In this document: piece by piece, positions 1 through 64,000 of the stretch
Position numbering within the stretch: the first letter of the stretch is position 1
Layout of the letters: the number at the start of each line of letters is the position of its first letter
Source of the DNA: a bacterium
GTDB taxonomy: Bacteria; Patescibacteriota; Patescibacteriia; JACPHY01
Length of the DNA stretch: 64,000 nucleotides
Direction of reading: 5' to 3'
Assembly: GCA_030646955.1 (NCBI GenBank)
Contig: JAUSKM010000015.1
Span: 285 to 64,284, forward strand
Made by a program: the position numbers and the translations under genes
The notes under the pieces: generated by a model
The model's database searches: none
What the model was told of the DNA's origin: nothing
Seen by the model: only the letters and a program-made list of their open reading frames with translations

Positions 1-483
1 ACACGTCCCGCCGGCGCTTGACGGCGTTGCCTGCTCGCACGAGAGCGCGATCCAACCATCATTGCCCAGCGCCAATACCTTTGCCCAACCCGCCGCCTGC
101 CCGGTAATCGCATTGAACCGCGCTGCCCACCCACCGGGCGGGGTTGCGCCACCGTACGCGCTACACGTCGCACCAAAGCATAGCCATCCTGCGTTACGCG
201 ACCATGCGAATCCGGAGACGTAGCCACGCGCATCAACGGTGACGCCGTACGATATATCGGCGTATGCGCCACCAAGTTCGCACGGATCATTGGTGCCAAA
301 CCGCTCACAGTTCGTCCCGTTCATCGAGATCCACCCCGCTTGCTCGTTCCACGCCCACCCCGCCACGTTGTCCGTCCCCGATGCGTCCGCCGCACGCGGC
401 GCGGCAAATACAACCACGGCCGCGACAACAGCCACGACCGACCACCAGCCGCCCCCAACATGCTTGCGGCGGTTCTCCACCAT
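1..483 (-). CDS. Secreted/anchored repeat protein, N-terminal part (3' end runs off the window start)
   Basis: Absent from the ORF track because there is no stop in the window. The reverse strand from ATG 483-481 reads MVENRRKHVGGGWWSVVAVVAAVVVFAAPRAADASGTDNVAGWAWNEQAGWISMNG...GFAWSRNAGWLCFG...GWAKVLALGNDGWIALSC and stays open for 161 codons to base 1. It has a hydrophobic signal/anchor followed by recurring GWAW..GW motifs. Third codon positions are GC-rich. Confidence 0.55.
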   Translation of the reverse strand, partial: MVENRRKHVGGGWWSVVAVVAAVVVFAAPRAADASGTDNVAGWAWNEQAGWISMNGTNCERFGTNDPCELGGAYADISYGVTVDARGYVSGFAWSRNAGWLCFGATCSAYGGATPPGGWAARFNAITGQAAGWAKVLALGNDGWIALSCEQATPSSAGGTC

Positions 484-544
484 AGTCATCCAGTGTACCA
501 CGATGTTGCACTCACCCTTTTCCCGCAACTCCCACCCCCTCTAT

Positions 545-571
545 CTCCCTCCTCCCAACGGGAGGGGGAGG
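545..571. repeat. Short G/C-tract hairpin element (family G), intergenic
   Basis: ctccctcctcccaacgggagggggagg: a C-tract arm and a G-tract arm form an inverted repeat. Same style as the elements at 14805, 21676, 44254 and 56235. Confidence 0.6.
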
Positions 572-608
572 ACCGGACTTCTGATCCCTCCCCTCCTGTG
601 CCCCACCC

Positions 609-1031
609 TCACACCGCATCCACGCGCCCCCGCGCGTCGATCGCCGCATTGACCATCCGGTCTGCATCGCAATTCTGCTCACGTCGCACATGGGTGAATG
701 TACACCGCCGAAACCGCTGCGCCAAACCGACGATGCGGACGAAGAGCGGTGCCAGGCCGGCATTCTTCACGCGGTACTGCCGATTGAGCTGCTTCACGAG
801 CAACTCGGAATCCGCAAACGCCTCCACTTCCGTCGCCCCAAGCACGTGCGCACGCTCCAACGCGGCCACCATCGCGCGGTACTCTGCCTGGTTGTTCGTC
901 ATCTCGCCCAGGTACTCACCAAACGCCGCGAGCGTCTTTCCGTCGGCATCCGTGATGAACACGCCCGTCCCCGCCGGACCCGGGTTCCCCCGCGCACCAC
1001 CATCAGTAAAAATACGAACAAGCATATCCAT
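609..1031 (-). CDS. rnhA: Ribonuclease HI
   Basis: MDMLVRIFTDGGARGNPGPAG...NNQAEYRAMVAAL...ADSELLVKQL...NCDADRM carries the RNase H DEDD residues in canonical order. The track ORF extends to 1118 through repeat-derived sequence, so the start was trimmed to the ATG at 1031. Confidence 0.85.
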   Translation of the reverse strand: MDMLVRIFTDGGARGNPGPAGTGVFITDADGKTLAAFGEYLGEMTNNQAEYRAMVAALERAHVLGATEVEAFADSELLVKQLNRQYRVKNAGLAPLFVRIVGLAQRFRRCTFTHVRREQNCDADRMVNAAIDARGRVDAV

Positions 1032-1068
1032 GAGACCGTAGAAAAAGTGGATAACACAACCCTCCTTT

Positions 1069-1266
1069 GTCATTTCGACAAGTCCGCGAGGAGAAATCTC
1101 ACCCATCCTTCCCGTCATTTCGACCGACGGAGTCCTCGAGGGAGTGGAGAAATCTCACCCATGCGTCGAACGGGCTCGAAATGACGGGGAGGAGAGCGGC
1201 GCGAGATTCCTCGGTCCCTCTTCGCGCGCGGAGCGCTTCGGAAGGACAAGCAGACCTCGGAATGAC
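1069..1266. repeat. Cluster of about 4 GTCATT..AATC repeat units (family T)
   Basis: Units: gtcatttcgacaagtccgcgaggagaaatctcac (1069-1102); gtcatttcgaccgacgg...ggagaaatctcac (1114-1158); an inverted half ctcgaaatgac (1175-1185); and an inverted long unit gcgagattcctcgg...cctcggaatgac (1201-1266). The cluster fills the rnhA-recJ spacer. Confidence 0.8.
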
Positions 1267-1300
1267 ATGCAACTTGATATCTCGATCGGATAGAAACACA

Positions 1301-3055
1301 TCACTTCGTCTCTCGCACGTCCACCACCTTCACTTGCGCATCGCGGCGGCCGTTCCACTCATTGATGTCCAGCTCGTACACGACATCAATGCGATTGCCT
1401 ATCGCGATGTTCGGGCAGATGTCCGCGTAGCGAAAGCAGACGAGCGTGTACTTTTTTCGATCCTCCTGCACGCCAATTCGGCAATGTGCGCCGGTTGCGC
1501 CCATGGTGCGCACGTCGGCAACGGTGAGCCCGCGCGCGAGAAACCGCGGCTGCGGATTGCCAATGCCAAAGGGCTCTAGCTGCTCCAACTGCTCCGCGAG
1601 CGCCAGCGTCGCATGCGCAAGTGGCAGCTCGGCATCTACCGCAATGGTCGGAACGAGGTCTGCGTCCGTCAGCGTCGCACGGGCGTACGCCTCGATGCCA
1701 TCGCGGAACGCGGGGATGGCATCCACTCCCGTCAGCGTCAGTCCGCACGCTTGCGGGTGGCCGCCGTATGCCGCCAGCGTCCCACGCACCGCGTCCAGCG
1801 CGCGGACAATGTGGAATCCGGCAATGCTGCGTCCGGATCCCGTCACGCGCCCGCCAGCGGTGGTGAGCGCGATGGCCGGCCGATGGTGTCGCTCTTTGAG
1901 CGCGCTCGCCACAAGCCCCACGATGCCCGGCGGCCACCACTCGCCTACCACCACCAGCGTCCGGCGATCGCCCAGCTCCCCCACTTGCGCAAACGCCTCC
2001 TCGTTGGCGCGCAGCACCAGCTGCTGGCGCTCGCCGTTCGTCGCGTTGATCTGGTCCGCAAGCTGCGCGGCCTCTGCTGCGTCCGTAGTGCGCAGAAGAC
2101 GCAGTGCAACCGATGCGTGGTCAATACGCCCGGATGCATTGATGCGCGGCGCGATTTGGAATCCGATGGTGCCCGGCGTGATGCGCTCCGGCACAATCTT
2201 TGCAATCTCGTAGAGCTTCTGGAGGCCGAGGCGCCGCGTTTTGGCCAACACCAGAAGCCCATAGCGCACGATGACGCGGTTCTCGCCCGTGAGCGGCCCA
2301 AAATCCGCCACGGTGGAGATCGCCGCGCAGTCGAGGAGCCATTTCGCAAATCCCTCTGGCAAACGCCGATCGCTCCGCTGCGCATCGTGCTGCACAATCG
2401 CCTCGCAGAACTTCAGTGCCACGCCGCCACCCGTCAGCTCCTGGTACGGGTACTGCTCGCCGCGCGCCTTCGGGTGCAGGATCGCAAACGCCGGCGGCAG
2501 TGCCTCGGCACCAGATGCATCTGTCGGAATAAGATGGTGATCGGTGATGACGACATCAATGCCGACCTCGCGCGCCGCTGCAACAGTTGCCGCGTTCGCA
2601 ATGCCGCAGTCGCACGTGATAATGACCGTCGCGCCCAGTGCTCGCGCGCGCGCAAGGCCGGGCTCTTTGAACCCGTACCCGTCCTCCTCGCGGTGCGGGA
2701 TGAACGCATCCGCGCTGCACCCGAATGCGGTCAGCGTCTCCGTGAGCACCGCCGCGCCCGACACGCCATCCGCGTCGTAATCGCCATGCACCAAAATGCG
2801 CTCGCCGCGCTCGCGCGCGAGAACAATTCGCTCCACGGCCTTGGCCATGTCCCGAAACAAACATGGATCGTGCCGGTGTGTATCGTAGTCCGGGTGCAAG
2901 AATGCCGCAATCGCAGCAGGAGAACGCATCCCCCGCTGGTACAACAGCTGTGCCACCGCTGGCGGCAGATCCGCATGCGCCGCCAGAAACTCCCCCGGAA
3001 CCTGCTCCGCCACCCGCCACTCCCGCGCCACGCGCTGCATCGCTGTGTACGACAT
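1301..3055 (-). CDS. recJ: Single-stranded-DNA-specific exonuclease RecJ
   Basis: 584 aa. DHH-family motifs are present: ILVHGDYDADGVSG, ITCDCG, VITDHH. A DHHA1-like region (GGHPQACG) and a C-terminal OB-like tail follow. Confidence 0.9.
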   Translation of the reverse strand: MSYTAMQRVAREWRVAEQVPGEFLAAHADLPPAVAQLLYQRGMRSPAAIAAFLHPDYDTHRHDPCLFRDMAKAVERIVLARERGERILVHGDYDADGVSGAAVLTETLTAFGCSADAFIPHREEDGYGFKEPGLARARALGATVIITCDCGIANAATVAAAREVGIDVVITDHHLIPTDASGAEALPPAFAILHPKARGEQYPYQELTGGGVALKFCEAIVQHDAQRSDRRLPEGFAKWLLDCAAISTVADFGPLTGENRVIVRYGLLVLAKTRRLGLQKLYEIAKIVPERITPGTIGFQIAPRINASGRIDHASVALRLLRTTDAAEAAQLADQINATNGERQQLVLRANEEAFAQVGELGDRRTLVVVGEWWPPGIVGLVASALKERHHRPAIALTTAGGRVTGSGRSIAGFHIVRALDAVRGTLAAYGGHPQACGLTLTGVDAIPAFRDGIEAYARATLTDADLVPTIAVDAELPLAHATLALAEQLEQLEPFGIGNPQPRFLARGLTVADVRTMGATGAHCRIGVQEDRKKYTLVCFRYADICPNIAIGNRIDVVYELDINEWNGRRDAQVKVVDVRETK

Positions 3056-3088
3056 AATGCCCGCAACCTACGCGCTCCCCGCCACCCG

Positions 3089-3187
3089 CTAAAAACTCAA
3101 CCCCACCCCCACGGTGAACGCGAGCATGCTCACAATAACGAGCACGCTGATGACGGCCCAAATGCGCTTGATGGTGTTATGGGACAT
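3089..3187 (-). CDS. Possible 32-aa single-pass membrane peptide
   Basis: Below the track's size cut-off. ATG at 3187, TAG at 3091-3089. Translation: MSHNTIKRIWAVISVLVIVSMLAFTVGVGLSF. It sits in the lepA-recJ spacer on the same strand. No homology evidence is available. Confidence 0.25.
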   Translation of the reverse strand: MSHNTIKRIWAVISVLVIVSMLAFTVGVGLSF

Positions 3188-3225
3188 ACCGTGCAACAAA
3201 AATACTACAATCCATCGTACCACGC

Positions 3226-5157
3226 TCACCGCTTGAGCACGGCGATGTAGGCCTCCGGGGGGAGGTCAACACGGCCGGTGGCGCGCATGGCTTTCTTGCC
3301 TTTCTTCTGCTTCTCCAGGAGCTTCTTCTTGCGCGTAACGTCGCCGCCGTAGAGACCGGCAGTGACGTCCTTGCGGAGCGGCGAGATGCGGGCGCTGGCG
3401 ACAATCTTGCCACCGATCGCCGCCTGAATGCGCACCTCAAACTGGTGGCGCGGGATCACGTCCTTGAGCCGCTCGACGATCCGCCGCCCCACCTGCTGCG
3501 CTTCGTCCTCGTACACAATTGTCGCGAGCGATTCCTCTGGTTCGTCCACAACAAAAATGTCGAGGCGCCGCACGTTCGCCTCGCGGTGCTCGGAAATTTC
3601 GTAATTCATGGACGCGTACCCCTGGGAAACACTCTTGAGCCGATCATAAAAATCCACCAGCACCTTCGCAAGCGGCAGCTCGTACTTCAGGAGCGCGCGC
3701 CGTTGCCCCTCGATGCCGCCGGCAAGGTACTCCGTGGTGCGGTAGGTGCCGCGGTACTCCTGGCAGAGCTGCATGAGCCCGCCCACGTACTGCTCTGGCG
3801 TCACGATGTCCATGCGCACCCACGGCTCCTCAATTGCCGCGATGGACGACGGGTCCGGCAGCTCCTGCGGCGAACGGATGACTTCTCGCGCGCTGCTGTC
3901 CGCTTGGTGTTGCCGGCGCACCCAGTATGCAACACTCGGCACCGTCACCACCACGTCCATGTTGTGCTCGCGGATAAGCCGCTCCCGGAACACGTCCAGG
4001 TGGAGGAGGCCCAAGAATCCGCAGCGGAACCCCACGCCCAGTGCCTGCGAATGCTCCGGCTCCGCGACAAGCGCAGCATCGTTGAGGCGTAGCTGATCAA
4101 TGGCATCACGGAGCTGTTCCGTTTCATCCGAGTTCTTGGGGAACACGCCAGCGAACACCATGGGCCGCACGTCCTTGTACCCGGGGAGCGGCGCGGTTGC
4201 CGCGTACTTCGCGCCCGTCATAGTATCGCCAACGCGCACGCTTCGGATGTCCTTGAGGCCCGTCACGATGTATCCGATCTCCCCCGGCCCCACCTCGTCC
4301 GTCGCATAGAGCTTGGGGTTAAACGATCCCACCTCGCTGGCCTCTACCACCGTACCGGTGGTGAAGAATTTGAGTTTATCACCGCGCGCAACCGATCCGT
4401 CCACCACGCGCACATACGCGATGACGCCCCGAAAATCGTCGTACACAGAATCAAAAATGAGTGCGCGCAATCTCCGATCCCCCACCTCATCTTGAGGGGG
4501 GGGCGTCCGCACGGGTGCCGGTACCCGCTCCACCACCGCGTCGAGCAACATCGCAACGCCCTCGCCCGTCTTTCCGGAGACGGCAAGAATCTCCTCACGC
4601 GCGCATCCCAACAGCTCCATGATTTCCTGCGCCGTGCGCTCAACGTCCGCCGCCGGCAGATCAATTTTGTTGATCGCCGGAATAATGACGAGGTCCTGCT
4701 CCATCGCCAAGTACAGGTTCGCAATCGTCTGCGCCTGCACACCCTGCGTCGCATCTACGAGCAGGATTGCTCCCTCCACTGCCGCAAGCGAACGCGAGAC
4801 CTCGTACGTGAAGTCCACATGCCCGGGCGTGTCGATGAGGTGGAATATGTACTCCTCCTGATGATCCCCCACCTCCCGCTCGTCTGCGTCCGCCGGAGCG
4901 CGGAGGGAGGAGGGGCGAGGGGGGGTGGGCGTCCGCATCGTTCCGCCATGCGCGCCCAGCGTCCATCGCATGCGGACTGGCGCCAGCTTGATCGTAATCC
5001 CCCGCTCCTGCTCCAGGTCCATCTGGTCCAGCGTTTGCTGCTTCATGTCCCGGCTACTCACCGTTCCCGTGAGCTCCAACATCCGGTCCGCCAGCGTGGA
5101 TTTGCCGTGGTCAATGTGGGCGATGATGCAAAAATTGCGAATGGATGATGATTCCAT
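3226..5157 (-). CDS. lepA: Elongation factor 4 (LepA)
   Basis: MESSSIRNFCIIAHIDHGKSTLADRML, DTPGHVDF and NKIDLP GTPase motifs, with full-length LepA-like order to the C-terminus. Start trimmed from 5394 to the ATG at 5157. It contains an extra segment of about 30 aa before DTPGH (see findings). Confidence 0.95.
   Translation of the reverse strand: MESSSIRNFCIIAHIDHGKSTLADRMLELTGTVSSRDMKQQTLDQMDLEQERGITIKLAPVRMRWTLGAHGGTMRTPTPPRPSSLRAPADADEREVGDHQEEYIFHLIDTPGHVDFTYEVSRSLAAVEGAILLVDATQGVQAQTIANLYLAMEQDLVIIPAINKIDLPAADVERTAQEIMELLGCAREEILAVSGKTGEGVAMLLDAVVERVPAPVRTPPPQDEVGDRRLRALIFDSVYDDFRGVIAYVRVVDGSVARGDKLKFFTTGTVVEASEVGSFNPKLYATDEVGPGEIGYIVTGLKDIRSVRVGDTMTGAKYAATAPLPGYKDVRPMVFAGVFPKNSDETEQLRDAIDQLRLNDAALVAEPEHSQALGVGFRCGFLGLLHLDVFRERLIREHNMDVVVTVPSVAYWVRRQHQADSSAREVIRSPQELPDPSSIAAIEEPWVRMDIVTPEQYVGGLMQLCQEYRGTYRTTEYLAGGIEGQRRALLKYELPLAKVLVDFYDRLKSVSQGYASMNYEISEHREANVRRLDIFVVDEPEESLATIVYEDEAQQVGRRIVERLKDVIPRHQFEVRIQAAIGGKIVASARISPLRKDVTAGLYGGDVTRKKKLLEKQKKGKKAMRATGRVDLPPEAYIAVLKR
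4866..4930. repeat. G/C-tract element inside lepA
   Basis: cccccacctcccgc...gcggagggaggaggggcgagggggggtgggc. Translated in the lepA frame as RTPTPPRPSSLRAPADADEREVGD. Confidence 0.6.
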
Positions 5158-5200
5158 ATATCGGGATGGTAGCAGCAACAATAGGAACCCGAAAATGGGA

Positions 5201-6802
5201 TCACCCTCGCGCCTCGTCTGCGCCACCAAAGGCACGGGGGACGGCGCGGAGGGCGTGACGACGGAGCGCGAGCGCAAGCGCGGTAATTTCATCGGATTTG
5301 AGGAGGATACCAACGGCAAGGTACGCCCCGAAGCCCAGGCCCCCTGCCAGGAAACCCTGCAACGCGATGCCGATGAATGTCTGTGTCCCCACAAGCGCGG
5401 CGATGCTGGGCTTCACCACCTGGATGACCACGCCCATGACGAGTGCAGCGATGAGGAATTTCCCGATGGCGATACCCGTACGCCGTCCATCCAGCCCGCC
5501 GGCGCGGCGACGCAATGCGACGAGGAGCGCGAGCGCCTGGACGATACCCGCGAGCGCCAACGCCAACGCGAGGCCCTGCGGACCAAATGTGCGACCCAGG
5601 AACCACGCAGCCGCGATGCCGAGCACATCCGCCGCCACGCTGATGACGAACGGCGTGCGCGTGTCCTCGAAGGCGTAAAACGCACGCGTCAAAAGCGGGA
5701 TGAGCATCGCAAAAAAGAGTCCAACGCCAAACGCCTCCACCGTTTCCAATGTTCGAACCGTATCCTCCCATCCAAACGCGCCAGCACCCAGGAGCACGCG
5801 GACGATCTGCGCTTTGAGTGCCAAGAGCATCACGACAGCAGGCAGCGCGAGGAGCGCGATCTGTCGAAACGTCGCAGAGAAATACTGCCGGAACTGTTCG
5901 ATGTCACCAGCAGCAACTGCGCTCGACAAGCGCGGGAATGCGGCGATGGCGAACGCGATGCCAATGAGCGCGATCGGCACATGTTGGATGTTCGCCGCAA
6001 ACGTAAACACCGCGAGCGATCCCGCGGCGAGCGTGGACGCAATGCCGGCGACGATGAGCAGCTGCACCTGCTGCGCGCCAAGCGATGCGACACGCGGGAG
6101 AAGGTTCACAAACAACAATCGCACCTCGCGATCGCGCCACGTTGGCGCCCACTGTACCCGCAGCCCCGTACGCGCCGCAGCCACCCATTGCATCGCAAGG
6201 TGCGCGGCAGCACCCAGCACCACGCCCCACGCGATTCCTACCGGGCCGAGCATCGGCGCCAGCGCGAGGACGCCGCCGATGATGCCAAGATTGTAGAGGA
6301 GCGGTGCCGCCGCAAACGCGAAGAAGCGCTCCTCTGCCTGCAATACGCTACCAATGACAGATGAGAGGCCTAGGAGTGCCGTCGCGATGAACAGGATGCG
6401 GCCAACCTGCACGGTGAGCGCAAGCTGCTCCGACGAAAACCCAGGCGCAATAGCCGCAAAGAGCGGCGTCGCCGCAAGTGCGCCAATGCTCCCACACAGC
6501 AGGAGGAGAAACGCGGCATTGGTGAACACCTGCGAGGCGAAACGATGTGCGCGGTCACGCCCACCCGCGCGCAGCCGAATAAAAATCGGCACGAACGCCG
6601 CGGAGAGCGCGGCGAGGCCAAGGAGGTTGAAGGCAAAATCCGGGATGCGGAATGCCGCGTAGTACGCGTCGAGTACCGACCCCGCACCAAACGTGGTGGC
6701 GAGGATGCGATCGCGCACGAGTCCCAGGATGCGGCTCGCAAGCGAGAGCGCTGCAATGAGCAGCGCGGAAGCGACGGTGGTTTGTCCCAAGCGCATAGGC
6801 AA
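5201..6802 (-). CDS. murJ: Lipid II flippase MurJ (MviN family)
   Basis: 533 aa polytopic membrane protein. The N-terminus SRILGLVRDRILATTFGAGSVLDAYYAAFRIPDF is typical of MurJ/MviN. Confidence 0.9.
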   Translation of the reverse strand: MPMRLGQTTVASALLIAALSLASRILGLVRDRILATTFGAGSVLDAYYAAFRIPDFAFNLLGLAALSAAFVPIFIRLRAGGRDRAHRFASQVFTNAAFLLLLCGSIGALAATPLFAAIAPGFSSEQLALTVQVGRILFIATALLGLSSVIGSVLQAEERFFAFAAAPLLYNLGIIGGVLALAPMLGPVGIAWGVVLGAAAHLAMQWVAAARTGLRVQWAPTWRDREVRLLFVNLLPRVASLGAQQVQLLIVAGIASTLAAGSLAVFTFAANIQHVPIALIGIAFAIAAFPRLSSAVAAGDIEQFRQYFSATFRQIALLALPAVVMLLALKAQIVRVLLGAGAFGWEDTVRTLETVEAFGVGLFFAMLIPLLTRAFYAFEDTRTPFVISVAADVLGIAAAWFLGRTFGPQGLALALALAGIVQALALLVALRRRAGGLDGRRTGIAIGKFLIAALVMGVVIQVVKPSIAALVGTQTFIGIALQGFLAGGLGFGAYLAVGILLKSDEITALALALRRHALRAVPRAFGGADEARG

Positions 6803-6820
6803 CTCCCATTGTACCGCACA

Positions 6821-6850
6821 ACACGCATCCGGCCGAAGCCGGATGCGTGT
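6821..6850. terminator. Intergenic 13-bp GC-rich hairpin between hpf and murJ
   Basis: acacgcatccggc cgaa gccggatgcgtgt, a perfect stem. The T-run is weak, so this is either a terminator or an attenuator. Confidence 0.5.
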
Positions 6851-6885
6851 TTGATGTATTGAGCCAGAAGCTAGCAGCTCGCAGC

Positions 6886-7260
6886 TTATGACGCTACTGC
6901 TTCCTCCGAAACACGCCGCGCGCTTGCTCCCGCGTGCATCCCCTGCATCGTACCGGCCACTCGGTGACGCTTGCGCATCTGAAGCACCAGTTTGTCCTTC
7001 GCGAGGTCAATCGCTTCGCGGAGCGTATGATCGTCCTCCTCCGCAAGCCACTTGTATGTATCAACCGTCAGCGTCAGGGATACCTTAAACGCCTTCTTCT
7101 TGGCAAAGCGCTCCGCCCGGAACGTCAGCAACGGCTCTTCTGTTCCTGCAGGGAGACGCAGCAACGCCCGCTCAATCGTCTTTGCCTTCACGACGAAATA
7201 CTGCCGGCAGAAATGCTGGTCAAACTCACCCACCTTCTTGTAGCTGTAGGAAACCTTCAT
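6886..7260 (-). CDS. hpf: Ribosome hibernation factor (HPF/RaiA family)
   Basis: MKVSYSYKK...FKVSLTLTVDTYKWLAEEDDHTLREAIDLAKDKLVLQMRKRH matches the HPF pattern (beta-alpha-beta core, then AIDxxxDKLxxQxxK). An alternative upstream ATG lies at 7275. Confidence 0.7.
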   Translation of the reverse strand: MKVSYSYKKVGEFDQHFCRQYFVVKAKTIERALLRLPAGTEEPLLTFRAERFAKKKAFKVSLTLTVDTYKWLAEEDDHTLREAIDLAKDKLVLQMRKRHRVAGTMQGMHAGASARRVSEEAVAS

Positions 7261-7422
7261 AGGATAGGCACTCATTACTACAGCGCGGGCCAGCCGTTTC
7301 TTTCATTTCCGCCGCCCGCGTCGCATGGACAACATACCCCGCCTGTGGAAAAACTGCAAGGAGGCCCCAAGATGCCAAAAATGGGGCGGTTCTGCGATGC
7401 CGATGATGCGGGAGGTACTTGC

Positions 7423-7815
7423 TCAATCATCAACGCGCGTATTGTTTCGTGTATCGCCGAGTACTCCGAGCGCCGCTGCTGCCATGAACAAACCAAAATC
7501 GCGCACGGCGAGATCCCCGCGTGCCACGGCAGCGAGAATGGTCAAAAGGTGAAGCGCGACAACCGCGGCAACGATACGCACTCGCCACCCCACCACCAGC
7601 AACACGCCGAGGAGCACCTCCGCCACACCCACCACGCGCAGGAACTGCACGGGATCCATCGGCAACAATCCGATCATCCACGGCGGAACAAATCCCAGCC
7701 ACGACACGGTATCTGCAATCTTGCCATATCCAAAGATGAGCAGCACTGCACCCAACCCCAAACGCAACAGCAATGCCGCAGCGCTGGGGCCCGTAAAACG
7801 AGAAAGCATCCTCAT
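7423..7815 (-). CDS. DoxX-family membrane protein
   Basis: MRMLSRFTGPSAAALLLRLGLGAVLLIFGYGKI...VAEVLLGVLLVVGWRVR: about 4 TM segments with DoxX-like composition. The track start at 7980 runs through a repeat unit, so the start was trimmed to the ATG at 7815. Confidence 0.7.
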   Translation of the reverse strand: MRMLSRFTGPSAAALLLRLGLGAVLLIFGYGKIADTVSWLGFVPPWMIGLLPMDPVQFLRVVGVAEVLLGVLLVVGWRVRIVAAVVALHLLTILAAVARGDLAVRDFGLFMAAAALGVLGDTRNNTRVDD

Positions 7816-7837
7816 ACTTTGACAATAAAATTGGTGC

Positions 7838-7868
7838 GTGTGAGATTGCTTCGCATGCTCGCAATGAC
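7838..7868. repeat. Single family-T repeat unit (TTGC/GCAA type)
   Basis: gtgtgagattgcttcgcatgctcgcaatgac. Its reverse complement is gtcattgcgagcatgcgaagcaatctcacac. Confidence 0.8.
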
Positions 7869-7924
7869 AATACTTAGGAATAAGTGGACTTAACATTTTC
7901 GACACCGTTTTCAAACACGGTCTC

Positions 7925-9187
7925 CTACGGCTTGTATAATTCATCGATGGCCGGCTCCCACACCGTGCAATGACTTGCACCGCCTATCGCGAACAGTTTT
8001 TTGTCGGGGTAGCGCTTTTTCAGCTCGCGAAACACATCGATTGCATGTTCGTCGCGAACAATATTCATGTCCCGCAAGACATCGCTGGTGACCCTTCGTT
8101 CACCGACCAACTGCGGCTCGGTCATTTCGATAATCCTGGCCCTATCTTCTTTCCTTAACTCCGGATCATCGAACCGTTTCACAAGCTCCGCCAAGGAGAA
8201 GCCCATATGCCTCTGCAGCGAGGCATCGATATTTTCATTCGTGAGTTCGATGCCTAAAGAAACTGCCTCTTCAACGCCGCCCCCCGACAAAGCAACACCA
8301 CTACGTCTGCGTATCTCGTCGGCGGAGGGCCTCACATTGGATTCATGGGGTTTATTTTCGTCATAGGATGCATGGGCCCTGCGTGCGGCATAGGTGACCA
8401 TCCAGTCGGTCACATCTTGTGGTCCGTATTTGTGCTCACCGGTGGTTTCATCTTTCAACTTAAGGACCTCGCGAATCTGCTCGATTGTACGCGTATCCCA
8501 AGTCCGGACCTCTTTCCCTTCCCGCATCGCCAATAAAGCAATGTACGGCTCCTCCCCTTTTTCCGCGATAACCCGCGCGGGATCTTTTTTCAGGATTTCG
8601 CTCAACGACTCCCCCGGGTAGAAGTCCTCAAGCGAAAGTCCGCCTTCGATCAGCACGATGTCCGGATCTTCTTGCATCAACGCATCGACCGTGGGTTGCA
8701 TCGGCTCAACTGTATTTGCGTGCGCAAAACCACGTCCAATGAACTCCGCACCGTTTTCGGAACGTTTCTTGATCTCGTTGATTTCCTTACCGCTTTCGCG
8801 GGCCGCCTTCTCTTCCTCCGGCGTCAAAAGAAGGAGATGCAATTTCTCGATCTCAAGTGCATCCAAGCGCGCGCCACGATTACGCTCCACACGCACTTGA
8901 TCGTCGACCATATGCCCGTGTATTGCCTGCTTGGATTCTTTACTAATAATTCCTAGTGCCGCCTCCAATCCATCCACTTCTCCCTGATAATCCTCTTCTA
9001 GTGTTGCGCGCATTTCAGATTCGTCTTTCGAGGAATCCGCAGCATGAGACAGAAGACGAATATCTTGATCGATTTTCGTGATCCGCTCCTTGCGCACCTG
9101 GGCAATGGTCTCCGGGGTTTTCGCTGCAACTTTTTCCGGAACAGCCCCCATCGAATCCATTTTCGGCAGTTCTTTTCCCGAGGACAT
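7925..9187 (-). CDS. Hypothetical protein, possible TraB/Tiki/ChaN-superfamily domain with an N-terminal coiled-coil extension
   Basis: 420-aa ORF in a visibly lower-GC stretch. Candidate superfamily motifs occur in order: RGFAH (GxxH), IVLIEGG (E), NIVRDEHAI (RD), FAIGGASH (GxxH). Motif-level inference only. Confidence 0.6.
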   Translation of the reverse strand: MSSGKELPKMDSMGAVPEKVAAKTPETIAQVRKERITKIDQDIRLLSHAADSSKDESEMRATLEEDYQGEVDGLEAALGIISKESKQAIHGHMVDDQVRVERNRGARLDALEIEKLHLLLLTPEEEKAARESGKEINEIKKRSENGAEFIGRGFAHANTVEPMQPTVDALMQEDPDIVLIEGGLSLEDFYPGESLSEILKKDPARVIAEKGEEPYIALLAMREGKEVRTWDTRTIEQIREVLKLKDETTGEHKYGPQDVTDWMVTYAARRAHASYDENKPHESNVRPSADEIRRRSGVALSGGGVEEAVSLGIELTNENIDASLQRHMGFSLAELVKRFDDPELRKEDRARIIEMTEPQLVGERRVTSDVLRDMNIVRDEHAIDVFRELKKRYPDKKLFAIGGASHCTVWEPAIDELYKP

Positions 9188-9205
9188 AAAAATACAACAA
9201 CCGCA

Positions 9206-9286
9206 TCAAGTCCGTTTTTCTCTCGTGCACAAACGCAACAGAAACGCCGCGATCTCGGAGCCCGTAAAGCGAAAAAACATCCTCAT
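9206..9286 (-). pseudogene. Duplicated, truncated doxX 5' end
   Basis: ATG at 9286 reads MRMFFRFTGSEIAAFLLRLCTREKRT*, compared with the doxX N-terminus MRMLSRFTGPSAAALLLRLG. Roughly 70 nt (9230-9300) matches 7761-7830 at an estimated 80 percent by eye, including the upstream leader. Confidence 0.55.
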
Positions 9287-9414
9287 ACTCTGACAATCAT
9301 CTTCGTCACCGCGTCCTGAAATACGCGAAACGCCTTCCGCCACTCTTTCTTGTGCGTGTATTGATCGTCATTGCTGACACGTACGCAGTACTGACACCCA
9401 CACCAATGATACCA

Positions 9415-9852
9415 TCAGTGTGCCTTCGGGTACGCGCAGTTTACCATCCACTGCACCCCGAACCGATCCCGAACACTCCCGTAGTAGTCACCCCATGGCT
9501 GGTCTGCAATATCCATCTCCACCGTGCCGCCGTCTGCAAGCGCATGGAAGATGCGATCCGCCTCCTCCTTGCTGTCGGGATGAATGGAAATGTACGCGTT
9601 ATTTCCCTGCACCAACTTCTGCCCAAGCGACGGCAGCGTGTCCGAAGCCATGAGCTTATCGTCGCCAACTGGAAGGCAAATGTGCATCATCCCGTTCTCC
9701 TCCTCTTTGGGAATGTGTACGCCTTCCATCGGCATGTCCTTGAACCGCACCCTGGAGCTGAACTCCCCGCCAAAGATGGAACGGTAAAACGTGAACGCCT
9801 CCTCTGCATTCCCGGCAAAGTTGAGATACGTGTTGAGTTTTATATTCTCCAT
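9415..9852 (-). CDS. VOC/glyoxalase-fold protein (PhnB-like)
   Basis: MENIKLNTYLNFAGNAEEAFTFYRSIFGG...MHICLPVGDDKLMASD...IADQPWGDYYGSVRDRFGVQWMV is the typical PhnB/VOC pattern. Start trimmed from 9981 (which runs through repeats) to the ATG at 9852. Confidence 0.8.
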   Translation of the reverse strand: MENIKLNTYLNFAGNAEEAFTFYRSIFGGEFSSRVRFKDMPMEGVHIPKEEENGMMHICLPVGDDKLMASDTLPSLGQKLVQGNNAYISIHPDSKEEADRIFHALADGGTVEMDIADQPWGDYYGSVRDRFGVQWMVNCAYPKAH

Positions 9853-9862
9853 TTTTCCATCT

Positions 9863-9942
9863 GTCATTTCGAACGCAGCGAGAAATCTCACACGATCCAA
9901 TAACTGCCGACACGCGAGATTGCTTCGCGGACTCGCAATGAC
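9863..9942. repeat. Inverted pair of family-T units (TTTC type + TTGC type)
   Basis: gtcatttcgaacgcagcgagaaatctcacacg (9863-9894) and cacgcgagattgcttcgcggactcgcaatgac (9911-9942). Confidence 0.8.
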
Positions 9943-9977
9943 AGTACGTATGTGATGCCGTGAAATTGCAATCGTTA

Positions 9978-11294
9978 TCATCCTTCGTACGCCCGCTGCA
10001 GCTGCTCCACATCAAACTTCTTCATCGCGAGAAATGCCTTCGTCACACGCGCACGACGTTCTGGATCCTCATCGCGCATCATCGCGTCCATTGCCGTGGG
10101 CACGATCTGCCAGGAAACGCCGTACGTGTCCTTGAGCCATCCGCATTGCTCTGCTTCCGGCACGGCAGAGAGCCGCTCCCAAAAATAATCGATCTCCGCC
10201 TGCGTATCGCACCGTATCAGGAACGAGAATGCCTCATTGAACGTAAACGCATGCTTATGCGCGCTGTCCATCGCTATAAACTGCTGCCCTACCAACGCAA
10301 ACTCTCCGTACATCACCGTCCCCTCCTTATCCGGCGCAGCATTCGCACCGTACCTACTCATATCGCCCACCTTCGCATCGCGAAATACTGACGCATAGAA
10401 CCGCATCGCTTCCTCTGCTTTCCCGCACCGCTCTCCAACGAACAGAAGCGATGGGGTGATGCGCTGGATACTCTTGCGACCGTCCATGCATATGAGCTGC
10501 CACGAGAGGCCATACCGGTCTTGCACCCATCCGTACCGCGTACTGAACGGATATGCACCAAGCTCCATCAGTACTTTCCCGCCATCCGCAAGCTGCTCCC
10601 AGAGCGCGTCCACCTCCGCAGGCGTTGCGCACGCGACCATGAATGAGATTGCCGGAGTAAATTGGAAGTACGGCCCTGCGCTGATGCACATGAACTCCTG
10701 CCCCGAGAGCACAAAGGACACAACATCTACCGCGCCAGAAGGCGTCCCCTGCAACGTAGTTACATACTCCACGCGCGAATCCGGAAAAAGCGACGTGTAA
10801 AATTCCGCCGCCTCTCGCGCCTCCTTGTCGTACCAAAGGTGAGGCACAATTTTTTGCATAGTGGCAACCTCCACCGTGCCGCGCTCGACGTACCGCTTGA
10901 AATTGGTGAGGATCGCCTGCCAACCATCCCGCTGCATCTGCTCCGGATTCAGCGACTCCGGATCAAACGTCTCGGTCACGTATACGTGCTCCAGCATCTG
11001 CGTGAACGTCACGCGCACATGCCGACCGTCATCCATGTCGTACTCGATCAATGCATACTTGCGAACGGCAGCATGCGTTCCCGAAAAATCAAACCTTGCG
11101 CTGCCATCCTTTGCAGCCATCACCGTCGTAAATCGTCCACCCACACGTACATCATTCTCCGCCGACGGCGCCTCCTACTCATCCGACGCAAACGCCCAGC
11201 CGACAATGTGCTCCGACTGCGTAAAACACTCCCACACCCTCGCCATGGGAGCGCGCACATCCACGTCCACTGTGATTGGCTGTTGTTTGTTCAT
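9978..11294 (-). pseudogene. SRPBCC(AHSA1-like) + 2x VOC (PF06983-like) fusion gene interrupted by an in-frame TAG
   Basis: From the ATG at 11294: MNKQQPITVDVDVRAPMARVWECFTQSEHIVGWAFASDE-TAG(11177-11175)[25 protein letters not shown]. The frame then continues through two VOC repeats ([17 protein letters not shown]...; [22 protein letters not shown]...). The same frame is used on both sides of the stop. Confidence 0.7.
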
Positions 11295-11479
11295 GTGATT
11301 CTTCACTGTAGCAGCGCCATGATGACCTTTTCGTGAATTGAATTCATCCGACCATGTCAGCGTACCACAACGCAAAACGCCCCTGCTTTCGCTCATAATA
11401 CTCTTCCCTCGCAGAGCAACGAAAAACCTACCGCCATCAATGCATACGCAGGAACACCACGTGCACTGTACTGCATGTA

Positions 11480-11517
11480 TACAAGGAAAGACCGCCCCAC
11501 GAAGGGCGGCCTTGTAC
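11480..11517 (-). terminator. Rho-independent terminator after the Asp/Cys-rich lipoprotein gene
   Basis: The minus strand reads ggtacaaggccgcccttcgtggggcggtctttccttgta: a GC stem followed by a T-rich tail. Confidence 0.55.
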
Positions 11518-11541
11518 CAACAACGGAGCACCGTACGTCGC

Positions 11542-12378
11542 TCAATCACCTGAGAGAAACTCGGCCCATGCCGCACACTCCTCGAGGTCGTCGGTATCGA
11601 TGAGGCGGTCGCAATCGTTGTCGACGTGATCATTGCACACCTCTTCATTGCACGCGGGATCGCAGGTGAGCAACGCTACAGGAGCATCACACTCCCAAAA
11701 CCCCTCCTGCAACAATCCGTCGTTCTCCCATATGCAGATCACGCCGATCCAATCACCGTCGTCCGTCACCCCGTCGCAGTCGTTGTCGACGCCATCGCAG
11801 ATTTCCATGGGACATGCTGCGGTCGAATCGAACACACAATCGCCATCATCCCAATCCACCATGCCATCGCAGTCGTTGTCGGCACGATCATGACACAACT
11901 CGACATTCTCCTCACAGGACGGACCTCCAGCGATAGGGAGCCCGCATGAGAGCGTTGTGTGTGGCACGCCCTCTGTACCGGGAGCCCCGCACGTACGCAG
12001 GCCTGCATTCACTGCATCCCAGTACTCCATGTAACACGCCTGCTCTTCCCAAGGACCATTGTCCGTGATACCGTCGCAGTCGTTATCGATACTATCGCAG
12101 CGCTCCTCAGAGCACTCGGTCGCGTCATCGCCGGAATCATCATCCGCGCTGACGGCATCATCGTCGGATGTGTCGCCGTCGTCGTTTGCGGTTGCTTGGG
12201 AGTCATCGTCGGTGATGACTCCATCGTCGTCCGCTGCCATCGTATCGTCATCGACGGAAGTTGCGACGCTATCATCGTCTCCAACCGGAAAACTTCCTTC
12301 CGGCATATCGCTCCCGCACGCCTGCACTGCCGTTATGAGCGCCGTGATCATGGAAAGAACCAACCATACGGTACGCAT
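11542..12378 (-). CDS. Asp/Cys-rich lipoprotein with four DNDCDG-type putative metal-binding repeats
   Basis: MRTVWLVLSMITALITAVQACG has a signal peptide plus lipobox. An acidic low-complexity region follows, then CDSIDNDCDGITD, CHDRADNDCDGMVD, CDGVDNDCDGVTD and CNDHVDNDCDRLID. There is a strong SD (aaggaggtgcgg) upstream of the ATG at 12378. Confidence 0.75.
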   Translation of the reverse strand: MRTVWLVLSMITALITAVQACGSDMPEGSFPVGDDDSVATSVDDDTMAADDDGVITDDDSQATANDDGDTSDDDAVSADDDSGDDATECSEERCDSIDNDCDGITDNGPWEEQACYMEYWDAVNAGLRTCGAPGTEGVPHTTLSCGLPIAGGPSCEENVELCHDRADNDCDGMVDWDDGDCVFDSTAACPMEICDGVDNDCDGVTDDGDWIGVICIWENDGLLQEGFWECDAPVALLTCDPACNEEVCNDHVDNDCDRLIDTDDLEECAAWAEFLSGD

Positions 12379-12404
12379 CCGCACCTCCTTCTTTGTTCCC
12401 CGCA

Positions 12405-12433
12405 AATATACATCCAAGCAGCCTCTCCGTCAA
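12405..12433 (-). promoter_or_regulatory. Sigma-70-like promoter for the lipoprotein gene
   Basis: Minus strand: TTGACG (12433-12428), a 17-nt spacer, then TATATT (12410-12405). This is about 27 nt upstream of the start codon. Confidence 0.5.
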
Positions 12434-12591
12434 GTTCCCCAAAATATATTCACCAAAAAGCTAATCGTTCGACGTGTTTCCACGGATGTCAAAAACCCCA
12501 CCGAAGCAGCGAGGCCATTGACATCTCCGCATCGTGAACAATGCTAGAGCCGCGGTACAGGAACATCGATAATACATCCGACTCCCCACAA

Positions 12592-13260
12592 CTAAAACTT
12601 CCTGACCTTCATGATGCAAGCATCGTCCACGCCTCCCTTTGCGCTCGCATACATCGCGTAGAGAAAGGCATCTCGGTCGATTGCATGTTGGCCGCCGAAT
12701 TCCTCACCCCAATCGGGGTCGTTGACGTAGACATTCTCTTGATCGATGCCGGTCACGACATTGAAATGAATGCTGAATCTTGGCGGGAGGTCAGTATTGT
12801 GAAGAAACCAATGTGTGAGAGGAATAAATACGGGCCGCTCTTCGTTTACTTCCACTTCGATATCACTCATGAGCGGAACCCGCGGCGTGATAGTGCCGCC
12901 TGCATCCACAAATTGAAGAAAGTGATCGAGAGCGATCGGATCACATTCTCCTTTCATGAGCGGTTTGAGCGACCAGAGATACCTCTTGAGCTCATCCGTA
13001 TTCTTGAACGATGAAAAGAGCGAAAAAAGGGATGGGTGCATCGTAATAATCTCGACCGAAAAACCTCGCTTAAGCAAGTACGTTCCGACTTGCGGGGTAA
13101 CTGTCCCCCACGAGTACGTTCCGAGTTCCTTTTTCATCTCATCAAAGGAAAACGACACCTTGTAGTACGCAAGCAACATCGCAAGACATGCGGGACCACA
13201 ATCGCTGGATCCTTCAGCTTGTCGAACAAGAGGAACAGATAGTTTCGTCATACTACCCAC
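12592..13260 (-). CDS. Stand-alone C39-like (papain-fold) cysteine peptidase
   Basis: VPLVRQAEGSSDCGPACLAMLLAYY gives the Q...C nucleophile motif, with HFNVVTGID...VYVNDP providing downstream His/Asp. The stretch is lower in GC. The track start is GTG at 13260; the first ATG is at 13251. Confidence 0.75.
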   Translation of the reverse strand: MGSMTKLSVPLVRQAEGSSDCGPACLAMLLAYYKVSFSFDEMKKELGTYSWGTVTPQVGTYLLKRGFSVEIITMHPSLFSLFSSFKNTDELKRYLWSLKPLMKGECDPIALDHFLQFVDAGGTITPRVPLMSDIEVEVNEERPVFIPLTHWFLHNTDLPPRFSIHFNVVTGIDQENVYVNDPDWGEEFGGQHAIDRDAFLYAMYASAKGGVDDACIMKVRKF

Positions 13261-13291
13261 AGTCTACCAGTTCGAATCCCATCACGGGAGC

Positions 13292-13319
13292 AAACAAAAC
13301 CCCAGCATTGCTGCTGAGG
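13292..13319 (-). terminator. Rho-independent terminator after the 225-aa membrane protein gene
   Basis: Minus strand: cctcagca gcaa tgctgggg followed by ttttgttt. Confidence 0.6.
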
Positions 13320-13417
13320 ATTTGTTGGCTCGGGCTCGTGGACCTTGATCGTCTTAACGGGTCAATTGCTCATTGGATTTCGAGAGGGCACGACTGACCA
13401 GAAATAATTAGGAAATC

Positions 13418-14095
13418 TCAAGGCAGATTGGACTCCCCCACTGCGACCAGCTTTCCATCCCGAAGATACACATGCAATGTCCAGTCTCGATGATCTTCCC
13501 AGGGGGCATAGGTTAGCACGGTGTAGCCATCGGACGCACTCGTTTTCACTGGTTCACCAAACGCTCGAAAAACAGTCACCGTATCGATTCCGACAACCTC
13601 CCCATGCGAACGCGGATCGGTAAACTTAATGAGTCGGGCACTCTTTTCATGCTGATTAGCCCGCTCTCGAAGATACTCCTTGGCATGGGAGCCACTCATC
13701 CAATACGCACGCTCCCAAAATGGAACCTGAATATGCTTTGTGACCTGTTCCCCACCTCGTCGAAGCGGATTGTCATCAATCTGTAAACGAAACTCTCGCA
13801 ACCATGGCGTCCAAACGACCATCCAAATAGTGAGCACGAACACAACGAATGCGGACGGGAGATACACAATCGCGACCGTTTTCGGCACCCGCTTCTTCAC
13901 CGTGAAAACCATGACCATGGTGAAGATGGCAACCGCGAGAATAACAGACAGCACAAGCATACCAACCTCAAACCCCACACCTCGACCCTCGAGTGCAGAA
14001 CTCCACCCCGCAAGAAAAGCACACGCGACCATGAAACCCGAGAATGCCGCCAGGAAAACCATGCAAACGCTCAACAAGTTTGGTTTTTTCATCAT
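13418..14095 (-). CDS. Hypothetical membrane protein (3 TM + soluble C-terminal domain)
   Basis: MMKKPNLLSVCMVFLAAFSGFMVACAFLAG..., followed by two more hydrophobic helices and then a domain of about 110 aa. Lower GC. No recognisable motif. Confidence 0.6.
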   Translation of the reverse strand: MMKKPNLLSVCMVFLAAFSGFMVACAFLAGWSSALEGRGVGFEVGMLVLSVILAVAIFTMVMVFTVKKRVPKTVAIVYLPSAFVVFVLTIWMVVWTPWLREFRLQIDDNPLRRGGEQVTKHIQVPFWERAYWMSGSHAKEYLRERANQHEKSARLIKFTDPRSHGEVVGIDTVTVFRAFGEPVKTSASDGYTVLTYAPWEDHRDWTLHVYLRDGKLVAVGESNLP

Positions 14096-14180
14096 AGCTT
14101 CGTGATACCTACCAAGAGGACGAAATGCTCAAGAATCGCAACGCTTCATCTTGACCGTTGTGCTCCCAAGTGTACCAAAA

Positions 14181-14212
14181 GTAATCGGACCACCCAAGGG
14201 TGATCCGATTAC
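14181..14212 (-). terminator. Terminator hairpin immediately 3' of tRNA-Gln
   Basis: gtaatcgga c caccc aa gggtg a tccgattac, followed on the minus strand by TTTTGG. Confidence 0.7.
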
Positions 14213-14214
14213 TT

Positions 14215-14285
14215 CTCGGGGACCTGGATTCGAACCAAGATAAACGGATTCAGAGTCCGTTGTCCTACCATTAGACGATCCCCGA
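14215..14285 (-). tRNA. tRNA-Gln (anticodon CUG)
   Basis: Minus strand: TCGGGGA TC GTCT AATGGTA GGAC A ACGGA CTCTGAA TCCGT TTAT CTTGG TTCGAAT CCAGG TCCCCGA G. The cloverleaf was folded by hand. The acceptor pairs 7/7. Confidence 0.9.
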
Positions 14286-14368
14286 CTACGCAGCAGCATA
14301 CACCACATCTTCAAGCAAAACCGTACCACGACCAGTTTCTTCTGACAAGCAACCCCATCAGACGCGCA

Positions 14369-16171
14369 CTACTCCATAATGGGCGCGGCTGCGGTGCCTC
14401 GTGCCGGTTCGCTCGCTGCGATGACGCGGGAAGAAGCGAACACCTCCAGGGCGGCGTCAACGGTGGTGTCGCCGGTGGCGGGGCGGCAGGCGCGGTCGAG
14501 CTCTTCAAAGTGCTCCACCGCAATCGCGACGGGATCCAGGTGGAGGGGCGTGCCGACGATGCGTGCGATGGCGCTGGTGAGCGGCTCTATGATGCCGGGC
14601 TGCCGCACTTTCTCCGCGTGGAGCTTGTAGCGGAAGCCGATGGTGAGCGTCCCGTCTGCAATGCGTTGCGGGCGACCGCCTTCCAGGAGGTACGGGATGG
14701 AGCGGTTGACGTCCGCGAGATCGCGGATGATGTGGTGCCATTGTTGCTGGACTTTCGAGAGCGCCTCGGTGGCGCTCTGGATGACGGTGGATGTTGGAAG
14801 TTGCTCCCTCCTCCCGGCGGAAGGGGGAGGAATAAAACGCACCCCCTCTGACTCCCCCTCTTGAAGAGGGGGAGGAACCGGATCGGATGTATCTGTTACC
14901 GTCGTTGGGAGTTTGATGCTTGCAGGGGTACGAGCGCGCGAGGCGTGTTGGGGGGTACGGGCTGCACCGCCGGTGGTGGCGGGTGGAGCATCGTCGTCAT
15001 TGCTCCGCGATGCGTCTCGCTGAGACGAGGCGAGCTGCGCGGGATTCATTTTGCCTGGTGATGCGCTCGCTGCGGGCGCTGCGGGAACGAATGGGGAGCG
15101 CGCGAGGAGCGTAAGGACGGCAACCTCGAGGAGGAAGAACGGACGGTCTGCACGACCGATGCGATCCAGGAGTTCCGTGAACATGCGAAGCGCGAACACC
15201 TGTGCCGTCGCAACGGCACCTTGCTGGGCGGCAGCGCGTGCGGCGCTGCGCAGCTCGTTGATGATGTCGCGACAAAACGCATCCGCATCGCATCCCTCGG
15301 CTGATGCAGCATCGAGCGTGGCCAGGGCCAATGCGGTGTCGCCGGCACCAACCGCGCGAAGCAGCGTCTGGACATGCACCATGTTTGATTGCGGGAGCAC
15401 GAGCGCGGCAACATCGGCCGTCACTCGCTTCCCGCCCACCGCCATGAGCTGCCCCAACAGGGATTCTGCGTCACGCACGGAGCCGTCTGCCGCGCGGACT
15501 ACCTGCGCGAGCACCTCGTCATCCACGGCAACATCCTCTACCCCTGCAAGCATCCGGAGCCGCTCCGTGAGCGTCCCATCCCCCACGCGCCGGAACGTAA
15601 AATGCTGGCACCGTGACGTGATCGTCTCCGGCACCTTCTGCATTTCCGTTGTCGCAAGGATGAAGTGGACGTGCTCTGGCGGCTCCTCCAGCGTCTTGAG
15701 GAGCGCATTAAAGGACGCCGTCGAGAGCATGTGCACCTCGTCAATGATGTACACCTTCTTTGCTGCAACTGCGGGGGCGATACGCACCGCCTCGATGATG
15801 TACTCACGCACCTTCTCCACCTGCGTGTTGGATGCCGCATCAATCTCCACGACATCCATGCAACGTCCTGCGGTAATTTCCTCGCACCGGATGCAGGCGT
15901 TACAAGGCACGGGAAGTGTTTGCTTCGACCGGTGCTTCGCGCGAGTTTCTTCGTCGCTCCGCTCCTCGGAATGACGAGGAGCGAGGCAATTCACCGCCTT
16001 CGCCAGGAGCCGCGCGGTGGTGGTCTTTCCAACGCCGCGCGGACCGGAGAAAAGGTACGCATGCGCAACACGACCCGCCGCGATAGCCGCGACGAGCGTG
16101 CGCGTGACATGCTCCTGCCCCACGACGTCCTCAAACGTCTGCGGGCGATGCTTACGATACAGTACGGGCAT
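14369..16171 (-). CDS. dnaX: DNA polymerase III subunit gamma/tau
   Basis: MPVLYRKHRPQTFEDVVGQEHV, Walker A GPRGVGKTT, DEVHML, TSRCQ. Start trimmed to the ATG at 16171. It carries two repeat-derived segments (features at 14805 and 15941). Confidence 0.9.
   Translation of the reverse strand: MPVLYRKHRPQTFEDVVGQEHVTRTLVAAIAAGRVAHAYLFSGPRGVGKTTTARLLAKAVNCLAPRHSEERSDEETRAKHRSKQTLPVPCNACIRCEEITAGRCMDVVEIDAASNTQVEKVREYIIEAVRIAPAVAAKKVYIIDEVHMLSTASFNALLKTLEEPPEHVHFILATTEMQKVPETITSRCQHFTFRRVGDGTLTERLRMLAGVEDVAVDDEVLAQVVRAADGSVRDAESLLGQLMAVGGKRVTADVAALVLPQSNMVHVQTLLRAVGAGDTALALATLDAASAEGCDADAFCRDIINELRSAARAAAQQGAVATAQVFALRMFTELLDRIGRADRPFFLLEVAVLTLLARSPFVPAAPAASASPGKMNPAQLASSQRDASRSNDDDAPPATTGGAARTPQHASRARTPASIKLPTTVTDTSDPVPPPLQEGESEGVRFIPPPSAGRREQLPTSTVIQSATEALSKVQQQWHHIIRDLADVNRSIPYLLEGGRPQRIADGTLTIGFRYKLHAEKVRQPGIIEPLTSAIARIVGTPLHLDPVAIAVEHFEELDRACRPATGDTTVDAALEVFASSRVIAASEPARGTAAAPIME
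14805..14874. repeat. Two adjacent G/C-tract hairpins inside the dnaX 3' half
   Basis: ctccctcctcccggcggaagggggagga and ctccccctcttgaagagggggag. Translated as PPLQEGESEGVRFIPPPSAGRRE. Confidence 0.65.
15941..15975. repeat. Family-T repeat unit inside the dnaX zinc-module region
   Basis: The reverse complement gtcattccgaggagcggagcgacgaagaaactcgcg is near-identical to the intergenic unit gtcattgcgaggagcgaagcgacgaagcaatcccgg at 24924-24961. Translated as RHSEERSDEETRA. Confidence 0.75.
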
Positions 16172-16198
16172 ACGCTGCCGGAAGCGAACAACCACCAA

Positions 16199-16969
16199 CT
16201 ATCCCCTGATGATGTTCTCCACTGCCGCCCAGGTGGAGGGAGCGTCTTTGGGGACGAGGACGACAACTTCGTCGCCGGGCTCGCCGTGGTAGTAGGTCAC
16301 CGACGCGCGAAGGATGCGGAAGCGCTTGTACTCCGTGGTGGGGAGATCACTCCCCTCTGCGATCGCGCGCGCAATACCGCTGCGCTCGCCGTCCGCATCC
16401 GGCACAATCACGACGTACTCTCCACTCACGTCATCGCGCTCCAGCACGCCGACGCGACGATCGCGCGCGATCGGGCCGATCTGCTTGTACACGAACGCGC
16501 CGCGCTGGGTGATGCGGAGCTTCAAGATGTCGCCTTCCACGAGCTTGGACTTTGATGCGTAGTTCGACGGAACGCTGTATTGCTTTCCGTCCGGACCCAC
16601 CATGTGCTGCCCATCGAACACACCTTCAATGACGCGCGCCGCATCGGTGTCGGGATTCGCGCCGCTGCTCAGCATGGGATCAAGCGGTCGAACATGCGCC
16701 ATAGTTTTTGGCATTGCTGCCCCTCCTCCAGCAGTCGCCATTGCCATCACGGGAACATTGGCAACCTCACGATCCATGAGCATGAGGAGCTGACGGATGT
16801 GCGTATCCAGCTCCCGAAGTTTTTCGCGAATCACCTCCATGGAATCTGATGTCGCGACTCCCGACGGAACCTGGAGCGCCGGGAACAGCTCTGACGGATC
16901 AAACTCCGCACCCTCGAATGACGCATCCATGGAATCGAACGGAAACGATGGCATGTTTTGGTTTTCCAT
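16199..16969 (-). CDS. Conserved-looking hypothetical protein (acidic N-terminus, beta-rich C-terminus)
   Basis: Only the last 256 codons of the 627-aa track ORF look coding: MENQNMPSFPFDSMD...VIEGVFDGQHMVGPDGKQYSVPSNYASKSKLVEGDILKL...VLVPKDAPSTWAAVENIIRG. The upstream part is Arg/Ser/Trp-rich and antisense to a better plus-strand ORF. Confidence 0.65.
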   Translation of the reverse strand: MENQNMPSFPFDSMDASFEGAEFDPSELFPALQVPSGVATSDSMEVIREKLRELDTHIRQLLMLMDREVANVPVMAMATAGGGAAMPKTMAHVRPLDPMLSSGANPDTDAARVIEGVFDGQHMVGPDGKQYSVPSNYASKSKLVEGDILKLRITQRGAFVYKQIGPIARDRRVGVLERDDVSGEYVVIVPDADGERSGIARAIAEGSDLPTTEYKRFRILRASVTYYHGEPGDEVVVLVPKDAPSTWAAVENIIRG

Positions 16970-17141
16970 GCAGAAATATTTATGAACGCATACACCCAGC
17001 ATACGTCGCACGGAGCGCGTGCGCAATGGTGGAAAAACGGTGGAGGAAACGGGCGTAGGATGAACATTCCATGAGCACGCCGAGGGGGCCTTGACAGCAT
17101 GCAGTAGCCCATGGTACGGTGCGGGCACGCTCTTTGGCAAC

Positions 17142-17858
17142 ATGCCGGTGAGTGATCGGGAGGAAATGGACATGCAAGAAGGACATGAACGGGGGGGTGA
17201 TGACACGATCGTCGAGCGGGCGTACGCGATGCGACGAGATGGGCAGCTCCTGCAGGCGCAACGGCTCCTGGAGGATGCGGCGAAACGGTATCCGCGCTCG
17301 CCACGCGTCGCGCTTGCACAATCGGACACAGCGATCCAGCTCAACCAGTTCGCCGTCGCCCTCCGCGCAGCACGGCGCGGCATCGCGACGAATCGCGATG
17401 CCGAGCGCGCGGAATGGCACCTCGCGCTCCTCATCAATGCAGGCACCGCCGCACGCGTCCTCCAACGGTTCGACGAGGCGCAGGAGTTCTTGGATACCGC
17501 ATTCCGGATCGAGGAGCACCACCCGCTGGTCAACCTCCAGCTTGCGAGCATCGCGGAGCAGACGCGACGCCCAGAGGAGGCCGCGCGATTTGCGCTCCGA
17601 GCAATCGCAAACGCGAGGAAGCTCCCCGACAGCGAACGACGCATCCTGCTTGGCGCATCCGCCATCCTCAACGCGGAGACGGTCGCGCCACGTGCGACAC
17701 GCACGCAACGCGCCGTCGCCGCCGCCGTCCGCATCATCTGCGGCGATGCCGCACTCATTGTGCGACGCCAACGTCTGCTCCGCCTCTTCGACCTGCAGCT
17801 CACGCCGATAGAGCGGCGTGCGGCAGGAACGCTCACGCACCTCCTCGGCAGTGCGTGA
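17142..17858 (+). CDS. TPR-like helical repeat protein
   Basis: ...AYAMRRDGQLLQAQRLLEDAAKRYPRSPRVALAQSDTAIQLNQFAVALRAARRGIA... shows helical-repeat periodicity with GC-rich third positions in this frame. The track start at 17091 is TTG; the first ATG is at 17142. It is convergent with the ATPase gene. Confidence 0.5.
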   Translation: MPVSDREEMDMQEGHERGGDDTIVERAYAMRRDGQLLQAQRLLEDAAKRYPRSPRVALAQSDTAIQLNQFAVALRAARRGIATNRDAERAEWHLALLINAGTAARVLQRFDEAQEFLDTAFRIEEHHPLVNLQLASIAEQTRRPEEAARFALRAIANARKLPDSERRILLGASAILNAETVAPRATRTQRAVAAAVRIICGDAALIVRRQRLLRLFDLQLTPIERRAAGTLTHLLGSA

Positions 17859-17878
17859 CGCGCACATCGGAACGACAA

Positions 17879-17901
17879 GCCCCGCACCAATGGTGCGGGG
17901 C
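17879..17901. terminator. Bidirectional hairpin between convergent genes
   Basis: gccccgcacc aat ggtgcggggc, a perfect 10-bp stem. Confidence 0.6.
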
Positions 17902-17921
17902 GATTCCATTGCCGATGCGTG

Positions 17922-20342
17922 CTACCCCAGCTGTGACCGCTCCATGATCTCCTGCTCCACGAGCATGCGATCGCGTCCGTAGGTGAGGCGCGAGAGCTGC
18001 CGAATGGCATCCGCCACCTTGGGATCGCCGTGCGGCGGCGGACGCGTGTAGAAATTGAACGGCCGCTGCGCGGTGTTGTCAATCATGAGTCGGATGTACG
18101 CATTGCGCGCCTCGATGTTCATGACATCGTGCTGCGTCACGGGCGGGCCAAGCTGTGTCGCGATGGTCTCCGCATCGTCCACACCCACGCGGAAGCTCAC
18201 AACGGAGCCCACGTTCCCAAAAATCGCATCACGCACAGCCGTGTCGTTGTTCTGCACGAGCTGGCCAATGTACTGATGCGCCATGATAAGGTTCAACCGG
18301 TACTTGCGCGCCTCGGCAAGAATGGTCGCAATGGAATCGGTTACGAAGTTCTGAAACTCGTCAATGTAGAGGTAGAAGTCCTTGCGATCCGCCTCTGGCA
18401 TGTCCGCACGCGCGAGCGCGGCGATCTGCAATTTCGTCACACAGATGAGACCCAGGAGCTTCGCGTTCATCTCGCCCACTTTGCCCTTTGAGAGGTTCAC
18501 GAGCAGAATCTTTTGCTTGTCCATTATTTCACGGAAATCAATGCCGGAATGTTGCTGACCGATGATGTTGCGCACCATCGTATTCTCAATAAACCTGCCG
18601 ATCTTTGAAACGAGGTACGGAAGCATCTCGCCCTTGGTCTGACTGCTCGTCTGGGGCAGCTCTTTCTCCCAGAAGGCGCGCACGATAGGATCCGTCACCT
18701 GCTGAAGTTTGAGCTTCTGGTACCCCTCGTCCGTAAGGATGCGTGGGATTTCCACGAGCGTCCCCGGGTTCTGCATGTCCGCCATGAGCGTAATCATCGC
18801 GTTGCGCATGTAATGCTCAAACATCGGCCCGATCATCTGCGGATCGGAGACGAGCTTGTAGAAGATTGCGATCATCTCCTGCGTCGCAAAATCAATCGCC
18901 TCCGGCGTTTTTGCTTCCAGCATGTTGAGGCCTACCGGCCGCTCAACATCGGACGGGTCAAAAACAACAACATCACCCGCGCGCTCCTTGGGGATGTTCG
19001 GAAGCACGTCCTCCACGAACGAGCCGTGCGGATCAATGACGCACACACCCTTTCCGGCGCGAATGTCCTGGATCACCATGTTCAACATGATGTTGGTCTT
19101 TCCGACGCCCGTGCTCCCGATGAGGTACATGTGCCGCTGGCGATCCTGCTGCTTCATGCGTACCGTCACGTTACGGCCGCGGTATGACGCATCGCCCAAA
19201 ATGACGCCCTCCGTGGGGAGTGATACTGGCGGTGCTGCACGCCGTGCGCCGAGCCATTCAATGTTCGGCGTCTGCGCGGACGGCAGCGGGAGATGCCACA
19301 CACTCGCCATCTCCTCTGTATTGAGCACCACACGCTGCCGCTCATCAAACTGGCGGTACACAAAGCGGCGGATGCGTGCATCATCCGCGCTGGCCTTCCC
19401 CACCACGAACATGTTGCCGTACTCGGGCATCCCGTACTGCGCAAACGCCTGCGTGATGGAATTGAGGACGAGATCTGTACGCTCTGCCGTTGCTGCAGAT
19501 GCAACGATACGGACGTTCGCATCGAGTCCAAACTTTGATGCCTTCTCCTCCAATCCCTTCACGATCTCCTGCTCCATGGGTGAGAGCTGGTGCTGCTCTT
19601 TTTCTTTCGTACCGCCACCGATACCCGCGATTGCTCTCCACGATGTGCCACCTGCGGCATCCTTCCCCTGCTGCATGTCGCGCGCTTTCTGCACCCCGCC
19701 CGAACGCCACGAGCGGCGTGCAGACCGGACGACGAACTGCATCGCCGCACCCTCCTGCTCGCCAATCTTGCTCATCGCATTCGTGAGCGCATCGAGCGGA
19801 TCGGATTCCATCTTGCGGTAGGACTTGATGGGGTAGTATCCCGCGCGCTTGAATGTCACCGTCGCACCGCGAATAACGCCGTGCGGCTGGAAAATATTGT
19901 AGTCACTCGCCTCACTCATCGAGGCATCGGGCTCCTGCGCATGGAGCTGCTCCTCAATATACCCCTGGTGCCGGCGCGGTATTGCAATGTAAAACTGTAC
20001 CTTGCCGGCGGACGCAACAATTTCGAACGCGAACGTATCATCGCGCCCAAAGAGCCAGGCCTTCAGTCCGCGCTGGGCGTGCAGTCCCGCAATCGCGGTA
20101 AAAAACGCCTCGGTCTGCGCGATGGATTCCTGAATTTGCTGCGAGTTTGCCACGCCCTGCTCCTCCTCACGACCGCGCTCGCGCGGGACAAGCACCTTGA
20201 GCACCACCAAATCAAATGTCCGCACGACGGAGACGTGGTGCCGGGCAATCGCTCGCACGATGAACAGCGCCACTATGAACGCACTGCCGGCGCCGAGAAA
20301 CACCGCGAGCGCGATGAGAATCTGGAAAATAGACAGCGTCAT
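17922..20342 (-). CDS. VirD4/TraD/TraG-like membrane-anchored AAA ATPase (type IV coupling-protein-like)
   Basis: N-terminal TM segment (ILIALAVFLGAGSAFIVALFIV), Walker A HMYLIGSTGVGKTN, Walker B DFYLYIDEFQNF, and a C-terminal AHQYIGQL...FRVG region. Start trimmed to the ATG at 20342. Confidence 0.8.
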   Translation of the reverse strand: MTLSIFQILIALAVFLGAGSAFIVALFIVRAIARHHVSVVRTFDLVVLKVLVPRERGREEEQGVANSQQIQESIAQTEAFFTAIAGLHAQRGLKAWLFGRDDTFAFEIVASAGKVQFYIAIPRRHQGYIEEQLHAQEPDASMSEASDYNIFQPHGVIRGATVTFKRAGYYPIKSYRKMESDPLDALTNAMSKIGEQEGAAMQFVVRSARRSWRSGGVQKARDMQQGKDAAGGTSWRAIAGIGGGTKEKEQHQLSPMEQEIVKGLEEKASKFGLDANVRIVASAATAERTDLVLNSITQAFAQYGMPEYGNMFVVGKASADDARIRRFVYRQFDERQRVVLNTEEMASVWHLPLPSAQTPNIEWLGARRAAPPVSLPTEGVILGDASYRGRNVTVRMKQQDRQRHMYLIGSTGVGKTNIMLNMVIQDIRAGKGVCVIDPHGSFVEDVLPNIPKERAGDVVVFDPSDVERPVGLNMLEAKTPEAIDFATQEMIAIFYKLVSDPQMIGPMFEHYMRNAMITLMADMQNPGTLVEIPRILTDEGYQKLKLQQVTDPIVRAFWEKELPQTSSQTKGEMLPYLVSKIGRFIENTMVRNIIGQQHSGIDFREIMDKQKILLVNLSKGKVGEMNAKLLGLICVTKLQIAALARADMPEADRKDFYLYIDEFQNFVTDSIATILAEARKYRLNLIMAHQYIGQLVQNNDTAVRDAIFGNVGSVVSFRVGVDDAETIATQLGPPVTQHDVMNIEARNAYIRLMIDNTAQRPFNFYTRPPPHGDPKVADAIRQLSRLTYGRDRMLVEQEIMERSQLG

Positions 20343-20359
20343 GCGTACGAGCGCGATGC

Positions 20360-20809
20360 TTACTTCTGCTTCCGGGCGAGCGCGAGGATTGCGTCGGTCT
20401 TCACCTTTGCTTCTTGCGTAAGAAACCACCGGTTGAGCCGCGGGATGACGTGCAGCCATCGAACGATGTCTCCGTGCGCTTCCCGCACATCCACCGGACC
20501 ACGCACGAACATGGCTTCAAGGCGTTCTGCAAGACGGCTGGCAGCGCCACGGAATGCTTGCTGCACCTGCGGGTCCAAACCCATGTAGAGCGCCTTGAGC
20601 TGCTCATCTGCCAATGCAATCTCAATGTCTTCACGCAATGGTGATTTCTGCACGCGCGGCGCCGCCGAGGATTGCGGAATCGACGCGCGCGCTGCAGGCG
20701 ACGCGCTGGCACGCTCCGGCGCTGCCGGGCGTTGCTCGAGCTGTTCCGTGATGCGCGCGAGGGTGCGCGGCTGCTCGACAATCGGTTGTTCCGGTGATCC
20801 GAGCGGCAT
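20360..20809 (-). CDS. Hypothetical protein (disordered N-terminus, helical C-terminus), 18 nt upstream of the ATPase gene
   Basis: 149-aa ORF on the same strand, tightly spaced with the ATPase gene. The C-terminal half is LKALYMGLDPQVQQAFRGAASRLAERLEAMF.... No motif recognised. Confidence 0.55.
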   Translation of the reverse strand: MPLGSPEQPIVEQPRTLARITEQLEQRPAAPERASASPAARASIPQSSAAPRVQKSPLREDIEIALADEQLKALYMGLDPQVQQAFRGAASRLAERLEAMFVRGPVDVREAHGDIVRWLHVIPRLNRWFLTQEAKVKTDAILALARKQK

Positions 20810-20866
20810 AGCGACGATATTCGTGCTTCCAGTATACCACTTTGGTATGCATCCCGACGACCCCGC

Positions 20867-22306
20867 CTATGCCCCCCCTCGAACCTTCGGCCCGTCTTGC
20901 GTATCTTCAACGGTGTACCCCAGCGCGGCAATCTGCGCGCGGAGACGATCAGCGCGTGCCCAATCCTTCTCGGTGCGTGCGTGCTCTCGCGCACGCACGA
21001 GCTCCAGCACCTCCGGCGGAACGACGAATGGTTTACCCAAAACGTCGCGCAGCCCTAGTGCAAATACCTCATCCGCATACGCAACGAACGCGCTCTGCTC
21101 CACGGTTCGCTCGCTCTTCTTGAGGCATTCCCAGAGCAACGCGAGCGCTTTTGGCGTGTCGAGATCGTCGTTCATGGCATCCAAGAACCGCTCGGTGGTC
21201 TTGTGCACCTTCACCTTCAGCTGCGCGCTCACGCGTACCGGCGGCTTGGGGAATTCGCGGCACTGTGTTCGCAGATGCTCCAGCGCATGCTGCGCAGCGG
21301 TGAGGGATTCCCAGGTAAAGTTGAGCGGCGAACGGTAGTGCGCGCCCAGCACCAAATACCGATATGCAAGCGGATCAATCCCCCGCTCAATCAACTGCGT
21401 GATGGTAATGAGGTTCCCCTCGGACTTCCCCATGCGCTTGCCGTCCACGGTCAGGAATGCGCCATGGAGCCAATACGCTGCGAGCGGCTTCCCGTACGCC
21501 GCTTCGGACTGCGCAATCTCGTTCGTGTGATGGACGGGAATGTGATCAATCCCGCCCGTGTGGATATCAAACGGCTGCCCCAACAGCTCACGGCTCATGA
21601 CGGAGCACTCCAAATGCCACCCGGGGAACCCTGTCCCCCACGGCGATTCCCACTCCTGCTGACGTTTCCTCTGTTCCCCCCCCTCCCGCTGGAAGGGGGG
21701 GCTGGGGGGGGTAGGGTTTGAAAGTTTCCACAGCGCGAAATCGTGCGGCAATCGCTTCTCGCCCACCGCAACGCGCATACCGCCCGCCTTCTCCTCCAGC
21801 TTCTGACCGCGGAACGCCGTGCCGTAGGACGCGAGCTTCGCGGTGTCAAAATACACACCGTCCGATGTCGTATAGGTGTACCCCTGCTTCTCCAAACGCT
21901 CTACCAGCGCAATCTGCTGCGCGATGTACTCCGTTGCCTTGGGCATCGCGTCTGGTGTGAGGATGTGCAGCCGCTCAAGGTCCTGCAGGAATGCCTGCGT
22001 GTAAAAATCCGCCAGTTCCCGCGCAGACTGCTTGCGCTGCGCAGCTGCGCGTTCCAATTTATCCTCGCCGGTATCCGCGTCGCCCACGAGATGTCCTACG
22101 TCCGTAATGTTCATGACGTGCTTCACCCGCAACCCATTGAGCAGGAGCGTCCGCCGAAGCACATCCGCAAACACGTACGACCGCAAATTCCCAACGTGCG
22201 CAAAATCGTACACCGTCGGCCCGCACGTGTACACGCGAACGCTCCGACCGCGCAGCGGCCGGAACGGTTCGATCGTCTTGGTGAGGGAGTTATGGAGCGC
22301 GAGCAT
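20867..22306 (-). CDS. cysS: Cysteine--tRNA ligase
   Basis: VYTCGPTVYDFAHVGNLRSY gives the HIGH-type motif, GWHLECS the zinc site and KRMGKS the KMSKS-type motif. Start trimmed to the ATG at 22306. It contains a repeat-derived insert (feature at 21676). Confidence 0.92.
   Translation of the reverse strand: MLALHNSLTKTIEPFRPLRGRSVRVYTCGPTVYDFAHVGNLRSYVFADVLRRTLLLNGLRVKHVMNITDVGHLVGDADTGEDKLERAAAQRKQSARELADFYTQAFLQDLERLHILTPDAMPKATEYIAQQIALVERLEKQGYTYTTSDGVYFDTAKLASYGTAFRGQKLEEKAGGMRVAVGEKRLPHDFALWKLSNPTPPSPPFQREGGEQRKRQQEWESPWGTGFPGWHLECSVMSRELLGQPFDIHTGGIDHIPVHHTNEIAQSEAAYGKPLAAYWLHGAFLTVDGKRMGKSEGNLITITQLIERGIDPLAYRYLVLGAHYRSPLNFTWESLTAAQHALEHLRTQCREFPKPPVRVSAQLKVKVHKTTERFLDAMNDDLDTPKALALLWECLKKSERTVEQSAFVAYADEVFALGLRDVLGKPFVVPPEVLELVRAREHARTEKDWARADRLRAQIAALGYTVEDTQDGPKVRGGA
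21676..21716. repeat. G/C-tract element inside cysS
   Basis: ccccccccctcccgctggaagggggggctggggggggtaggg. Translated as NPTPPSPPFQREGGEQ. Near-identical to the element in rfbD at 56235. Confidence 0.75.
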
Positions 22307-22307
22307 G

Positions 22308-23927
22308 CTAAGGTGCGAGGCGGGCGCAAATGGCGTACGATGTTGCTGTTCTGTTGAAAGCGGTGCCATTTCGATACCCGCATCCCCAGCTCTGACCTGT
22401 GGTAACTGGATACGAATGCAGTAGTTGCATCGCTCCGGACCCGTCATCTTTACATCCGCCACCGATCCTTTGGCCGGCGGCACAAGTCACGACCCCAGAC
22501 GCAGTTACTGCATTTGCTGGAACACTGAAAGAGCTTTCAATGATTGTGAGACCGATGGATAGATTTCCATCGATCGTTGTATTTCCGTACACGTGCAGCT
22601 TTGCTGTATCGGTTCCCAAGAATCCACCAATGCCCAACCGATCATCGATGCGCTCGTCTCCATACACACGCAACTTCACCCCGGAAGGCGCTGCACCACC
22701 AATACCAACACCCAACGCACCACCCCCGACATGGAGTCGGTTGATCGTACCCAACGCATTCGAGAGCTTCAATTCACCCTCTTCGCTCACTTCCAATATC
22801 GGATCCGCCTGTAGGGGGGTGTAGCTATTGTGCTGCCCCAACACCCTAAACCAACTCGCTCCAACGTCATTCCCATCCGCATCAATCTGCACCTCCGCAT
22901 TTGCGGTGCTGGACATCACAAGAGGCGCGGTAACGTTGAGGGTAGATGCATGCACAAATCCCAATTGCGCACTCTTGTCATCGCGCAGCCGTAACGTAGA
23001 TGTTCCATCAGACGTCGCCACCGTCAATGCGCTCCCAGGATTCGCGTTTGTTGCATTCACCTTGAATTGAATATTTCCACTCGCATCAACATAGAAATTT
23101 CCGGCCGTTACATCAAGATTGGCCTGTGTCCCATTCCCCGCGATTTCCACTTTTCCCGCACGCGCAGTTCCCGCAATCCAGAGGTCACTCCCGCTGGTGC
23201 TCGTCTGCCCCGCTGGTGCGATGACGAGATCCGTAAGGGATACAAAATCGCCCGTTGCACCCGCTGCCGGCCACGCGCCGCGGCAGTCGCCCTGGAGACA
23301 GAGCTGGCCGGTGGTGGCGATGTCGCCCGCGACCCACAGCTTCCTGCTCGCATCCGGCGTAGCGCCGATGCCAACGTTACCCGTGACACCACTCACGTGC
23401 ATGCGCACCGCGGCACTCGTTCCAGAAACGGTACTCAACGTGAGATCTGCTGGAGGTGCCGATGACGACGCTGGCATGGCGACAATCGAGCCCCCCTGAA
23501 CGTAGAGTGCTGGTCCGACAAGTACCCCTTTCCCCGCCTGTCCGTACGCGTAGAGAAATCCGTTAGCGCTCGAAACGTACGCATCACCCGCGGCGTTCTG
23601 CACGCTGAAGTCGGACGAGCCCCGCATGATGAATCTCTCATTTTCCCCGTACAGATACCCGGATCCTTCGCTGCCCTGCAGGATGATGTTCCCACTCGCA
23701 AGGACGTTTGCCGCTTGCAATGCACCGCTGATGACAATGTTGCCCGTTTGCGTCTCTGGGGTCCCTGCGCCCCCCTGCAACCATACAAACCCCGGCGGAT
23801 TACCGGACGGAGGCGCTTGCCCTGGCTCCTGCCACTGCGCGTACGCGGACGATGCAAGTCCCGCAACCCCGAGGAAGAGGGCGACCACAAACATTGCGTA
23901 TGGGTGGTGACGGTTGGATGATTGCAT
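22308..23927 (-). CDS. Secreted tail-fibre-like repeat surface protein
   Basis: Signal peptide MFVVALFLGVAGLASSAYA. Recurring GNVGIGATPDASRKLWVAGD and KLHVYGNTTIDGNLSIG type repeats. An LCLQGDCRGAWP motif and a Cys-containing C-terminal domain. The stop TAG (22310-22308) abuts the cysS ATG (22306). Confidence 0.65.
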   Translation of the reverse strand: MQSSNRHHPYAMFVVALFLGVAGLASSAYAQWQEPGQAPPSGNPPGFVWLQGGAGTPETQTGNIVISGALQAANVLASGNIILQGSEGSGYLYGENERFIMRGSSDFSVQNAAGDAYVSSANGFLYAYGQAGKGVLVGPALYVQGGSIVAMPASSSAPPADLTLSTVSGTSAAVRMHVSGVTGNVGIGATPDASRKLWVAGDIATTGQLCLQGDCRGAWPAAGATGDFVSLTDLVIAPAGQTSTSGSDLWIAGTARAGKVEIAGNGTQANLDVTAGNFYVDASGNIQFKVNATNANPGSALTVATSDGTSTLRLRDDKSAQLGFVHASTLNVTAPLVMSSTANAEVQIDADGNDVGASWFRVLGQHNSYTPLQADPILEVSEEGELKLSNALGTINRLHVGGGALGVGIGGAAPSGVKLRVYGDERIDDRLGIGGFLGTDTAKLHVYGNTTIDGNLSIGLTIIESSFSVPANAVTASGVVTCAAGQRIGGGCKDDGSGAMQLLHSYPVTTGQSWGCGYRNGTAFNRTATSYAICARLAP

Positions 23928-24176
23928 TCCTAGCTGCTCCACGCGAGATCCCTGGACGATCCTCGGAATGACGAGGAAAGGAAACTCTGTATGACGGGAG
24001 ATTAAAAGGGGGACCTCTGCAAAAGTTGTGTTATTGCGAGCCGAACCCGTGAAGCGTGGCAATCCCGGCGTTAGGTTGACCGAGATTGCGGAGCCTGTCC
24101 CGAGTACGCGATGGATCCGCGTGTGTGACTCCTCACCATGACACCGTAGGGTTTTTTGGAGGTCTCAAGGGACAAT

Positions 24177-24704
24177 CTACATCCGCTCCTCCCGTGGCCG
24201 ACGCGCGAGCACCATCGTGAGAATGGGGAGCACGATCCAAAGTGAACGCGCGGTATCCGTGAGGAACGCAGCGCGGGTCACCGGCGCGAACTGCTGCGTG
24301 ATGGTGGCGGGGAGGAACGAGAGCGTCACGGACACGAGCAATCCAACGTGGAGGATACTGAATACGAACACCTGCCAGAACGGCCCATCGTACCCGCCAA
24401 TCGCCCACGACATCGCGCTGCGGGAGAGCAGGAAAAAAATGAAGAGCAGCACGCCGAGGAATACCGTCACACGGAACACGAACGATGGCCCCACCGCTAC
24501 CTGCACCATTGTTCCGCTCACCTCATGGAACCACGGCACGGTGTGTACAACCGCGAGCGCCATGTAAATGGCCACGATGATCGCCAAAATCCGGTCACGT
24601 CCCAACGAGACGCCGTAGAGCAAAGAAAAAACGACAAAGAACAGGATGATGAAGAGATCCCACGTTGGCGAAGCAAAATTGAACTGAGGAAGCCAAGAAG
24701 ACAT
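24177..24704 (-). CDS. Hypothetical polytopic membrane protein
   Basis: 175 aa with about 5 hydrophobic helices (WDLFIILFFVVFSLLYGV..., ILAIIVAIYMALAVV...). No motif recognised. Confidence 0.55.
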   Translation of the reverse strand: MSSWLPQFNFASPTWDLFIILFFVVFSLLYGVSLGRDRILAIIVAIYMALAVVHTVPWFHEVSGTMVQVAVGPSFVFRVTVFLGVLLFIFFLLSRSAMSWAIGGYDGPFWQVFVFSILHVGLLVSVTLSFLPATITQQFAPVTRAAFLTDTARSLWIVLPILTMVLARRPREERM

Positions 24705-24803
24705 ACTACTGCGCAGTCATCCACAGTATAGCACGCTGGGCAGAGTACGCACCGTAGAAATAATTTCTGAACGGGATAGAGGACGTTGTGGGTACCCTTG
24801 ATA

Positions 24804-24961
24804 GCCGGAATTGCCACGTCGAGGACTCCTCGCAATGACAATACCGGTGTCATTGCGAGTCCGCGAAGCAATCCCGGCCATGTGCAGCACTGTGCTGCGT
24901 CGCCATCGCAAGAGTCCTGCTATGGCCGGGATTGCTTCGTCGCTTCGCTCCTCGCAATGAC
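24804..24961. repeat. Three family-T units, two of which form a long hairpin
   Basis: gccggaattgccacgtcgaggactcctcgcaatgac (24804-24839) faces gtcattgcgagtccgcgaagcaatcccggcc (24849-24879). A third, inverted unit ggccgggattgcttcgtcgcttcgctcctcgcaatgac lies at 24924-24961. Confidence 0.85.
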
Positions 24962-24998
24962 AACGTGGGCGTGACGAGGGGAATGACGGCTTCACGTA

Positions 24999-26090
24999 TT
25001 ACTCCGCGCTCCGTAGATCCTCCCACAGTTGCTTTGCTTTCCGCGAGAGCTTCTCGGGGATCTTCACGTCTACGGTGACGATGTGATCGCCGCGGCTGCC
25101 ACTGCGCCTTGGCACGCCCTTATGTTTCAATCGAAGCTGATCACCGGGCTGCGTGCCCGTAGGGATTTTGAGCGCGACATCGCCGTCCACCGTGGGAACA
25201 TCCACGGTGTCCCCAAGTGCCGCTTGCGGCGCGCTGACTGCCACCTGCGACCGAATCGTCTCGCCGTCGCGCGTGAACCGTGCATCGGGACGCACGCGAA
25301 GACGTACGTAGAGGCTCCCCGCCGCGCCGCCACGCCCTGCTGCTTCCCCGCCGCCACGCATCTCCAGCACGGTGCCGTCGTCCACGCCCGGAGGAACCTC
25401 AATCGCGAGGTCATCCGAGCGCACCTGCGTCCCGCTCCCACGGCACGTCGCGCACTTCGTTTTTGGTACCTTGCCCGCACCCTCGCACGCCGGACACGCA
25501 CGCACCTGCTGGAATGCGCCAAAGATGGTCTGCTGGACCTGTCGCACACGACCTGCGCCGCCGCATTGGCTGCACGATTGCACGTCCGTCCCCTTCTCCG
25601 CGCCGGTCCCGTGGCACTCTCGACACTCCACCCGCCGCTCCAACGTGAGTGTTTTGCGCACGCCAAAAATCGCCTCCGCAAAATGAATCTCCATCGCAAC
25701 TTCCAAATCCCGCCCGCGCCGCTGTCGAGCGCCGCCGCGCTGCCCCATCCCAAAGATGTCGCCGAGGCCGCCGCTAAAAGCCCCCGAGAAGAGGTCCTCA
25801 AAGTTCACGCCGGTCGCCTCCGCCCAATTGGAAAAATCGCCGAAGCCCTCAAAGCCCCGGAACCCGCCCTGCGCGCGCGCCTGCTCAAACGTGTGGCCGT
25901 ACTGATCGTACTGCTGGCGCTTCTCCACGTTTGAGAGAATCTGGTACGCCTCGCTGATTTCCTTGAATTTTTCCGGATCCCCACCCTTGTCCGGATGATG
26001 CTGCTGCGCGAGCTTCCGAAATGCGCGCTTCACCTCATCCGCCGATGCGGATTTAGCAACGCCGAGTGTATTGTAGTAGTCCTTGGCCAT
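24999..26090 (-). CDS. dnaJ: Chaperone DnaJ
   Basis: J domain (YYNTLGV...HHPDKGGD), a G/F region, four CxxCxGxG zinc motifs and a C-terminal substrate-binding domain. Confidence 0.95.
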   Translation of the reverse strand: MAKDYYNTLGVAKSASADEVKRAFRKLAQQHHPDKGGDPEKFKEISEAYQILSNVEKRQQYDQYGHTFEQARAQGGFRGFEGFGDFSNWAEATGVNFEDLFSGAFSGGLGDIFGMGQRGGARQRRGRDLEVAMEIHFAEAIFGVRKTLTLERRVECRECHGTGAEKGTDVQSCSQCGGAGRVRQVQQTIFGAFQQVRACPACEGAGKVPKTKCATCRGSGTQVRSDDLAIEVPPGVDDGTVLEMRGGGEAAGRGGAAGSLYVRLRVRPDARFTRDGETIRSQVAVSAPQAALGDTVDVPTVDGDVALKIPTGTQPGDQLRLKHKGVPRRSGSRGDHIVTVDVKIPEKLSRKAKQLWEDLRSAE

Positions 26091-26099
26091 AGGGAAGAT

Positions 26100-26141
26100 G
26101 CTAGCTGCTGGCTGCTAGCAGCTAGCAGCTAGATACTAGCA
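26100..26141. repeat. Six heptamer-periodic GCTAGCW-like units directly upstream of dnaJ
   Basis: gctagct gctggct gctagca gctagca gctagat actagca. The tract starts 10 nt from the dnaJ start codon and is also self-complementary (gctagctgc / gcagctagc). Confidence 0.7.
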
Positions 26142-26239
26142 CCATCGCTCATCACCGTAGCATGCTGCTGCGCGATGGACAATCATTTCCCCTCCCTCTC
26201 CGCTTCCAGGGGAGCGGTGGTGCGATACCGCGCCACCGC

Positions 26240-26310
26240 ACAGTCATACATGGCCACCTCTCCCCCTCTAGCTCCCCCTCCCCCCATGAGTACGTGCGGG
26301 GAGGGGGAGG
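26240..26310 (+). repeat. About 72-bp G/C-tract element, long form, copy A
   Basis: acagtcatacatggccacctctccccctctagctccccctccccccatgagtacgtgcggggagggggagg aligns along its length with 45806-45878 and with the reverse complement of 60164-60235. Confidence 0.85.
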
Positions 26311-26417
26311 ACAAGAACATCGGAGTCGCTGGAGACACTTTTCGCATCCGCCACAAATGGAAGCGCCAGCGCGATACCAAGCATCGCGAGGATCAACACC
26401 TTCGTACGACGTTGCAT
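26268..26417 (-). CDS. Possible 49-aa secreted peptide in the dnaK-dnaJ spacer
   Basis: MQRRTKVLILAMLGIALALPFVADAKSVSSDSDVLVLPLPARTHGGRGS has a signal-peptide-like N-terminus, but the last third is encoded by the repeat element. Speculative. Confidence 0.2.
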   Translation of the reverse strand: MQRRTKVLILAMLGIALALPFVADAKSVSSDSDVLVLPLPARTHGGRGS

Positions 26418-26527
26418 ACAAAACTGCGGAAAATAAAAAAGCCGTCCGGCACAACGGCACAGGCGCGGCGTGCCTATACACTGTTGATGGTATACCCCCC
26501 CACAACACTGTAAAGGGTACGTCACGC

Positions 26528-26561
26528 ACACCAGCGGAGCCGTTTCCGGCTCCGCTGGTGT
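26528..26561 (-). terminator. 15-bp perfect hairpin just downstream of dnaK
   Basis: acaccagcggagccg tttc cggctccgctggtgt. No strong T tract, so this may be a partial terminator or a processing site. Confidence 0.55.
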
Positions 26562-26579
26562 CGCGTTATGCACTGCGCG

Positions 26580-28427
26580 TTATTCTTTCTCCTTGAAATC
26601 CGCATCCTTCGCCGCATCTTCTCCATCCGGCTTCTTCTCGGGTTCCTTGTCCCCCGTTCCTTGTTCCTTGTTCTCCTTGTACATCGCCTCGCCGATCTTG
26701 GAGAGTGCCGGTTGCAGCTCGTCCAATGCGCGCGTGATCGCGGCAATATCCTGACCATCTTTCACCTCGCGCAGCGCGCGCACTTTTGTCTCCACCTCGG
26801 TCTTCACCGTAGCATCCACCTTGTCGCCAAGATCGCGCAACGATTTCTCGGCGGTGTGGATGATCGTCTCCGCCTGATTGCGCAGCTCGATCAGTTCCTT
26901 GAGCTTCTTGTCCTCCTCGGCGTGCGCATCGGCGTCCTTCTTCATACGCCCCACTTCCGCATCGGAGAGCTTTGCGGAACCGGAGATGGTAATCTTCTGC
27001 TCCTTGCTGGTTGCCTTGTCCTTCGCGGACACCGTGAGGATGCCGTTCGCATCAATGTCGAACGTCACCTCCACCTGCGGGATGCCGCGCGGTGCGGGCG
27101 GGATGCCGTCGAGCATGAACCGACCGAGCGATTTATTATCCTTCGCCATGGGCCGCTCACCCTGCAGCACATGCACCTCCACGCCCGTCTGGTTGTCCGC
27201 AGCGGTGGAGAACACCTGCGATTTGCTGGTGGGGATCGTTGCGTTGCGCTCGATGAGCGGCGTTGCAACGCCGCCGAGCGTTTCAATGGAGAGCGTGAGC
27301 GGCGTGACATCCAGGAGCAGGATATCCTTCGCGCTGGAGTCCTCGCCAGAGAGCACGCTCGCCTGAATCGCCGCGCCCTTCGCGACGCACTCCATGGGAT
27401 CCACGCCGTGCTCAATCTTCTTGCCCACAATGCTCTCCACAAGCTGCTGAACGACGGGCATGCGCGTGGGACCGCCGACCAGGATGACGCGCTCGACGGT
27501 CTGCGGCGTAATGCCTGCGTCTTTCAGCGCCCGCTCCACCGGCGCGCGGCACCGATCCACCGTGGGACGCACCAGCTCTTCCAACGTCGCGCGCGTCACC
27601 TTCACCAACAGATGTTTGGGACCATCCGCCGTCGCGGAGATAAACGGGAGGTTCACCTCCGTCTCCATGGTGGTGGAGAGTTCGATCTTTGCCTTCTCCG
27701 CCGCCTCGTGGAGGCGCTGGAGCGCCATCGCGTCCTTGCGCAAATCCACGCCGTTCGTACGATGGAACTCATCCGCAATATAGTTGAGGAGCACCTCGTC
27801 CATGTCGCGGCCACCCAGTTGCGTATCGCCAGAGGTCGAACGCACCTCAAAGACACCCTGGCTGAAATTCATGACGGTCACGTCCAGTGTGCCGCCGCCC
27901 AAATCGAACACCACCACTTGTTGCTCCTTATCCGTCACCTTATCCAGACCGTACGCGAGCGCTGCCGCGGTTGGCTCGTTGATGATACGCACCACCTCCA
28001 ACCCCGCAATGCGCCCCGCGTCCTTCGTCGCCTGGCGCTGATCGTCATCAAAGTACGCCGGCACGGTAATGACGGCTTTCTCTACTGGCTCACCAAGATA
28101 CTTCTCGGCATCCTGCTTGATCTTCTGCAACACGAACGCGGAGAGCTGCTGCGGCGTGTAGTCCTTGTCCCCCGTCTTTGCCTTCCAATCCGTCCCCATC
28201 CGACGCTTGAACCCGTGGAACGTACGATCCGGGTTGGACACCGCCTGCCGCCGCGCCGGCTCCCCCACCAACCGCTGTCCGTCCTTGGTGAACGCAACGT
28301 ACGACGGAAACGCCTTCCCGCCGATCGTGGACCCTTCCGCCGCCGGAATGATGTTCACGCTCCCCCCCTGCATCACCGCCGCGGCGGAGTTGGACGTCCC
28401 CAGGTCAATACCGATGATCTTTGGCAT
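26580..28427 (-). CDS. dnaK: Chaperone DnaK (Hsp70)
   Basis: [37 protein letters not shown], plus the substrate-binding and lid regions. Start trimmed to the ATG at 28427. Confidence 0.97.
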
Positions 28428-28495
28428 AGTTTTCTTGTGTGACTTCACCTACCCCGTCTTATCATTGCACGTGAAAATCTGAAGGCCTCCATCGT

Positions 28496-28981
28496 TCATG
28501 CGGTATCGCTCACGGGGATCGATTCTGCTGCCACAATGACCTTCGCCGGGCGCAGGCAGCGATCGTGCAATGCGTATCCCTGCTGGGCGACGCGGACGAT
28601 GGCCCCGGGTGCTGTATCTGGATACGACTCCTGGCCCACAATCTCGTGCAGCAGGTAGTCCACCGTCACGCCCTCCTGCGCGGTTGGCGTGACGCGGTGC
28701 TCGGCGAGGAACCGCTCCAATTGACTGGCAATGGCCTCGCACTCGTGGAGGTGCGCTGCGGCCGCCTGCACCGAGTCCACAATAGGCAGGAGCGCTCGAA
28801 GCACGTCCGCGGCCGCAAACTTCGCGTGCTCCTGGCGCGCGCGCTCGTGCTGCTTCTCCGCGTTCACGAGATCCGCAAGCGCGCGTTTCCACTTTTGCTC
28901 CAGCTCCGCAATACGCGCCTGGCACGCGGTGTGGTCTGGCACTTCCGCTTGTGGCGCATCTGCTGGTTGGGTGTCACTCAT
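28496..28981 (-). CDS. grpE: Nucleotide exchange factor GrpE
   Basis: Coiled-coil N-terminus (IAELEQKWKRALADLVNAEKQHER), then LLPIVDS...HEIVGQE...VRVAQQGYALHDRCLRPAKV. Its ATG overlaps the hrcA stop (ATGA at 28981-28978). Confidence 0.9.
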   Translation of the reverse strand: MSDTQPADAPQAEVPDHTACQARIAELEQKWKRALADLVNAEKQHERARQEHAKFAAADVLRALLPIVDSVQAAAAHLHECEAIASQLERFLAEHRVTPTAQEGVTVDYLLHEIVGQESYPDTAPGAIVRVAQQGYALHDRCLRPAKVIVAAESIPVSDTA

Positions 28982-29688
28982 ACGATTCCCATTGCCGCAT
29001 ATCGAATATCTCGAAGCAACTCGAACTGCCGATCGTACGCCATGCGCATGGGCCCCGCAATGCCGATGGTCAATCGATGTCCTTCAGGGAGTGCGAGGTG
29101 CCCCGCAACCGTGCCACACTGGCCGCCGAACGGGTTCCCGTCCCCCAGGATGGCCGCCGCATCTCCCGTGAGCTGCGCATCAATAACTGCAATGGTATTG
29201 TCGAGATCATCGAAGCCCGCCGTGAATGCGTAGAGCGTCTCGCGATCATGGAACTCCGGCTGCACGACGACGTACGAAAGTCCTGTCGCGTACGCGTCGC
29301 CGTGTGCGATCCCCACCACCACTGCCTGCCGCGCCTCGCTGGCGAGCGCGCGCGCAATCGCGTGGCCGGCAAGCCGCACGTCCGCCGCAACCTCCGCGAT
29401 GAGCCGCGCAAACCGCTCCACGCGCTCCGCCGCAATGCGCGCTGCTTGCTGTTGGATGTGCTCCACGTACAGCTCGTACGCCGCGGGCGTTGGCGCACGG
29501 CCGGCAGACGTGTGCGGCTGTACCAGATACCCCTGCGCCTCCAGCGCGGCAAGCTCTGCGCGGATGGTCGCCGGACTCGCGTCAACCCCACGCCGGGCAA
29601 TTTCGCCCGACGACACCGGCTCCGCCGCCTCGACGTATGCCGAGATGACCTCAAAGAGAATGGTTACTTGACGATTGGTGAGCGACAT
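28978..29688 (-). CDS. hrcA: Heat-inducible repressor HrcA (short form, 236 aa)
   Basis: The N-terminal winged helix LTNRQVTILFEVISAYVEAAEPVSSGEIAR...SPATIRAELAALEAQGYLVQPHTSAGRAPT is typical of HrcA. Supported by operon context and an upstream CIRCE. Confidence 0.8.
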   Translation of the reverse strand: MSLTNRQVTILFEVISAYVEAAEPVSSGEIARRGVDASPATIRAELAALEAQGYLVQPHTSAGRAPTPAAYELYVEHIQQQAARIAAERVERFARLIAEVAADVRLAGHAIARALASEARQAVVVGIAHGDAYATGLSYVVVQPEFHDRETLYAFTAGFDDLDNTIAVIDAQLTGDAAAILGDGNPFGGQCGTVAGHLALPEGHRLTIGIAGPMRMAYDRQFELLRDIRYAAMGIV

Positions 29689-29701
29689 ATCCTCTCCCTA
29701 C

Positions 29702-29731
29702 AGCATAAAAAAGTATTGGCACTCTCGTCAA
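29702..29731 (-). promoter_or_regulatory. Candidate sigma-70-like promoter of the hrcA operon, overlapping CIRCE
   Basis: Minus strand: TTGACG (29731-29726), an 18-nt spacer, then TATGCT (29707-29702). A GGGAGAGGA SD follows, then the ATG at 29688. Confidence 0.45.
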
Positions 29732-29742
29732 GAGAGTGCCAA
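29716..29742. promoter_or_regulatory. CIRCE operator (HrcA binding site), variant
   Basis: TTGGCACTC-tcgtcaaga-GAGTGCCAA is a perfect 9-bp inverted repeat with a 9-nt spacer. The canonical form is TTAGCACTC-N9-GAGTGCTAA. Confidence 0.85.
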
Positions 29743-29776
29743 TACTCTCGGCGATTCGCTCGGTTTCCCCGGTGTA

Positions 29777-29857
29777 TCCTTTGCGAGTCCGTGAGGGCGC
29801 AGCAATCTCTCTGCCTGATTGGCCGGGATTACCACGTCGCGGACTCCTCGCAATGAC
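29777..29857. repeat. Two family-T units (one degenerate, one inverted)
   Basis: cctttgcgagtccgtgagggcgcagcaatctctc and ggccgggattaccacgtcgcggactcctcgcaatgac. Confidence 0.7.
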
Positions 29858-29943
29858 ACAAACATACGAAATTCTACCTCTCAAAAAGAACGAGACCCGC
29901 ACTTTCGTACGGGTCTCAGGTAATACTCCTCGAAGTTTGCGGC

Positions 29944-31782
29944 TTACATCATCGACATGTCCAGGATGATCTGCACGGCATCGACGAGGCTCTTGCACGG
30001 CTTCATGTTCGGCTTCTGACGTAGGCTCCTGGTGGAGAGCACGTAGGCCGGAACCGGACCGTAGCCCTCGATCAGAACGGTCGGCTTCCCGGCCTCCAGC
30101 GCGAGAAGCACTTCGCGGAGCGTGCCTTCCTCACCGCCGAGGGTCAGAACGACGTTGCTGTCGGCGATCATCTGCTGACGCATGTCGTCCTTCTCACCCA
30201 CAAACATGACGGGCACCCCGCCGAACGAGTCTTCCGCCCTGCCCTGCATGTAGCTGGGCTGGTAGAGACGCACTTCCGGCTGGGCAACCTTGTCGCTCGC
30301 GAGAGCCGCCCTGAGGACCGCACCCGGATTTCCGCCCGGCGTTCCGGCGAAGAACGAGCAGTGGGAACTGAGGTTGTCGGCCACGAACTGCGCCGCGCCC
30401 TGCGGAAGATCGGGCTGCTTCCCGGATCCGACCACGAGCACGTTGTGACGCGCGTGATTTGCTCCGTTCGGCACGGTCGCCGGCAACGGTTCCTCGGGCA
30501 GGGCGATGAAGTCGGCGACGAGCTTCTTCCACCGCTTGCTGGACGTGATTTTCTTGAGCTTGCGCTCTATCTTCTCGCGCTTGCGCCGCTCGGTGTCCTC
30601 GGCCTTGGCCTGCTTCTGCTGCTCCTTGAACTCGGCCACTTCCTTCTCGTGTTCGGCCCTTCCCTCGGCGACCTGCTGAACGTGTTCCGCGCGCCGATTC
30701 TTCTGACGCTCAGCCCACTTCTTGTGCTGCTCTTCGATCTGGTTGTCGATGTCGGCGGCCACGTAGATGTAGCCATCGGGGACTGCAAGCAGACACCTGC
30801 GGATCGTCTCGGACGCTTTCGTGGGACGCTCCACGACCTTGGCGTAGGTACCGGGGGCGTAGTCGATGCCCATCAGTTCGGGTTTGTCCTCGAAGGTGTT
30901 GTCCGGATCGACGCCCCAGTTGACGTTGCGGTGGTGGTCGAGATCCTGGCCGTACTCGTTCGAGCCGACGATGCTCCAGCTCGAGTGACCGATCCGGTTG
31001 CGCCACGCGTCTGCATCGAAGTATTTGACCAGCACCCGGATCTGACGACCGGAATCGACCGTCGAATCCACGAAGAGGACGTGCTTGCCCCGGAGCGTTC
31101 CCTTCTTGGCGAACTCCTCGAGCTTGTCCTCGTCGAGCTGACCACCGCCCTGATCCACCTTGATGCTGAACATCTCGGTGAGACCGAGAGCGCGCCGCAG
31201 GATGATGCAGGGAAGACGACCACCGCGGTCGATGGACACGAGCACGGTCTGCTCGATGCTCACCTTATGGGAACGACGCAGATGTTTGACGACCGTCTGA
31301 TGCAGGCCGTAGTACGGAATCGCACGGGCGATGCGCTCCATCTCGCCGACCGACTCGAGCATAGCGATTGCCCGCTCGTACTCGGCGCGGCTGATGCGCT
31401 TCTTGATCTTGTCGATCCCATCGTCGGCGTCCATGATGTTGCGGTCGCGCAGGAGGGGGATCTTGAAATAGCCCTTCTTCTTGTCGTCGTCCTCGTCGAT
31501 GCCGCGCGTGTAGGCGAAGCGAAAGACCTCGTTAGCATCGTCCACGAGGCGCATGCGCTCGACGTGGCTCAAGGACTCGAAATCCTCGATCCTACTCTGC
31601 TCGAGCTTGAGGCGCGGAGTGAAGTCCTCCTTCTCGAACGTCGGCTCGACGTAGGGCGGGAGCCCGATGATCCCGTTCCGATACGCCTGCAGGAGGCTCC
31701 ACTGGATCTCCGGCATGGCCACGACGAGACGCTGAGCGAGAGACTGACGACATCCGAGAGACATGTGCATGCCGAATGACAT
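29944..31782 (-). CDS. Multidomain protein: unknown N-domain + type I phosphoribosyltransferase core + Lys/Glu-rich coiled coil + LOG/SLOG Rossmann domain
   Basis: 612 aa. PRT motifs: VSIDRGGRLPCIIL and GKHVLFVDSTVDSGRQ (aa 233-247). Coiled coil roughly aa 345-420 (EEQHKKWAERQKNRRAEH...KREKIERKLKK). LOG-type motifs: NVLVVGSGK, TPGGNPGAVL, LTLGGEEGTLRE (aa 546-557), KPTVLIEG. The stop codon is TAA. Confidence 0.75.
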   Translation of the reverse strand: MSFGMHMSLGCRQSLAQRLVVAMPEIQWSLLQAYRNGIIGLPPYVEPTFEKEDFTPRLKLEQSRIEDFESLSHVERMRLVDDANEVFRFAYTRGIDEDDDKKKGYFKIPLLRDRNIMDADDGIDKIKKRISRAEYERAIAMLESVGEMERIARAIPYYGLHQTVVKHLRRSHKVSIEQTVLVSIDRGGRLPCIILRRALGLTEMFSIKVDQGGGQLDEDKLEEFAKKGTLRGKHVLFVDSTVDSGRQIRVLVKYFDADAWRNRIGHSSWSIVGSNEYGQDLDHHRNVNWGVDPDNTFEDKPELMGIDYAPGTYAKVVERPTKASETIRRCLLAVPDGYIYVAADIDNQIEEQHKKWAERQKNRRAEHVQQVAEGRAEHEKEVAEFKEQQKQAKAEDTERRKREKIERKLKKITSSKRWKKLVADFIALPEEPLPATVPNGANHARHNVLVVGSGKQPDLPQGAAQFVADNLSSHCSFFAGTPGGNPGAVLRAALASDKVAQPEVRLYQPSYMQGRAEDSFGGVPVMFVGEKDDMRQQMIADSNVVLTLGGEEGTLREVLLALEAGKPTVLIEGYGPVPAYVLSTRSLRQKPNMKPCKSLVDAVQIILDMSMM

Positions 31783-31863
31783 GGATCACCTCTTGTGGGA
31801 CGCGTGGTTGGAATGAAAAGAACCGTACAGCCACCATGACTGTACGGGACAACGTGCTTTTTG

Positions 31864-33195
31864 TCAAGCAGGGACGCCACGCACGTTCCGGACGATTGCC
31901 AACGGCGTCTGCTCGCTGCTCTGACCCAGTGGATTGTCTCGAAATACTGCACGAATACGCGCACGATCCACGCCCTCGGACACGCCCAACACCTCGACGC
32001 CAAGATCATTAGCATCGATAATCGCAATGCCAACACCAATACGTCGCGCGAGGCGCTCCGCAACGGCATCGGGGTCCTTGGGCCCCAGGACGGCATACGC
32101 GTTGTACGGCGGGAGCGTGTACGAGCACGGCCCATCAATCGCATTCACGCTGTGCCCTGCCAAACGGTAGAAAAGCCCGGAGATACCAAATGGTTTTGTG
32201 ACGGCCGCGACGGCTGCGGCGAGCAGGATGCGCAACGTGCCGGCTTCGCGCAGCGCAAGTTCCATCGTCTCCGGCCGCGCAAGCCCGATGCCGGCAGGAT
32301 TCTTGGTGACGAACCGCACGAGCTGTGTTGCCAGCCACCGCGGACGAATCTCGTCCACGCGGTATGCACGCCCCTGTGTGATCGCCACCACGCGCTCGGA
32401 AATCGCCAGCACGTCATCCGGCCGCAGGTACTCCGTGGTGTGCTTCGTCACCAGCTCCAAGAGATCATCGTGCGGCAGCACGACGTTTGTCCTCACCGGA
32501 TAGCGCGCAAGACGCTCCTCCTGATCCCGCACGTAGCTCACCACAAGCTCCTTGCCCGCGTTTGGCACGAACGGAGGATCTGCGTCACCCGCAAAATGCG
32601 TGCGACGAACCGCGTCCAATGCCGCATCCAACAGCCGCTCGGCATCGCTGCCAAGCGAAGCAATGATGGTGCGTCCCCAGCGGCTGTACCCATAGAGCGC
32701 GCGCAGGGCGATGCGACGCCCCACCGATGGCGTCGCAGCATGATCGCGCGCGTTATCAATGATGTCCGCTGCCTTCACCATTCGAACGGCCCGCGGCGCA
32801 TCCAAAAACGCGCGTGCTTGCGACCACTTGGCATCGCGCCCTGGCGTCCAGGTGAGCCAACGCACCGCACCTGCAACCGCGTCGCCGAATGCGGTAGCGA
32901 TATCGTCTACCCGAACGCCGCAATCCTCCACCACGTCATGGAGCAGCGCGGCAGCAATCGCATCAGCATCGCGCACGCGGAATTCCTCCAACAACGATAC
33001 CGCGACCCGCATGGGATGAATGATGTACGGAATCGCCGGATTCCCTTTCCGCGTCTGTCCCGCATGCGCATCACGAGCAAAGGACAACGCCGTGCGAATA
33101 CGGTGTTGCTCTGCTTCGTTGCATGACGCAAGCGCCCGATCAAATCGAGCTTCCTGGGCAGCACAATCAACAAATTCCTTCCACGACACGGGCAT
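31864..33195 (-). CDS. Fusion of a RelA/SpoT-type HD hydrolase domain and a CofE (F420-0:gamma-glutamyl ligase)-like domain
   Basis: HD domain: AHAGQTRKGNPAIPYIIHPMRVAVSLL...AALLHDVVEDCGV...FGDAVAGAV. C-terminal half: DDVLAISERVVAITQGRAY...VGIAIIDANDLG...NPLGQSSEQTPLAIV. The track start at 33219 is GTG; the first ATG is at 33195. Confidence 0.7.
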   Translation of the reverse strand: MPVSWKEFVDCAAQEARFDRALASCNEAEQHRIRTALSFARDAHAGQTRKGNPAIPYIIHPMRVAVSLLEEFRVRDADAIAAALLHDVVEDCGVRVDDIATAFGDAVAGAVRWLTWTPGRDAKWSQARAFLDAPRAVRMVKAADIIDNARDHAATPSVGRRIALRALYGYSRWGRTIIASLGSDAERLLDAALDAVRRTHFAGDADPPFVPNAGKELVVSYVRDQEERLARYPVRTNVVLPHDDLLELVTKHTTEYLRPDDVLAISERVVAITQGRAYRVDEIRPRWLATQLVRFVTKNPAGIGLARPETMELALREAGTLRILLAAAVAAVTKPFGISGLFYRLAGHSVNAIDGPCSYTLPPYNAYAVLGPKDPDAVAERLARRIGVGIAIIDANDLGVEVLGVSEGVDRARIRAVFRDNPLGQSSEQTPLAIVRNVRGVPA

Positions 33196-33272
33196 ACATA
33201 TTCTAGTGTAGCACGACACTGCACTTGACGAACTCCCAGAAGTCGCTACGCTGGTAATGCATACACACTGCT

Positions 33273-33344
33273 GGCCCCATCGTCTAGCGGCTAGGACGGT
33301 GCCCTCTCACGGCACAAACCCGGGTTCGATTCCCGGTGGGGTCA
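33273..33344 (+). tRNA. tRNA-Glu (anticodon CUC)
   Basis: GGCCCCA TC GTCT AGCGGCTA GGAC G GTGCC CTCTCAC GGCAC AAAC CCGGG TTCGATT CCCGG TGGGGTC A. Folded by hand. Confidence 0.9.
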
Positions 33345-33347
33345 TAT

Positions 33348-33381
33348 GAAAACCGCCCTCCGATTTCGGAGGGCGGTTTTC
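33348..33381. terminator. Bidirectional rho-independent terminator (tRNA-Glu / murF)
   Basis: gaaaaccgccctccga tt tcggagggcggttttc is a perfect 16-bp stem flanked by A and T runs. It abuts the murF stop at 33383. Confidence 0.85.
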
Positions 33382-33382
33382 A

Positions 33383-34708
33383 TTATGCGGTCCACGCGCG
33401 GTCCTGGCGGCAGAGGAGTGCTGGTGCGCGGAGGGGATCGGCCATGAGCTCACGGACGATGCGCTCGAGACGGACGCCTTGGGAACCCTTGATGAGTACC
33501 ACGTCGCCGGGTGCCAGAAGATCCTGCACAAAGCGGCCCGCCTCCTGGGCGCGGGAAAATTCTAGGATGCGATCCGCGGGCATGCCCGCTGCGCGCGCGG
33601 CAGCGGCGGTCTGGCGGCTGGCGGCGCCCACACAGATCAGGTACGCAAGCGACTGCGCCGCGGCCAACCGCCCGATCCGCTCGTGCTCCTGAATCGTGAG
33701 CGTCCCCAGTTCCAACATGTCCCCAAGCACCGCGATGGCACGGCCCGGCACCGTACGCTGCTCCAGCGCGTGCAGGGCAACGGCAACCGCGAGCGGCGAT
33801 GCATTGTAGCTGTCATCCAAAAGCGCCGTCTCCTTGATGCCGGGGATGATACGCATGCGACCCGGCGCCGGTTGGTACTGCCGCAGCGCGTGCGAAATCT
33901 CCACGAGGTGCATGCCCAGTCCCAAACCCACCGCCGCCGCGGCAAGCGCCGCGTGCATGTGCCCTGCCCCCAGACACCCCGGGAGATGCACCGGCACCGT
34001 TGCGCCCCCTGCAACAATTTTGAACGTCATCCCGCCCGGAAGCACAAATCCTCCTGTCGTTCCTTGTTCCTTGTCCCTTACCCCTTGTGCTCCAGAGGTA
34101 ACTCGGTACTCGATCCCGCGTACGTCCGCATCCTCGTGCGTGCCGTACGAAATGACGCGCGCCTTCGTGCGCTCCGTCATCGCCCACACATGGATATCAT
34201 CACGGTTGAGTACTGCGATGTCATCGCGGCTGAGCACGCTGACGAGCTTGCGTTTCTCGCTCGCCACGCGGTCCACGGACTTAAAGAATTCCGTGTGCGC
34301 TGCGCCAACCGCCGTGACGACAGCAACGTGCGGACGCGCAATGCGTAGGAGGTAGCTCAAATCGCCTGGATGGTCCGCGCCATACTCCAGCACGAGCGCC
34401 TCCGGGTACCGCAACCCACGCACGGCTGCGTACCACTTCCCCCGCGCAAGCAACGCAACCCAGCGCCACGGCGACCGGCCGGGCGCCCGCCCTCCGATGA
34501 TCGCCACCGGCAACCCAATCTCGTTGTTGTAGTTCTTCGGCGCAGCGCGAACGTCCCAATCGGCGTCCAACACCGCACGGATTGCCTCACGCGCCGACGT
34601 TTTCCCCACACTGCCCGTGATACCCACGATCAGCGGTTGCTGCCGCCGCACCACTGCACGGGCGAGGAAGGCGAGGAGTGATTCCAAGAATGTACGCATA
34701 GCGATCAA
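33383..34708 (-). CDS. murF: UDP-MurNAc-tripeptide--D-Ala-D-Ala ligase
   Basis: GITGSVGKTSAREAI P-loop, the Mur ligase middle and C-terminal domains, and dcw context after ftsI. Confidence 0.9.
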   Translation of the reverse strand: MIAMRTFLESLLAFLARAVVRRQQPLIVGITGSVGKTSAREAIRAVLDADWDVRAAPKNYNNEIGLPVAIIGGRAPGRSPWRWVALLARGKWYAAVRGLRYPEALVLEYGADHPGDLSYLLRIARPHVAVVTAVGAAHTEFFKSVDRVASEKRKLVSVLSRDDIAVLNRDDIHVWAMTERTKARVISYGTHEDADVRGIEYRVTSGAQGVRDKEQGTTGGFVLPGGMTFKIVAGGATVPVHLPGCLGAGHMHAALAAAAVGLGLGMHLVEISHALRQYQPAPGRMRIIPGIKETALLDDSYNASPLAVAVALHALEQRTVPGRAIAVLGDMLELGTLTIQEHERIGRLAAAQSLAYLICVGAASRQTAAAARAAGMPADRILEFSRAQEAGRFVQDLLAPGDVVLIKGSQGVRLERIVRELMADPLRAPALLCRQDRAWTA

Positions 34709-34714
34709 CGCACG

Positions 34715-36496
34715 TTACTCCACCCGCGGCGGAACGCCGTCATACTGGACGATATACGCTGCGAGGTCGCCGAACAAGGGGGCGGCAGTGGAATCCGCAA
34801 AGAGCCGCTGTGCACGGTCAATGCGAACAACCATGGAAAAGGTTGGCCGATCCACCGGTCCGATTCCTACGAACGTATGGATCGTGTCATCTGAATAGCC
34901 CGGTCGATCACGGTACGGAATCTGCGCCGTGCCGGTTTTCCCGCCAATGAGGTACCCGCGCACCCCCGCGCTCTTGGCGTACCCGTCTCGCACCACGCTC
35001 ACCAGCATGCCCTGGAGTATCACCGCTGCGCGTTGACTCACCGCGCGATGCACAATGCGCGGCGCAAAGGTTTTGCGTGTGCCATCCGGCGCCACAACCG
35101 CCTCCACGATGCGCGGCTCCATGAGGTTCCCGCCGTTTGCGATTGCTGCGTACGCTACGGCAAGCTGAAGCTGCGTGGCGGTAATGCCCTGCCCAAACGA
35201 CGCGGTGGCGAGATAGATGTCGCCGCGCTGCACGAGGTTCGCAATGTTCCCGGGCGACTCCGCATCGAGCGCGATCCCCGTCCGCGCACCAAACCCAAAC
35301 CGCTCGATGGCCTCGCGGAACCGATCACGCCCCAGCTGCATCGCCGCGTACACGGTTCCCGTATTAATCGAAAATCGAAGCACGTCCGTCATCGTCGAAC
35401 GCCCGTAGACCTTATGGAGCGAGTTTGTGATGGTGTGATTATTCAACGTGACGCTGCCGGTGTCCGTAAACTCTGTATTTGGCCCTACCGCATCCGCTTC
35501 GATTGCCGCAGCCATGGTGACGGCCTTGAACACCGAGCCGGGCTCGTATGCGTCCGATACGGCTGGGGTCTGGTACACGCCGATATCCTCCACATCGCCA
35601 TACCGATTGGGATCGAACGCCGGCACGGCGCACATTGCACGCACGGCACCGGTCACGGGATGGAGGATGACAATAGATCCGCTGGCCGCGCCGTGTTTTG
35701 TAACCGCATCCTCCAGCCGGCGGCACACTTCCAGTTGGAGCTCCCGTTCAATAGTAAGGTACACGTCCGACCCATGTTCCGCCTGGCGGCCATCGCGTTT
35801 CCCAAACACGATGAGGCGACCGGCGGCATCGCGCTCCCCCTCCAGGAATCCCGAGGTGCCGGCGAGCACGTCTTCGAACGCGCCCTCGACGCCGTACCGT
35901 CCCGCGATGCGCGAATCCTCGTCTGCGCCAACGAAACCCGTAAGGTGCGCCATGCGCGTCCCATCGGGATAGAAGCGCGCGATCGTGGGCTGCGTATGGA
36001 TGCCGGGCAGCGCGAGCGCGAGCACCGAATCGCGCAGCTCCGCAGATGCATCGCGCGTGACGGGCTCGTAGGGGTCATTGGGTTTGCTCAGACGCTCCGC
36101 AAGCGCAACCTCTGCCGCCTCGTCCAACTGCAGCAGTGGCGCCAGGAGCCCTGCGGCGCGCTTGGGCTGTGCGATCTCCGTCGGCACCGCGTAGACGGTG
36201 TACGTTCGCTGATTCGTCGCCACCGGGAAGTACCCGTCACTCGCCTGCCGATCGTGTACAAAAATTTCACCACGCTCCGCCGTGAGCTGCCGGAACACCT
36301 CGTGCTGCCCGGCCGCAAGCCCCGTGTACCACTCGTGGTCGCGCACCTGCACAATCCAGAGCCGCACGACCACCACCGCCCACAGCAACACGAACACGCC
36401 CGCGACCACCACGAGGCGCGGATCCCGGCCGCCGCGCGGACGCGCCGCAGCCCGCCCCGCCCCCCATCCATTCCGCATCATGCGCGCGGCTGCCAT
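34715..36496 (-). CDS. ftsI: Class B penicillin-binding protein / transpeptidase (FtsI-like)
   Basis: TM anchor (LVVVAGVFVLLWAVVVV), SxxK (GSVFKAV), SxN (FSINTG), KTG (GGKTGTA). Start placed at the ATG at 36496, just after the upstream stop. Confidence 0.85.
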   Translation of the reverse strand: MAAARMMRNGWGAGRAAARPRGGRDPRLVVVAGVFVLLWAVVVVRLWIVQVRDHEWYTGLAAGQHEVFRQLTAERGEIFVHDRQASDGYFPVATNQRTYTVYAVPTEIAQPKRAAGLLAPLLQLDEAAEVALAERLSKPNDPYEPVTRDASAELRDSVLALALPGIHTQPTIARFYPDGTRMAHLTGFVGADEDSRIAGRYGVEGAFEDVLAGTSGFLEGERDAAGRLIVFGKRDGRQAEHGSDVYLTIERELQLEVCRRLEDAVTKHGAASGSIVILHPVTGAVRAMCAVPAFDPNRYGDVEDIGVYQTPAVSDAYEPGSVFKAVTMAAAIEADAVGPNTEFTDTGSVTLNNHTITNSLHKVYGRSTMTDVLRFSINTGTVYAAMQLGRDRFREAIERFGFGARTGIALDAESPGNIANLVQRGDIYLATASFGQGITATQLQLAVAYAAIANGGNLMEPRIVEAVVAPDGTRKTFAPRIVHRAVSQRAAVILQGMLVSVVRDGYAKSAGVRGYLIGGKTGTAQIPYRDRPGYSDDTIHTFVGIGPVDRPTFSMVVRIDRAQRLFADSTAAPLFGDLAAYIVQYDGVPPRVE

Positions 36497-36503
36497 AGGT
36501 TCT

Positions 36504-37664
36504 TCACAATCTCCCCTCTCCCACCGGGCTGTAGCCATTGCGAACCTCCTCGCCATCGGTGTAGCCGTCGCCGTCACTGTCCCGGCTGTTCAGGTCACTG
36601 CCGTACAACGCCTCGCGAACGTCGGAAAGACCGTCGGCATCGGCATCGGAACCTGCGGGCAATGCGTGCGACGGCTGCGGTTGCACGCCGAAGAGCTGCT
36701 CGATGACATCGTCGAGCGGGAGCGCGCTCGGAGGCGGCGCCATGGTCACGGGAACGTTCCAATCTGACCACTGGATGTCTGCGGTGCCGGTGAGGCGGAT
36801 GTTCGTTGCGTCCTCGCGCACCGCGAACGGGAACTGCGCGCGCACGAACGCACCCGCGCCCGTGAGCCACACATCGATCGTAATGTCCCGCACCCGCGGA
36901 ACGACTGCGGTCTGGAGCAATGCGGCCAGCGTCTCCCCACTCTCGCTTCCTGCGAGGAGCGCGATGAGCGCAGCGAGCGCTTGCTCGTTGATCGTCGTGC
37001 GGAGGTGCCGCGCGCGGACGCCGTCTACGCGCTCGCGCCCGAGATCCTCCTGGAACATGAGCAGTGGGTGCGTCCGCGCTTGTTCACGCAGCGCCGCGGC
37101 GCGACTCGCGTCGTACGGTGCGCTGGGTGCTGCCGCGCCTCCTATGCGCTGCTGGAGCCGCGCAAAGGTTGCACTATCCGCCACTACCCACCGCTCGCCG
37201 AGCATGCCCTGGACGATGCCCGCGCCGAGCGCCACGGCAGGCGCCGATGTCCCGCCGAGGAACGAAAAATCCCGCAGTCGGAGGTACTGCATCTCGCCAA
37301 TCGCTCGCGTGTCGAGCAGGAAGCCCAGCGTCGCATCACCGATCGCGCCCGCTGCCGTGATCGTCCCATCGCTTGCACGCGCGCCATCGTGCTCGCCGCG
37401 CCGTCCGTCATACGTCAGATGGAGCGACGCGGATTGCTCGTCCTGCTCCCACGCGATGCGCACGTCCGCGCGTGTGCGCACGGACACCGCCTCGACGGCC
37501 TGCACCCACGCACGATCGAGCGCCACCTGCGGATGCCGCGCCACCGCGCTCCACGGCCCCGCGCCCATCACCGCCGCGACCGTGCCAGCGGCTGCCGCGA
37601 CAATAATCGCAACAACTGCGGGCACGATGCCTCTTGGTTCCGTACCGTGTCGAAGCATAGTCAT
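36504..37664 (-). CDS. Membrane-anchored hypothetical protein with a C-terminal TSP3-like calcium-binding repeat
   Basis: N-terminal anchor VPAVVAIIVAAAAGTVAAV. The C-terminus is GSDADADGLSDVREALYGSDLNSRDSDGDGYTDGEE (a DxDxDG pattern). Confidence 0.6.
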   Translation of the reverse strand: MTMLRHGTEPRGIVPAVVAIIVAAAAGTVAAVMGAGPWSAVARHPQVALDRAWVQAVEAVSVRTRADVRIAWEQDEQSASLHLTYDGRRGEHDGARASDGTITAAGAIGDATLGFLLDTRAIGEMQYLRLRDFSFLGGTSAPAVALGAGIVQGMLGERWVVADSATFARLQQRIGGAAAPSAPYDASRAAALREQARTHPLLMFQEDLGRERVDGVRARHLRTTINEQALAALIALLAGSESGETLAALLQTAVVPRVRDITIDVWLTGAGAFVRAQFPFAVREDATNIRLTGTADIQWSDWNVPVTMAPPPSALPLDDVIEQLFGVQPQPSHALPAGSDADADGLSDVREALYGSDLNSRDSDGDGYTDGEEVRNGYSPVGEGRL

Positions 37665-37990
37665 GATGTCAATGCATTCGCTTCAATCGTGCACCATTCG
37701 CCCTGCTCCGCATCCCATCGAAATGCGCGAAGGAACGACACGAGATCATTGGTATCGTACATTTTTTGCACTGCCGTTTCTCCACCGATGCGCCGCGATC
37801 CCAACGCATGCTCACCGATGGTGCGCGGCTTGGTGACGTATTCCAACCGCACTCGTCCCATCGGCGCCTCAAATTCTACGAACGCCACCGTGCTCAATGG
37901 CACGCCCTCCAGTTCGGTTCTGCCTTCCTCTGCAATCACGAACCGCTCGGCAATGCGATCCAGGAGATCCGCCCATTGGGATGGTTGCAT
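37661..37990 (-). CDS. Small hypothetical cytoplasmic protein
   Basis: MQPSQWADLLDRIAERFVIAEEGRTELEGVPLSTVAFVEFEAPMGRVRLEYV.... Its stop overlaps the next gene's start by 4 nt. No motif recognised. Confidence 0.45.
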   Translation of the reverse strand: MQPSQWADLLDRIAERFVIAEEGRTELEGVPLSTVAFVEFEAPMGRVRLEYVTKPRTIGEHALGSRRIGGETAVQKMYDTNDLVSFLRAFRWDAEQGEWCTIEANALTS

Positions 37991-38009
37991 ACAAAAACAA
38001 TGCGATGCC

Positions 38010-41000
38010 TTACGGTTCCTCGCGTGATACTGCCGCTGCCGGCGCCTCGGCAATACCGGGTGATACCGTCATATCCTGCGGAGCCGTCGTCCCCGCATCG
38101 CGGAGTGCCCCGGTGTGCACACTCGGGTGCAGCGCGAGATCCACGCCAACAATGCCCTCGCGTTTGCGCATGTCCAGCGTACTCGAGCGCGCCGGGTCAT
38201 ACCCCCCCTTCTGCGCCGTCACATAGTAGACGCTCTTGCCCGCAAGGAACTGGTAACGGCCGTATCGGTCGGTCGCCGCGGTCTCCAGAAGTTTTCCAAA
38301 CTCAATATCGAACAGACGGACAACCGCGAGGTGGAGCGGGTGCTTAGAAACCACATCCCGAATCGCACCCCAGGATTTCACGGCGCGCGCGCGGATAGCA
38401 AGTCGCCGGAAGAGCACGTAGAAGAGGAGGTTGATGCCCAGCACGGCACCGATGAGCGGACGCGGCGAAATGGCGAAGGATGCGATGGAGAGCACGAGGC
38501 CGACATCCGAAACCGCGCCACTGATGATGCGCCCGTAGTGGTTGCGCAGGACATGCTTGTCGAGCGTCATCGTCCGCTCCGCTTTCGCGTCCAGCGGGAT
38601 ACTCTTGATGACGAACCCGCCACCCTCCGGCACCGCGAACGGCTCGCCGTAGGTGCAATCGAGGAAGTCGCCATCCTCGCGGCGCCCCGCAAGGCGCGTG
38701 GAGGGGTATGCGTACTGCGGATGGCGCACGTCCAATCGGTACGATCCTGCTTGCTTCACCGCAAAGTTGTACCGCCCCAGGTGGTCCGTCACCTCGGTGG
38801 CAACCACGCGACCCGTCGCAACATCCAGAAGCCGGACGGTAGCGAGATCCACCGGCCGCTTCGAGAGCGCGCCATACACCGTCCCCCACGCGGTACGCTT
38901 GCGTCGCGAAAAGAGGCGGCTTGGCGAGAGAAGGAAGCCAACGAGGTACTGCGCGTACGCGAGGAGCTGAAACCCGTGCACGGCGGTCGCGGTGTTCGTC
39001 GCGACGGCAACCACCACCGCTGGCGCAACGACACGCTCCGTCGTTGTCTCAACGGCAGGGTTGTCCAGCACGCGTTCCTGCACCGCCACGGCGGTCTTCT
39101 CCGCGGCCTTCGCCGTTGCCTTCGCGGTGGTCTGCGTTGCACTGACGACGGCCTTCGCGGTCGCGGTGGTTGCCTCGGCAACCACCGTCGCGGTACGCGC
39201 CGCGATGCCTTCCGTTTCCTCGGTGCGATCAAACGCGCTCGCGCAGTCAGGATCCGCTGGGTAGTCCAGGAGCGCGTCGCCATCGTTATCCATACCATCT
39301 GCGCATGCGGCTGGCGCGATCGCAAACGGGAGCACCTGCGGGAGCGGCGAGACGTTCCCTGCGGAATCGCGCGCGGCGACGCGGATGGTGGAGCCGCCTG
39401 GTGGGAGTGCGAGCGTTGTACGGAACTCCCATGCGACACTCGTCACGCGGTGCGTAAAGGTTGCCGATTCTCCGCCGATGGTAATGAGGATCGCATCAAC
39501 ATCTCCTGCCGATGCCGCAGGGATGATACCGGCGAGCTGAATCAGCACGTCGAACGCGTCCGCGCGCGATGCCGCAATCCCCTGCTTCGTTGTCCGAACC
39601 TCGCGAACCTCCGGCGTTCCTGGCGGCGTGCGATCCACCACAAACGGAGCAGCCGCCGTCAGCGTCAGCCCTCCAGCGACAACCGCATCGCCGCGCACCT
39701 CATGTGCTCCTTCTGCCACGATGCCGGGGAGGAGTGCCGTGAAACCGCCGAGCGCGTCCGTCTCCACGGAAGCAATGGGGGTACCGTCGAGCGCAATACG
39801 TACCATGGTCTCCGATGGTCCGCGCCCACTCACCACAACGGTTTGCGCATTGGTTGCAGAGCCCGCGATGGGTGCCGTGAGCGTGAGATCGCGCAAGGGC
39901 GGCGATACCATACGCACCTGCGCAGCAGTAGATTGCCCGCTCGTTGTCACACTGATGCGATGCGATCCCTCGCTCACATTGCGAATGGTCAACGAGAAGC
40001 TCTGATCCGCAGCCGCAGTGAGATTCCAATGCGTCCGATCGTCAAGCGAGACCGTCACCGATGCATCGGATGATGCCGCACCACGAATGACGAGATCACC
40101 CGCAGGCAACACCGCGCCATCAACAGGCGCGAGGAGCGCGAACATCGTCGCCGCGTTTGCGCGCGTGACGCCGGGCGCGGGGGACGCCGTGCCCGGCGCT
40201 GCTGACGTGCCCGGCGCAGCAACGTCTGGAATCGGGACCACCGGCGGTGCTCCCGGTTGCTGCGGAGGCGGCGTTGGCTGCGGCGTAACAGTAAGCGGTG
40301 CGCCAACGGGCTCCGCCGGAGGCGCCTCCTGCGGCGGCACTGGTTGTTGCGGCGGCGCTGTGTCCGGCGGAGGAGCAAGCGGCCCAATGACGCTGAACGT
40401 GAGCGGCGCGAGTGCAACCGTACGCGGCGCCACATCCGCAAGGGGCACATATGCCATAGTCGGCGCAACCGTGAGGGATGCGCCCGCAGCTGCCGTTGTC
40501 CGGAAATCAATGCCGAACACCGCCGTTGCACCGATGCCGAGCGTGGCAAGTCGGAATGTCGCAACACCCGGCGCAGTGGCGCCAACATCCGCAGCATCCG
40601 CGTCGCCTGCATCCGATGCACGGACGCCGTTGACTACGAGCGTGCCCGGCATTGGCACGGCACCTGCCGGGATAGGGATAGAAACAACAAGATTGCGCAC
40701 GATGCCGGTCCCCGCATGCGCAACACGCACCACGACGGGAATGCGATCATCCGTACGAACATCCGGAGATGCGAGCGTGGTCTGCACCTGCGCGGACGCA
40801 TCGCCGCGATCGCTGCCGACGGTGGTACTCACAATGGTCGTCGCGGAGCACGCTGATGGCACGCCAACGTGATTGCGCGCCTCGGCACAAAACGCGTAGG
40901 TATGATCCGGCTCAAGGCCAATGACAAGCACGCGGCCGCGCTCCCACTCTGCGAACGTCCGCCATACGGCATCAGGCGTACCAAAAAGCCCGTCTGCAGC

Positions 41001-42851
41001 AACGTACCGGCCAGATTGTTTATCCTTGATCGCATACCGAATGTCGTCCGCGTTCCCGCTGCCAGCACCAAACGCAATGACCGCGCTCGATCGCGTCACA
41101 TCTGATGCGGTCGCTGCTCCCGGCACGACGGCAAGCGTCACCGCACAGGGATACGAATCGGAAACTGGCGAGATCTTCGTGCCGCTCAACGCGACAACGC
41201 GCCGGCCGCAGTACTCGGTGTCCGGCGCGAGCGCACGTTCCTCCACGAATGTTGCCGCGGGATCGTCCGTCCGCGCCAGCTCCTTCCCATCCGCGTCACG
41301 AATCGCAAACCCCGATGCCGCACCCCCGCTATTCGCAAATGGCCATCGGATGCTCGTGGCGGCGGGCACCGGCGTTGCAATCGTTGGCGCCCCGATGGTG
41401 TCATCTACCGTGTACGCAATACGCAACGCGGTGAGGCGCGGATCCGCCTCGCCGTTCGTTGAAATGAGCGTTGCGCGCCACCGCAGCGATGAACCCGTTA
41501 CCGTGAACGTCCATACCGTCCCGGGCGTGACCGGACCCTCCCACCGTGCGGCACCATCCGCTGCGCTCACCTCGTAGGTGATTGCCGCGCCTGCCGGCAC
41601 GGTCGCCGTGGGCGTGAGCGTCGCGGTAAGGATGCGATGCGGAGTGTCATCAACGGGGTTCGCGGTCAACGCGATACCAGGGGATGCGAGGCCGGACATC
41701 AGGACGTTCGCGCCGTCCGCCCGTCCCGCAATGACGCTCCCGTGCGCGGGGTATGTTGGCGCAATGCCAAACGCGGACGGCGCACTGCCAACCCATCCGA
41801 GGGCAAGCGCGGTGGCAGTCCCGCCCTCCACGCGGGCAACGCCGCCACTCCTCCCAACCAGGAGCTGCCCGCCGGGGCCGTATGCAATCGCGCTGGCGTC
41901 CTCGCTGCGATACGCGATACTCCACCCAGCGCCGCCGTCCGTTGTCTCGTACACGCCATCAAGGAACAGTGCGGCAACGCGCCCCGTACTGCTCGCGGCA
42001 AGCGCGGTCGCATACGGCACGGAGATGCCAGCCGGATTGCGCAGCGTCCACGTGGTACCAGCGTCCACGGAACGGTACAGGCCATCGCGCAATGTCGAAA
42101 GGAAGACCGTATGGTTCGTCTGGTACGCAGGATCCACCGCAACGGCGCGGATGTCACCGTTCACGCGCACTGCATCAGACACGCCGGAGGAAATATCGAA
42201 CCATGATACGCCGCTATCTTGGCTTCGCAGCACGCGATCGAACGCCGCGACAAATACCGTGCGGTCTGTCGCGTACGCCGGCGAGAATGCGATACCAAAT
42301 CCATTCACGCTCCCGTCTACCTGCAGCCACGTCACACCGCCATCAATCGTACGCCAAAGGCCGCTCCCGTTTGTCATGGCAAACGCGATCCCATCGCCGG
42401 AGAATGTTGGGGAAACCGCAACCGCAACCGCCTCGCTGCCCGTCGCAAGCATGCGCAGCCACGTTGATCCTCCGTCCGTGGTGCGATACACGCCGTCGCT
42501 TGCAGCGATGAATGCCGTACGACTTGCGGCGTACTCTGGCGTATACGCGACACCGCTGACGCGGCGGCCATCAAACGCGGCGGCGGTCACCCAGACATTC
42601 CCGTTGTCAACCGCGCGACGCAGACGTACGTCCCCTGCTGCACTGTCCCAAGACGCACTCCAACCCGAAGCGAGCGCAGCGGGCACCGAGGAAAATTCCT
42701 CGACGTACACGCGCTCTGTTGCCGCATCAATTTTGGTGACGACGGCACCCGCAAGAACGAGAAGGAGCGCGGCGACTCCAAAGCCAAGCGCATGGTGACG
42801 CGGGAACAATGCAGCCATAGGAACAACAAACAGCCGAGCACGCAGCTCCAT
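38010..42851 (-). CDS. Giant multidomain surface protein (BNR/Asp-box propeller, FN3/Ig-like domains, Pro-rich linker, DNDGD motif, TM segments, 2x carboxypeptidase-regulatory-like domains)
   Basis: About 1613 aa from the ATG at 42851. Five Asp-box repeats: TTDGGSTW, TIDGGVTW, SQDSGVSW, SVDAGTTW, TTDGGAGW. Pro-rich stretch PPPDTAPPQQPVPPQEAPP. CADGMDNDGDALLDYPADPDC. Two segments like VRLLDVATGRVVATEVTDHLGRYNF, separated by TM helices. Confidence 0.8.
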   Translation of the reverse strand: MELRARLFVVPMAALFPRHHALGFGVAALLLVLAGAVVTKIDAATERVYVEEFSSVPAALASGWSASWDSAAGDVRLRRAVDNGNVWVTAAAFDGRRVSGVAYTPEYAASRTAFIAASDGVYRTTDGGSTWLRMLATGSEAVAVAVSPTFSGDGIAFAMTNGSGLWRTIDGGVTWLQVDGSVNGFGIAFSPAYATDRTVFVAAFDRVLRSQDSGVSWFDISSGVSDAVRVNGDIRAVAVDPAYQTNHTVFLSTLRDGLYRSVDAGTTWTLRNPAGISVPYATALAASSTGRVAALFLDGVYETTDGGAGWSIAYRSEDASAIAYGPGGQLLVGRSGGVARVEGGTATALALGWVGSAPSAFGIAPTYPAHGSVIAGRADGANVLMSGLASPGIALTANPVDDTPHRILTATLTPTATVPAGAAITYEVSAADGAARWEGPVTPGTVWTFTVTGSSLRWRATLISTNGEADPRLTALRIAYTVDDTIGAPTIATPVPAATSIRWPFANSGGAASGFAIRDADGKELARTDDPAATFVEERALAPDTEYCGRRVVALSGTKISPVSDSYPCAVTLAVVPGAATASDVTRSSAVIAFGAGSGNADDIRYAIKDKQSGRYVAADGLFGTPDAVWRTFAEWERGRVLVIGLEPDHTYAFCAEARNHVGVPSACSATTIVSTTVGSDRGDASAQVQTTLASPDVRTDDRIPVVVRVAHAGTGIVRNLVVSIPIPAGAVPMPGTLVVNGVRASDAGDADAADVGATAPGVATFRLATLGIGATAVFGIDFRTTAAAGASLTVAPTMAYVPLADVAPRTVALAPLTFSVIGPLAPPPDTAPPQQPVPPQEAPPAEPVGAPLTVTPQPTPPPQQPGAPPVVPIPDVAAPGTSAAPGTASPAPGVTRANAATMFALLAPVDGAVLPAGDLVIRGAASSDASVTVSLDDRTHWNLTAAADQSFSLTIRNVSEGSHRISVTTSGQSTAAQVRMVSPPLRDLTLTAPIAGSATNAQTVVVSGRGPSETMVRIALDGTPIASVETDALGGFTALLPGIVAEGAHEVRGDAVVAGGLTLTAAAPFVVDRTPPGTPEVREVRTTKQGIAASRADAFDVLIQLAGIIPAASAGDVDAILITIGGESATFTHRVTSVAWEFRTTLALPPGGSTIRVAARDSAGNVSPLPQVLPFAIAPAACADGMDNDGDALLDYPADPDCASAFDRTEETEGIAARTATVVAEATTATAKAVVSATQTTAKATAKAAEKTAVAVQERVLDNPAVETTTERVVAPAVVVAVATNTATAVHGFQLLAYAQYLVGFLLSPSRLFSRRKRTAWGTVYGALSKRPVDLATVRLLDVATGRVVATEVTDHLGRYNFAVKQAGSYRLDVRHPQYAYPSTRLAGRREDGDFLDCTYGEPFAVPEGGGFVIKSIPLDAKAERTMTLDKHVLRNHYGRIISGAVSDVGLVLSIASFAISPRPLIGAVLGINLLFYVLFRRLAIRARAVKSWGAIRDVVSKHPLHLAVVRLFDIEFGKLLETAATDRYGRYQFLAGKSVYYVTAQKGGYDPARSSTLDMRKREGIVGVDLALHPSVHTGALRDAGTTAPQDMTVSPGIAEAPAAAVSREEP

Positions 42852-43002
42852 TGCCGATGCGTGCGCGAACGGCTCACGGAACAATCTTTTGTTAGTATAC
42901 CACGCAAATTTCTCTTGCGCCCACAGGGTACTGGGCGGTACAATGGCAATGTGCATGCGTGACACTGCACGGGGCACGCTCCCGCGCACCACGACTCCAT
43001 CC

Positions 43003-43758
43003 ATGTTCAATCATCAGGATTTTTTCACACTCGAGCGCCGTGCAAAGCAGCAACGCGTTGCCGCGATTGCAGGCAGCGCGCTCGCCGCGATCCTGCTCGT
43101 GACCTTCGCAACCGCGACCGACGCGTCCCGGGCTGTGGATAGCGCATCGCTCGCGCTGGTGTCCGCGGATTGCGCGCCGGTCGTACGCGGCCGCACCATC
43201 CACGTCGCCTGGGAGACCACCGTCGCAGCGGATGAAAATTCCGTCATGGTTGGATCGGACGACATGTTCGGCACCACCGTCGCCGCAACGCCGGGGACGC
43301 GCCACGCAGCAGTCATCGCAGACCTCCCCAGCGGCGCGACCGTCCACTATCGCGTCACATCGCGACGTACTGCCACGGAGGAGACCGCCGCATCCGGTAC
43401 CTGCGTGGTCACGGTGGATGGCCTCGACACCGCCGCGCCACGCTTCACCGATGTCATTGTGGACAGTGTTGTCACCGATGCGGCCGCGGTCCACTTCGCA
43501 ACCAACGAACCCGCCGCGCTCCTCGTTACCGTGACATCCTTTGATGCAGACGGCGCCATCGTCACCGCATCGGAGACCACCGCCACCCAGGATATCGTGT
43601 CGCCTCCCGCCCACCGCATCGTCCTCTCCGGCCTCACCCCCGGCACGCGCTACACCGTCCGCGCAGACGCCATCGACAACGCTGGCAACTCCACCACCTT
43701 GACACCCCCCATCGAATTCCGTACGCTGCATGTGCCCGCCCCCGTAGCTCAGTGGTAG
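43003..43758 (+). CDS. Membrane-anchored protein with two FN3-like domains
   Basis: MFNHQDFFTLERRAKQQRVAAIAGSALAAILLVTFA provides the anchor. Two beta-sandwich-like repeats end in GATVHYRVTS and GTRYTVRADAIDNAGNS. The ORF has no stop until 43758, which is 21 nt inside tRNA-Lys. Confidence 0.6.
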   Translation: MFNHQDFFTLERRAKQQRVAAIAGSALAAILLVTFATATDASRAVDSASLALVSADCAPVVRGRTIHVAWETTVAADENSVMVGSDDMFGTTVAATPGTRHAAVIADLPSGATVHYRVTSRRTATEETAASGTCVVTVDGLDTAAPRFTDVIVDSVVTDAAAVHFATNEPAALLVTVTSFDADGAIVTASETTATQDIVSPPAHRIVLSGLTPGTRYTVRADAIDNAGNSTTLTPPIEFRTLHVPAPVAQW

Positions 43759-43809
43759 AGCAGCGGCCTTTTAAGCCGAATGTCGCAGGTCCGATCCCTG
43801 CCGGGGGCA
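43738..43809 (+). tRNA. tRNA-Lys (anticodon UUU)
   Basis: GCCCCCG TA GCTC AGTGGTA GAGC A GCGGC CTTTTAA GCCGA ATGTC GCAGG TCCGATC CCTGC CGGGGGC A. Folded by hand. There is one G-A mismatch at the top of the anticodon stem. Confidence 0.88.
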
Positions 43810-43830
43810 TAGATACAACCACGCGCAGCA

Positions 43831-43872
43831 CAACAAAACACCCACCCCAGCAATGGGGTGGGTGTTTTGTTG
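43831..43872. terminator. Bidirectional rho-independent terminator (tRNA-Lys / murG)
   Basis: caacaaaacacccacccc agcaat ggggtgggtgttttgttg is an 18-bp perfect stem, followed by gttttt. Confidence 0.85.
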
Positions 43873-43884
43873 GTTTTTCGCCCG

Positions 43885-44952
43885 TCACTGCGCTGCTTGC
43901 ATGACCACGCGCGCAAGCGTGGCGGCGGCGTTGTCGGGAAACATGGTGGCGATGGAACGACCGAGTTTGGCGCGACGGTTGGCATCCTCGAGAAGCGCAT
44001 GGATGCGTTGTGTGAAGACGCCGGGCGCGACGAGGGCCCGCGAATTCCAAACCTCCGCAGCACCGCGCTCGTTGAGTTGCTGCGCGTTGTCTTCCTGGTG
44101 AGTGGATGGCATGGGCACCAGCACCGTCGGTTTACCCAGGCACCCCAGCTCCGCGATCGTCCCCATGCCCGCACGACTCACCACAAGATCCGCAGCAGCG
44201 AGCGCGGGAATCATATCGTCGGCGAGAAACTCAAATTGTCGATAGGATCCGGCCCACTCCCCCTTCCCAGCGGGAGTGGGGGGAACATTGCCCTGCTTCC
44301 CTTTCCCCGTCACATGAATCACGTCGGCAATCGCCGTCAGCTCGGGCAATGCGGCCCAGACAAGGTGGTTGAGCGCCATTGCGCCGGTGCCACCGCCAAG
44401 AATGAGGAGTACGTGTCGATTTCCGGAGAATCCAAAATGCCGCTGTGCTTCGCGCACATCCGCCACGCACGCATCGCGCACGGCGGCACGCACCGGCACG
44501 CCGATGCCCTCAGCGCCAAATGTCGCCGTCCGCGCGGACGAAAACCGCGCCACAAGCGTGTTGGCCAATGATGGACGCGCGTCCAGTTGGTGGATGACGA
44601 TCGGGATGCGCAGCACGCGCGCCGCAAGCATCACCGGCACCTGCACGTATGACCCCGCGCCCACCACCGTATCTGGCCGCTCCCGACGCAGAAACGCAAG
44701 TGCGCGCACGAACGCCCATGCAATTGCAAACGCATCCACGATATTCCGCCCATCCAGGTACCGTCGCAGCTTGCCTGCCGGAAACGCGATGAACCGGATC
44801 CCGTCGCGCTCCACCAACACCCGCTCCGGCCCCCGCCGCGTCCCAATCCACATCATCACCGCCCGCGGCCGCACATGCCGAATCTCCTCCGCGACAGCCA
44901 AGAGCGGGGTCACCGATCCCAATGTTCCGCCGCCGGTGAAGAGGATGGTCAT
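43885..44952 (-). CDS. murG: UDP-GlcNAc--lipid I GlcNAc transferase MurG
   Basis: MTILFTGGGTLGSVTPLLAVAEE glycine-rich loop, a GT28 two-domain layout, and C-terminal RAGMGTIAEL. Confidence 0.9.
   Translation of the reverse strand: MTILFTGGGTLGSVTPLLAVAEEIRHVRPRAVMMWIGTRRGPERVLVERDGIRFIAFPAGKLRRYLDGRNIVDAFAIAWAFVRALAFLRRERPDTVVGAGSYVQVPVMLAARVLRIPIVIHQLDARPSLANTLVARFSSARTATFGAEGIGVPVRAAVRDACVADVREAQRHFGFSGNRHVLLILGGGTGAMALNHLVWAALPELTAIADVIHVTGKGKQGNVPPTPAGKGEWAGSYRQFEFLADDMIPALAAADLVVSRAGMGTIAELGCLGKPTVLVPMPSTHQEDNAQQLNERGAAEVWNSRALVAPGVFTQRIHALLEDANRRAKLGRSIATMFPDNAAATLARVVMQAAQ
44254..44284. repeat. G/C-tract hairpin inside murG
   Basis: cccactccc ccttcccagc gggagtggg has a 9-bp perfect stem. 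Translated as PPTPAGKGEWAG. Confidence 0.6.
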
Positions 44953-45656
44953 GCGTGGGCGTGAAGATACATACTCCGAGCATCGCTCGGCAGCCGCTCG
45001 ATGGCGGAGCGAAGCATGGTGCGGGGCATCGCTGCGGCGTGCAGACGGAGGAATGTTTCGAGGGCGGCCGTGGAACGCTTCCCGGCCTCACGCAGCATCC
45101 AACCGGTTGCTTTGTGGATGAGGTCATGCGGATCGCGTAGGAGGATCTGCGCGATGCGAAACGTGTCCGTCAACTGGCCATGCCGAATGAACGCGTACGT
45201 CGCGACGATGGCGATGCGCCGCTCCCAGAGCTGCGGCGAGCGTGCGAGACGGGCCAGCACACCGCGCGGACGACGCAGGAGGTATGCGCCGACGATGTGG
45301 TACGCAGAAGTGTCCACGAGATCCCAGTTGTTCACGCGCACGGTATTGTGGAGGTAACACTGGTACACCGCGCGCTGCTCCCGCGCATCGCCGCCGTTGA
45401 ACCGCGCGATGAGCAGCAGGAGCGCCACGAAACGATCCTCATGGGAGCGCGATTGCAGCAACTGCTCCGCGTGCGTGAACGAGCATGCGTGGTACTGCTT
45501 CGCAATCGTGCGCATCGTTGGGACAGTAACGCCAAGAAATTGATCCCCCTGTGCGTATTCCCCTGCTCCGGTCTTAAAAAACCGCGCACACGCTGCCGCA
45601 CGCGACGGATCCGCCGCACTCCGTATCGCGCGTTTGATCGTGGGAAGAGAGGCCAT
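44949..45656 (-). CDS. DNA alkylation repair protein (AlkD-like HEAT-repeat family)
   Basis: RAAACARFFKTGAGEYAQGDQFLGVTVPTMRTIAKQY...NNWDLVDTSAYHIVG...WERRIAIVATYAFI matches the AlkD/PF08713 pattern. Its stop overlaps the murG ATG (ATGA). Confidence 0.8.
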   Translation of the reverse strand: MASLPTIKRAIRSAADPSRAAACARFFKTGAGEYAQGDQFLGVTVPTMRTIAKQYHACSFTHAEQLLQSRSHEDRFVALLLLIARFNGGDAREQRAVYQCYLHNTVRVNNWDLVDTSAYHIVGAYLLRRPRGVLARLARSPQLWERRIAIVATYAFIRHGQLTDTFRIAQILLRDPHDLIHKATGWMLREAGKRSTAALETFLRLHAAAMPRTMLRSAIERLPSDARSMYLHAHA

Positions 45657-45729
45657 AGTGCGCTCCTTGATGCTCGGTGCTCGGAATCTGGGCTCTTCGC
45701 CCTTTTCTGTCGCTCATGCTCTGTTTGAT

Positions 45730-45878
45730 CCCCTCCCTCCCCGCGCGTACTCGCGGGGGGAGGGAGGGTTAGGGAGGGAGAGGTGGGACGGAATGGCAAC
45801 ATGGTACAGCCCATCCATAGCCACCTCTCCCCCTCCTGCTCCCCCTCTCCCCACGAGTACGTGCGGGGAGGGGGAGGG
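45730..45878. repeat. Inverted pair of long G/C-tract elements (about 150-bp composite palindrome)
   Basis: 45730-45803 (cccctccctccccgcgcgtactcgcggggggagggaggg...) is in the same orientation as 60164-60235. 45806-45878 (acagcccatccatagccacctctccccctcctgctccccctctccccacgagtacgtgcggggagggggaggg) is in the opposite orientation. Confidence 0.85.
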
Positions 45879-45885
45879 TAAGGAG

Positions 45886-47022
45886 CTAGCGCCGATGCCG
45901 TGCCGCCGTGCCGCGCGTCCGGCTAAGGTTGAGCACGATACCAGCCGCACCCAGCGAGACCGCCAACGCGGTGCCGCCAGAGGAGACGAACGGCAGCGGC
46001 AAGCCCGTGAGCGGGAGCATGCCGACCATCGCGCCAATGTTCACGACGGACTGCACGCCCCACCACGCAGCGATGCCGACAAGCACGAGGCGGTCAAACT
46101 CATCTGTCGCATCCATGGCATTGCGCAGCACGCGCGCAATGACGTACGCAATCAGCGCGAGAAACGCGAGCGAGAAGATGAAACCGATTTCCTCGGCGAC
46201 AATCGCGAAGATGGAGTCCGAGATGACCTCCGGGAGGAACGCAAACTTCTGCCGCGAGTGCCCCAGGCCAACGCCAAACCATCCGCCCGATCCTACAGCG
46301 AGGAGCGCCTGGTTTACCTGATACCCGATGCCCTGGGGATCTAGCTCCGGGTGCAGGAACGCGGTGAGCCGCGCGACGCGGTACGGCGCGGCCGCGATGA
46401 GCGCAGTGAGCGCCGCGATGCCGCCCAACGCGAGGAGGCCGAGGTGGCGCAACTGCATCCCCCCCACGAACGCCATCGCCACGCCAATCGCCGCGATAAT
46501 CAGCATCGTACCGAGGTCTGGTTGGAGCCCGATGATGCCCAGTACGCCACCAAGAACGCCGAGGAACGGCAGGAATCCCCTCGCCCACGCCTTCGGATGG
46601 AACCACAACGGACGCCGCACCGTTGCCCACGACGCGAGCGCGAGGATGAGTCCAACTTTTGCAAGCTCTGCGGGCTGGAACGTCACGAAACCGATATCGA
46701 GCCAGCTCTGCGCCCCACCGCGCGTCACGCCGAGGCCCGGAATGAGCACCGCAATGAGGAGCACCACACTCCCTGCGAGCGCCCAGAGCCCGCACCGCTC
46801 CAGAACAGGCCGCCGCAGCCGCGCGGCGAGCACGAGGAGGACCGCGCCCGGGAGCACGCCGGACCAGAGCTGATGGACCAAGTAGTACGACCGCGAGCCG
46901 TACCGTTCGTACGCGAGCGGCGCAGAGACGGACGAGAGAAAAATGAGCCCCAGTGCCACGAGCAGCGCGACCGCAGCAAAGAACCGCGTGTCCGTCTCCT
47001 GGAGGAATCGCGGCATGCGCAT
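45886..47022 (-). CDS. ftsW: SEDS-family peptidoglycan polymerase FtsW/RodA
   Basis: 378 aa with about 10 TM segments. Motifs FQPAELAK, LQPDLGT and LPLTGLPLPFVSSGGT. Confidence 0.9.
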   Translation of the reverse strand: MRMPRFLQETDTRFFAAVALLVALGLIFLSSVSAPLAYERYGSRSYYLVHQLWSGVLPGAVLLVLAARLRRPVLERCGLWALAGSVVLLIAVLIPGLGVTRGGAQSWLDIGFVTFQPAELAKVGLILALASWATVRRPLWFHPKAWARGFLPFLGVLGGVLGIIGLQPDLGTMLIIAAIGVAMAFVGGMQLRHLGLLALGGIAALTALIAAAPYRVARLTAFLHPELDPQGIGYQVNQALLAVGSGGWFGVGLGHSRQKFAFLPEVISDSIFAIVAEEIGFIFSLAFLALIAYVIARVLRNAMDATDEFDRLVLVGIAAWWGVQSVVNIGAMVGMLPLTGLPLPFVSSGGTALAVSLGAAGIVLNLSRTRGTAARHRR

Positions 47023-47024
47023 AG

Positions 47025-48074
47025 CTACAACCCGTGATCAAGGAGGTAGAGGATAAGCCCGAGGACGGCAGTGACGCCGGCGATGACCCAGAAGCGCATG
47101 ACGATCTTCGCCTCTGGCCACCCGATGGCCTCCAGATGGTGATGGAACGGCGTCGAGCGGAAGAGCTTTCTCCCTACGAAGCGCTTCGCGGTCATCTGCA
47201 CAACGACGGACGCGGACTCTGCCACGAACGGGAGGCCGATGACGAGGAGCAGAAACGGCTCGTTCGTGAGCAGCGCGATGATGCCGAGTGTTGTCCCCAG
47301 CGCCATGGCACCGGTATCGCCCATGAAGAACCGCGCGGGCGGAATGTTGAACCAAAGAAACGCGAGGAGCGCGCCGACGATCACACCCACGAACGCCGCG
47401 AGATCGTATCGCTCCAGAAGAAACGCAATCGCGCCGTATGCGCCAAACGCGGTGAGGAGCGTCCCGCCAGCCAGACCATCCAAACCATCCGTAATGTTCA
47501 CGGAGTGCATGGTCGCAATGAGCACGAGCGCCGCGAAGAGAAAGTAGAGTATGGGCCCAAGATCAGCAATGCCGATGAACGGCACAGAGAGCGTGGTCCA
47601 CTCCAGCTTCACAACGAACCACCACGCGATTCCAGCGGCGACGAGCGCGTACAGAAAGAGCCGGTGGCGCATGGTGAGGCCGCCGCCCTTGGGGCCAACG
47701 CCAAGGACATTGAGCAGGTCGTCGCCAAACCCGATGAGTGCCGCAGCAACGAGCGCGCCCAGCGGGAGGAGCGTCTCCGCACGGGAAAGGAAATTCAACT
47801 GTGCGAGGAACGGAACATCAAACGCGTACGCGGCACCAAACAACACCGCGAGCGCGAGCGTGGTCCCCCACACGAGCACCCCGCCCATGGTGGGCGTCCC
47901 CTGTTTGTGCGCGTGCATCCTCGCGTACACCGGCGCCTCGGACGCAAGGCGGATGTTCTTACCCAACTTATACTTATACAACATCCGCGTGAGCGCCGGC
48001 GTCCAGAGCATCGTCACGACGAACGCGAGTGTGGTGAGGACAAATATTTTGACAATGGGATCCATGAGGTTCAA
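47025..48074 (-). CDS. mraY: Phospho-N-acetylmuramoyl-pentapeptide transferase
   Basis: HSVNITDGLDGLAGG, FMGDTGAMALG and PFHHHLE motifs. Confidence 0.95.
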   Translation of the reverse strand: MNLMDPIVKIFVLTTLAFVVTMLWTPALTRMLYKYKLGKNIRLASEAPVYARMHAHKQGTPTMGGVLVWGTTLALAVLFGAAYAFDVPFLAQLNFLSRAETLLPLGALVAAALIGFGDDLLNVLGVGPKGGGLTMRHRLFLYALVAAGIAWWFVVKLEWTTLSVPFIGIADLGPILYFLFAALVLIATMHSVNITDGLDGLAGGTLLTAFGAYGAIAFLLERYDLAAFVGVIVGALLAFLWFNIPPARFFMGDTGAMALGTTLGIIALLTNEPFLLLVIGLPFVAESASVVVQMTAKRFVGRKLFRSTPFHHHLEAIGWPEAKIVMRFWVIAGVTAVLGLILYLLDHGL

Positions 48075-48084
48075 TAGATGTTTC

Positions 48085-48242
48085 CGTCACCTTCGAGCGA
48101 TACTTCACTTCCGTCATTTCGAGCGCAGCGAGAAATCTCACACGCAATACTCTATCGAACACGATACGGTTGACATGTACTGCTTACGAATGTTTCTCAA
48201 CCCCCACATCATGTGAGATTCCTCGGCCGACCTCGGAATGAC
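48085..48242. repeat. Family-T units upstream of mraY (one degenerate, one TTTC type, one inverted TTCC type)
   Basis: gtcatttcgagcgcagcgagaaatctcacacg (48113-48144) and tgtgagattcctcggccgacctcggaatgac (48212-48242). Confidence 0.8.
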
Positions 48243-48720
48243 GAGCAGAAGCATACCCCACCCCATTCATATTCCAGAGCAGCACGGTACCCACAAGCGC
48301 GGCGAATGCGAGGAGTACTGCGGCAGCGAGGAGGAACACAGATGCCGTGGCGGGCGCAGGCGCGTTGCGGGGCGTGAGACCAAATGCGAGCGCAATGTTG
48401 AATGCGATGAACGCCGAGCCCGTGCGAGCGATGCGCGCGAGATCATGCCATGAACCAAAGGCATCGATCCCAAACGTGGTAGTGTAATGCGTCACGAGCG
48501 ATGCCGCGTCCGGCACATTTGGCACCGCGAGCGCCGCAATCCATGCACCCGCGAGCAGTGCACCGGCCGCGACGGCCATCCAGCGCGTTTGCGAATTCGC
48601 GAGCAGTGGATGCGAAAACGCGCACACGCGCCGCACGCATGCACGCTGCACCCGCCCAACTGCCGTCCATAGCTCCCCCTCGCTCCGGGATGGAGCATCC
48701 GGGGAGATGCGGTCATCCAT
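48184..48720 (-). CDS. Hypothetical membrane protein (3 TM); C-terminal 20 aa encoded by a repeat unit
   Basis: MDDRISPD...[20 protein letters not shown]...[23 protein letters not shown]...[20 protein letters not shown]. Start uncertain. The tail is family-T sequence. Confidence 0.45.
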
Positions 48721-48774
48721 ATGCCTCATCCTATGCCCATCCGCTCTCTCCAGCGTAGCATTGTCCCACCGTTC

Positions 48775-48803
48775 TTGACATCTCCGGAGCCGTGTGATGG
48801 AAT
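48775..48803 (+). promoter_or_regulatory. Candidate promoter for rpmA
   Basis: TTGACA (48775-48780), a 17-nt spacer, then TGGAAT (48798-48803). About 100 nt upstream of rpmA. The -10 is weak. Confidence 0.3.
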
Positions 48804-48900
48804 ATATCCAGGAGATGCATACGATAGCATCGCTTTTTTGTTGCAGCCGCCCGCCCCGCGAAACATTCGCGAAGCATGGCCGGCTTGCAGCTCGTTTTTT

Positions 48901-49185
48901 ATGGCACATAAAAAGGCAGGTGGCTCAACACGGTTGGGCCGCGATTCCCAGGGGCAGCGGCTTGGCGTGAAGCGCTCTGACGGGCAAGTTGTCCGTTCGG
49001 GCAACATCATCGTCCGGCAGCGCGGAACATCGTTCCGCCCGGGCACCAACGTCCAGCGCGGCAAGGATGACACACTCTTCGCGGTCGCCGATGGCGTCGT
49101 GAAGTTCGTCAAACGCACCCGCTTGACGTTCGCCGGAAAGAAGGTGGTGCGGAATGTCGTCTCGGTGGAGCAGCCGCGCGGCTAA
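48901..49185 (+). CDS. rpmA: 50S ribosomal protein L27
   Basis: [61 protein letters not shown] is a near-canonical L27. Start trimmed to the ATG at 48901. Confidence 0.95.
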
Positions 49186-49209
49186 CGCACGGATCCGCAA
49201 ACAAGAAGC

Positions 49210-49235
49210 AGCGCCCGCTCGAAAGAGCGGGCGCT
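49210..49235 (+). terminator. Terminator after rpmA
   Basis: a gcgcccgctc gaaa gagcgggcgc t, followed by tgcgtgttg. Confidence 0.6.
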
Positions 49236-49255
49236 TGCGTGTTGCAGCCAAACGA

Positions 49256-49525
49256 TCACGAACCGTCGAGGTCCTCCGTTGCCTGCGGTGCTCGGTGGTG
49301 CTCGTCTTTTACTATTTGGATGAATGTGTCCAAGATCGTCGCGCTGGCGGTGATGCAGCACACACCTCCAACAAGGAACCAGGCAGAGAGGAGTACCCTC
49401 GGTGTTGGGAAAAGCATGTGAATGACATACGCGACAGCGCAATACACCACCCACAAAAGTACGAACGACAAAAGCATCAGTGCAGCTGCGCTGCTCGGGC
49501 GCTGCTCGGGCGAATGTTCCATCAC
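49256..49525 (-). CDS. Small hypothetical 2-TM membrane protein
   Basis: 89 aa with helices ALMLLSFVLLWVVYCAVAYVIHMLF and LLSAWFLVGGVCCITASATIL. No homology evidence. Confidence 0.4.
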   Translation of the reverse strand: MMEHSPEQRPSSAAALMLLSFVLLWVVYCAVAYVIHMLFPTPRVLLSAWFLVGGVCCITASATILDTFIQIVKDEHHRAPQATEDLDGS

Positions 49526-49564
49526 GCACCTCCTGCGAATACCCTACACGAGCCCATACCGCTG

Positions 49565-51232
49565 TCAAGCACCACGCTTCTCGGCGGCCTTGATGAGACC
49601 CAGGAAGAGCGGCTGGGGGTCGAGGGGGCGGCTCTTGAATTCGGGGTGGAATTGAGCGGCAACGAAGTACGGGTGCGTCTGTTTGGGCAGCTCTATTATT
49701 TCCGCGAGATCGCGCTCGGGGTTGACGCCGGAGAAGACCATGCCCGCGGCCTCGCACCGCTCACGGTACGCGTTATTAAATTCGTAGCGGTGCCGATGAC
49801 GCTCCGAGATGCGTAGGTCGCCATTGGCGTACCGCTTGCTCACCCATGACGTATCCGCATAGGCGCGCGCTGCGTGTGTTCCCGCGCGCACGCGACAATC
49901 ATACGCGCCCAGGCGCATGGTGCCGCCGTACGCATCCTTCGCCAGCCGCGCCTTCTGCTCTTCCATGACATCAATGATGGGGTCTGCCGTGTCCGGCACA
50001 ATCTCGGTGGTATGCGCGCCGGGCAGTCCCAATACGTTGCGCGCGAACTCGACGCACGCGAGTTGCATGCCGTAGCAGATACCAAGGAACGGAATGCCGT
50101 GCTCGCGGAGGTACTGGATTGTGCGAATCTTCCCCTCAACGCCGCGCGACCCAAATCCCCCAGGAATGACAACACCATCACATTGTCCGAGTTGCTTCAG
50201 CTTCTTGTTGTCCTGCTCGTACTCCTCCGTATTCACCCACTCCAGCACCGGCGTGCGCTTCCGCGCCCACGCAGCATGCTTCACCGCCTCAATGACGGAG
50301 AGGTACACGTCCGAGAGCACAAAATCGCCTGTTGAAAAATACTTCCCCACGATCGCAATGCGAACCGGTGCATACTGCCGCTCCGAGGTGCGCACCATCG
50401 CGCGCCACTGCCGCAAATCTTTCCCGCGCGGCGCAAGACCCAACTTTTCCAATACGCGCTCCGCAACGTGCTCGCGCTCAAAATTGACCGGCACATGATA
50501 GATGGATGCCACATCCGGCGCCGCAATCACATCGTCCGCCTGGACGTTACAGAACACCGCCAGCTTCTTGCGTCGCACAGCGTCCAACGCTTGCGATCCG
50601 CGCGCAACGATGAAATCCGGCTGAATGCCCGCAGCTTGCAGCTGTCTGGTCGCATGTTGCGTGGGCTTCGTTTTCATCTCGCCGATATGACCCGGGATTG
50701 GAAGGTACGACACGAGCAGCGTAATGACATCGTCCGGCCGCTGCTGTTTGAGCAATCGCGCGGCTTCCAAGAAGAGCACGTTCTGGTACTCACCGACGGT
50801 TCCACCGATCTCAATGAGCACGATCTCCGCACGCCGCGCCTCTACGCACGCATGAATGCGATGGAGTACCTCCTCGGGAAGATGCGGCACCACCTCCACG
50901 CACTTGCCCTTGTACCCCAAATTCCGCTCGCGCTCAATGACCGAGAGGTACACCCGCCCGGTGGTCATGTAATTGATTTTCCCCAGATCCTGACCCAGGA
51001 ACCGTTCGTAGCTTCCGATGTCCAGGTCCGTCTCGTCACCATCATCCGTCACAAATACTTCGCCATGCTCCGTGGGGTTCATGGTGCCCGCGTCTACGTT
51101 CACATAGGGATCAATCTTCATCGCGGTGACGCGAAATCCCTTCGCCTGCAGCAGTACACCCAGCGATGCCGTAACCGTCCCCTTCCCAACGCCAGACAAC
51201 ACCCCGCCGGCAACGAAAATATATTTGGGCAT
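49565..51232 (-). CDS. pyrG: CTP synthase
   Basis: MPKYIFVAGGVLSGVGKG starts the synthetase domain, and the GATase domain carries GICYGMQL and HRHRYE. Start trimmed to the ATG at 51232, with an AGGAG SD 8 nt upstream. Confidence 0.95.
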   Translation of the reverse strand: MPKYIFVAGGVLSGVGKGTVTASLGVLLQAKGFRVTAMKIDPYVNVDAGTMNPTEHGEVFVTDDGDETDLDIGSYERFLGQDLGKINYMTTGRVYLSVIERERNLGYKGKCVEVVPHLPEEVLHRIHACVEARRAEIVLIEIGGTVGEYQNVLFLEAARLLKQQRPDDVITLLVSYLPIPGHIGEMKTKPTQHATRQLQAAGIQPDFIVARGSQALDAVRRKKLAVFCNVQADDVIAAPDVASIYHVPVNFEREHVAERVLEKLGLAPRGKDLRQWRAMVRTSERQYAPVRIAIVGKYFSTGDFVLSDVYLSVIEAVKHAAWARKRTPVLEWVNTEEYEQDNKKLKQLGQCDGVVIPGGFGSRGVEGKIRTIQYLREHGIPFLGICYGMQLACVEFARNVLGLPGAHTTEIVPDTADPIIDVMEEQKARLAKDAYGGTMRLGAYDCRVRAGTHAARAYADTSWVSKRYANGDLRISERHRHRYEFNNAYRERCEAAGMVFSGVNPERDLAEIIELPKQTHPYFVAAQFHPEFKSRPLDPQPLFLGLIKAAEKRGA

Positions 51233-51270
51233 ACCGTACGCTCCTAGCTGCTGGCTCAGAAAACGATTCA

Positions 51271-51717
51271 TCACGAAACTTCTTCCACGATAACGCGTCC
51301 TTCCGCCTCAATGCCGTGCGGCATGCTAAAACGGATATCGTACTCTCCTGGTTCTTCGATTGGCGCATCGAGACGCACCCACGCAGCATCGATGTGCGTG
51401 CCATCAGCAGCGAGCTGCGCGGCGATGCGTGCGGCATCGATAACGCTGGAGAGCGTCCCGTTTGCGTTCACCTTCACCGATACGATGAGTTCGCACCCAT
51501 CAAGCACTTCGGCAATCCGCTGGAGCTCGGTAAGCTCATGCTCGGCTGCCTGCCGCTGCTCCTCTGCGCGCGCCGCGACCTCCGCGAGCGCGGTCTCCGT
51601 TGCCGGAACCGCGAGGTGCTGCGGGAAGAGGATGGTACGCGCGTGCCCATCGGACACTTCGACGATATCGCCCTCGTCGCCAACGTTAGCAACGTCGGCA
51701 AGAAGCATGACTTTCAT
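51271..51717 (-). CDS. rplI: 50S ribosomal protein L9
   Basis: MKVMLLADVANVGDEGDIVEVSDGHARTILFPQHLAVPAT, then a long connecting helix and a C-terminal domain. Start trimmed to the ATG at 51717. Confidence 0.85.
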   Translation of the reverse strand: MKVMLLADVANVGDEGDIVEVSDGHARTILFPQHLAVPATETALAEVAARAEEQRQAAEHELTELQRIAEVLDGCELIVSVKVNANGTLSSVIDAARIAAQLAADGTHIDAAWVRLDAPIEEPGEYDIRFSMPHGIEAEGRVIVEEVS

Positions 51718-51724
51718 ATATTCC

Positions 51725-52984
51725 TTATGGTGCGCGCTCCACCATCGTCGCCAGCTCTGCCATCGCGCGCGCATGCTGCGGATCGCGCTCGGCCTTGCTG
51801 TCATCTTCGGTGAGCGCAACTGCCATATCGGGCGTGATGCCATTCCCCTCAATAGATCGGCCTGCGGGCGTGAGCCATTCGGCAATCGTCAATTTGAGCG
51901 CGGATCCATCGCGCAGATTCGCGAGGTGTTGCACGGTCCCTTTCCCAAATGTCTGCGCTCCGATGACGCGCGCACGCCCGGTGTCTTGCAACGCGCCCGC
52001 GACGATCTCTGATGCAGATGCACTCCCCTCGTTGACGAGCACCACCGTCGGAAGGTGCTGGAGCCGCGCGAGCCCACTGGACCGATGCTCCTGCACGCGG
52101 CCATCATTCGTACGCTCCTGGACGATAACATCGCGCTCGATCCACTCCCCCGCAATCGCGATGGCTGCTTCCAAGAAGCCCCCGGGGTTATTCCGCAAAT
52201 CGAGCACGACCGCACGATCGCCCCGCGCGAGAAGCGTACGCACCGCAGCATCAAATCGTTCCACCGTGTCGCCGTTGAAATGTGAGATGTGCACCACCGC
52301 AACCGCCTTGCCGGTACTGGTCCGCTGCTGCTCCACGGTCACACTCTCGATTGCAATGACATCGCGCACGATGGAGACCTCACGCGGCGTCGCTTCTTTC
52401 CCGGACTGCACGAGGAGCTTTACCGCGGTACCGCGCTCACCACGAATACGCGCAACCGCTTCCTCCAACGAGAGATCCAGCGTCGGTTCTTCATCCACCG
52501 CGAGGATGCTATCCCCAGACCGCAGCCCCGCGCGCGCGGCGGGCGTACCGGGGAGCGGCGCGATGACCGTAAGCACGTCGCCACGAATGCCGATCTCCGC
52601 CCCGATACCCTGAAGCGATCCGGAGAGATCCTCACGAAACAACTCCGCGCGCTCCGGATCGAAGAACGCGGAATAGGGATCTTCGAGCGCATCCACCATG
52701 CCCGCAATGGATCCGTAGAAGCGGTCGCGCGTATCCACGGGCTGCCGGAGGAAATCGCGCTCGAGGAGCGACCACACCTCCCAGTACAAACCAAAATCAA
52801 GGTCACGAGCTGCCTCGGGCGCCCCCACATCGCGGTTGACAACACGCGCTGGCGCTCCTCCACCGGCAGATGGATCCGCGTATCGGCCAGCGAAATACCC
52901 AACCCAATAGCTCGCCGCGAGCACGGCAATGCCGACGAGCATCTGGAGGTGTCTGCGGGTAATCGTCACCATAGTACTCCCCAT
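51725..52984 (-). CDS. ctpA: Carboxy-terminal processing (S41) protease with PDZ domain
   Basis: TM anchor, PDZ domain (GIGAEIG...APLPGTPAARAGLRSGDSILAVD), catalytic GSASASEI (Ser) and TFGKGTVQ (Lys). An alternative ATG lies at 52972. Confidence 0.85.
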   Translation of the reverse strand: MGSTMVTITRRHLQMLVGIAVLAASYWVGYFAGRYADPSAGGGAPARVVNRDVGAPEAARDLDFGLYWEVWSLLERDFLRQPVDTRDRFYGSIAGMVDALEDPYSAFFDPERAELFREDLSGSLQGIGAEIGIRGDVLTVIAPLPGTPAARAGLRSGDSILAVDEEPTLDLSLEEAVARIRGERGTAVKLLVQSGKEATPREVSIVRDVIAIESVTVEQQRTSTGKAVAVVHISHFNGDTVERFDAAVRTLLARGDRAVVLDLRNNPGGFLEAAIAIAGEWIERDVIVQERTNDGRVQEHRSSGLARLQHLPTVVLVNEGSASASEIVAGALQDTGRARVIGAQTFGKGTVQHLANLRDGSALKLTIAEWLTPAGRSIEGNGITPDMAVALTEDDSKAERDPQHARAMAELATMVERAP

Positions 52985-53060
52985 GCGTACGTTACTCCTC
53001 CACGCTACCACATTCCGCAACGGTGTGAACGTCTGGGTATCTCCGACCCCACAACGCTGC

Positions 53061-54332
53061 TCATGTTTCCGTACGACGAATATCCACACCAATAGCACGC
53101 AGTCGTTGCTCAATCTGCTCAAAGCCGCGATCGATCTGGGAGACGTTGTGGATGGTGCTCACGCCCTGGGCCGCGGCAGCTGCAATGACCAGCGCAATGC
53201 CGGCGCGGATATCCGGCGAACCCAGCGTTGCAGCGGCGAGTGGCCGCGGCCCCTCCACAACGCACCGATGCGGATCGCACAGGATGATGTTGGCCCCCAT
53301 CTTGTTCAGACGGTCAATGTAGAAGAGCCGCCCCTCATAGATGGTCTCGTGAACCAGCGCAACGCCGTGCGCCTGCGTCAGCGCCACCGTGAGCGGCGGC
53401 TGGAAGTCCGTCGCCATTCCTGGATACTCGTGCGTCCGCAACGGCATCGCGCGCAACGGGCCGTCTACGCGGATGTGCATGCTCCCGGTAGCCGCGTCCG
53501 CATCAATCGCCGCTCCCATGGAGCGCAGGAATGCAATGGGCACCTGGAGGTGCGCGGGATCGCAGCCGGTAATGGTCAACGATCCGCCACAGCTCGCGGT
53601 GAGGGCGGCGAATGTGACCGCCTCGACGCGATCCGGAATGCAGGCCACCTCGCCCCCCGAGAGCCGATCCACACCCACGACGCGCATCGTGGGTGTCCCC
53701 AGGCCAGTGATACGCGCACCACATGCATTGAGGAACTCACCCAACGCGACCACCTCGGGCTCCATCGCGACGTTCTCAAGGATCGTCGTACCGGGGACGC
53801 GCACAGCGAAGAGCATGAGCGCCTCGGTGCCGGTGACGCTCACGAAAGGAAAGACGAAGTGCGCGGGCGCGAGGGCGCGGGCAGTGAATCGAACTGCGTC
53901 CGCCTCCTCCTCCACCTGGACGCCGAACGCGCGGAATCCCTGTATGAAAAAATCGATTGGCCGACGCCCAATAGCGTCGCCGCCGGGAAGCGGCAGCGTG
54001 AGCGTGCCGAAACGATGGAGGAGCGGACCGATCATCACGAGGCCGGCACGAAGCTTCCCCATGCGTTCTGCGGGAAGCTCCGCATTCCGCAGCGTTGCTG
54101 CGTCAATGGTATACTCGTGAGGACCAGCCGTCACCGTTGCGCCAAGCGCACGAACGATCTCCGCCATATGGCGGACGTCCTCAATATCCGGCACGCGACG
54201 GATCGTGACGGGGCCATCCGAAAGCAGCGCTGCTGCAAAAAGCTTCAGCGCCTCATTTTTTGCCCCACCCACTGCCACCGTGCCGTGGATCGCAGATGGG
54301 CCGGTCACGATGAACGATGCATCAGCTCCCAT
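53061..54332 (-). CDS. murA: UDP-N-acetylglucosamine 1-carboxyvinyltransferase
   Basis: 423 aa with N-terminal GTVAVGGAKNEALKLFAAALL. Full-length MurA-like two-domain order. Confidence 0.95.
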   Translation of the reverse strand: MGADASFIVTGPSAIHGTVAVGGAKNEALKLFAAALLSDGPVTIRRVPDIEDVRHMAEIVRALGATVTAGPHEYTIDAATLRNAELPAERMGKLRAGLVMIGPLLHRFGTLTLPLPGGDAIGRRPIDFFIQGFRAFGVQVEEEADAVRFTARALAPAHFVFPFVSVTGTEALMLFAVRVPGTTILENVAMEPEVVALGEFLNACGARITGLGTPTMRVVGVDRLSGGEVACIPDRVEAVTFAALTASCGGSLTITGCDPAHLQVPIAFLRSMGAAIDADAATGSMHIRVDGPLRAMPLRTHEYPGMATDFQPPLTVALTQAHGVALVHETIYEGRLFYIDRLNKMGANIILCDPHRCVVEGPRPLAAATLGSPDIRAGIALVIAAAAAQGVSTIHNVSQIDRGFEQIEQRLRAIGVDIRRTET

Positions 54333-54341
54333 ATCGATTCT

Positions 54342-55679
54342 ATGCCGCTCGCATTACGACGATTACTCTACAGCGCGTTCATCGCAGTATTCCTCGCGGT
54401 GGCGCCACTCTTGGTAGTATACAGCATGGGCTATCGCTACCATCCCGAGAAGCACCGATTTGAGCGGACGGGGCTTATCGTGCTCGATGGAACGCCGGAG
54501 CAGGCGACGGTGCTCGTGGACGGCACCGTGCGGGCGACGCGGCTCCCTGCTCGCATCGGAGGCCTGGGCGAAAACGTCTACACCTTGCGCGTCGAACAAT
54601 CAGGGTTCCACCCGTGGGAGCAGCGCGTGAGCGTGACGAGCGGCCACACGACGTTCGCAACCGCATTACGCCTCTTCCGCATCGCAGATCCCGTTCGCAT
54701 CGCCACAGGAACAACCGCACGACTTGCAACCAGCGCCGACGGTCACTGGGCGGCATGGGTACGCACGGAGCAAGGATTTGAGGAACTCTGGTTACACGAT
54801 CTCGTCCGCGATACGCGCACGCTCGTCTACCGCGCGCCGCCGCAGGGCATCACCATCACTTGGTCGCCGCAAGATGCCATGCTCCTCCTGCACACCGCGG
54901 CCGACACGCTTGTGGTGGACCCCGATGCGCCGCGCGTGCTCCTGTCACTCCGCACGCTCCTGTCACATGTGCCGAACGCCGTTCAGTGGGAACTCGAATC
55001 CAGCAGCGCCGTCATTGCCGTCGCGGAAGGCCGCCTCTCCCGCGTGCACCTGGCGACTGCGCGTGCCGTGACGCTGCCCGTGCCGGTTCCGGAAACGCCG
55101 TTTGCCGTTGCACGAGCCACACTGTACGTCGTCCGCCAACTCGCGAATCCGCACGACCGGGATTCGGAGATCGTCGCGGTCCCGCTTGACGGAAGTGCAC
55201 CGCACACGATCACGACGTTCCCGGGATCCATCGCACGCTTCGTGGGCATGCGCGATACCACGCTCATCGCGGAGCAGGACACGCCGCTCGGCGTTGCAAC
55301 CATGGATATCGACACGACCGACGGCACCATCGTCATACAAAACGGATACGCACGGGATGCGCGTGGAGATGCGGTGCTCTGGCGGACCAACGCGAACGAA
55401 CTCTGGATGGAGCGCGGGAAGCCACCAACCGCCACCCTCCTGGTCCGCCGCGACGCCCCGCTCGTGGACACACGCTGGCTCCCTGATGCCCCGTACGCGA
55501 TGCTCGCAACCGATCGGGACATCCACGCGGTCGCCCTTGACCACCCAACGCCAAATCGCACGACGCTCCTCGCCACATTTGACCACATCATCGGCGCAAC
55601 GGTCCTTGCCGATTCCAGTACCCTCCTCATTGCTGGCACCCACAATGACGAAGACGGCCTCTGGCGCCTCCCCCTCTAG
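54342..55679 (+). CDS. Membrane-anchored PEGA-domain protein with a beta-propeller-like C-terminus
   Basis: Only the last 445 codons of the 916-aa track ORF are credible. MPLALRRLLYSAFIAVFLAVAPLLVVY provides the anchor, and LIVLDGTPEQATVLVDGT...YTLRVEQSGFHPWEQRVSV the PEGA domain. The upstream part is antisense to murA. Confidence 0.65.
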   Translation: MPLALRRLLYSAFIAVFLAVAPLLVVYSMGYRYHPEKHRFERTGLIVLDGTPEQATVLVDGTVRATRLPARIGGLGENVYTLRVEQSGFHPWEQRVSVTSGHTTFATALRLFRIADPVRIATGTTARLATSADGHWAAWVRTEQGFEELWLHDLVRDTRTLVYRAPPQGITITWSPQDAMLLLHTAADTLVVDPDAPRVLLSLRTLLSHVPNAVQWELESSSAVIAVAEGRLSRVHLATARAVTLPVPVPETPFAVARATLYVVRQLANPHDRDSEIVAVPLDGSAPHTITTFPGSIARFVGMRDTTLIAEQDTPLGVATMDIDTTDGTIVIQNGYARDARGDAVLWRTNANELWMERGKPPTATLLVRRDAPLVDTRWLPDAPYAMLATDRDIHAVALDHPTPNRTTLLATFDHIIGATVLADSSTLLIAGTHNDEDGLWRLPL

Positions 55680-55697
55680 CGATACGCGCTGCGCACC

Positions 55698-56600
55698 TCA
55701 CCGATGACCGAGGTACTCCGCAAGCGCCTGCTCCCATCCGCGCAAGGGTGGGAGCTTTGTCGTGCGGAGTACCGAGTGCGTGGGGCGTCTGGCAGCGCGC
55801 GGAAACTGCGACGCGGAGACGGGAACTAGCGTCCCACGCCACCCAGCGCACGTGAGCGCCTCCTGCGCAAAACGGTACCAGGTACACGCCCCGTCGTTCG
55901 TGCGATGATAGATGCCGCTCTCCGTAGTGCGCGCCACCAGATCCCGGGTTGCTTGCGCGAGGTCTGGCGCATACGTTGGCGATGCCCGCTCATCATCCAC
56001 CACTTCCAACCGATCGCTCGCCGCCGCTCGCTCGATAATCACGTCCACGAACGAACGCTTTCCGCCTGCCGACTGCGCCGCTGTACCAAAGAGCCGCGAG
56101 AGCCGGATGATGTGCCACTGCCATCCTGGATGCGCAGCCGCAACACGCTGCACCTCCTGCTCGCCCAGGAACTTTGACCGTCCATAGGCGGAGCAAGGAT
56201 CCGGTATCGCATCCTCGGCATATCCCGCTCCTATCCCCCCTCCCGCTGGGAGGGGGGGAAGGGGGGGGAGGTCCTGCAGCGCTCCAAACACATAATCCGT
56301 CGAATAGTGCACGAACGCCGCTCCAACAGCAGCGGCTGCATCTGCCAAATGCCCAACCGCGTATCCGTTCACCGCATCGGCAACGGCTTGCTCCTCCTCT
56401 GCGCGGTCCACCGCATTATACGCCGCCGCGTTGATGAGGATCTCCGGTGCAGCCGCCGCGATACGCGCCCGCACCTGCACCGCATTGGTGATGTCGAGAT
56501 TACTGCGATCCCACGCGATCACCTCGCAATCAGAAAACGCTCGGACGAGTGCGTGTCCGAGCATCCCCCTTGCACCCACAATGCAGACGCGCATACTCAT
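55698..56600 (-). CDS. rfbD: dTDP-4-dehydrorhamnose reductase
   Basis: VCIVGARGMLG Rossmann motif, STDYVF, YGRSKFLGE. It contains a repeat-derived insert (feature at 56235). Confidence 0.85.
   Translation of the reverse strand: MSMRVCIVGARGMLGHALVRAFSDCEVIAWDRSNLDITNAVQVRARIAAAAPEILINAAAYNAVDRAEEEQAVADAVNGYAVGHLADAAAAVGAAFVHYSTDYVFGALQDLPPLPPLPAGGGIGAGYAEDAIPDPCSAYGRSKFLGEQEVQRVAAAHPGWQWHIIRLSRLFGTAAQSAGGKRSFVDVIIERAAASDRLEVVDDERASPTYAPDLAQATRDLVARTTESGIYHRTNDGACTWYRFAQEALTCAGWRGTLVPVSASQFPRAARRPTHSVLRTTKLPPLRGWEQALAEYLGHR
56235..56271. repeat. G/C-tract element inside rfbD
   Basis: cccccctcccgctgggagggggggaaggggggggagg. Translated as DLPPLPPLPAGGGIG. It matches the cysS copy at 21676. Confidence 0.75.
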
Positions 56601-57355
56601 CGCTGCACTGGCGCACTTACGCCGAACGCGCCGGCGGCATGAAGCTCCGCCACGCGCTGATTTGCGCGTAGGAGCTCATCATGCGAAGTGCCCGCATCAA
56701 TCCAGAACCCCGGAAGTTCCACGGCCTCCAGGATCCCCTGCTGGACGTACCACATATTGAGATCGGTCACCTCTAATTCGCCGCGGCCCGACGGCACCAG
56801 CGAGTGGATGGCCTGGAACACCTGCGGATCGTAACAGTAGATACCCGTCTGCGCGAAGTGTGACTTCGGGTGCTGCGGTTTCTCCTCGATCGAACGGACG
56901 TTGCCGCGTTCATCAAACTCCACGACGCCGCACTGACGCGGATCCTCCACGCGCGTCACGAAGATCAACGCGCCACGCTCGCGCGCCATGAATCGCTGGA
57001 GATACGGTCGGAGATCTGCAGTAAAAATATTGTCGCCGAGGAGCATCATGATGTGCTCGCCCCCCGCGAATCGCTCCGCGAGCGCCATCGCCTGCGCAAT
57101 TCCGCCGGCCTCTTCCTGGATCTCGTACTGTAACCGTAACCCAAACTGCGCGCCCGACCGCAGGAGGTTGAGGAAGCTCCCCGCGTGCTCTGGCCCCGTG
57201 ATGAGCAGCACGTCCTCAATCCCCGCAGTCGCCATGGCCTGCAGCGGATAGTAAATCATGGGCCGATCGTAAATCGGCAGGAGGTGCTTATTGGTGACGT
57301 ACGTCAACGGCCGCAGCCGCGTCGCCCGCCCACCGGCAAGGATGACACCACGCAT
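56597..57355 (-). CDS. rfbA: Glucose-1-phosphate thymidylyltransferase
   Basis: MRGVILAGGRATRLRPLTYVTNKHLLPIYDRPMIYYPL. Start trimmed to the ATG at 57355. Its stop overlaps the rfbD start. Confidence 0.9.
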   Translation of the reverse strand: MRGVILAGGRATRLRPLTYVTNKHLLPIYDRPMIYYPLQAMATAGIEDVLLITGPEHAGSFLNLLRSGAQFGLRLQYEIQEEAGGIAQAMALAERFAGGEHIMMLLGDNIFTADLRPYLQRFMARERGALIFVTRVEDPRQCGVVEFDERGNVRSIEEKPQHPKSHFAQTGIYCYDPQVFQAIHSLVPSGRGELEVTDLNMWYVQQGILEAVELPGFWIDAGTSHDELLRANQRVAELHAAGAFGVSAPVQR

Positions 57356-57392
57356 AGAAAGATACCGTAGCACGCCCGGGCGCGCGACCCAA

Positions 57393-58220
57393 TCATCGCC
57401 GCAGTGCCCACTTCACCTGGTACTGCACGAGGGACTTCAGGTGCGTGCGGGTGAGCGGATTCTGCACGAGGGATTTAAGACCGGGCACCTGTGCCGAAGA
57501 GCGCTCGTGACCATGCTCTACGATAATGTCGCCCTTGTAGTACACCGGCCACCCGCGCGCCCAGAATGTCCGGCAGAGGTCGCAGTCCTCAAAATACATG
57601 AAGTACCGCTCGTCAAATCCACCGATCTCGCGCAGGTAACTCCCGCGGATGAACTGGGCCGCAGACACTGCCCAATCAATCGGCCGCGTCTGCGCGTGAT
57701 CCATGTCATCCATGTGAATACGGTCCACACGCCGGCGCGCCCAACGGTACTTGCGGTGGAGATCCAGTCGGTGGATCGGCTGATCAAGGAACGCAGGGAA
57801 CCGCATGCACGAGGGCTGCGTTGCTCCGCTGGGCAGCTGCAGGCGCGGTGCTGCCATCCCTATCTCCGGATTCGTTTCCATGTAGGCATGGAGCCGCTGC
57901 ACGACTTGCGGATGATCAGGAAGAAACACGATATCCGGATTCACGAGGAAGTAGTACCGCGCAGCAATCTGCCGGAGCGCGATGTTATTGCCGGATCCAA
58001 ATCCACGGTTCGACGGCGCTGCAATGACGATCGGCTCCGGCTGATAGCCATGAAACTCCCGCGCGATCGCGTCCGCGATACCGTCGCCGGACGCATTGTC
58101 CACAATGACCGGCTGCACCGCAAGCCCGCTCCCCGCGACATCACGATAGAGCGATCGCAGCATCGCGAGCACTTTCTCCTTCATCTGGTAGTTTACGGTC
58201 ACGGTGACGATGTCGTTCAT
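57393..58220 (-). CDS. Family 2 glycosyltransferase
   Basis: VTVTVNYQ...VIVDNASGDG...NRGFGSGNN...DCDLC is a GT-A/GT2 pattern. Confidence 0.8.
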   Translation of the reverse strand: MNDIVTVTVNYQMKEKVLAMLRSLYRDVAGSGLAVQPVIVDNASGDGIADAIAREFHGYQPEPIVIAAPSNRGFGSGNNIALRQIAARYYFLVNPDIVFLPDHPQVVQRLHAYMETNPEIGMAAPRLQLPSGATQPSCMRFPAFLDQPIHRLDLHRKYRWARRRVDRIHMDDMDHAQTRPIDWAVSAAQFIRGSYLREIGGFDERYFMYFEDCDLCRTFWARGWPVYYKGDIIVEHGHERSSAQVPGLKSLVQNPLTRTHLKSLVQYQVKWALRR

Positions 58221-58233
58221 ATCTTGAGCACGC

Positions 58234-59232
58234 TCACGCTGCCGTCTTCACAAACCACTGCCGCACCTCCTCCGGTGGTACGCGATAGCGCGCCATGACC
58301 TCCTTGCGGCGCTGGACCATTGCGGGCGCAAGCCGCCAGAGATCCACGAGGCCGCGGAGCGTCCCCCACTCCGCGAGCAGAAGGTACGCGAGTTTTTTCC
58401 CCTCGTACCAGAGCAGGGGCGCACTATCCACCCGCAGCGTCTTCCCGTGCTCATTCTTCAGGAGCATGAGGAGATGATTACGGTACGAGCAGCGCCGCTC
58501 AAACGCGCTGCGGCTTCCCCGCCGCCGGTGCGCAGCGGCCGTCCGATCATGCCATGCGCGCGCCGCGGGAACGAGGTGCGCCTTCCATCCTGCGCTCCGC
58601 AGACGGTACGCAAGGTCCACGTCCTCCTTGTAGCTAAAAAACTGCTCATCAAAAATCTCATTGCCGTGTGCCACCGCACGCAGCGCCGCGCGACGGTACA
58701 TCGGCAACGCGCCGGACACGCCGAACACCTCGCTGAATGCGACGCTCCCGTACGCCTCGCCAACGCCAAGCTCCGTCACATTCCGCGACCGATCCACGCG
58801 CAACCCCATCGAATCTACCGTATCCGTGCGCACATCCCGCTGCACGTCCCACCGGCAGAGCGCACCCTGCACGGCAGCGGTGGTCGGATGCGTATCCAGG
58901 AATGCACGACACCGCGCAATGTAATCCGGTGCGAGTACCGTGTCCTGATTGAGAAGCTGTACGAATACGCTCTCGGACAACGCGAACGCCTGATTATGAC
59001 CGGCGGCAAACCCGCGATTTATTGCATTGCGCACCACACGCACCCGCTGTGATCCCGATGCACGAAACCGTGCGACGTCCTGCTCAAGTGCGGCGAACGC
59101 CTCATCCGTGGATCCATTATCCACGACAACAAAATCCCAATCCTTCGCGGTCTGCTTGCGCAGCGAGGCGAAGAGATGGGGGTAGTACATCGCGCCATTC
59201 CACGCTACGAGTTGGACGGTGAGCGTTGCCAT
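58234..59232 (-). CDS. Family 2 glycosyltransferase
   Basis: TVQLVAWNG...VVVDNGSTDE...NRGFAAGHN...EDVDLAYR. Confidence 0.8.
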   Translation of the reverse strand: MATLTVQLVAWNGAMYYPHLFASLRKQTAKDWDFVVVDNGSTDEAFAALEQDVARFRASGSQRVRVVRNAINRGFAAGHNQAFALSESVFVQLLNQDTVLAPDYIARCRAFLDTHPTTAAVQGALCRWDVQRDVRTDTVDSMGLRVDRSRNVTELGVGEAYGSVAFSEVFGVSGALPMYRRAALRAVAHGNEIFDEQFFSYKEDVDLAYRLRSAGWKAHLVPAARAWHDRTAAAHRRRGSRSAFERRCSYRNHLLMLLKNEHGKTLRVDSAPLLWYEGKKLAYLLLAEWGTLRGLVDLWRLAPAMVQRRKEVMARYRVPPEEVRQWFVKTAA

Positions 59233-60071
59233 AGATCAGCGATACGCGTTGTGCCGATCGCAAACGGCCGCACGAACGCAAGAACCGCACGCTTCCACGG
59301 CGCATGGTGCTTTCCAAAGTACCGCACCATGCTCTGCGTGAATATCCGCTGTTTCGCGCTGCGTCGCACCTGCGCAAAGGATCGCCCCACGGCGTCCACG
59401 CAGGAGACGCGCGGCGTGTACGCGATCTCCCACCCCGCATCATGCGCGCGCTTACAGAAATCCACTTCCTCAAACCACAAGAAAAAATGATCATCAAGCA
59501 ACCCGATGTCGTCTATGACACGACGCCGGATGCAGAAGAAGGAACCGCGAAGAGAATCCACACGCGCCTCGCGTGCATAATCAAAATCCCGCACGAGATA
59601 CCGATCGAGCACGCGCGGAAACACATGCGGGACCTTCATGAGCAACGCCAGCTGGTCCGCGAGCTCTGGAAACCGCCGCACATGCGGCAACACTGCACCG
59701 TGCTCATCGAGCAGTCGGCACCCCGCAACGCCAACGCGCGCATTGCGTTCCTCCTGCATGAACGCGACCATGTCCGGCAACGCCCCCGGCAACACGCGCA
59801 TGTCCGGATTCAGCAACAGGACGAATGCCGCATCATGTGCAGCTGCAATCCCTTGATTGCACGCTGCTGCAAACCCCCGATTCGTATCGTTGCCAATGCA
59901 CCGGACCCGCGGGAAGGCATCACGAACCATCTCCGCGCTGCCGTCCGATGATGCGTTATCAACCACGACAACCTCGTGCGTGAGGTTGCCAGCGTGCGCC
60001 GCGATGGACTCCAGACACGTCCGCAGCCGCTCCCGCACGTTCCACGAGACGATGACGATGCACAGGTCCAT
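59205..60071 (-). CDS. Family 2 glycosyltransferase
   Basis: MDLCIVIVSWNV...VVVDNASSDGS...NRGFAAACN...EEVDFCKR. Start trimmed to the ATG at 60071. Confidence 0.8.
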   Translation of the reverse strand: MDLCIVIVSWNVRERLRTCLESIAAHAGNLTHEVVVVDNASSDGSAEMVRDAFPRVRCIGNDTNRGFAAACNQGIAAAHDAAFVLLLNPDMRVLPGALPDMVAFMQEERNARVGVAGCRLLDEHGAVLPHVRRFPELADQLALLMKVPHVFPRVLDRYLVRDFDYAREARVDSLRGSFFCIRRRVIDDIGLLDDHFFLWFEEVDFCKRAHDAGWEIAYTPRVSCVDAVGRSFAQVRRSAKQRIFTQSMVRYFGKHHAPWKRAVLAFVRPFAIGTTRIADLWQRSPSNS

Positions 60072-60163
60072 ACCGTCTCCATTCTCGCACACGAACGGCG
60101 CCAAAGCAACTCCTCAAAAAAGTAGGTTCTTCCGGCTTTCGTGTCGCCGAGTACGCTTCTTAT

Positions 60164-60235
60164 CCTCCCCCTCCCCGCACGTACTCGTGGGGGGAGGGGG
60201 AGCGAGAGGGGGAGGGGTGGCTATGGATGGGCTGT
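60164..60235 (-). repeat. About 72-bp G/C-tract element, long form, copy C
   Basis: The reverse complement acagcccatccatagccacccctccccctctcgctccccctccccccacgagtacgtgcggggagggggagg is nearly identical to 45806-45878. Confidence 0.85.
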
Positions 60236-60311
60236 GTGATCGTGCGATGCAGATGGGGCGACAACCGACAGGAAAGCCGGAAGAACCAAAAAAGTACGAC
60301 ATCGCGCCGCA

Positions 60312-60881
60312 TCACGCGTGAATCCCGTACTGCGCAACGCGCTCCGCGCAACCATGGACGGTCTGCCATGGCGTGCGCACCACATCCTCCAATTCGTGCG
60401 AAACCGATGCAGCCGCCAGCACGGAAACCGGAGCTTCCGTGAGCGGCCAAAACACATGATAGACACCCGTCGGCACGATGGCGCGCACCATATCAATATC
60501 TGCCAACACGTACACGGGATCCGGCACTGCATCACGCGGCCGATCCGCTCCTAGCACGCACGCATACTGATGCCCACGCGTGGGTGAGTCCTCTCGGAGA
60601 TCAGAAAAATACCACAACGCGCAGCCCGAGAGCGTAAAAAACCGCTCAAGATTATTCGTGTGGTGGTGCCCCGCGCGCGCGATGTGCTTCCCCATTGCGA
60701 TGGAAACGTAGAGGTTCCCCAACCCCGCACCCAAGATCGGATTCGCGCTCCCGTTACGGATAAGCTCCGCCAACATCCCACGACTATCCCCCACCACCTT
60801 CGTATGGTGCAATTCCAATCCCGCAATGGTCGTCGTCTCGACGCGAGCGTCGGCAATCACATTCGTATCGCTGTGCGTCAT
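60312..60881 (-). CDS. rfbC: dTDP-4-dehydrorhamnose 3,5-epimerase-like cupin
   Basis: VGDSRGMLAEL, GHHHT, WYFSDLREDSPTRGHQYACVL and IVPTGVYHVF fit the RmlC-type cupin pattern but are divergent. The rfb context supports the call. Confidence 0.65.
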   Translation of the reverse strand: MTHSDTNVIADARVETTTIAGLELHHTKVVGDSRGMLAELIRNGSANPILGAGLGNLYVSIAMGKHIARAGHHHTNNLERFFTLSGCALWYFSDLREDSPTRGHQYACVLGADRPRDAVPDPVYVLADIDMVRAIVPTGVYHVFWPLTEAPVSVLAAASVSHELEDVVRTPWQTVHGCAERVAQYGIHA

Positions 60882-60902
60882 ACCCCACGTATTGCTAGCA
60901 GC

Positions 60903-61925
60903 TTACCGCGGCAGGTGTGCGTTAATCTCCTCACTGCGTGTGCGGAGCTGCTCCACCCAAGCACGGTGCTCTTGATACCAGCGCACGGTGCGCTCGAGTC
61001 CTTCATGGAACCGATCGCGCGTGTACACCGGCTTCCACCCCAGCGCCTCGATCTTCGTGGCATCAATTGCGTACCGGCGATCGTGCCCCGGACGATCCTC
61101 GACAAACTGCATGAGCGATCGCGGTTTCCCAAGAATCTCAAGAATTGCGCCCACGACATCAAGATTGTTCCGCTCATTGTCCACGCCAATATTGTACACC
61201 GCCCCCGGAATCCCCGTACGGAGGAGCGTATCGAGCGCCGCGCAGTGATCCTCCACATGAATCCAGTCGCGCACGTTCTTACCATCGCCATAGATCGGCA
61301 CTGGCTGGCCAGCCATGGCGCGGAAAATCACAAACGGAATCAGCTTCTCTGGGAATTGGTACGGGCCGTAGTTATTGGAGCAGTGCGTCACGATCACCGG
61401 TGCCTTATGCGTCACGACGTAGGAACGACAGAGCAAATCACCGCCCGCTTTTGCCGCGGCGTACGGAACATTGGGTGCAAACGCGGTGTCCTCCGTGAAC
61501 CGTAATCCGTCATCCAATGCGAGCGTCCCGTACACCTCATCCGTCGAGACCTGTACGAACCGCTCGATGCCCTCCTGGCGAACCACATCAAGCAGGGTGC
61601 AGACGCCGAGGACGTTCGTGGTGACGAATGCCCGTGCACCAAGGTGAATGGAGCGATCCACATGCGTCTCTGCTGCAAAGTTGATGATGGTATTGATGTG
61701 GTGTTCCCGCACCGTCTGCAGCACCTGCGTCGCATCGGTGACGTCACCCCGCACGAACGCGTAACGCGGACCAAACTGCGCCTCAACATCCGCGAGGTTT
61801 TCAGGATTCGCTGCGTACGTCAACGCATCGAAGTTCACGATCGTCACATCCGCGTGCGCGTTGAGCACAGAGCGGATGAAATTCGAGCCGATGAATCCGG
61901 CGCCGCCGGTGACGAGCAGTCGCAT
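60903..61925 (-). CDS. rfbB: dTDP-glucose 4,6-dehydratase
   Basis: MRLLVTGGAGFIGSNF, VSTDEVYG, PYAAAKAGGD. Start trimmed to the ATG at 61925. Confidence 0.92.
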   Translation of the reverse strand: MRLLVTGGAGFIGSNFIRSVLNAHADVTIVNFDALTYAANPENLADVEAQFGPRYAFVRGDVTDATQVLQTVREHHINTIINFAAETHVDRSIHLGARAFVTTNVLGVCTLLDVVRQEGIERFVQVSTDEVYGTLALDDGLRFTEDTAFAPNVPYAAAKAGGDLLCRSYVVTHKAPVIVTHCSNNYGPYQFPEKLIPFVIFRAMAGQPVPIYGDGKNVRDWIHVEDHCAALDTLLRTGIPGAVYNIGVDNERNNLDVVGAILEILGKPRSLMQFVEDRPGHDRRYAIDATKIEALGWKPVYTRDRFHEGLERTVRWYQEHRAWVEQLRTRSEEINAHLPR

Positions 61926-61944
61926 ACGGGAAAACAACGGACGG

Positions 61945-62331
61945 TCATGAAATATCGTGACGCAACGCAAGCGCCAGCGATGCCACCGCAACCGTGGTGA
62001 GCAGTGCCATCACCGCACCCAGCGTGCCAAAACCAAGTTGCCACCACACCCATGCGCCGGCAGCAAGCGCCGCAACGATACCCCAACACACAACCATCCG
62101 GGACGGCACGGACGGCTGCGCGGACTTTGGTGCCAGCATAGCTACCCCAATGAGCGCGAGCAAGAACGCGTGCGGATTGACGACGCTGCGGACGAATCCC
62201 GGTTCAAGATCGTCCAACAACAGAAGGAGCGGGTAGAGCACGAGCAACACCGGCAGCGCCTCGCCCGCGAGGAAGTGAACGAACTGCAGCGACGAGTGAC
62301 GCATACGGTGACGCATCATCATAGACACCAT
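61945..62331 (-). CDS. Hypothetical small membrane protein
   Basis: 128 aa with about 3-4 hydrophobic helices. Start uncertain. It overlaps the upstream gene's end by 13 nt. Confidence 0.4.
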   Translation of the reverse strand: MVSMMMRHRMRHSSLQFVHFLAGEALPVLLVLYPLLLLLDDLEPGFVRSVVNPHAFLLALIGVAMLAPKSAQPSVPSRMVVCWGIVAALAAGAWVWWQLGFGTLGAVMALLTTVAVASLALALRHDIS

Positions 62332-62918
62332 GGACCCAGACAGAAGGGGTCACGTTCGGCAGTCACCGAGAGAGCACGGATGCGAATCGGACGCGCCGGA
62401 GACACCCCCGGCGCGGAAAAAATGACCCGATACACGTTCCGCTCCACCTGCCAGGCACGCTGGAGCGTGAATGGAATCTGGACCACACCAACCTCGCCAG
62501 GCAACCCGGCGCGCACGACATCCGGATGCTGCACGAGTACGGCATCACCAACAACGCCCCCATCCACGGTCTTCACATCAAACTCCCACCGCTCCGGATG
62601 CGTCCGCACGCCCACGCGGAATGGCACCTGGTGCTCATTATCGTACCGTAGCGTCACCGTGATGCGACGGAACCACCGCGGGAGCCGTAGGTTCACATAC
62701 ACCGGCTCGCCCACCAGGAACACCTCGGACTGCTCCGGCTGTCGCGCAACGCGCGGCGGCGGTCCAAATGCGGTCAGGTACGGCGTTGTGCGATTACGCA
62801 CCACGTCCGCCTCCACCGTCACCGTTCGGTCCAGCTGCACATCACGCAACGCGAGCACGACAAGGAGCGCTGCAGCAGCAGCCCAGAGCACCGCTCGAAG
62901 TACGCGCTGCTTCGTCAT
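62319..62918 (-). CDS. Hypothetical anchored/exported protein
   Basis: MTKQRVLRAVLWAAAAALLVVLAL provides the anchor, followed by a beta-rich domain. Its start overlaps the GT39-like gene's stop by 4 nt (coupled). Confidence 0.5.
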   Translation of the reverse strand: MTKQRVLRAVLWAAAAALLVVLALRDVQLDRTVTVEADVVRNRTTPYLTAFGPPPRVARQPEQSEVFLVGEPVYVNLRLPRWFRRITVTLRYDNEHQVPFRVGVRTHPERWEFDVKTVDGGVVGDAVLVQHPDVVRAGLPGEVGVVQIPFTLQRAWQVERNVYRVIFSAPGVSPARPIRIRALSVTAERDPFCLGPWCL

Positions 62919-64000
62919 AGCAATCCCATGCGATAGAGCTGTTCGCCGAACGGCATCGTTCCAACGGACGTGAACGCAAATCCGACAACTGCGGGCCTGC
63001 TTGGAGCGTACCAGTAGACAGGCGCCGTTTCCACAAGGACAGCAAGATGTCGCAGGAAGTCCGCGTCGGGTTCCTCTGAAACAAAGACGACTGCGCGTTC
63101 CGGGAAGAACGTCTTGTCCATACGGTGCGAGACGATGATCGCATCGTCGGGCGTTTCCGCAATGACCGCGCGGGCGCGTGTGCGGTGCTCAACGATCCCC
63201 CGACGCTGCTGGGCAAGCCCTTCGGTTGTACCAGTGACGATCTGCTGACTGCTCACGAGCGCGATGCCGAGCACCAGGAGCATCGCAATGATCTGCCGGA
63301 GGCGCCCGACGCGCGACACGATCCGCAAAAACCCTGTCGCCGCCCATGGCGCAAGAAGGAACACCATCGGCAGCCAGTACCGTGCGTACGAAATCGTGAA
63401 CACATTTGTTGCTCGCACCAATGGATCCGCAAGCGTCCAGGATCCGTAGAACACCATAAGCCACGCTGACAATAGAACGGTGATCATTCCTTCCCGCTTG
63501 CAGCTTGCGGCTTGCAGCTTGCGGCTTGCAGTGAACAATCCAACAATCGCAAGCGCCATGAACCACCAATACGGCACCACCATGTACTGCCAGAAGCGCT
63601 GGAGCGACGCGACAATATCCACGCCGAACGGAAAGAGGAACGCACGAATCATGCCGCCCGATCCCGCAAACTCTGTCGGCGGCGCACCGCCTGCATGCAG
63701 GAGTGCATAGCCGGTGGTGAACGGGGATCCGTACAGTTGTGCATTGAGGATGAGAATCGGAATGAACGGCAGCACAAGGCCAACAACAGCGGCAACACCC
63801 TGCGCCACTGTTGCGCGCTGCCGCCATGCGATGGCGCCTGCGAGCGTCAAGACCCAGAGTGCCTCATGCGTGCGGAACGTCAGTGCAAAGCCGATCAGAA
63901 GTCCGCCGCACAACCACCACGCCACATGCCCCCGTTTGTGCAATACGGCAGCCAATCCCATGAGGAGCAGCGCCAGGAATGGAATATTCGGCAGGAACGC
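62915..64000 (-). CDS. GT39/ArnT-like polytopic glycosyltransferase, C-terminal part (5' end beyond the window)
   Basis: Multiple TM helices followed by a soluble C-terminal domain. The frame stays open upstream of the track's Met (63961) to base 64000 (..AFLPNIPFLALLL-MGLAAV..). Family assignment rests on architecture and context only. Confidence 0.6.
   Translation of the reverse strand, partial: AFLPNIPFLALLLMGLAAVLHKRGHVAWWLCGGLLIGFALTFRTHEALWVLTLAGAIAWRQRATVAQGVAAVVGLVLPFIPILILNAQLYGSPFTTGYALLHAGGAPPTEFAGSGGMIRAFLFPFGVDIVASLQRFWQYMVVPYWWFMALAIVGLFTASRKLQAASCKREGMITVLLSAWLMVFYGSWTLADPLVRATNVFTISYARYWLPMVFLLAPWAATGFLRIVSRVGRLRQIIAMLLVLGIALVSSQQIVTGTTEGLAQQRRGIVEHRTRARAVIAETPDDAIIVSHRMDKTFFPERAVVFVSEEPDADFLRHLAVLVETAPVYWYAPSRPAVVGFAFTSVGTMPFGEQLYRMGLL
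63496..63531. repeat. Heptanucleotide tandem repeat (5 copies) inside the GT39-like CDS
   Basis: The coding strand reads ctgcaag ccgcaag ctgcaag ccgcaag ctgcaag (equivalently a 14-mer x 2.5). Translated as TASRKLQAASCK. Confidence 0.85.

Follow-up and report, generated by a model that had tools for sequence, protein, structure and literature searches.

The described systems closest to the locus treated here are tRNA-associated genomic islands, the C39 peptidase domains of peptidase-containing ABC transporters, and the MopE-related proteins of PF11617. The C39 clan also has stand-alone families, namely the PF13529 proteins (B. anthracis 3erv, YvpB-like proteins, and the catalytic domains of endolysins), DUF3335 (PF11814), Guanylate_cyc_2 (PF09778), and AvrRpt2 (C70). 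How, then, does a tRNA-Gln gene with three low-GC genes on its 3′ side, in a genome that is probably patescibacterial, compare with them? The original prediction took these genes for a horizontally acquired surface or secretion cassette, whose integrase has been lost and whose products act together. In our reading, which we consider probable although far from certain, the region from 11.3 to 14.2 kb of the window (the whole stretch of 64,000 nucleotides that was analyzed) is not a three-gene cassette. It would rather be where a mosaic accessory segment some 7 kb long meets the tRNA gene, a segment made of independently transcribed genes with different histories.

Composition and Gene Content of the Segment

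The tRNA-Gln gene (anticodon CTG) is located at 14215-14285 on the minus strand, as had been proposed, and is recognized by both ARAGORN and Rfam (RF00005, 63.3 bits); CCA is not encoded, and the Rfam scan gave nothing beyond three tRNAs. Its sequence is 86% identical to that of the tRNA-Gln(CTG) gene upstream of a homologue of the C39-like gene in another genome (locus L043). The three predicted genes on its 3′ side are confirmed as minus-strand ORFs encoding a membrane protein (13418-14095), a C39-like peptidase (12592-13251), and a lipoprotein (11542-12378). They had been described as a lower-GC islet of three genes, and the low GC itself is real: 500-nt bins from 12501 to 14000 have a GC content of 0.49-0.52 against 0.613 for the whole window, the lowest-GC bins of the window fall within these genes, and the GC z-scores against the 34 other genes are -5.2 for the peptidase, -4.2 for the membrane protein, and -2.0 for the lipoprotein. 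The limits of the islet did not hold, since the low-GC stretch extends from about 6.9 to about 14.3 kb and contains seven ORFs, reaching about 4.5 kb past the three tRNA-proximal genes. All seven ORFs have a lower GC content than each of the 34 other genes of the window (Mann-Whitney U = 0, P = 4e-8), and their GC3 is lower as well (Mann-Whitney, P = 2e-4). The block is continuous between the tRNA gene at one border and the core genes for HPF and MurJ at the other. Its GC drop is gradual across 7.0-8.0 kb, and GC3 differs gene by gene from 0.55 to 0.68; this spread suggests several sources or ages.

The further genes of the segment are also on the minus strand. One frame at 9978-11294 encodes an AHSA1/SRPBCC domain and two PhnB-like (3-dmu-9_3-mt) domains and is interrupted by an in-frame TAG at 11175-11177, a break that is also present in the Logan contig L001. 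Then follow a PhnB/glyoxalase-like protein (9415-9981, GC 0.532), a protein of 420 aa that matches no family in our scans (7925-9187, GC 0.524, GC3 0.576), and, near the left edge of the segment, a DoxX-family membrane protein (7423-7812; PF07681, 1.6e-8) whose probable start, MRMLSRF, lies at about 7812. The Logan contig, the only independent one found, is 100% identical, covers 9914-14248, and ends inside tRNA-Gln and at a palindromic repeat (9916-9950).

Are the three tRNA-proximal genes transcribed together? Two rho-independent terminators had been predicted, and stable hairpins do exist on the minus strand, but their number is four, one after the tRNA and one after each gene. Directly after the tRNA, a 16-bp hairpin is followed by UUUUGG (14179-14214, -24.5 kcal/mol, z -5.16). 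Terminator-like hairpins followed by UUUUGUUUG and by UUUUUGAC come after the membrane protein gene (13290-13329, -20.8 kcal/mol, z -4.86) and the peptidase gene (12482-12530, -27.0 kcal/mol, z -4.95), respectively, while the lipoprotein gene is followed by a GC-rich hairpin with a weak U-tract (11488-11513, -24.3 kcal/mol, z -3.5). The promoter-like TTGACG-N17-TATATT ahead of the lipoprotein gene (12405-12433, minus strand) is present as predicted and matches at 10 of 12 positions, though such sites are not in excess over chance (4 found between 7 and 15 kb, 5.3 expected). The strong AGGAGG ribosome-binding site can likewise be read from the sequence, at 12384-12389 on the minus strand, 5 nt before the ATG at 12378. 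Co-transcription of the three genes is thus contradicted by predicted signals, that is, by a hairpin after each gene and by a promoter-like site and a ribosome-binding site before the third.

The Two Envelope Proteins

The membrane protein (225 aa) has three N-terminal transmembrane helices followed by a β-hairpin, a long helix, and a C-terminal α/β domain, which is predicted to face outward and is possibly BamE/OsmE-like (SmpA_OmlA), although the protein gives no Pfam match. It comes from a small family unlinked to the C39-like peptidase; its closest homologue (44% identity, locus L044) adjoins a PAS histidine kinase gene, with no C39 gene there.

The lipoprotein has 278 aa when translated from ATG (291 aa from TTG) and matches PF11617 with 45.2 bits (1e-11; cut-off 27). 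Its signal sequence ends in ITAVQA before the Cys, and a putative lipobox can be read as MRTVWLVLSMITALITAVQA followed by this Cys, with an unusual Gln at -2. The predicted Asp-rich tract is a linker of about 70 residues after the lipobox, 34% of which are Asp. Of the four DNDCDG repeats originally described, four DNDCD motifs are indeed found, at residues 98, 167, 198, and 253, but the fourth reads DNDCDR. The protein contains 21 Cys, 20 of them after the lipobox Cys, and its best foreign match shows 31% identity (E 6e-15; range 31-40%). It is a lineage-specific, Cys-rich lipoprotein that probably binds Ca2+. The lipobox, apparently an ordinary one, points to the Lgt/LspA route, and a Gly-Gly leader is lacking.

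The C39-Like Peptidase and Its Family

The gene next to the lipoprotein gene encodes a stand-alone cysteine peptidase of 219 aa from ATG (222 aa from the listed GTG at 13260). It matches PF13529 with 50.9 bits (3e-13) and PF03412 with 45.1 bits (1e-11), well above the curated cut-offs of 24 and 22 bits, and both profiles are matched by all 25 aligned relatives; by sequence, it is a member of the peptidase C39 clan, as predicted. The spacing of the nucleophile motif differs from the QxxxxxC that had been read: in RQAEGSSDCG it is Q-x6-C, not Q-x5-C. Gln11, Cys18, His162, and Asp178 are invariant across the family, so that the catalytic Cys and His, the Asp/Asn, and the upstream Gln of the papain-like fold are all present. 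An extra α/β subdomain of about 65-85 residues (residues ~78-160) lies between the Cys and the His parts. Neither a signal peptide nor a transmembrane segment is found in the protein, and neither a wall-binding domain nor a phage homologue in the family. All 35 homologues are of 250 aa or less, the family size being about 220 aa and every member stand-alone. To judge from genome titles, the family is distributed over Uhr-, Abawaca-, Sacchari-, Peri-, Woyke-, and Roizmanbacteria as well as Woese-, Nano-, and Micrarchaeota. CPR and DPANN are two radiations of ultra-small episymbionts, and a literature search gave nothing specific to this family in either. It is an uncharacterized, highly conserved family common to both, and its gene is the sole notable one of the three.

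What would such a peptidase do? The original statement, namely that no ABC transporter is fused to it and no double-glycine leader gene is visible, was borne out by ORF and leader scans: no leader ORF is found among the intergenic small ORFs, and the leader-pattern scan of the whole window returned only two antisense artefacts. Its core is closest to those of double-glycine leader peptidases, and therefore we propose that it may act as a cytoplasmic papain-fold endopeptidase, with Cys18, His162, and Asp178 as catalytic residues and Gln11 as the putative oxyanion residue, which would remove the N-terminal leader from, or otherwise clip, substrates encoded elsewhere in the genome and not its two neighbors. 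The inserted subdomain and the longer Gln-Cys spacing count against this role, and the subdomain could alter specificity entirely.

The neighborhood of the gene in relatives is variable. No recurrent partner emerged from BLAST clustering of about 650 neighbor ORFs, every Pfam family is limited to at most 2 of the 130 neighbors scanned (ABC_tran is not recurrent), and the share of neighbors with transmembrane segments equals background; a conserved operon partner was rejected on these results. The only recurrent contexts are small: a place beside suf genes (in locus L005 the gene lies between two genes for SUFBD-domain proteins, and L014 and L019 have upstream genes of ABC-ATPase type in common with it), and one block common to three Woesearchaeota-type loci. 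What is conserved is a position. The order tRNA-Gln, non-homologous membrane protein gene, C39-like gene recurs in two other lineages (L003/L007 and L043) with different genes on both sides, so the C39-like gene looks like an old resident. Orthologues of the neighboring membrane protein and lipoprotein genes are missing from this position in the relatives. More generally, the gene lies just downstream of a same-strand tRNA gene in 7 of 40 loci (0.7 expected), with five different tRNA types and, in two loci, a gap of just 44-54 bp.

GC3 of the C39-like gene follows that of the host over the range 0.15-0.71, which speaks for long residence. Its GC lies under that of the surroundings in 27 of 32 loci, with a mean difference of -3.3 points, and its GC3 is slightly reduced in 22 of 30 (P = 0.008); a part of the deficit is therefore a family trait. 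The window copy, however, has one of the largest deficits of the family, its GC3 being 0.16 under the core mean and about 0.11 under its neighbors. This fits poorly with an old resident passed on vertically; either the allele would have to have been replaced by one from a lower-GC relative, or GC would have to have risen in this lineage while sparing the segment. Between L002 and L042, the C39-like protein and ComM are both 70% identical, which again speaks for long residence. The C39-like protein shares 67-70% identity with relatives in which MurJ and DnaX reach only 39% and 31%. Such high identity is explained by strong constraint, but also by transfer.

Possible Origins of the Segment

We favor the mosaic reading, in which the C39-like gene would be an old resident of the segment. 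The slot between it and tRNA-Gln would be occupied by a three-helix envelope protein, its outward domain maybe BamE/OsmE-like, and the slot after it by the lineage-specific MopE-repeat lipoprotein, anchored by the ordinary Lgt/LspA route; the rest would consist of the PhnB-like, SRPBCC, and DoxX genes and the gene for the 420-aa protein, one of them broken by a stop codon. The low GC would then come from DNA gained piece by piece or replaced by other alleles rather than from one integrase-mediated insertion. The claim of horizontal acquisition survives in part: genes of atypical composition at the 3′ side of a tRNA are what one may see with foreign DNA or with DNA exchanged recently, whereas recent cargo is a poor description of the C39-like gene, which belongs to a conserved family and follows tRNA-Gln in two other lineages.

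It is conceivable, though doubtful, that the explanation lies in the peptidase family itself. Since the gene follows tRNA genes unusually often, it might be a small mobile or co-expressed module associated with tRNA sites. The strongly constrained stand-alone family of about 220 aa would then have been exchanged between CPR and DPANN and serve a lifestyle-specific cytoplasmic proteolysis, and the low-GC copy of the window would be a recent allelic import.

Another reading, and an unlikely one, is a single larger island, acquired horizontally and about 7 kb in size (6.9-14.2 kb), which integrated at tRNA-Gln and whose integrase and att repeat have eroded. A continuous low-GC block on the 3′ side of the tRNA gene, with genes on the same strand, would fit; the PhnB and SRPBCC genes look accessory, the TAG marks a decaying gene, and the Logan contig stops within the tRNA and at the repeat at 9914, as expected for strain differences. 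Uneven GC and GC3 among the genes of the block argue against one insertion, however, and so does the link of the C39-like gene with tRNA-Gln in L003 and L043, by which that part would predate the genome unless three like insertions had occurred. A scan of nine ORFs in the interval 6.9-14.2 kb gave no integrase or recombinase domain. The 22-nt 3′ end of tRNA-Gln has no second copy in the window with up to 3 mismatches, and the repeat scan of 6500-14400 gave no direct-repeat pair of it; an att-like repeat was rejected on these grounds. Pfam, NCBIfam, PADLOC, and PHROGs gave no matches to phage, integrase, or defence content, and tblastn against 50,697 phage records gave nothing. An IMG/VR search returned only distant partial relatives of the C39-like protein, and a DnaX scan of metagenome contigs only distant DnaX genes (best 48% over the ATPase domain), with no C39 gene and no close relative of this genome.

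Could all the genes be vertical, their low GC reflecting gene-specific constraints or weak expression? The frequent deficit of the C39-like gene and its conserved synteny with tRNA-Gln speak for this. It seems improbable nonetheless, for the deficit here amounts to -12 points in GC and about -0.16 in GC3 relative to core genes, three- to fourfold what the family shows on average, and is common to six unrelated neighboring ORFs, and the membrane protein and lipoprotein lack orthologues at this position.

The cassette originally proposed, in which the lipoprotein would be processed or anchored by the peptidase, aided by the membrane protein, we regard as very improbable. Its genes adjoin the 3′ side of the tRNA and hold the lowest-GC bins of the window, and two of its products belong to the envelope. 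Against it are the low GC running past them, the absence of integrase and att-like repeat noted above, and a hairpin for every gene. The three families never occur together in other genomes (the C39 loci, L044, and the MopE-like locus L127 of another CPR genome, which has no C39 gene nearby), distant relatives keep tRNA-Gln and the C39-like gene with other flanking genes, and the peptidase has no signal peptide, whereas the lipoprotein carries an ordinary lipobox and lacks a Gly-Gly site. An assembly chimera, with a segment of a co-occurring lower-GC relative joined at tRNA-Gln and at a repeat, is barely credible: the sole independent contig does end at these two places and GC3 of the C39-like gene (0.55) resembles that of relatives with genomes of 46-56% GC, but two joins would be needed, each restoring high-GC core, contigs commonly break at repeats without chimerism, and GC declines gradually at 7.0-8.0 kb.

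Significance

Little is added with regard to genomic islands or secretion cassettes, since the locus does not stand up as either. It does illustrate cleanly how a slot beside a tRNA can vary in a reduced CPR genome, and turnover of envelope or surface genes at such a slot bears on cell-surface diversification of CPR episymbionts. The modest significance rests mainly on the unstudied peptidase family of CPR and DPANN, highly conserved, apparently cytoplasmic, and with no transporter partner, whose substrate, if found, might bring to light a processing step that both radiations share.

Comparison with Known Systems

With tRNA-associated genomic islands the segment shares the 3′ side of a tRNA gene, atypical composition, and accessory-type genes, one of them decaying; it differs in having neither integrase nor repeat of the tRNA end, in its heterogeneous composition, and in a C39-like gene that is tRNA-proximal in other lineages too. 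Unlike the C39 domains of peptidase-containing ABC transporters (LahT150 6mpz, PCAT1, and ComA PEP), the window protein has no transporter, fused or adjacent, as in about 40 loci, and no nearby Gly-Gly leader substrate; it adds the α/β subdomain between its Cys and His parts, and between Gln and Cys it has one residue more than ComA. It scores under the curated cut-offs of DUF3335 and PF09778, and whereas YvpB-like proteins and endolysin domains work outside the cell or with holins, its family lacks signal peptide and wall-binding domain. The membrane protein differs from BamE/OsmE in being anchored by three transmembrane helices and not by lipid, and its host is presumably monoderm, without an outer-membrane BAM complex. 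The lipoprotein has the same C-x3-DNDCDG-x2-D-type repeats as Methylococcus MopE and myxobacterial lipoproteins; the PF11617-type repeat itself is not known to imply copper binding as in MopE. The repeats also resemble the DxDxDG calcium-binding repeats of thrombospondin type-3-like (TSP3) proteins. Its architecture resembles that of other repeat proteins of 250-330 aa, similar proteins occur in other Patescibacteria (P0086 and L127), and to the known PF11617 proteins it adds the long Asp-rich linker after the lipobox.

Gene layout and composition

Downstream of tRNA-Gln(CTG) (14215-14285, minus strand; found by both ARAGORN and Rfam) three ORFs follow on the same strand, which encode a membrane protein of 225 aa (13418-14095), the stand-alone C39-like cysteine peptidase (C39) of 219 aa counted from its ATG (12592-13251), and the MopE-repeat lipoprotein of 278 aa counted from an ATG preceded by AGGAGG at 12384-12389 (11542-12378). 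Since a stable hairpin is found 3′ of the tRNA and of each of the three genes (-24.5, -20.8, -27.0, and -24.3 kcal/mol; z of -3.5 to -5.2), these tRNA-proximal genes are predicted to form three monocistronic units and no operon. The top-scoring promoter-like site within 7-15 kb is TTGACG-N17-TATATT at 12433-12405, in a region where the frequency of such sites is not above that in shuffled sequence.

The mean GC of the window is 61.3%, and its lowest values, 49-52%, are those of the bins from 12501 to 14000. The depression extends from about 7.0 kb to the tRNA. Expressed as GC/GC3, C39 has 0.49/0.55, the membrane protein 0.52/0.56, the lipoprotein 0.57/0.64, a 420-aa ORF 0.52/0.58, and two PhnB-like genes 0.53-0.57/0.65-0.68, against a mean of 0.62/0.71 for 34 other genes. 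Because the GC of all seven ORFs of the segment is below that of each of these 34 genes (P = 4e-8), its composition is by no means unremarkable, and the lack of a compositional difference that would have refuted the original prediction is not observed. Thus, the low-GC islet claimed there is real as a compositional feature, while its extent is about 7 kb and not the 2.9 kb of three genes.

Probable traces of flux in the segment

With an interrupted frame, a duplicated gene end, and palindromic repeats, the segment looks like accessory DNA in flux. An SRPBCC-PhnB-PhnB frame on the minus strand (9978-11294) is split by an in-frame TAG (11175-11177) into an SRPBCC/AHSA1 N-terminal part (MNKQQPITVDVDVRAPMARVWECFTQSEHIVGWAFASDE) and a part containing the C-part of AHSA1 and two PhnB-like domains, and the same break is present in L001, an independent Logan contig that is 100% identical to the window. 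A Trp is presumably conserved at this position in the SRPBCC family (TGG to TAG). The TAG is likely to be a nonsense mutation and would leave a pseudogene or split gene. The 5′ end of DoxX is duplicated as a 77-nt direct repeat (7759-7835 and 9230-9306, 78% identity), which spans the DoxX start and its first ~19 codons (MRMLSRFTGPSAAALLLRL); the orphan copy (MRMFFRFTGSEIAAFLLRL) is located immediately upstream of the 420-aa ORF and looks like what a duplication or an insertion within the segment would leave behind. In addition, a short palindromic repeat (TTGCGAG...GAAGCAA) occurs in four copies in the window (7846-7864, 9920-9938, 24853-24871, and 24932-24957) against zero expected, and two of them are in the low-GC segment, upstream of DoxX and the PhnB-like genes. 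A near-identical core of this repeat (GAGGAGCGGAGCGACGA, 16/17) lies in frame within dnaX (15951-15975), where it codes for most of a 17-residue insertion (PRHSEERSDEETRAKHRSKQ) missing from the DnaX of L043, a contig with a C39 homologue.

Are these features remnants of a single eroded 7-kb island? The compositional shift that ends at the tRNA agrees with such a view; the differences in GC3 from gene to gene inside the segment rather suggest several sources or ages. No ORF in the 6.9-14.2 kb interval contains an integrase or recombinase domain, the terminal 22 nt of tRNA-Gln have no second copy in the window even with three mismatches allowed, the repeat scan gave no flanking direct repeat, and the phage and defence libraries gave no match to the segment. 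The integrase-type insertion at the 3′ end of tRNA-Gln in the original prediction therefore finds no backing here, and the single island is possible with a lower probability.

The tRNA-Gln and C39 pair

What is conserved beside this tRNA can be seen by comparison with other genomes. In L003/L007, contigs of Uhrbacteria whose C39 is 67% identical, a tRNA-Gln(TTG), a 197-aa single-TM protein, C39, and a 280-aa signal-anchored protein are arranged in this order, and in L043 (C39 70% identical) the order is tRNA-Gln(CTG), a 107-aa 3-TM protein, C39, and a PemK toxin. The tRNA-Gln(CTG) of the window and that of L043 share 86% identity, no similarity was found between the C39-flanking proteins of the window and those of the other two loci, and the genes upstream of tRNA-Gln are different in each of the three genomes. 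Thus, the conserved unit is the pair of tRNA-Gln and C39, and the slots before and after C39 are changeable. The link with tRNA-Gln is missing in L002, L042, and L008, which are members of the same C39 clade.

In a wider view, 7 of 40 loci have a tRNA on the strand of C39 that ends no more than 1.3 kb upstream of it, against about 0.7 predicted from the density of tRNAs in the outer flanks. The types are Gln at three loci (L003 7103-7176 and L043 6986-7059 among them), Ala (L008 6721-6796), Pro (L009, three genes at 6761-7332), Lys (L011 762-837), and Phe (L040 5035-5109), and for the last two the gap to the C39 start codon is 44 bp (gene at 881) and 54 bp (gene at 5163), respectively. This gives a binomial P of 8e-6, which becomes 6e-4 when the three Gln loci are treated as a single event; because the 1.3-kb threshold was picked after the data were seen, the association of the family with tRNA genes is suggestive only. 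Two side observations concern these tRNAs: the 3′ CCA is encoded (...GAACCA) in the tRNA-Gln genes of L003 and L043 and is not encoded in that of the window, which ends in ...CCCCGAG followed by AAGT, and a homologue of the membrane protein in L044 is likewise downstream of a tRNA (Asp).

As to other neighbours, BLAST clustering revealed no recurrent partner gene of C39, each Pfam family is present in at most two of 130 flanking proteins, which are mainly products of housekeeping genes, and membrane proteins are not enriched beside C39. The sole recurring functional context noticed is the suf cluster: in L005 (6570-9690) the C39-family gene is flanked by two SUFBD-domain genes, and genes upstream of C39 in L014 and L019 cluster with the ABC ATPase of L005, which suggests a similar context.

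Resident or import

Across host GC3 values of 0.15-0.71, the GC3 of C39 tracks that of the host with a mean deficit of -0.03 (P = 0.008), as expected if the gene has long resided in most of them. When L002 is compared with L042, C39 is 70% identical, as is ComM, against 60% for LysM-M23 and 46% for LspA; in this respect C39 resembles a vertically inherited gene under good constraint. The GC3 deficit of the window's C39 is among the largest in the family, and its identity with relatives is 67-70%, against 39% for MurJ and 31% for DnaX. Either strong constraint or allelic replacement by a lower-GC relative may have produced this pattern; a DnaX-based scan of metagenome contigs found no close relative of the window's genome. 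Vertical inheritance alone is possible for the segment as well, again with a lower probability. An assembly chimera is also possible at lower probability: L001 terminates inside the tRNA and at 9914, its end coinciding exactly with the 9916-9950 copy of the palindromic repeat. The gene calls for the three ORFs are identical in that contig.

Distribution of the C39 family

Thirty-five C39-family loci were found when one genome of each GTDB species was scanned; their record titles, the source of this taxon spread, name Uhr-, Abawaca-, Sacchari-, Peri-, Woyke-, and Roizmanbacteria, Paceibacterota, and many Woese-, Nano-, and Micrarchaeota, with other taxa in a dozen titles. L008, L012-L014, L019, L020, L023, L025, L038, and L039 are titled Gammaproteobacteria, Alphaproteobacteria, Methanosarcinales, or Planctomycetales. 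The C39 genes of these MAGs cluster with CPR and DPANN sequences, their loci are low in GC, and their genes are small; the labels may be wrong. In a crude NJ tree drawn without support values, the window's C39 and five relatives (66-78% identity) make up a star-like clade, beyond which archaeal and bacterial sequences interleave. Phage records and IMG/VR contain no member of the family, apart from distant C39 domains.

Concluding remarks

Taken together, the idea of a three-gene cassette whose products act together is unsupported, though the sequence observation behind it is real. The facts are explained most simply by a variable zone of atypical composition located 3′ of tRNA-Gln, in which a stand-alone peptidase gene of the C39 type, old and conserved, would be placed between replaceable envelope-protein genes, followed by accessory genes in differing states of decay. 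Judging from its conserved catalytic residues, the peptidase is proposed to be an active cytoplasmic cysteine endopeptidase, and from its closest structural relatives it might, tentatively, clip a leader or a linker in proteins whose genes lie elsewhere. As a whole the region is ordinary accessory DNA, and all three proteins are members of known superfamilies, two of them already labelled by NCBI as 'C39 family peptidase' and 'MopE-related protein'. A literature search found no paper describing this C39 family, and it is the one point worth following: an uncharacterised peptidase family with an inserted subdomain, invariably without a transporter, and common to CPR and DPANN.

Follow-up and report, generated by a model that had tools for sequence, protein, structure and literature searches.

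The window, a 64-kb stretch of DNA from a member of the Patescibacteria, contains a dnaX gene whose product carries the AAA+ clamp-loader ATPase domain and the lid domain of DNA polymerase III gamma/tau (Pfam DNA_pol3_delta2 PF13177, E = 8.9e-39; AAA PF00004; DNAX_ATPase_lid PF22608) and matches the E. coli gamma/tau chains with E = 4e-67. The protein is identical to the 600-aa database protein P0001, which forms a cluster of one member from one contig; the host organism is represented by a single assembly. The AlphaFold model had a mean pLDDT of 90.5, and Foldseek comparison with E. coli tau/gamma gave TM-scores of up to 0.83 (target-normalised, 0.93 for 1njg). The DnaX fold is thus predicted with confidence, and the loop described below is modelled as unstructured at low confidence: the insert showed block pLDDT values of 71/53/68 (range 53–71) and no secondary structure, in agreement with the protruding loop suggested in the initial annotation.

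Behind the P-loop helix lies a putative four-cysteine zinc module, in which C62, C90, C93 and C96 align with C64, C73, C76 and C79 of E. coli DnaX (C64-x8-C73-x2-C76-x2-C79; PDB 1njf/1njg); the two proteins share the four cysteines and the domain I–II fold. Cys1 (C62), Cys3 (C93) and Cys4 (C96) were invariant in 46 aligned DnaX proteins and Cys2 (C90) was kept in at least 90% of them; the invariance of Cys1 speaks against an earlier reservation that this residue might not be a conserved ligand. The peptide around the insert reads ...AKAVNC-LAPRHSEERSDEETRAKHRSKQTLPV-PCNACIRC..., as first transcribed. The spacing between Cys1 and Cys2 is 27 residues, compared with 8 in E. coli and 8–10 in most Patescibacteria, which corrects the number of extra residues from about 24 to 19, of which 13 come from the repeat. 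The tight cysteine spacing taken as the rule in the initial annotation applies to E. coli but not throughout the 120 homologues, whose loops ranged from 8 to 44 residues with a modal length of 8 or 10. The length of this loop is thus only loosely constrained in the lineage, and an insertion is less remarkable here than a comparison with E. coli alone would imply. The features of the locus and of the repeat family are listed in Table 1.

Table 1. Features of dnaX and units of the repeat family in the 64-kb window.
Feature	Position	Strand	Basis or remark
dnaX CDS (DNA polymerase III gamma/tau), 600 aa	14369..16171	-	Pfam domains and E. coli gamma/tau match
Putative zinc module	15884..15988	-	Read from sequence: Cys1 codon 15986-15988, Cys2 15902-15904, Cys3 15893-15895, Cys4 15884-15886
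Cys1-Cys2 loop, 27 codons, LAPRHSEERSDEETRAKHRSKQTLPVP	15905..15985	-	Sequence and homologue comparison
Repeat unit inside dnaX, sense orientation, GTCATTCCGAGGAGCGGAGCGACGAAGAAACTCGCGCG	15938..15975	-	nhmmer, cmsearch and family alignment
13 codons (39 nt) absent from sister DnaX, HSEERSDEETRAK	15935..15973	-	Alignment with L081
Cluster of three units	1069-1105, 1114-1161, 1198-1266	+, +, -	cmsearch; third is a long-loop variant; none in training set
Family unit	7837..7868	-	cmsearch 39.6 bits
Convergent doublet between two glyoxalase-like genes	9863-9894, 9911-9942	+, -	cmsearch
Two units	23940-23972, 24030-24071	-, +	cmsearch
Intergenic unit	24802..24839	-	cmsearch 35.7 bits
Intergenic unit	24849..24880	+	cmsearch 36 bits
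Intergenic unit compared in the initial annotation	24923..24961	-	cmsearch 43.3 bits; half of convergent inverted doublet with 24849-24880 (+), inverted repeat I3
Family unit	29820..29857	-	cmsearch 39.5 bits
Convergent doublet	48113-48144, 48210-48242	+, -	cmsearch

The covariance-model search revealed at least 15 units with E < 1e-3 in the window, that is, at least 14 besides the copy in dnaX. These units, referred to as family T, are 32–40 nt long; the head is GTCAT, the tail C(T/C)C..., the interior GA-rich, and the outer stem (AT-NNN / N'N'N'-AT) comprises 5 bp that covary. All cells of the outer stem were paired (95/95), three of its five pairs had changed on both sides, and its covariation score was reached by none of 500 shuffles. 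Thermodynamic z-scores of single units were not significant, because the energy model counts tandem G·A pairs as loops; the hairpin structure is supported by covariation, not by energy. Of the 57 sense frames of the units, 53 were free of stop codons. Units falling inside long ORFs of a greedy longest-ORF map had translations resembling antisense artefacts, and the gene calls of relatives were used instead. The ORF downstream of the doublet at 9863..9942 matches Pfam only from residue 48 onwards, so that its true start probably lies downstream of both units. An Rfam search of the window returned three tRNAs only, with nothing but sub-threshold miRNA-type hairpin matches at 24700–25050, and the family is absent from Rfam. 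Literature searches with DNA words of the family and words of the encoded peptide returned nothing relevant, and searches on REP elements of Patescibacteria or insertions in the DnaX zinc module nothing useful.

A profile HMM built from 17 intergenic units but not from the dnaX copy was searched against both strands of 146 kb and matched 15975–15938 (-) over model positions 1–38 of 40 (21.1 bits, E = 5.6e-5); a covariance model trained on 19 such units, again without the dnaX copy, matched it with 23.6 bits (E = 2.5e-4). These matches bear out the proposal that a family-T unit lies in frame within the zinc module. The copy was the sole HMM match with E < 0.01 within a recognised gene in the 146 kb searched. 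As a negative control the same HMM was run on 1.17 Mb of dnaX loci from unrelated bacteria, where no match exceeded 13 bits; these loci came from a scan with N-terminal DnaX sequence, and the matches listed for it belonged to distant phyla, with no close relative among them. The minus strand of 15940–15975 (GTCATTCCGAGGAGCGGAGCGACGAAGAAACTCGCG) matched the unit at 24926–24961 (-) without gaps at 29 of 36 positions, consistent with the few differences originally reported from the unit at 24924–24961. Five of the seven mismatches lie within the final 8 nt; there the dnaX copy has CTCGCG, an alternative family tail shared with the units at 9942 and 23972, and the head, interior and tail all match the family features. 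Its outer stem has only three of five pairs left at the canonical position, compared with five of five in all 19 intergenic units; its covariance-model score is the lowest among the significant units of the window, and its fold energy is unremarkable (z = -0.8). The copy therefore counts as a decayed member of the family, and loss of the covarying outer stem is what selection on the protein alone would lead one to expect. No transposase was found, and neither was a target-site duplication or another insertion signature at the copy: its flanks (...CTCGCTCCTC, unit, AAGCACCGG) form no clear direct repeat, and it is a singlet, the doublets of the family having inverted ends. A candidate second half-unit downstream (CGAAGCAAAC, 15918–15927) was dismissed as a chance match, a 10-mer with one mismatch of a kind for which about half of the matches in the window lie outside repeats.

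In the DnaX tree, the window protein grouped with P0002 (L081) with 100% bootstrap support, and with P0003 (L086) added the support was 87%. As an alignment of relatives revealed, these two closest relatives lack the insert: their Cys1–Cys2 loops are 14 and 12 aa long, respectively, and contain no repeat-like DNA, although L081 does carry the family in intergenic DNA. The window sequence CLAPR-HSEERSDEETRAK-HRSKQTLPVPC differs from CEAGR-GTAREAQQVPC in L081 by exactly 13 codons, the 39 nt of one unit, and the insertion is therefore lineage-specific. Third-position identity between the two dnaX genes was 0.49, so that synonymous positions are near saturation. In JGI metagenomes the exact 5' junction of the insert had no match (0), so that neither a second record of the insert nor an empty-site allele was found, and a degenerate metagenome scan for Cys1...PCNAC returned only the known P0004 contig, an unrelated long-loop dnaX (L091) and chance matches. 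The initial annotation regarded the repeat as normally intergenic, and in relatives with gene calls all nine non-dnaX units (9/9) indeed lay between genes; elsewhere, however, the family is not strictly intergenic, with in-frame copies in an SPP1-type phage portal protein and in a TypeIII_RM_meth domain (67 residues vs 56 profile positions; the unit encodes 11 aa). The family is also present in many viral contigs.

Several known systems resemble the family in part. REP/REPIN sequences (mobilised by RAYT; PMC3116915, PMC3337134) are likewise imperfect palindromes of small size, with many, typically intergenic, copies that have the 5' head in conserved form. The 64 kb of the window contain at least 15 units, in keeping with the REP feature of high-copy palindromes in inverted doublets; convergent doublets stand at 24849/24961, 48113/48242 and 9863/9942, and in L082 at 13348/13432. 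The family differs in its head, GTCAT instead of GTAG, and in the absence of a RAYT gene from the window, and REPs are extragenic by definition (PMC3116915, PMC3337134). The search for a RAYT (Y1_Tnp) in the window, 64 kb of the genome, found none (best tblastn E = 0.08), nor was Y1_Tnp found in 1 Mb of viral loci carrying the family. The Y1_Tnp gene of L084 (L084:11329-12000) was rejected as a RAYT partner, being flanked by a different hairpin, as was a GIY-YIG ORF beside dnaX in L086, which lies between duplicated tRNA-like sequence with no family unit. MITEs within ORFs (ERIC, BOX, Anabaena MITEs; PMC10969869) are also non-autonomous and can create in-frame fusions, but the dnaX unit is much shorter, and no signature of terminal inverted repeats plus a target-site duplication was seen at this copy. 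Rickettsia palindromic elements (RPEs), which are about 100–150 bp long (PMC10969869), Rickettsia-specific and grouped in defined families with a conserved peptide of 30–50 residues, are analogous in behaviour: they too are small palindromes between genes that also occur in frame in unrelated, often essential genes, adding a peptide where the fold tolerates it, as the dnaX unit would do if translated as predicted. The window repeat is not an RPE, its unit in dnaX being 38–39 nt and its host a Patescibacterium, and the behaviour is analogous only; the family is smaller (32–40 nt, 11–13 residues), occurs in a lineage of Patescibacteria (CPR) and in many viral contigs, and has no known sequence relationship to RPEs.

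We consider it likely, with a probability of about 0.8, that a single REP/MITE-like hairpin unit was inserted in the DnaX loop and persists as tolerated selfish DNA. One unit of ~38–39 nt would have entered after the fifth codon following Cys1, after this lineage had split from its closest known relative. It would have landed in the sense orientation, in which nearly all frames lack stops, so that the 39 nt would add 13 mostly charged residues (HSEERSDEETRAK) to the predicted protein. In this group of bacteria the host loop tolerates many lengths; the zinc ligands and the AAA+ fold would thereby be left untouched and the protein functional. After capture, hairpin folding would no longer have been needed, and the outer stem decayed while the reading frame was kept. 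Most likely the insert is tolerated, presumably neutral, selfish DNA and not an adaptation.

A much less probable explanation is that insertions favour the DnaX loop, which the family would have entered more than once, or that the peptide or hairpin has been co-opted and is kept for its function, for instance to form a flexible, charged arm close to the ATP site or a structure in dnaX mRNA. This draws on a second, longer variant in the same loop of P0004, P0005 and P0009, which belong to another subclade (e.g. L084, CATCCTGAG...CGAAGGATCTC). The longer variant is the best covariance-model match in its gene (E = 0.019 in L084, 0.052 in L082), has a head of 9 nt and a tail of 11 nt in common with the intergenic unit L087:2253-2323, and is read in the same frame as the window insert (H-S/P-E...). 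In L084 and L082 the nested fold is kept, with one compensatory pair (C-G to U-A), and loop identity is flat over codon positions (0.68/0.70/0.65 vs 0.78/0.81/0.56 gene-wide; 37 codons, not significant). However, the window copy lacks the outer stem and any unusual fold energy, the L087 version is badly decayed, P0006 is nested in the second clade without an insert, and many lineages vary in loop length without any repeat; moreover, dnaX alone was compared across relatives, and the recurrence may reflect survival of insertions rather than landing. An ancient insertion, present in the ancestor of the whole clade P0001–P0010 and since lost or decayed in P0002, P0003 and further members, is somewhat more doubtful still. 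All ten members of this clade have loops of 11–44 residues (10/10), compared with 8–10 in most other Patescibacteria, and an older loop expansion with later turnover may have occurred; yet several independent clean losses would be required, and the two inserts differ in the codon of the loop at which they start and in subfamily (ATTCC stem and 18-nt interior in the window, ATCCT stem and 32-nt interior in P0004, P0005 and P0009). The window copy is also still recognisable (E ~1e-4 to 1e-5) despite the near-saturated synonymous sites.

That a repeat copy was threaded into dnaX during metagenome assembly is very unlikely. Repeats are a classic source of misassembly, and the contig is metagenome-assembled and known from a single record; but the dnaX copy is identical to no other copy in the window, and with a best match of only 29/36 it was not copied from another locus seen there. 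The insert, in addition, spans exactly 13 codons, is free of stops and is flanked on both sides by colinear dnaX, and the comparable insert of P0004 was assembled independently by two projects (ENA and JGI). Least of all do we favour a chance or compositional resemblance of a purine-rich stretch coding for charged residues (EERSDEE). The unit interior (GAGGAGCGGAGCGACGAAG) is indeed of low complexity, but the match is full-length, taking in the GTCAT head, which is of non-coding type, and the CTCGCG tail, it stands alone among recognised genes, nothing comparable occurs in the other dnaX loci, and what matches is precisely what the sister lacks.

Insertion and retention of one tolerated unit in DnaX would constitute a natural experiment, in which the Cys1–Cys2 loop of an essential protein in a reduced-genome CPR bacterium accommodates from 13 to about 36 additional residues, a tolerance useful for engineering or modelling DnaX. 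Selfish DNA in coding genes is best documented in Rickettsia; the present unit, a far smaller element, would add Patescibacteria and their phage-like contigs to its range. The conserved proteins entered comprise DnaX in its zinc-module loop (two subclades), the SPP1-type portal protein and the Type III methylase domain, and the family sequence is nearly constant in genomes of 36–71% GC, phages included. A bolder reading, which we consider rather unlikely, takes family T to be a mobile hairpin of 32–40 nt, hitherto undescribed and very widely distributed, whose short stems form a rod with tandem G·A mismatches between them. It would enter conserved proteins in frame time and again, the DnaX loop would serve repeatedly as its landing pad, and the hairpin kept in one subclade would be functional at the nucleic-acid level. 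The repeat family is perhaps the more valuable lead, with its strong stem covariation and near-identity across very different genomes, and with no counterpart in Rfam or the searchable literature.

The open reading frame that contains the repeat copy encodes a DnaX protein with Pfam domain DNA_pol3_delta2 (E = 8.9e-39) plus AAA and DNAX_ATPase_lid domains. The product matched the E. coli gamma/tau chains (E = 4e-67) and was identical to a protein of a bacterial MAG that the database names 'DNA polymerase III subunit gamma/tau'; its closest relatives bearing names are Candidatus Uhrbacteria (Patescibacteria). Comparison of the copy with the unit at 24926-24961 (-) bore out the likeness to an intergenic unit near 24924-24961 claimed in the initial annotation: 29 of 36 positions were identical, and five of the seven mismatches fell in the final 8 nt. 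The tail of the dnaX copy, CTCGCG, is the family's other common tail, which the copies at 9942 and 23972 also carry. A tRNA gene (14215-14285, -) lies directly downstream of dnaX, and an imperfect inverted repeat of 30 nt (14166-14227) overlaps it; just downstream of the P0003 dnaX (L086:4800-5224), a small GIY-YIG ORF (4956-5153) lies between two tRNA-like copies (GATCGGGGGTCGTCTAACGGTAGGAC).

Coordinates of dnaX, its repeat copy and comparable in-frame copies (L numbers denote loci outside the window)
Feature	Coordinates	Strand	Evidence or context
dnaX ORF, 600 codons	14369-16171	-	Pfam, E. coli gamma/tau match, database identity
Repeat copy in dnaX, GTCATTCCGAGGAGCGGAGCGACGAAGAAACTCGCG	15940-15975	-	Minus-strand reading, within dnaX ORF
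Second, longer hairpin insert in DnaX loop	L084:470-670, L082:10142-10342, L087:10142-10363		Uhrbacteria-like DnaX proteins
In-frame viral copies	L137:~3549, L207:~5344, L118:3764 and 4109, L187:224	- (all)	

The covariance model revealed at least 15 units of the hairpin repeat, family T, in the 64-kb window at E < 1e-3, frequently arranged as convergent inverted doublets. Each unit has a GTCAT head and a 5-bp outer stem in which AT-NNN is paired with N'N'N'-AT. In the interior, GA/GA steps lie between short G-C stems and a loop of 3-4 nt closes the hairpin; the tail is either C(T/C)C(A/G)C... or CCCGGCC. Outer-stem variants were ATTGC/GCAAT, ATTTC/GAAAT, ATTCC/GGAAT, ATCCT/AGGAT and ATTCT/AGAAT. 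In alignment A3, this stem was paired in 95 of 95 cells, with double changes in three of the five pairs; its covariation score was reached by none of 500 shuffles, and slid registers collapsed. Units such as 48210-48242 (-) and 48113-48144 (+) of the window, and L084:544-595, fold into a rod whose stems are 1-5 bp long and whose closing loop is GNA or UNCG-like; longer variants have extra stem-GA modules, and the GA/GA steps between stems are probably tandem sheared G·A pairs. Rfam gave no match to the units. The view of the repeat as normally intergenic held in the relatives with gene calls, where 9 of 9 non-dnaX units lay between genes. The intergenic unit L088:456-493 provides the TGA stop (463-465, within CATCCTGAG) of the upstream gene 46-465. 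A 57-nt inverted repeat at 45730-45877 of the window (79% complementary, CCCTCCC/GGGAGGG-rich) is unrelated to family T.

The zinc module reads C64-x8-C73-x2-C76-x2-C79 in E. coli gamma and C-x27-C-x2-C-x2-C in the window DnaX, and the pairwise alignment gap sets window residues 63-88 against E. coli 65-71. Cys1, whose role as a ligand in this lineage had been put in question, was invariant in 46 aligned homologues, as were Cys3 and Cys4, and Cys2 was kept in at least 90%. The Cys1-Cys2 spacing was 8 in 48 and 10 in 43 of the 120 best database matches (maximum 44), and 27, 14, 12, 37, 37, 18, 13, 20, 44 and 11 in the window's ten-member clade; judged from these alignments, the putative zinc ligands are conserved while the loop length is clearly permissive. 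Another Patescibacteria-like DnaX (L091:2249-2353, -), on a contig with a GC of 0.48, has a loop of 27 residues as well, ERIQCHVSGVSGSDRDGTKVPMNEAEP, containing a small hairpin, GGGACTAAAGTCCC, that is unrelated to family T and has no second copy on its 6.8-kb contig. An AlphaFold2 model of the window DnaX from a 46-sequence alignment (mean pLDDT 90.5, pTM 0.83) reached a TM-score of up to 0.83 against the E. coli clamp-loader tau/gamma and a target-normalised 0.93 (2.0 Å) against isolated gamma domains I-II (1njg). Residues 62-93 had no secondary structure, and pLDDT was 71, 53 and 68 for residues 61-70, 71-80 and 81-90, falling below 50 at 69-72. With the loop unstructured and of low pLDDT and the superposition on E. 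coli good, the model portrays the insert as a flexible protrusion of a module that is normal in other respects, in agreement with the protruding loop suggested earlier.

The related proteins P0004 (L082), P0005 (L084) and P0009 (L087) have Cys1-Cys2 loops of 37-44 residues, which contain the second insert: GCGCATCCTGAGCGACCCCGAGCGAAGCGAGGGGGAGTCGAAGGATCTCCCC in L084, a close variant in L082 and a decayed version in L087. The L084 insert folds in the family's rod architecture (AUCCU-GA-GC-GA-CCCC-GA-GC-GAA-GC-GA-GGGG-GA-GUC-GA-AGGAU), and the L084-type insert has a 9-nt head and an 11-nt tail in common with the intergenic copy L087:2253-2323. In gene-restricted searches, the loop insert was the best covariance-model match within dnaX (E = 0.019 in L084, 0.052 in L082). 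It differs from the window insert in stem subfamily and in the codon of dnaX at which it begins. Since the upstream flank RRxxSDxxA is common to the three proteins, it was read as a single event; P0006 (L088) nests in this group (85-90% bootstrap) yet is without the insert, through either loss or tree error. One stem pair changed from C-G in L084 to U-A in L082, and identity by codon position was 0.68/0.70/0.65 in the loop and 0.78/0.81/0.56 in the whole gene; the flat profile and the compensated pair hint at structural constraint, not significantly so over 37 codons. Directly upstream of the P0004 dnaX (L082:9626-9976) lies a 116-aa gene matching Pfam bAvd and 23S_rRNA_IVP.

An HMM built from intergenic units of the window and relatives (alignment A1), with the dnaX copy left out, matched the dnaX segment over its full length (21.1 bits, E = 5.6e-5) in 146 kb comprising the window and six related loci, both strands, where it was the sole match with E < 0.01 inside a recognised gene. 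A covariance model from 19 intergenic units gave 23.6 bits (E = 2.5e-4), and in dnaX loci of unrelated phyla (1.17 Mb) no HMM match exceeded 13 bits; that the segment resembles the repeat by chance is scarcely credible. Head, interior (GAG-GAGC-GGA-GCGA-C-GAAG) and tail of the copy are all intact. At the canonical position its outer stem, ATTCC versus AGAAA, retains three of five pairs, and every intergenic unit has all five; the copy scored lowest of the window's significant units in the covariance model and is predicted to fold into a different hairpin of ordinary energy (z = -0.8). The decayed stem fits release from nucleic-acid constraint under protein-level selection after capture. Sense-orientation unit frames were stop-free in 53 of 57 cases, so that in-frame survival is easy.

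Comparison of the DNA of six relatives with the window around dnaX revealed mostly the same neighbouring genes. A neighbour-joining DnaX tree, loop left out, grouped the window protein with P0002 (100% bootstrap) and then P0003 (87%) within the clade P0001-P0010 (100%). In line with the proposed capture, the loops of P0002 (L081, 14 residues) and P0003 (L086, 12 residues) contained no repeat-like DNA, and the window and P0002 loops (CLAPR/HSEERSDEETRAK/HRSKQTLPVPC versus CEAGR/-/GTAREAQQVPC) differ by 13 codons (39 nt), one unit length. Because L081 holds family T units in intergenic DNA, the sister lineage has the repeat without the insert; parsimony favours gain of the insert in the window genome's own lineage, and an ancient clade-wide insertion followed by losses is quite unlikely. 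The evidence on the insert comes from one assembly of the organism and 64 kb of its genome. An assembly artefact is highly improbable, since the dnaX copy differs from all other copies and the comparable P0004 insert came out of two independent assemblies. The dnaX copy shows no visible target-site duplication. Co-option of the insert, or a landing-pad preference, is unlikely. We favour, with a probability of roughly 0.8, tolerated selfish DNA: a hairpin unit would have entered the permissive DnaX loop in the window's lineage, where the insert is presumably translated and neutral and the module presumably binds zinc.

Outside this lineage, the exact pattern GTCATTSCGAGGAGCNNNGCGACGWRGSAATC occurred in at least 120 IMG/VR contigs (GC 0.36-0.71 among the matches listed), often, among these, directly 5' of a ribosome-binding site and ATG, and some contigs had several same-orientation copies (four on L102, three on L104). 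At least 120 viral contigs (L099-L218; e.g. L099:7062-7093) have the 32-nt core in almost unaltered form, a near-constancy that extends across very different genomes. Several copies lie in frame within real genes: in an SPP1-type portal protein (PF05133, E = 1.9e-22), where one stretch (residues 16-452) spans the inserted LSLRGAQRRSNL; in a TypeIII_RM_meth domain (PF12564, E = 2.3e-17), where a run of 67 residues covers 56 positions of the profile and 11 residues are encoded by the unit; and in a Mu-type portal protein. Translated in its three sense frames, the repeat gives SLRGAxRRSN, VIARSxATKQS and HCEERSDEAI. In-frame capture thus recurs for family T. Five metagenome contigs (L092, L093, L094, L096 and L098), chance matches of a degenerate pattern, have a conserved non-coding stretch in common, which is AT-rich and reads …AAGGGTTTACGTTAATTTAATGGATCTAACCAAA(A)TCTCACGACATTAACTGAAGACAGCC….

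Short palindromes, inverted doublets and high copy number make family T REP/REPIN-like (PMC3116915, PMC3337134), but neither the 64-kb window nor 1 Mb of viral loci yielded a RAYT-like gene. A Y1_Tnp (IS200/RAYT-like) gene at L084:11329-12000 has a hairpin, AAAAAGACCC(T/C)GGGGTC, on both flanks, which differs from family T. The dnaX insert behaves like Rickettsia palindromic elements (reviewed in PMC10969869), although the family T unit is about four times shorter and resides in other hosts. Neither Rfam nor the searchable literature appears to describe the repeat family; its insertion into dnaX is a known kind of event.

Follow-up and report, generated by a model that had tools for sequence, protein, structure and literature searches.

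The window, the whole 64-kb stretch of DNA analyzed here, belongs to a MAG of Candidatus Uhrbacteria, and its genes were called from GC content by codon position together with Pfam matches. Two of them, cysS and rmlD, each contain a short palindromic C- and G-rich segment within the reading frame. The genes and segments are as follows.

20867..22306, minus strand: cysS, cysteine--tRNA ligase (CysRS), 479 aa, identical to NCBI MDO8425143.1
21674..21712, plus strand: net insert of 39 nt in cysS, from orthologues, the empty site in a sister genome and an independent assembly
21676-21716, plus strand: full recognisable element in cysS, from the sequence
55698..56594, minus strand: rmlD, dTDP-4-dehydrorhamnose reductase (RmlD), 298 aa, identical to MDO8425170.1
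56233..56271, plus strand: copy of the element in rmlD, from the sequence, orthologue alignment and a model

The cysS insert consists of a C-arm CCCCCCCCTCC, a loop, a G-arm GGAAGGGGGGG, CT and a G-box GGGGGGGG, and lies in a loop flanked by DFALWK and SPWGxGFPGWH. The rmlD copy, flanked by STDYVF and YGRSK, consists of a C-arm CCCCCCTCCC, GCT, a G-arm GGGAGGGGGG, a spacer and the G-box GGGGGGGG. On the minus strand, the two are translated as TPPSPPFQREGGE and LPPLPPLPAGGG, respectively. A sequence-only reading had described these segments as near-identical, in the same orientation and on the antisense (plus) strand of their hosts, and its placement of both was correct. The string it gave for rmlD (there called rfbD) matches the sequence exactly, and that for cysS is otherwise right with one C too many (nine written, eight at 21676-21683), a trivial difference. 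The peptides it gave for the inserts, NPTPPSPPFQREGGEQ and DLPPLPPLPAGGGIG, were also reproduced, and the reading frames of the two copies differ by one position.

Aligned globally, the two elements match at 34 of 41 columns, and identity across the shared core is ~90%. Their folding energies show no advantage over shuffles of the same composition (z of -0.6 to -1.5); therefore, we argue for DNA homology from sequence identity and not from exceptional structure.

Extra length in the host proteins

Alignment with orthologues showed that both inserts are extra, adding 13 aa (39 nt) to CysRS and 14 aa (42 nt) to RmlD. From DFALWK to GWH there are 43 residues here compared to 30 in 22 of 26 Uhrbacteria-like orthologues, and the CysRS of the window is here 13-16 residues longer than solved CysRS structures. 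From HYSTDYVF to YGRSK, RmlD has 46 residues, exceeding PDB 3sc6 by 14, whereas 30 of 34 orthologues have 32. The syntenic sister genome GCA_030647005.1 (L214) has an empty cysS site that is exactly 39 nt shorter and reads ACT GCT CCT GGC ATC, with no C-run. Comparison of the filled and empty cysS sites revealed no evident target-site duplication or terminal inverted repeat, only a bare 39-nt hairpin plus box. A GGAGCG direct repeat flanking the rmlD copy was considered as a target-site duplication and set aside, as it is inconsistent with the net gain of 42 nt. The homology of the DNA, the different frames, the absence from orthologues and the empty cysS site in the syntenic sister together uphold the earlier proposal of independent insertions of one DNA element.

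Could each insert instead have originated in place, by slippage at homopolymers or by convergent selection for linkers of Pro and Gly? The sequence is of low complexity, it folds no better than shuffles, and the loops concerned (CysRS, RmlD, MurG and LepA) vary in length in other lineages, all of which would fit. However, the non-homopolymer parts (TCCC-GCTG-GRA, the spacer and the G8 box) are ~90% identical, yet are read in different frames as different peptides. Protein-level convergence cannot account for the inserts because the DNA is alike and the encoded peptides are different. Furthermore, the motif is absent from all shuffles, and the short-family element described below is also found between genes and in relatives. 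We consider this explanation, already disfavoured, to be very improbable.

Just as hard to credit is that the segments are missing from the mature proteins, whether because they are removed from RNA or protein (as a mini-intron or intein-like segment), are an assembly artefact, or sit in pseudogenes. It is true that we infer translation of the inserts, and that C8 and G8 homopolymers are error-prone in sequencing and replication. However, the inserts are stop-free multiples of three, the host ORFs are otherwise intact, every residue invariant in the orthologue alignments is kept in the CysRS and RmlD of the window, and AlphaFold (AF2) folds both proteins with confidence. An independent Logan assembly (SRR13727527) reproduces window positions 20288-22588 without a single difference in 2301 nt, homopolymer runs included. 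At 39-42 nt, the inserts are far below the size of any known self-splicing intron or intein, and no Rfam family matches at either insert. The AF2 models show the inserts as coil with pLDDT values of 46-68, compared to whole-model means of 84 and 92. This predicted disorder agrees with the earlier suggestion that the inserts are tolerated as Pro/Gly loops, and the intragenic copies most likely reach both the mRNA and the protein, where they would form disordered loops rich in Pro and Gly.

Further copies in the window

The sequence-only reading had proposed a search for more intragenic copies. Run within the 64-kb window, this search found in-frame copies in dnaX, lepA and murG, all of which had been missed, as had the intergenic copies and a longer sister family.

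532..572, minus strand: intergenic short-family copy with G-box, 37 nt 3' of the stop codon of an RNase H-like gene
4479..4503, minus strand: hairpin CCCCCCCCTCA AGA TGAGGTGGGGG in lepA (3226-5157), in frame, read as TPPPQDEVGD
4859..4927, minus strand: probable decayed long-family copy in lepA, in frame (nhmmer E=0.011, weak)
14804..14880, minus strand: two adjacent short-family hairpins (14804-14831 and 14842-14880) in the dnaX linker, in frame, read as PPPLQEGESEGVRFIPPPSAGRRE
26237..26328, plus strand: long-family copy (head, C-box and 17-bp hairpin) in the dnaK-dnaJ spacer
44253..44284, minus strand: short-family hairpin in murG (43885-44952), in frame, read as VPPTPAGKGEWAG
45715..45894: long-family inverted pair just past the ftsW stop codon, 45715-45803 on the minus strand and 45801-45894 on the plus strand
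60149..60240, minus strand: long-family copy in the spacer between rmlC-like and GT2 genes

All counts cover 64 kb of one MAG. A 21-mer core with up to three mismatches occurs six times in the window and not once in 100 dinucleotide shuffles, and C/G hairpins number 20 compared to 3-9 in shuffles. The short family has at least seven copies, found in both orientations relative to the host genes and ranging from 25 to 45 nt, with ragged boundaries, stems of 10-12 bp and loops of 3-4 nt. At least five housekeeping genes host in-frame repeats, at 5-31 extra residues per insert. The dnaX pair adds 27 aa relative to the sister genome (GCA_030647005.1), whose DnaX is shorter precisely at both hairpins. 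The murG hairpin sits in a loop of variable length, where it makes the protein 5 aa longer than in the nearest relative, and its site is also empty in the same sister genome; against solved structures MurG has no clear net insertion, the loop variability being seen among close orthologues only. In lepA, the hairpin at 4479..4503 adds 7 aa over most EF4 sequences, and the decayed copy sits in a segment of 31 extra aa (TPTPPRPSSLRAPADADEREVGD) that is absent from the closest EF4 representative.

The long family measures ~80-94 nt and has a unique head. Its link to the short family is given by weak nhmmer E-values (0.003-0.08) that are helped by composition. All four intact long copies are intergenic, compared to a genic share of six out of seven for the short copies in a window that is ~88% coding. 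Such a pattern is expected from a length-dependent selective filter. Every intergenic copy lies just 3' of a stop codon, between co-directional genes.

Relatives, known repeat classes and candidate movers

Both families are present in related Uhrbacteria at non-orthologous loci. These include a long-family inverted pair 3' of murG (L213:2568-2733; E=9e-16), short copies with the GCTG loop and G-box within murG (L212), and hairpins after cysS (L211). In other CPR lineages, unrelated hairpin repeats occupy the same CysRS, RmlD, LepA and MurG loops, which the sequence-only reading had also missed. A scan of GTDB representatives with a degenerate core returned 87 matches in scattered high-GC taxa and a few multi-copy genomes, none of them in Patescibacteria, and is uninformative on the Uhrbacteria lineage; the representatives apparently do not include the source genome. 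Matches to a strict 22-mer in a metagenome scan were almost confined to one metagenome. The organism carrying them was rejected as a relative, being a low-GC proteobacterium (RpoH equivalog). In that proteobacterium, a ~230-bp MITE/REPIN-like element has the identical 22-mer plus a C-box as its terminal inverted repeats. Therefore, the module is used by mobile-looking elements elsewhere.

The repeat might also be a DNA or RNA signal useful to the host, with its intragenic copies kept for function. Candidates would be a nucleoid or repair protein site, a hairpin that stabilises mRNA or makes translation pause, or a G-quadruplex/i-motif switch, as G7-CT-G8 could form a three-tetrad G4. A three-arm design (arm, loop, arm', spacer and arm'-like box) recurs in both families, in other CPR and in the proteobacterial element, which suggests constraint, and the intergenic copies are placed like REPs with RNA-level roles, 3' of stops between co-directional genes. 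However, copies point either with or against transcription, the host genes are unrelated in function, and copies are missing at the same sites in sister genomes. Nor do the copies look like intrinsic terminators. A scan found no Rho-independent terminator in the ftsW spacer and no T-run follows any family copy read, unlike the genuine terminators of the Uhrbacteria source, which follow two tRNA genes and have A/T tracts. At the gathering threshold, Rfam matched only three tRNAs in the 64 kb, with no ribozyme or RNA family at the elements. We regard a host signal as improbable.

In-frame “coding palindromes” are known mainly from Rickettsia as Rickettsia palindromic elements (RPEs), with fewer intragenic REPs in several free-living bacteria. 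In RPEs (Ogata et al. 2000 Science 290:347; Ogata et al. 2002 Genome Res 12:808, as summarised in PMC10969869 and PMC3733652), palindromes are dispersed between genes and in frame within many unrelated housekeeping genes, at fold-compatible positions, in a genome-reduced, host-dependent bacterium, and have no known associated transposase. The Uhrbacteria repeat resembles them in another genome-reduced lineage, with in-frame palindromes at fold-compatible positions in cysS, rmlD, dnaX, lepA and murG. It does not belong to an RPE sequence family. RPE-1 type elements are ~100-150 bp with a conserved peptide, whereas the unit here is 25-45 nt of C/G runs whose peptides vary by frame and orientation, in the phylum CPR/Patescibacteria. 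Its sequence shows no similarity to that of RPEs, nor does it have a CGTC tag. We found no prior literature account of intragenic palindromes in CPR/Patescibacteria.

The repeat is also a short, GC-rich, imperfect palindrome in many copies, as REPs are. Intragenic REPs of the GTAG and CGTC superfamilies (Di Nocera et al. 2013, PMC3733652) are 20-40 bp GC-rich stem-loops, single or in inverted dimers, mostly 3' of ORFs between co-directional genes. A minority lie wholly within ORFs, often those of genes for replication or repair, and encode ~10-30 aa; dnaX is a host here. The four long copies and one short copy fit this extragenic setting. Unlike these REPs, the Uhrbacteria element has homopolymer-like arms and an extra third arm (the “box”), its aligned copies share no GTAG or CGTC tetranucleotide at the stem foot, and its short copies are mainly intragenic (six of the seven in the window) rather than a minority. 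GTAG occurs in the cysS copy only, by chance, within GGGGTAGGG.

REPIN/RAYT systems are REP doublets mobilised by a Y1 HUH transposase. Similarities to them include hairpin repeats without target-site duplication, the inverted doublets at 45715-45894 and L213:2568-2733, and a RAYT-like Y1_Tnp (PF01797) in the sister genome, the only Y1 transposase found in the lineage. However, the copies here are mostly singlets, and no transposase, RAYT or integrase was found within the 64-kb window. The sister Y1_Tnp does not implicate the C/G hairpins, as it is flanked by its own GTAG-tagged REP, which differs from them and is absent from the window. A tblastn search with the C-terminus of this Y1_Tnp had no match in the window.

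Bacterial MITEs that give in-frame fusions, such as ERIC/RU elements (Delihas 2007 PMC2759123) and Coxiella QMITEs (PMC5896051), are likewise small, non-autonomous and sometimes genic repeats that add peptide segments. Unlike these, the window copies are below the usual 70-300 bp, have no known parent IS and no terminal inverted repeats around the core, and the comparison of filled and empty cysS sites did not reveal MITE architecture (terminal inverted repeats, 70-300 bp, target-site duplications). In mitochondrial genes of Nematomorpha (PMC6649704), hairpin-forming inverted repeats also lie in frame within essential protein genes, but those coding palindromes differ in being organellar and perfect, in their great length (up to 284 bp) and in not forming one dispersed sequence family.

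Origin, retention and wider reading

Taken as a whole, the evidence makes it quite likely that the cysS and rmlD inserts are copies of a short REP/RPE-like repeat that spread as DNA, was filtered by selection, and persists as a passenger in loops. On the best reading, the repeat is non-autonomous and dispersed, and selection left the in-frame, stop-free, loop-located survivors. Its unit would be about 39-42 nt long, a C-rich and then a G-rich arm on either side of a 3-4 nt loop (GCTG), followed by 2-3 nt of spacer and another G-rich stretch, the “box.” A longer version (~80-94 nt, with the unique head) would occupy intergenic spacers. Copies would have been gained at the DNA level after the split from the sequenced sister, at many sites and in either orientation. 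Purifying selection on the hosts would then keep intragenic copies whose length is a multiple of three, that are stop-free in the frame used, which for an element of nearly all C and G would be nearly any frame, and that lie in surface loops or linkers tolerant of added residues. The intragenic copies are probably near-neutral passengers.

The sequence-only reading had called the inserts strong evidence that the element is or was mobile and is selected to be ORF-neutral. Past mobility is supported, indirectly, by at least seven short copies in both orientations and by the non-orthologous loci in relatives. Selection for ORF-neutrality was not borne out. Five of six frames are open in one element and six of six in the other because of the C/G-run composition, and lengths in multiples of three can be read as the residue of purifying selection on essential hosts, with no need for adaptation of the element.

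Copying may have been carried out by a hairpin-recognising single-strand activity (HUH/Y1, RAYT-like) supplied in trans, which is our leading guess, weakly supported. The alternative is copying with no dedicated enzyme, by gene conversion, by hairpin template switching during replication or repair, or by illegitimate recombination at C/G runs such as Pro-Pro codons. The window without a transposase, the ragged boundaries with copy lengths of 25-45 nt, and the cysS site without target-site duplications or terminal inverted repeats would all suit it, and orthologues often have “TPP” at the cysS insert site, C-rich codons that could seed mispairing. However, the empty cysS site of the sister is not a C-run, and identical modules end a clearly MITE-like proteobacterial element. 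The absence of target-site duplications does not separate the mechanisms because HUH/Y1 transposition leaves none either. Enzyme-free copying seems unlikely to us.

We tentatively suggest, as a possibility that we hold with considerable doubt, that in CPR/Patescibacteria at large short hairpin repeats of diverse kinds have settled again and again in a few permissive surface loops of core enzymes. The loops meant are those of CysRS after DFALWK and RmlD after STDYVF, two in EF4, the inter-domain loop of MurG, and the linker and Zn module of DnaX. If this is true, selfish palindromes would be a major and so far undescribed source of lineage-specific insertions in reduced CPR genomes. The C-arm/G-arm/box module, which also forms MITE ends in a proteobacterium, would then be a mobile unit shared across phyla and moved by some enzyme. 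The CPR genes affected are essential and encode an aminoacyl-tRNA synthetase, a clamp-loader subunit, EF4 and MurG. Small symbiont genomes under weak selection may generally come to tolerate selfish hairpins within genes, and for some of the lineage-specific insertions of CPR proteins that lack an explanation, the repeats offer a concrete one. The inserts provide natural “insertion-tolerance maps” for conserved enzymes. They also inflate apparent protein divergence, can mislead gene callers and MAG protein alignments, and put slippage-prone C8/G8 tracts within essential genes.

A repeat unit read in frame within cysS and rmlD

The sequence-only reading described a near-identical element, in the same orientation and antisense to both genes, read in different frames in cysS and rfbD (rmlD). 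Sequence, alignment and codon layout all agree with that description. Its sequence strings were also accurate, apart from a cysS string that was one C too long.

Element copies in cysS and rmlD
21676-21716, antisense to gene: cysS copy, CCCCCCCCTCCCGCTGGAAGGGGGGGCTGGGGGGGGTAGGG
56233-56271, antisense to gene: rmlD copy, ATCCCCCCTCCCGCTGGGAGGGGGGGAAGGGGGGGGAGG

The copies are built alike: a C-rich arm is followed by a GCTG loop, then by a G-rich arm complementary to the first, a 2-nt spacer, and a further G8 "box." Global alignment gives 34 identical columns out of 41, with ~90% identity over the shared core. The window contains six matches to the 21-nt core with up to three mismatches allowed, compared with zero in 100 dinucleotide-preserving shuffles. 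Both host ORFs are long and on the minus strand, encoding cysteine--tRNA ligase (479 aa from MLALHN) and dTDP-4-dehydrorhamnose reductase. Proteins identical to both are encoded on a 73-kb contig of an NCBI MAG, and their nearest relatives belong to Candidatus Uhrbacteria of the CPR/Patescibacteria. In codons, the element gives ...NPTPPSPPFQREGGEQ... in CysRS and ...DLPPLPPLPAGGGIG... in RmlD, the reading frame being shifted by one between the two copies.

As the sequence-only reading expected, the inserts are extra relative to orthologues. CysRS carries 13–16 more residues than solved CysRS structures, exactly at the insert; the DFALWK-to-GWH spacing is 43 residues, compared with 30 in 22 of 26 Uhrbacteria-like orthologues. 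RmlD is 14 residues longer than RmlD structures, and its HYSTDYVF-to-YGRSK spacing is 46 residues versus 32 in 30 of 34 orthologues. The closest sequenced relative (GCA_030647005.1, the sister genome; CysRS ~71–73% identical) has an empty cysS site on a syntenic contig, reading ...AAG CTC ACT GCT CCT GGC ATC AAG CGT... where the window reads ...AAA CTT TCA AAC CCT [39 nt] CAG AGG AAA CGT... The 39-nt insert is A-C8-AG-C7TTCC-AGCG-GGAG-G8-AA, and no target-site duplication is evident between the filled and empty cysS sites. The Logan assembly of SRR13727527 is identical to window positions 20288-22588 over 2301 nt; therefore, the cysS insert and its homopolymer lengths are no artefact of one assembler.

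AlphaFold2 models built with orthologue alignments had a mean pLDDT of 92.4 and pTM of 0.91 for RmlD, and 84.0 and 0.85 for CysRS. The inserts appear as low-confidence coil (RmlD residues ~101–120, pLDDT 51–68; CysRS residues 199–208, below 50). Apart from the inserts the ORFs are intact, and the window proteins necessarily contain every residue that is invariant in the orthologue alignments. Most simply, the inserts would be translated as flexible Pro/Gly loops. C8/G8 homopolymer tracts lie within the essential genes cysS, rmlD, and lepA (21676-21683, 21704-21711, 56261-56268, 4496-4503). Homopolymers this long tend to slip during replication, which makes the inserts potential frameshift hot spots in these genes.

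Short and long families in the window

We took a census of the window using repeat finding, hairpin enumeration, and nhmmer profiles. It contains 20 C/G-arm hairpins versus 3–9 in shuffles. The short family has seven copies: those in cysS and rmlD, two in dnaX, one each in murG and lepA, and one intergenic. Thus, the search for further intragenic copies proposed earlier, run within the window, added dnaX, murG, and lepA, and every genic copy is in frame.

Further short-family copies
14804-14880, sense to gene: two adjacent copies in dnaX
44253-44284, sense to gene: murG copy
4479-4503: lepA copy
532-572: intergenic copy

Where the dnaX pair is read as PPPLQEGESEGVRFIPPPSAGRRE, the sister genome's DnaX has a 27-aa gap, beyond which the conserved C-terminal domain resumes. 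Against most EF4 representatives and the solved EF4 structures, the lepA hairpin amounts to 7 extra aa. In murG, the copy occupies a loop whose length ranges from 28 to 36 aa among relatives; the window exceeds the sister genome there by 5 aa. The element is antisense in cysS and rmlD and sense in murG and dnaX; one unit has been copied at the DNA level into unrelated sites, in both orientations and in different frames.

The long family (~80–94 nt) has four copies, all intergenic and in both orientations, found in the dnaK-dnaJ spacer, downstream of ftsW (an inverted pair), and between an rmlC-like gene and a GT2 gene. Each combines a unique head ACAGCCCATCCATAG, a C-box CCACCTCTCCCCCTC, and a 17-bp hairpin CTCCCCCTCCCCCCACG/AGTA/CGTGCGGGGAGGGGGAG. 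Its nhmmer profile matches the short copies weakly; it also weakly matches (E=0.011) a 31-aa extra segment of LepA (4859-4927) that is absent from the closest EF4 representative. The two families share a design and are probably related, but these E-values are helped by composition. The window is ~88% coding, so that six of seven short copies being genic is about what random placement gives. All four long copies fall in the 12% that is non-coding (random chance 0.12^4, ~2e-4). This distribution is consistent with a filter acting by the length of the insert.

DNA folding energies of the short copies were -12 to -14 kcal/mol (z -0.6 to -1.5), no better than same-composition shuffles; C blocks and G blocks pair well in any order. 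The G-rich strand, G7-CT-G8, is a candidate sequence that could form a three-tetrad quadruplex. Bidirectional intrinsic terminators (A-tract, GC hairpin, T-tract) lie directly 3' of two tRNA genes in the window:

33353-33376: terminator after the tRNA gene at 33273-33344
43839-43864: terminator after the tRNA gene at 43738-43809

The repeat family has no T-tracts, unlike these canonical terminators used by the organism, and was therefore ruled out as a terminator.

A second, unrelated family of dispersed palindromic repeats, GATTGCTTCGC...CTCGCAATGACA / TCCTCGTCATTCCGAGGAGCG, is also present:

15960-15980 (dnaX), 7835-7869, 9862-9943, 23957-23977, 24804-24966, 29822-29858, 48113-48146, 48227-48247

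Its dnaX copy is in frame between Zn-finger cysteines, is read as APRHSEERSDEE, and adds 13 aa relative to the sister genome's DnaX. In-frame colonisation is thus not specific to the C/G-run family. Further lineage-specific inserts may exist in pyrG (49565-51307), where the CTP synthase GATase domain spans 243 residues versus a 190-position model, and in dnaK (26580-28448), where the Hsp70 match is split into two stretches.

Relatives and recurrently occupied loops

The sister genome lacks the cysS, dnaX, and murG inserts and carries a long-family inverted pair (E=9e-16, 8.5e-12) downstream of murG, at a locus different from that of the window's pair. An Uhrbacteria MAG (GCA_043805865.1, L212) has two short copies in the same murG loop, adding 30 aa, one of them CCCCCCTTCCCGCTGGGAGGGGGGGTTGGGGGG, the cysS/rmlD form; additional short-family copies lie elsewhere along its contig. 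The inserts are lineage-specific, with empty sites in a syntenic relative, and family members are present at non-orthologous loci. Together with the different frames, this bears out the proposal that a (once) mobile repeat inserted independently, and in frame, into these genes.

Inserts in the same loops also occur farther afield. In a 37%-GC CPR contig (L209), the RmlD loop in question contains a related C-box + CCCTCTCCC hairpin, of which a second copy lies 6.7 kb away. Two CysRS orthologues (P0069, P0015) have different hairpin sequences in the CysRS loop, GGTCATCCTGAACTTGTTTCAGGATCC and GGTCATCCCGAGCGACCGGAGGGAGTCGAGGGATCC. In EF4, unrelated inserts occupy the first loop in 11 of 25 aligned representatives and the second loop in several. 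Inserts in the CysRS, RmlD, MurG, and EF4 loops across lineages indicate that the same permissive loops are struck repeatedly, either because selection spares inserts there alone or because these loops are preferred insertion targets.

Two neighbourhoods were also observed. L212:4040-5447 contains a bAvd + RVT_1 gene pair, as is characteristic of diversity-generating retroelements. The pair is flanked by an AAA_5 protein and a transglutaminase-core protein and lies immediately upstream of ftsW-murG; its bAvd gene is overlapped at the 3' end by a short-family hairpin. In three different CPR genomes, cysS has a large VirD4/TrwB-like coupling ATPase (DUF8128 + TrwB_AAD_bind) nearby, which suggests a conserved neighbourhood:

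17922-20516, window: coupling ATPase (cysS at 20867-22306)
L210:19911-21395, another CPR contig: coupling ATPase
L214:12912-15365, sister genome: coupling ATPase

Copying, known systems, and hairpins outside the CPR

Pfam annotation of ~40 window ORFs showed ordinary CPR gene content (RNase H-like, recJ, lepA, murJ, dnaX, the VirD4-like ATPase, cysS, dnaJ/dnaK/grpE/hrcA, mur genes, PBP, murG, ftsW, mraY, pyrG, murA, and the rml operon) and no transposase, integrase, or RAYT. A tblastn search of the window with a Y1 fragment gave no match, and Rfam identified three tRNAs only. Upstream of dnaK, the sister genome has a 138-aa Y1_Tnp (PF01797) gene whose C-terminus, SYYDHVLRRDEDIRFVARYIAENPVRAGLV, presumably resembles those of RAYTs. 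A GTAG-tagged REP, GGAGGCCTGAAGGCCTCCGCTAC, lies 3' of this gene, with another copy 20 kb further along that contig:

L214:1-192 and L213:2376-2398, stretches of JAUSKG010000027.1: Y1_Tnp gene and GTAG REP

Gene and repeat have the look of a REP/RAYT pair, here in a CPR bacterium. The GTAG REP is absent from the window, so the C/G hairpins are not implicated as substrate of the Y1 transposase. The lack of a target-site duplication is compatible with copying by HUH/Y1 chemistry and fits gene conversion or template switching equally well. After copying, selection would keep only copies that are in frame, stop-free, and in loops. The earlier wording that the element was "selected to be ORF-neutral" is overstated. 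With almost no A or T in the element, five of six frames are open in the cysS copy and all six in the rmlD copy, and frameshifting copies in essential genes would be lost. Composition and this loss suffice, so ORF-neutrality need not be an adaptation of the element.

The closest analogues are Rickettsia palindromic elements (RPEs) and intragenic REPs (Di Nocera et al.). The window repeat works like these elements, being palindromic and in frame at tolerated positions of unrelated functional genes in a reduced genome, yet is outside their families. It lacks the GTAG or CGTC tag of REPs, the length and conserved peptide of RPEs, a cognate RAYT as far as searched, and the terminal inverted repeats and target-site duplication of MITEs. 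The literature searched, whose coverage is incomplete, contained no account of elements of this kind from CPR/Patescibacteria. The original observation is confirmed and extended. The repeat stands out by its very short three-arm unit of C/G runs, by the high share of genic copies, and by the reuse of the same loops across the CPR.

A scan of species representatives with the degenerate core gave no Patescibacteria match. Exact matches to the 22-mer hairpin are massively amplified in one metagenome, Ga0233403 (L088-L207; >120 loci among the matches listed). The host there, at ~38% GC, is a proteobacterium, judging by an RpoH_proteo equivalog match above cutoff. In it, the 22-mer + C-box makes up the long terminal inverted repeats of an intergenic MITE/REPIN-like element of ~230 bp with an AT-rich core (e.g., L092:2340-2565). 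The resemblance to the window repeat may reflect homology or convergence of a low-complexity design, but these sequences do show the hairpin + C-box module forming the ends of mobile-looking elements. Two alphaproteobacterial genomes have many hairpin copies matching the degenerate core CCCCMCTYCCGYYGGRRRGRRGG:

L012, L015, L018, L020, L043, L047, L049, L065, L066, L068: hairpin loci of Paracoccaceae MAG A1A2.bin.12
L010, L057, L062, L073, L075, L076: hairpin loci of Thermohalobaculum sp.

Several unrelated lineages have thus seen C-run/G-run hairpin repeats arise or spread.
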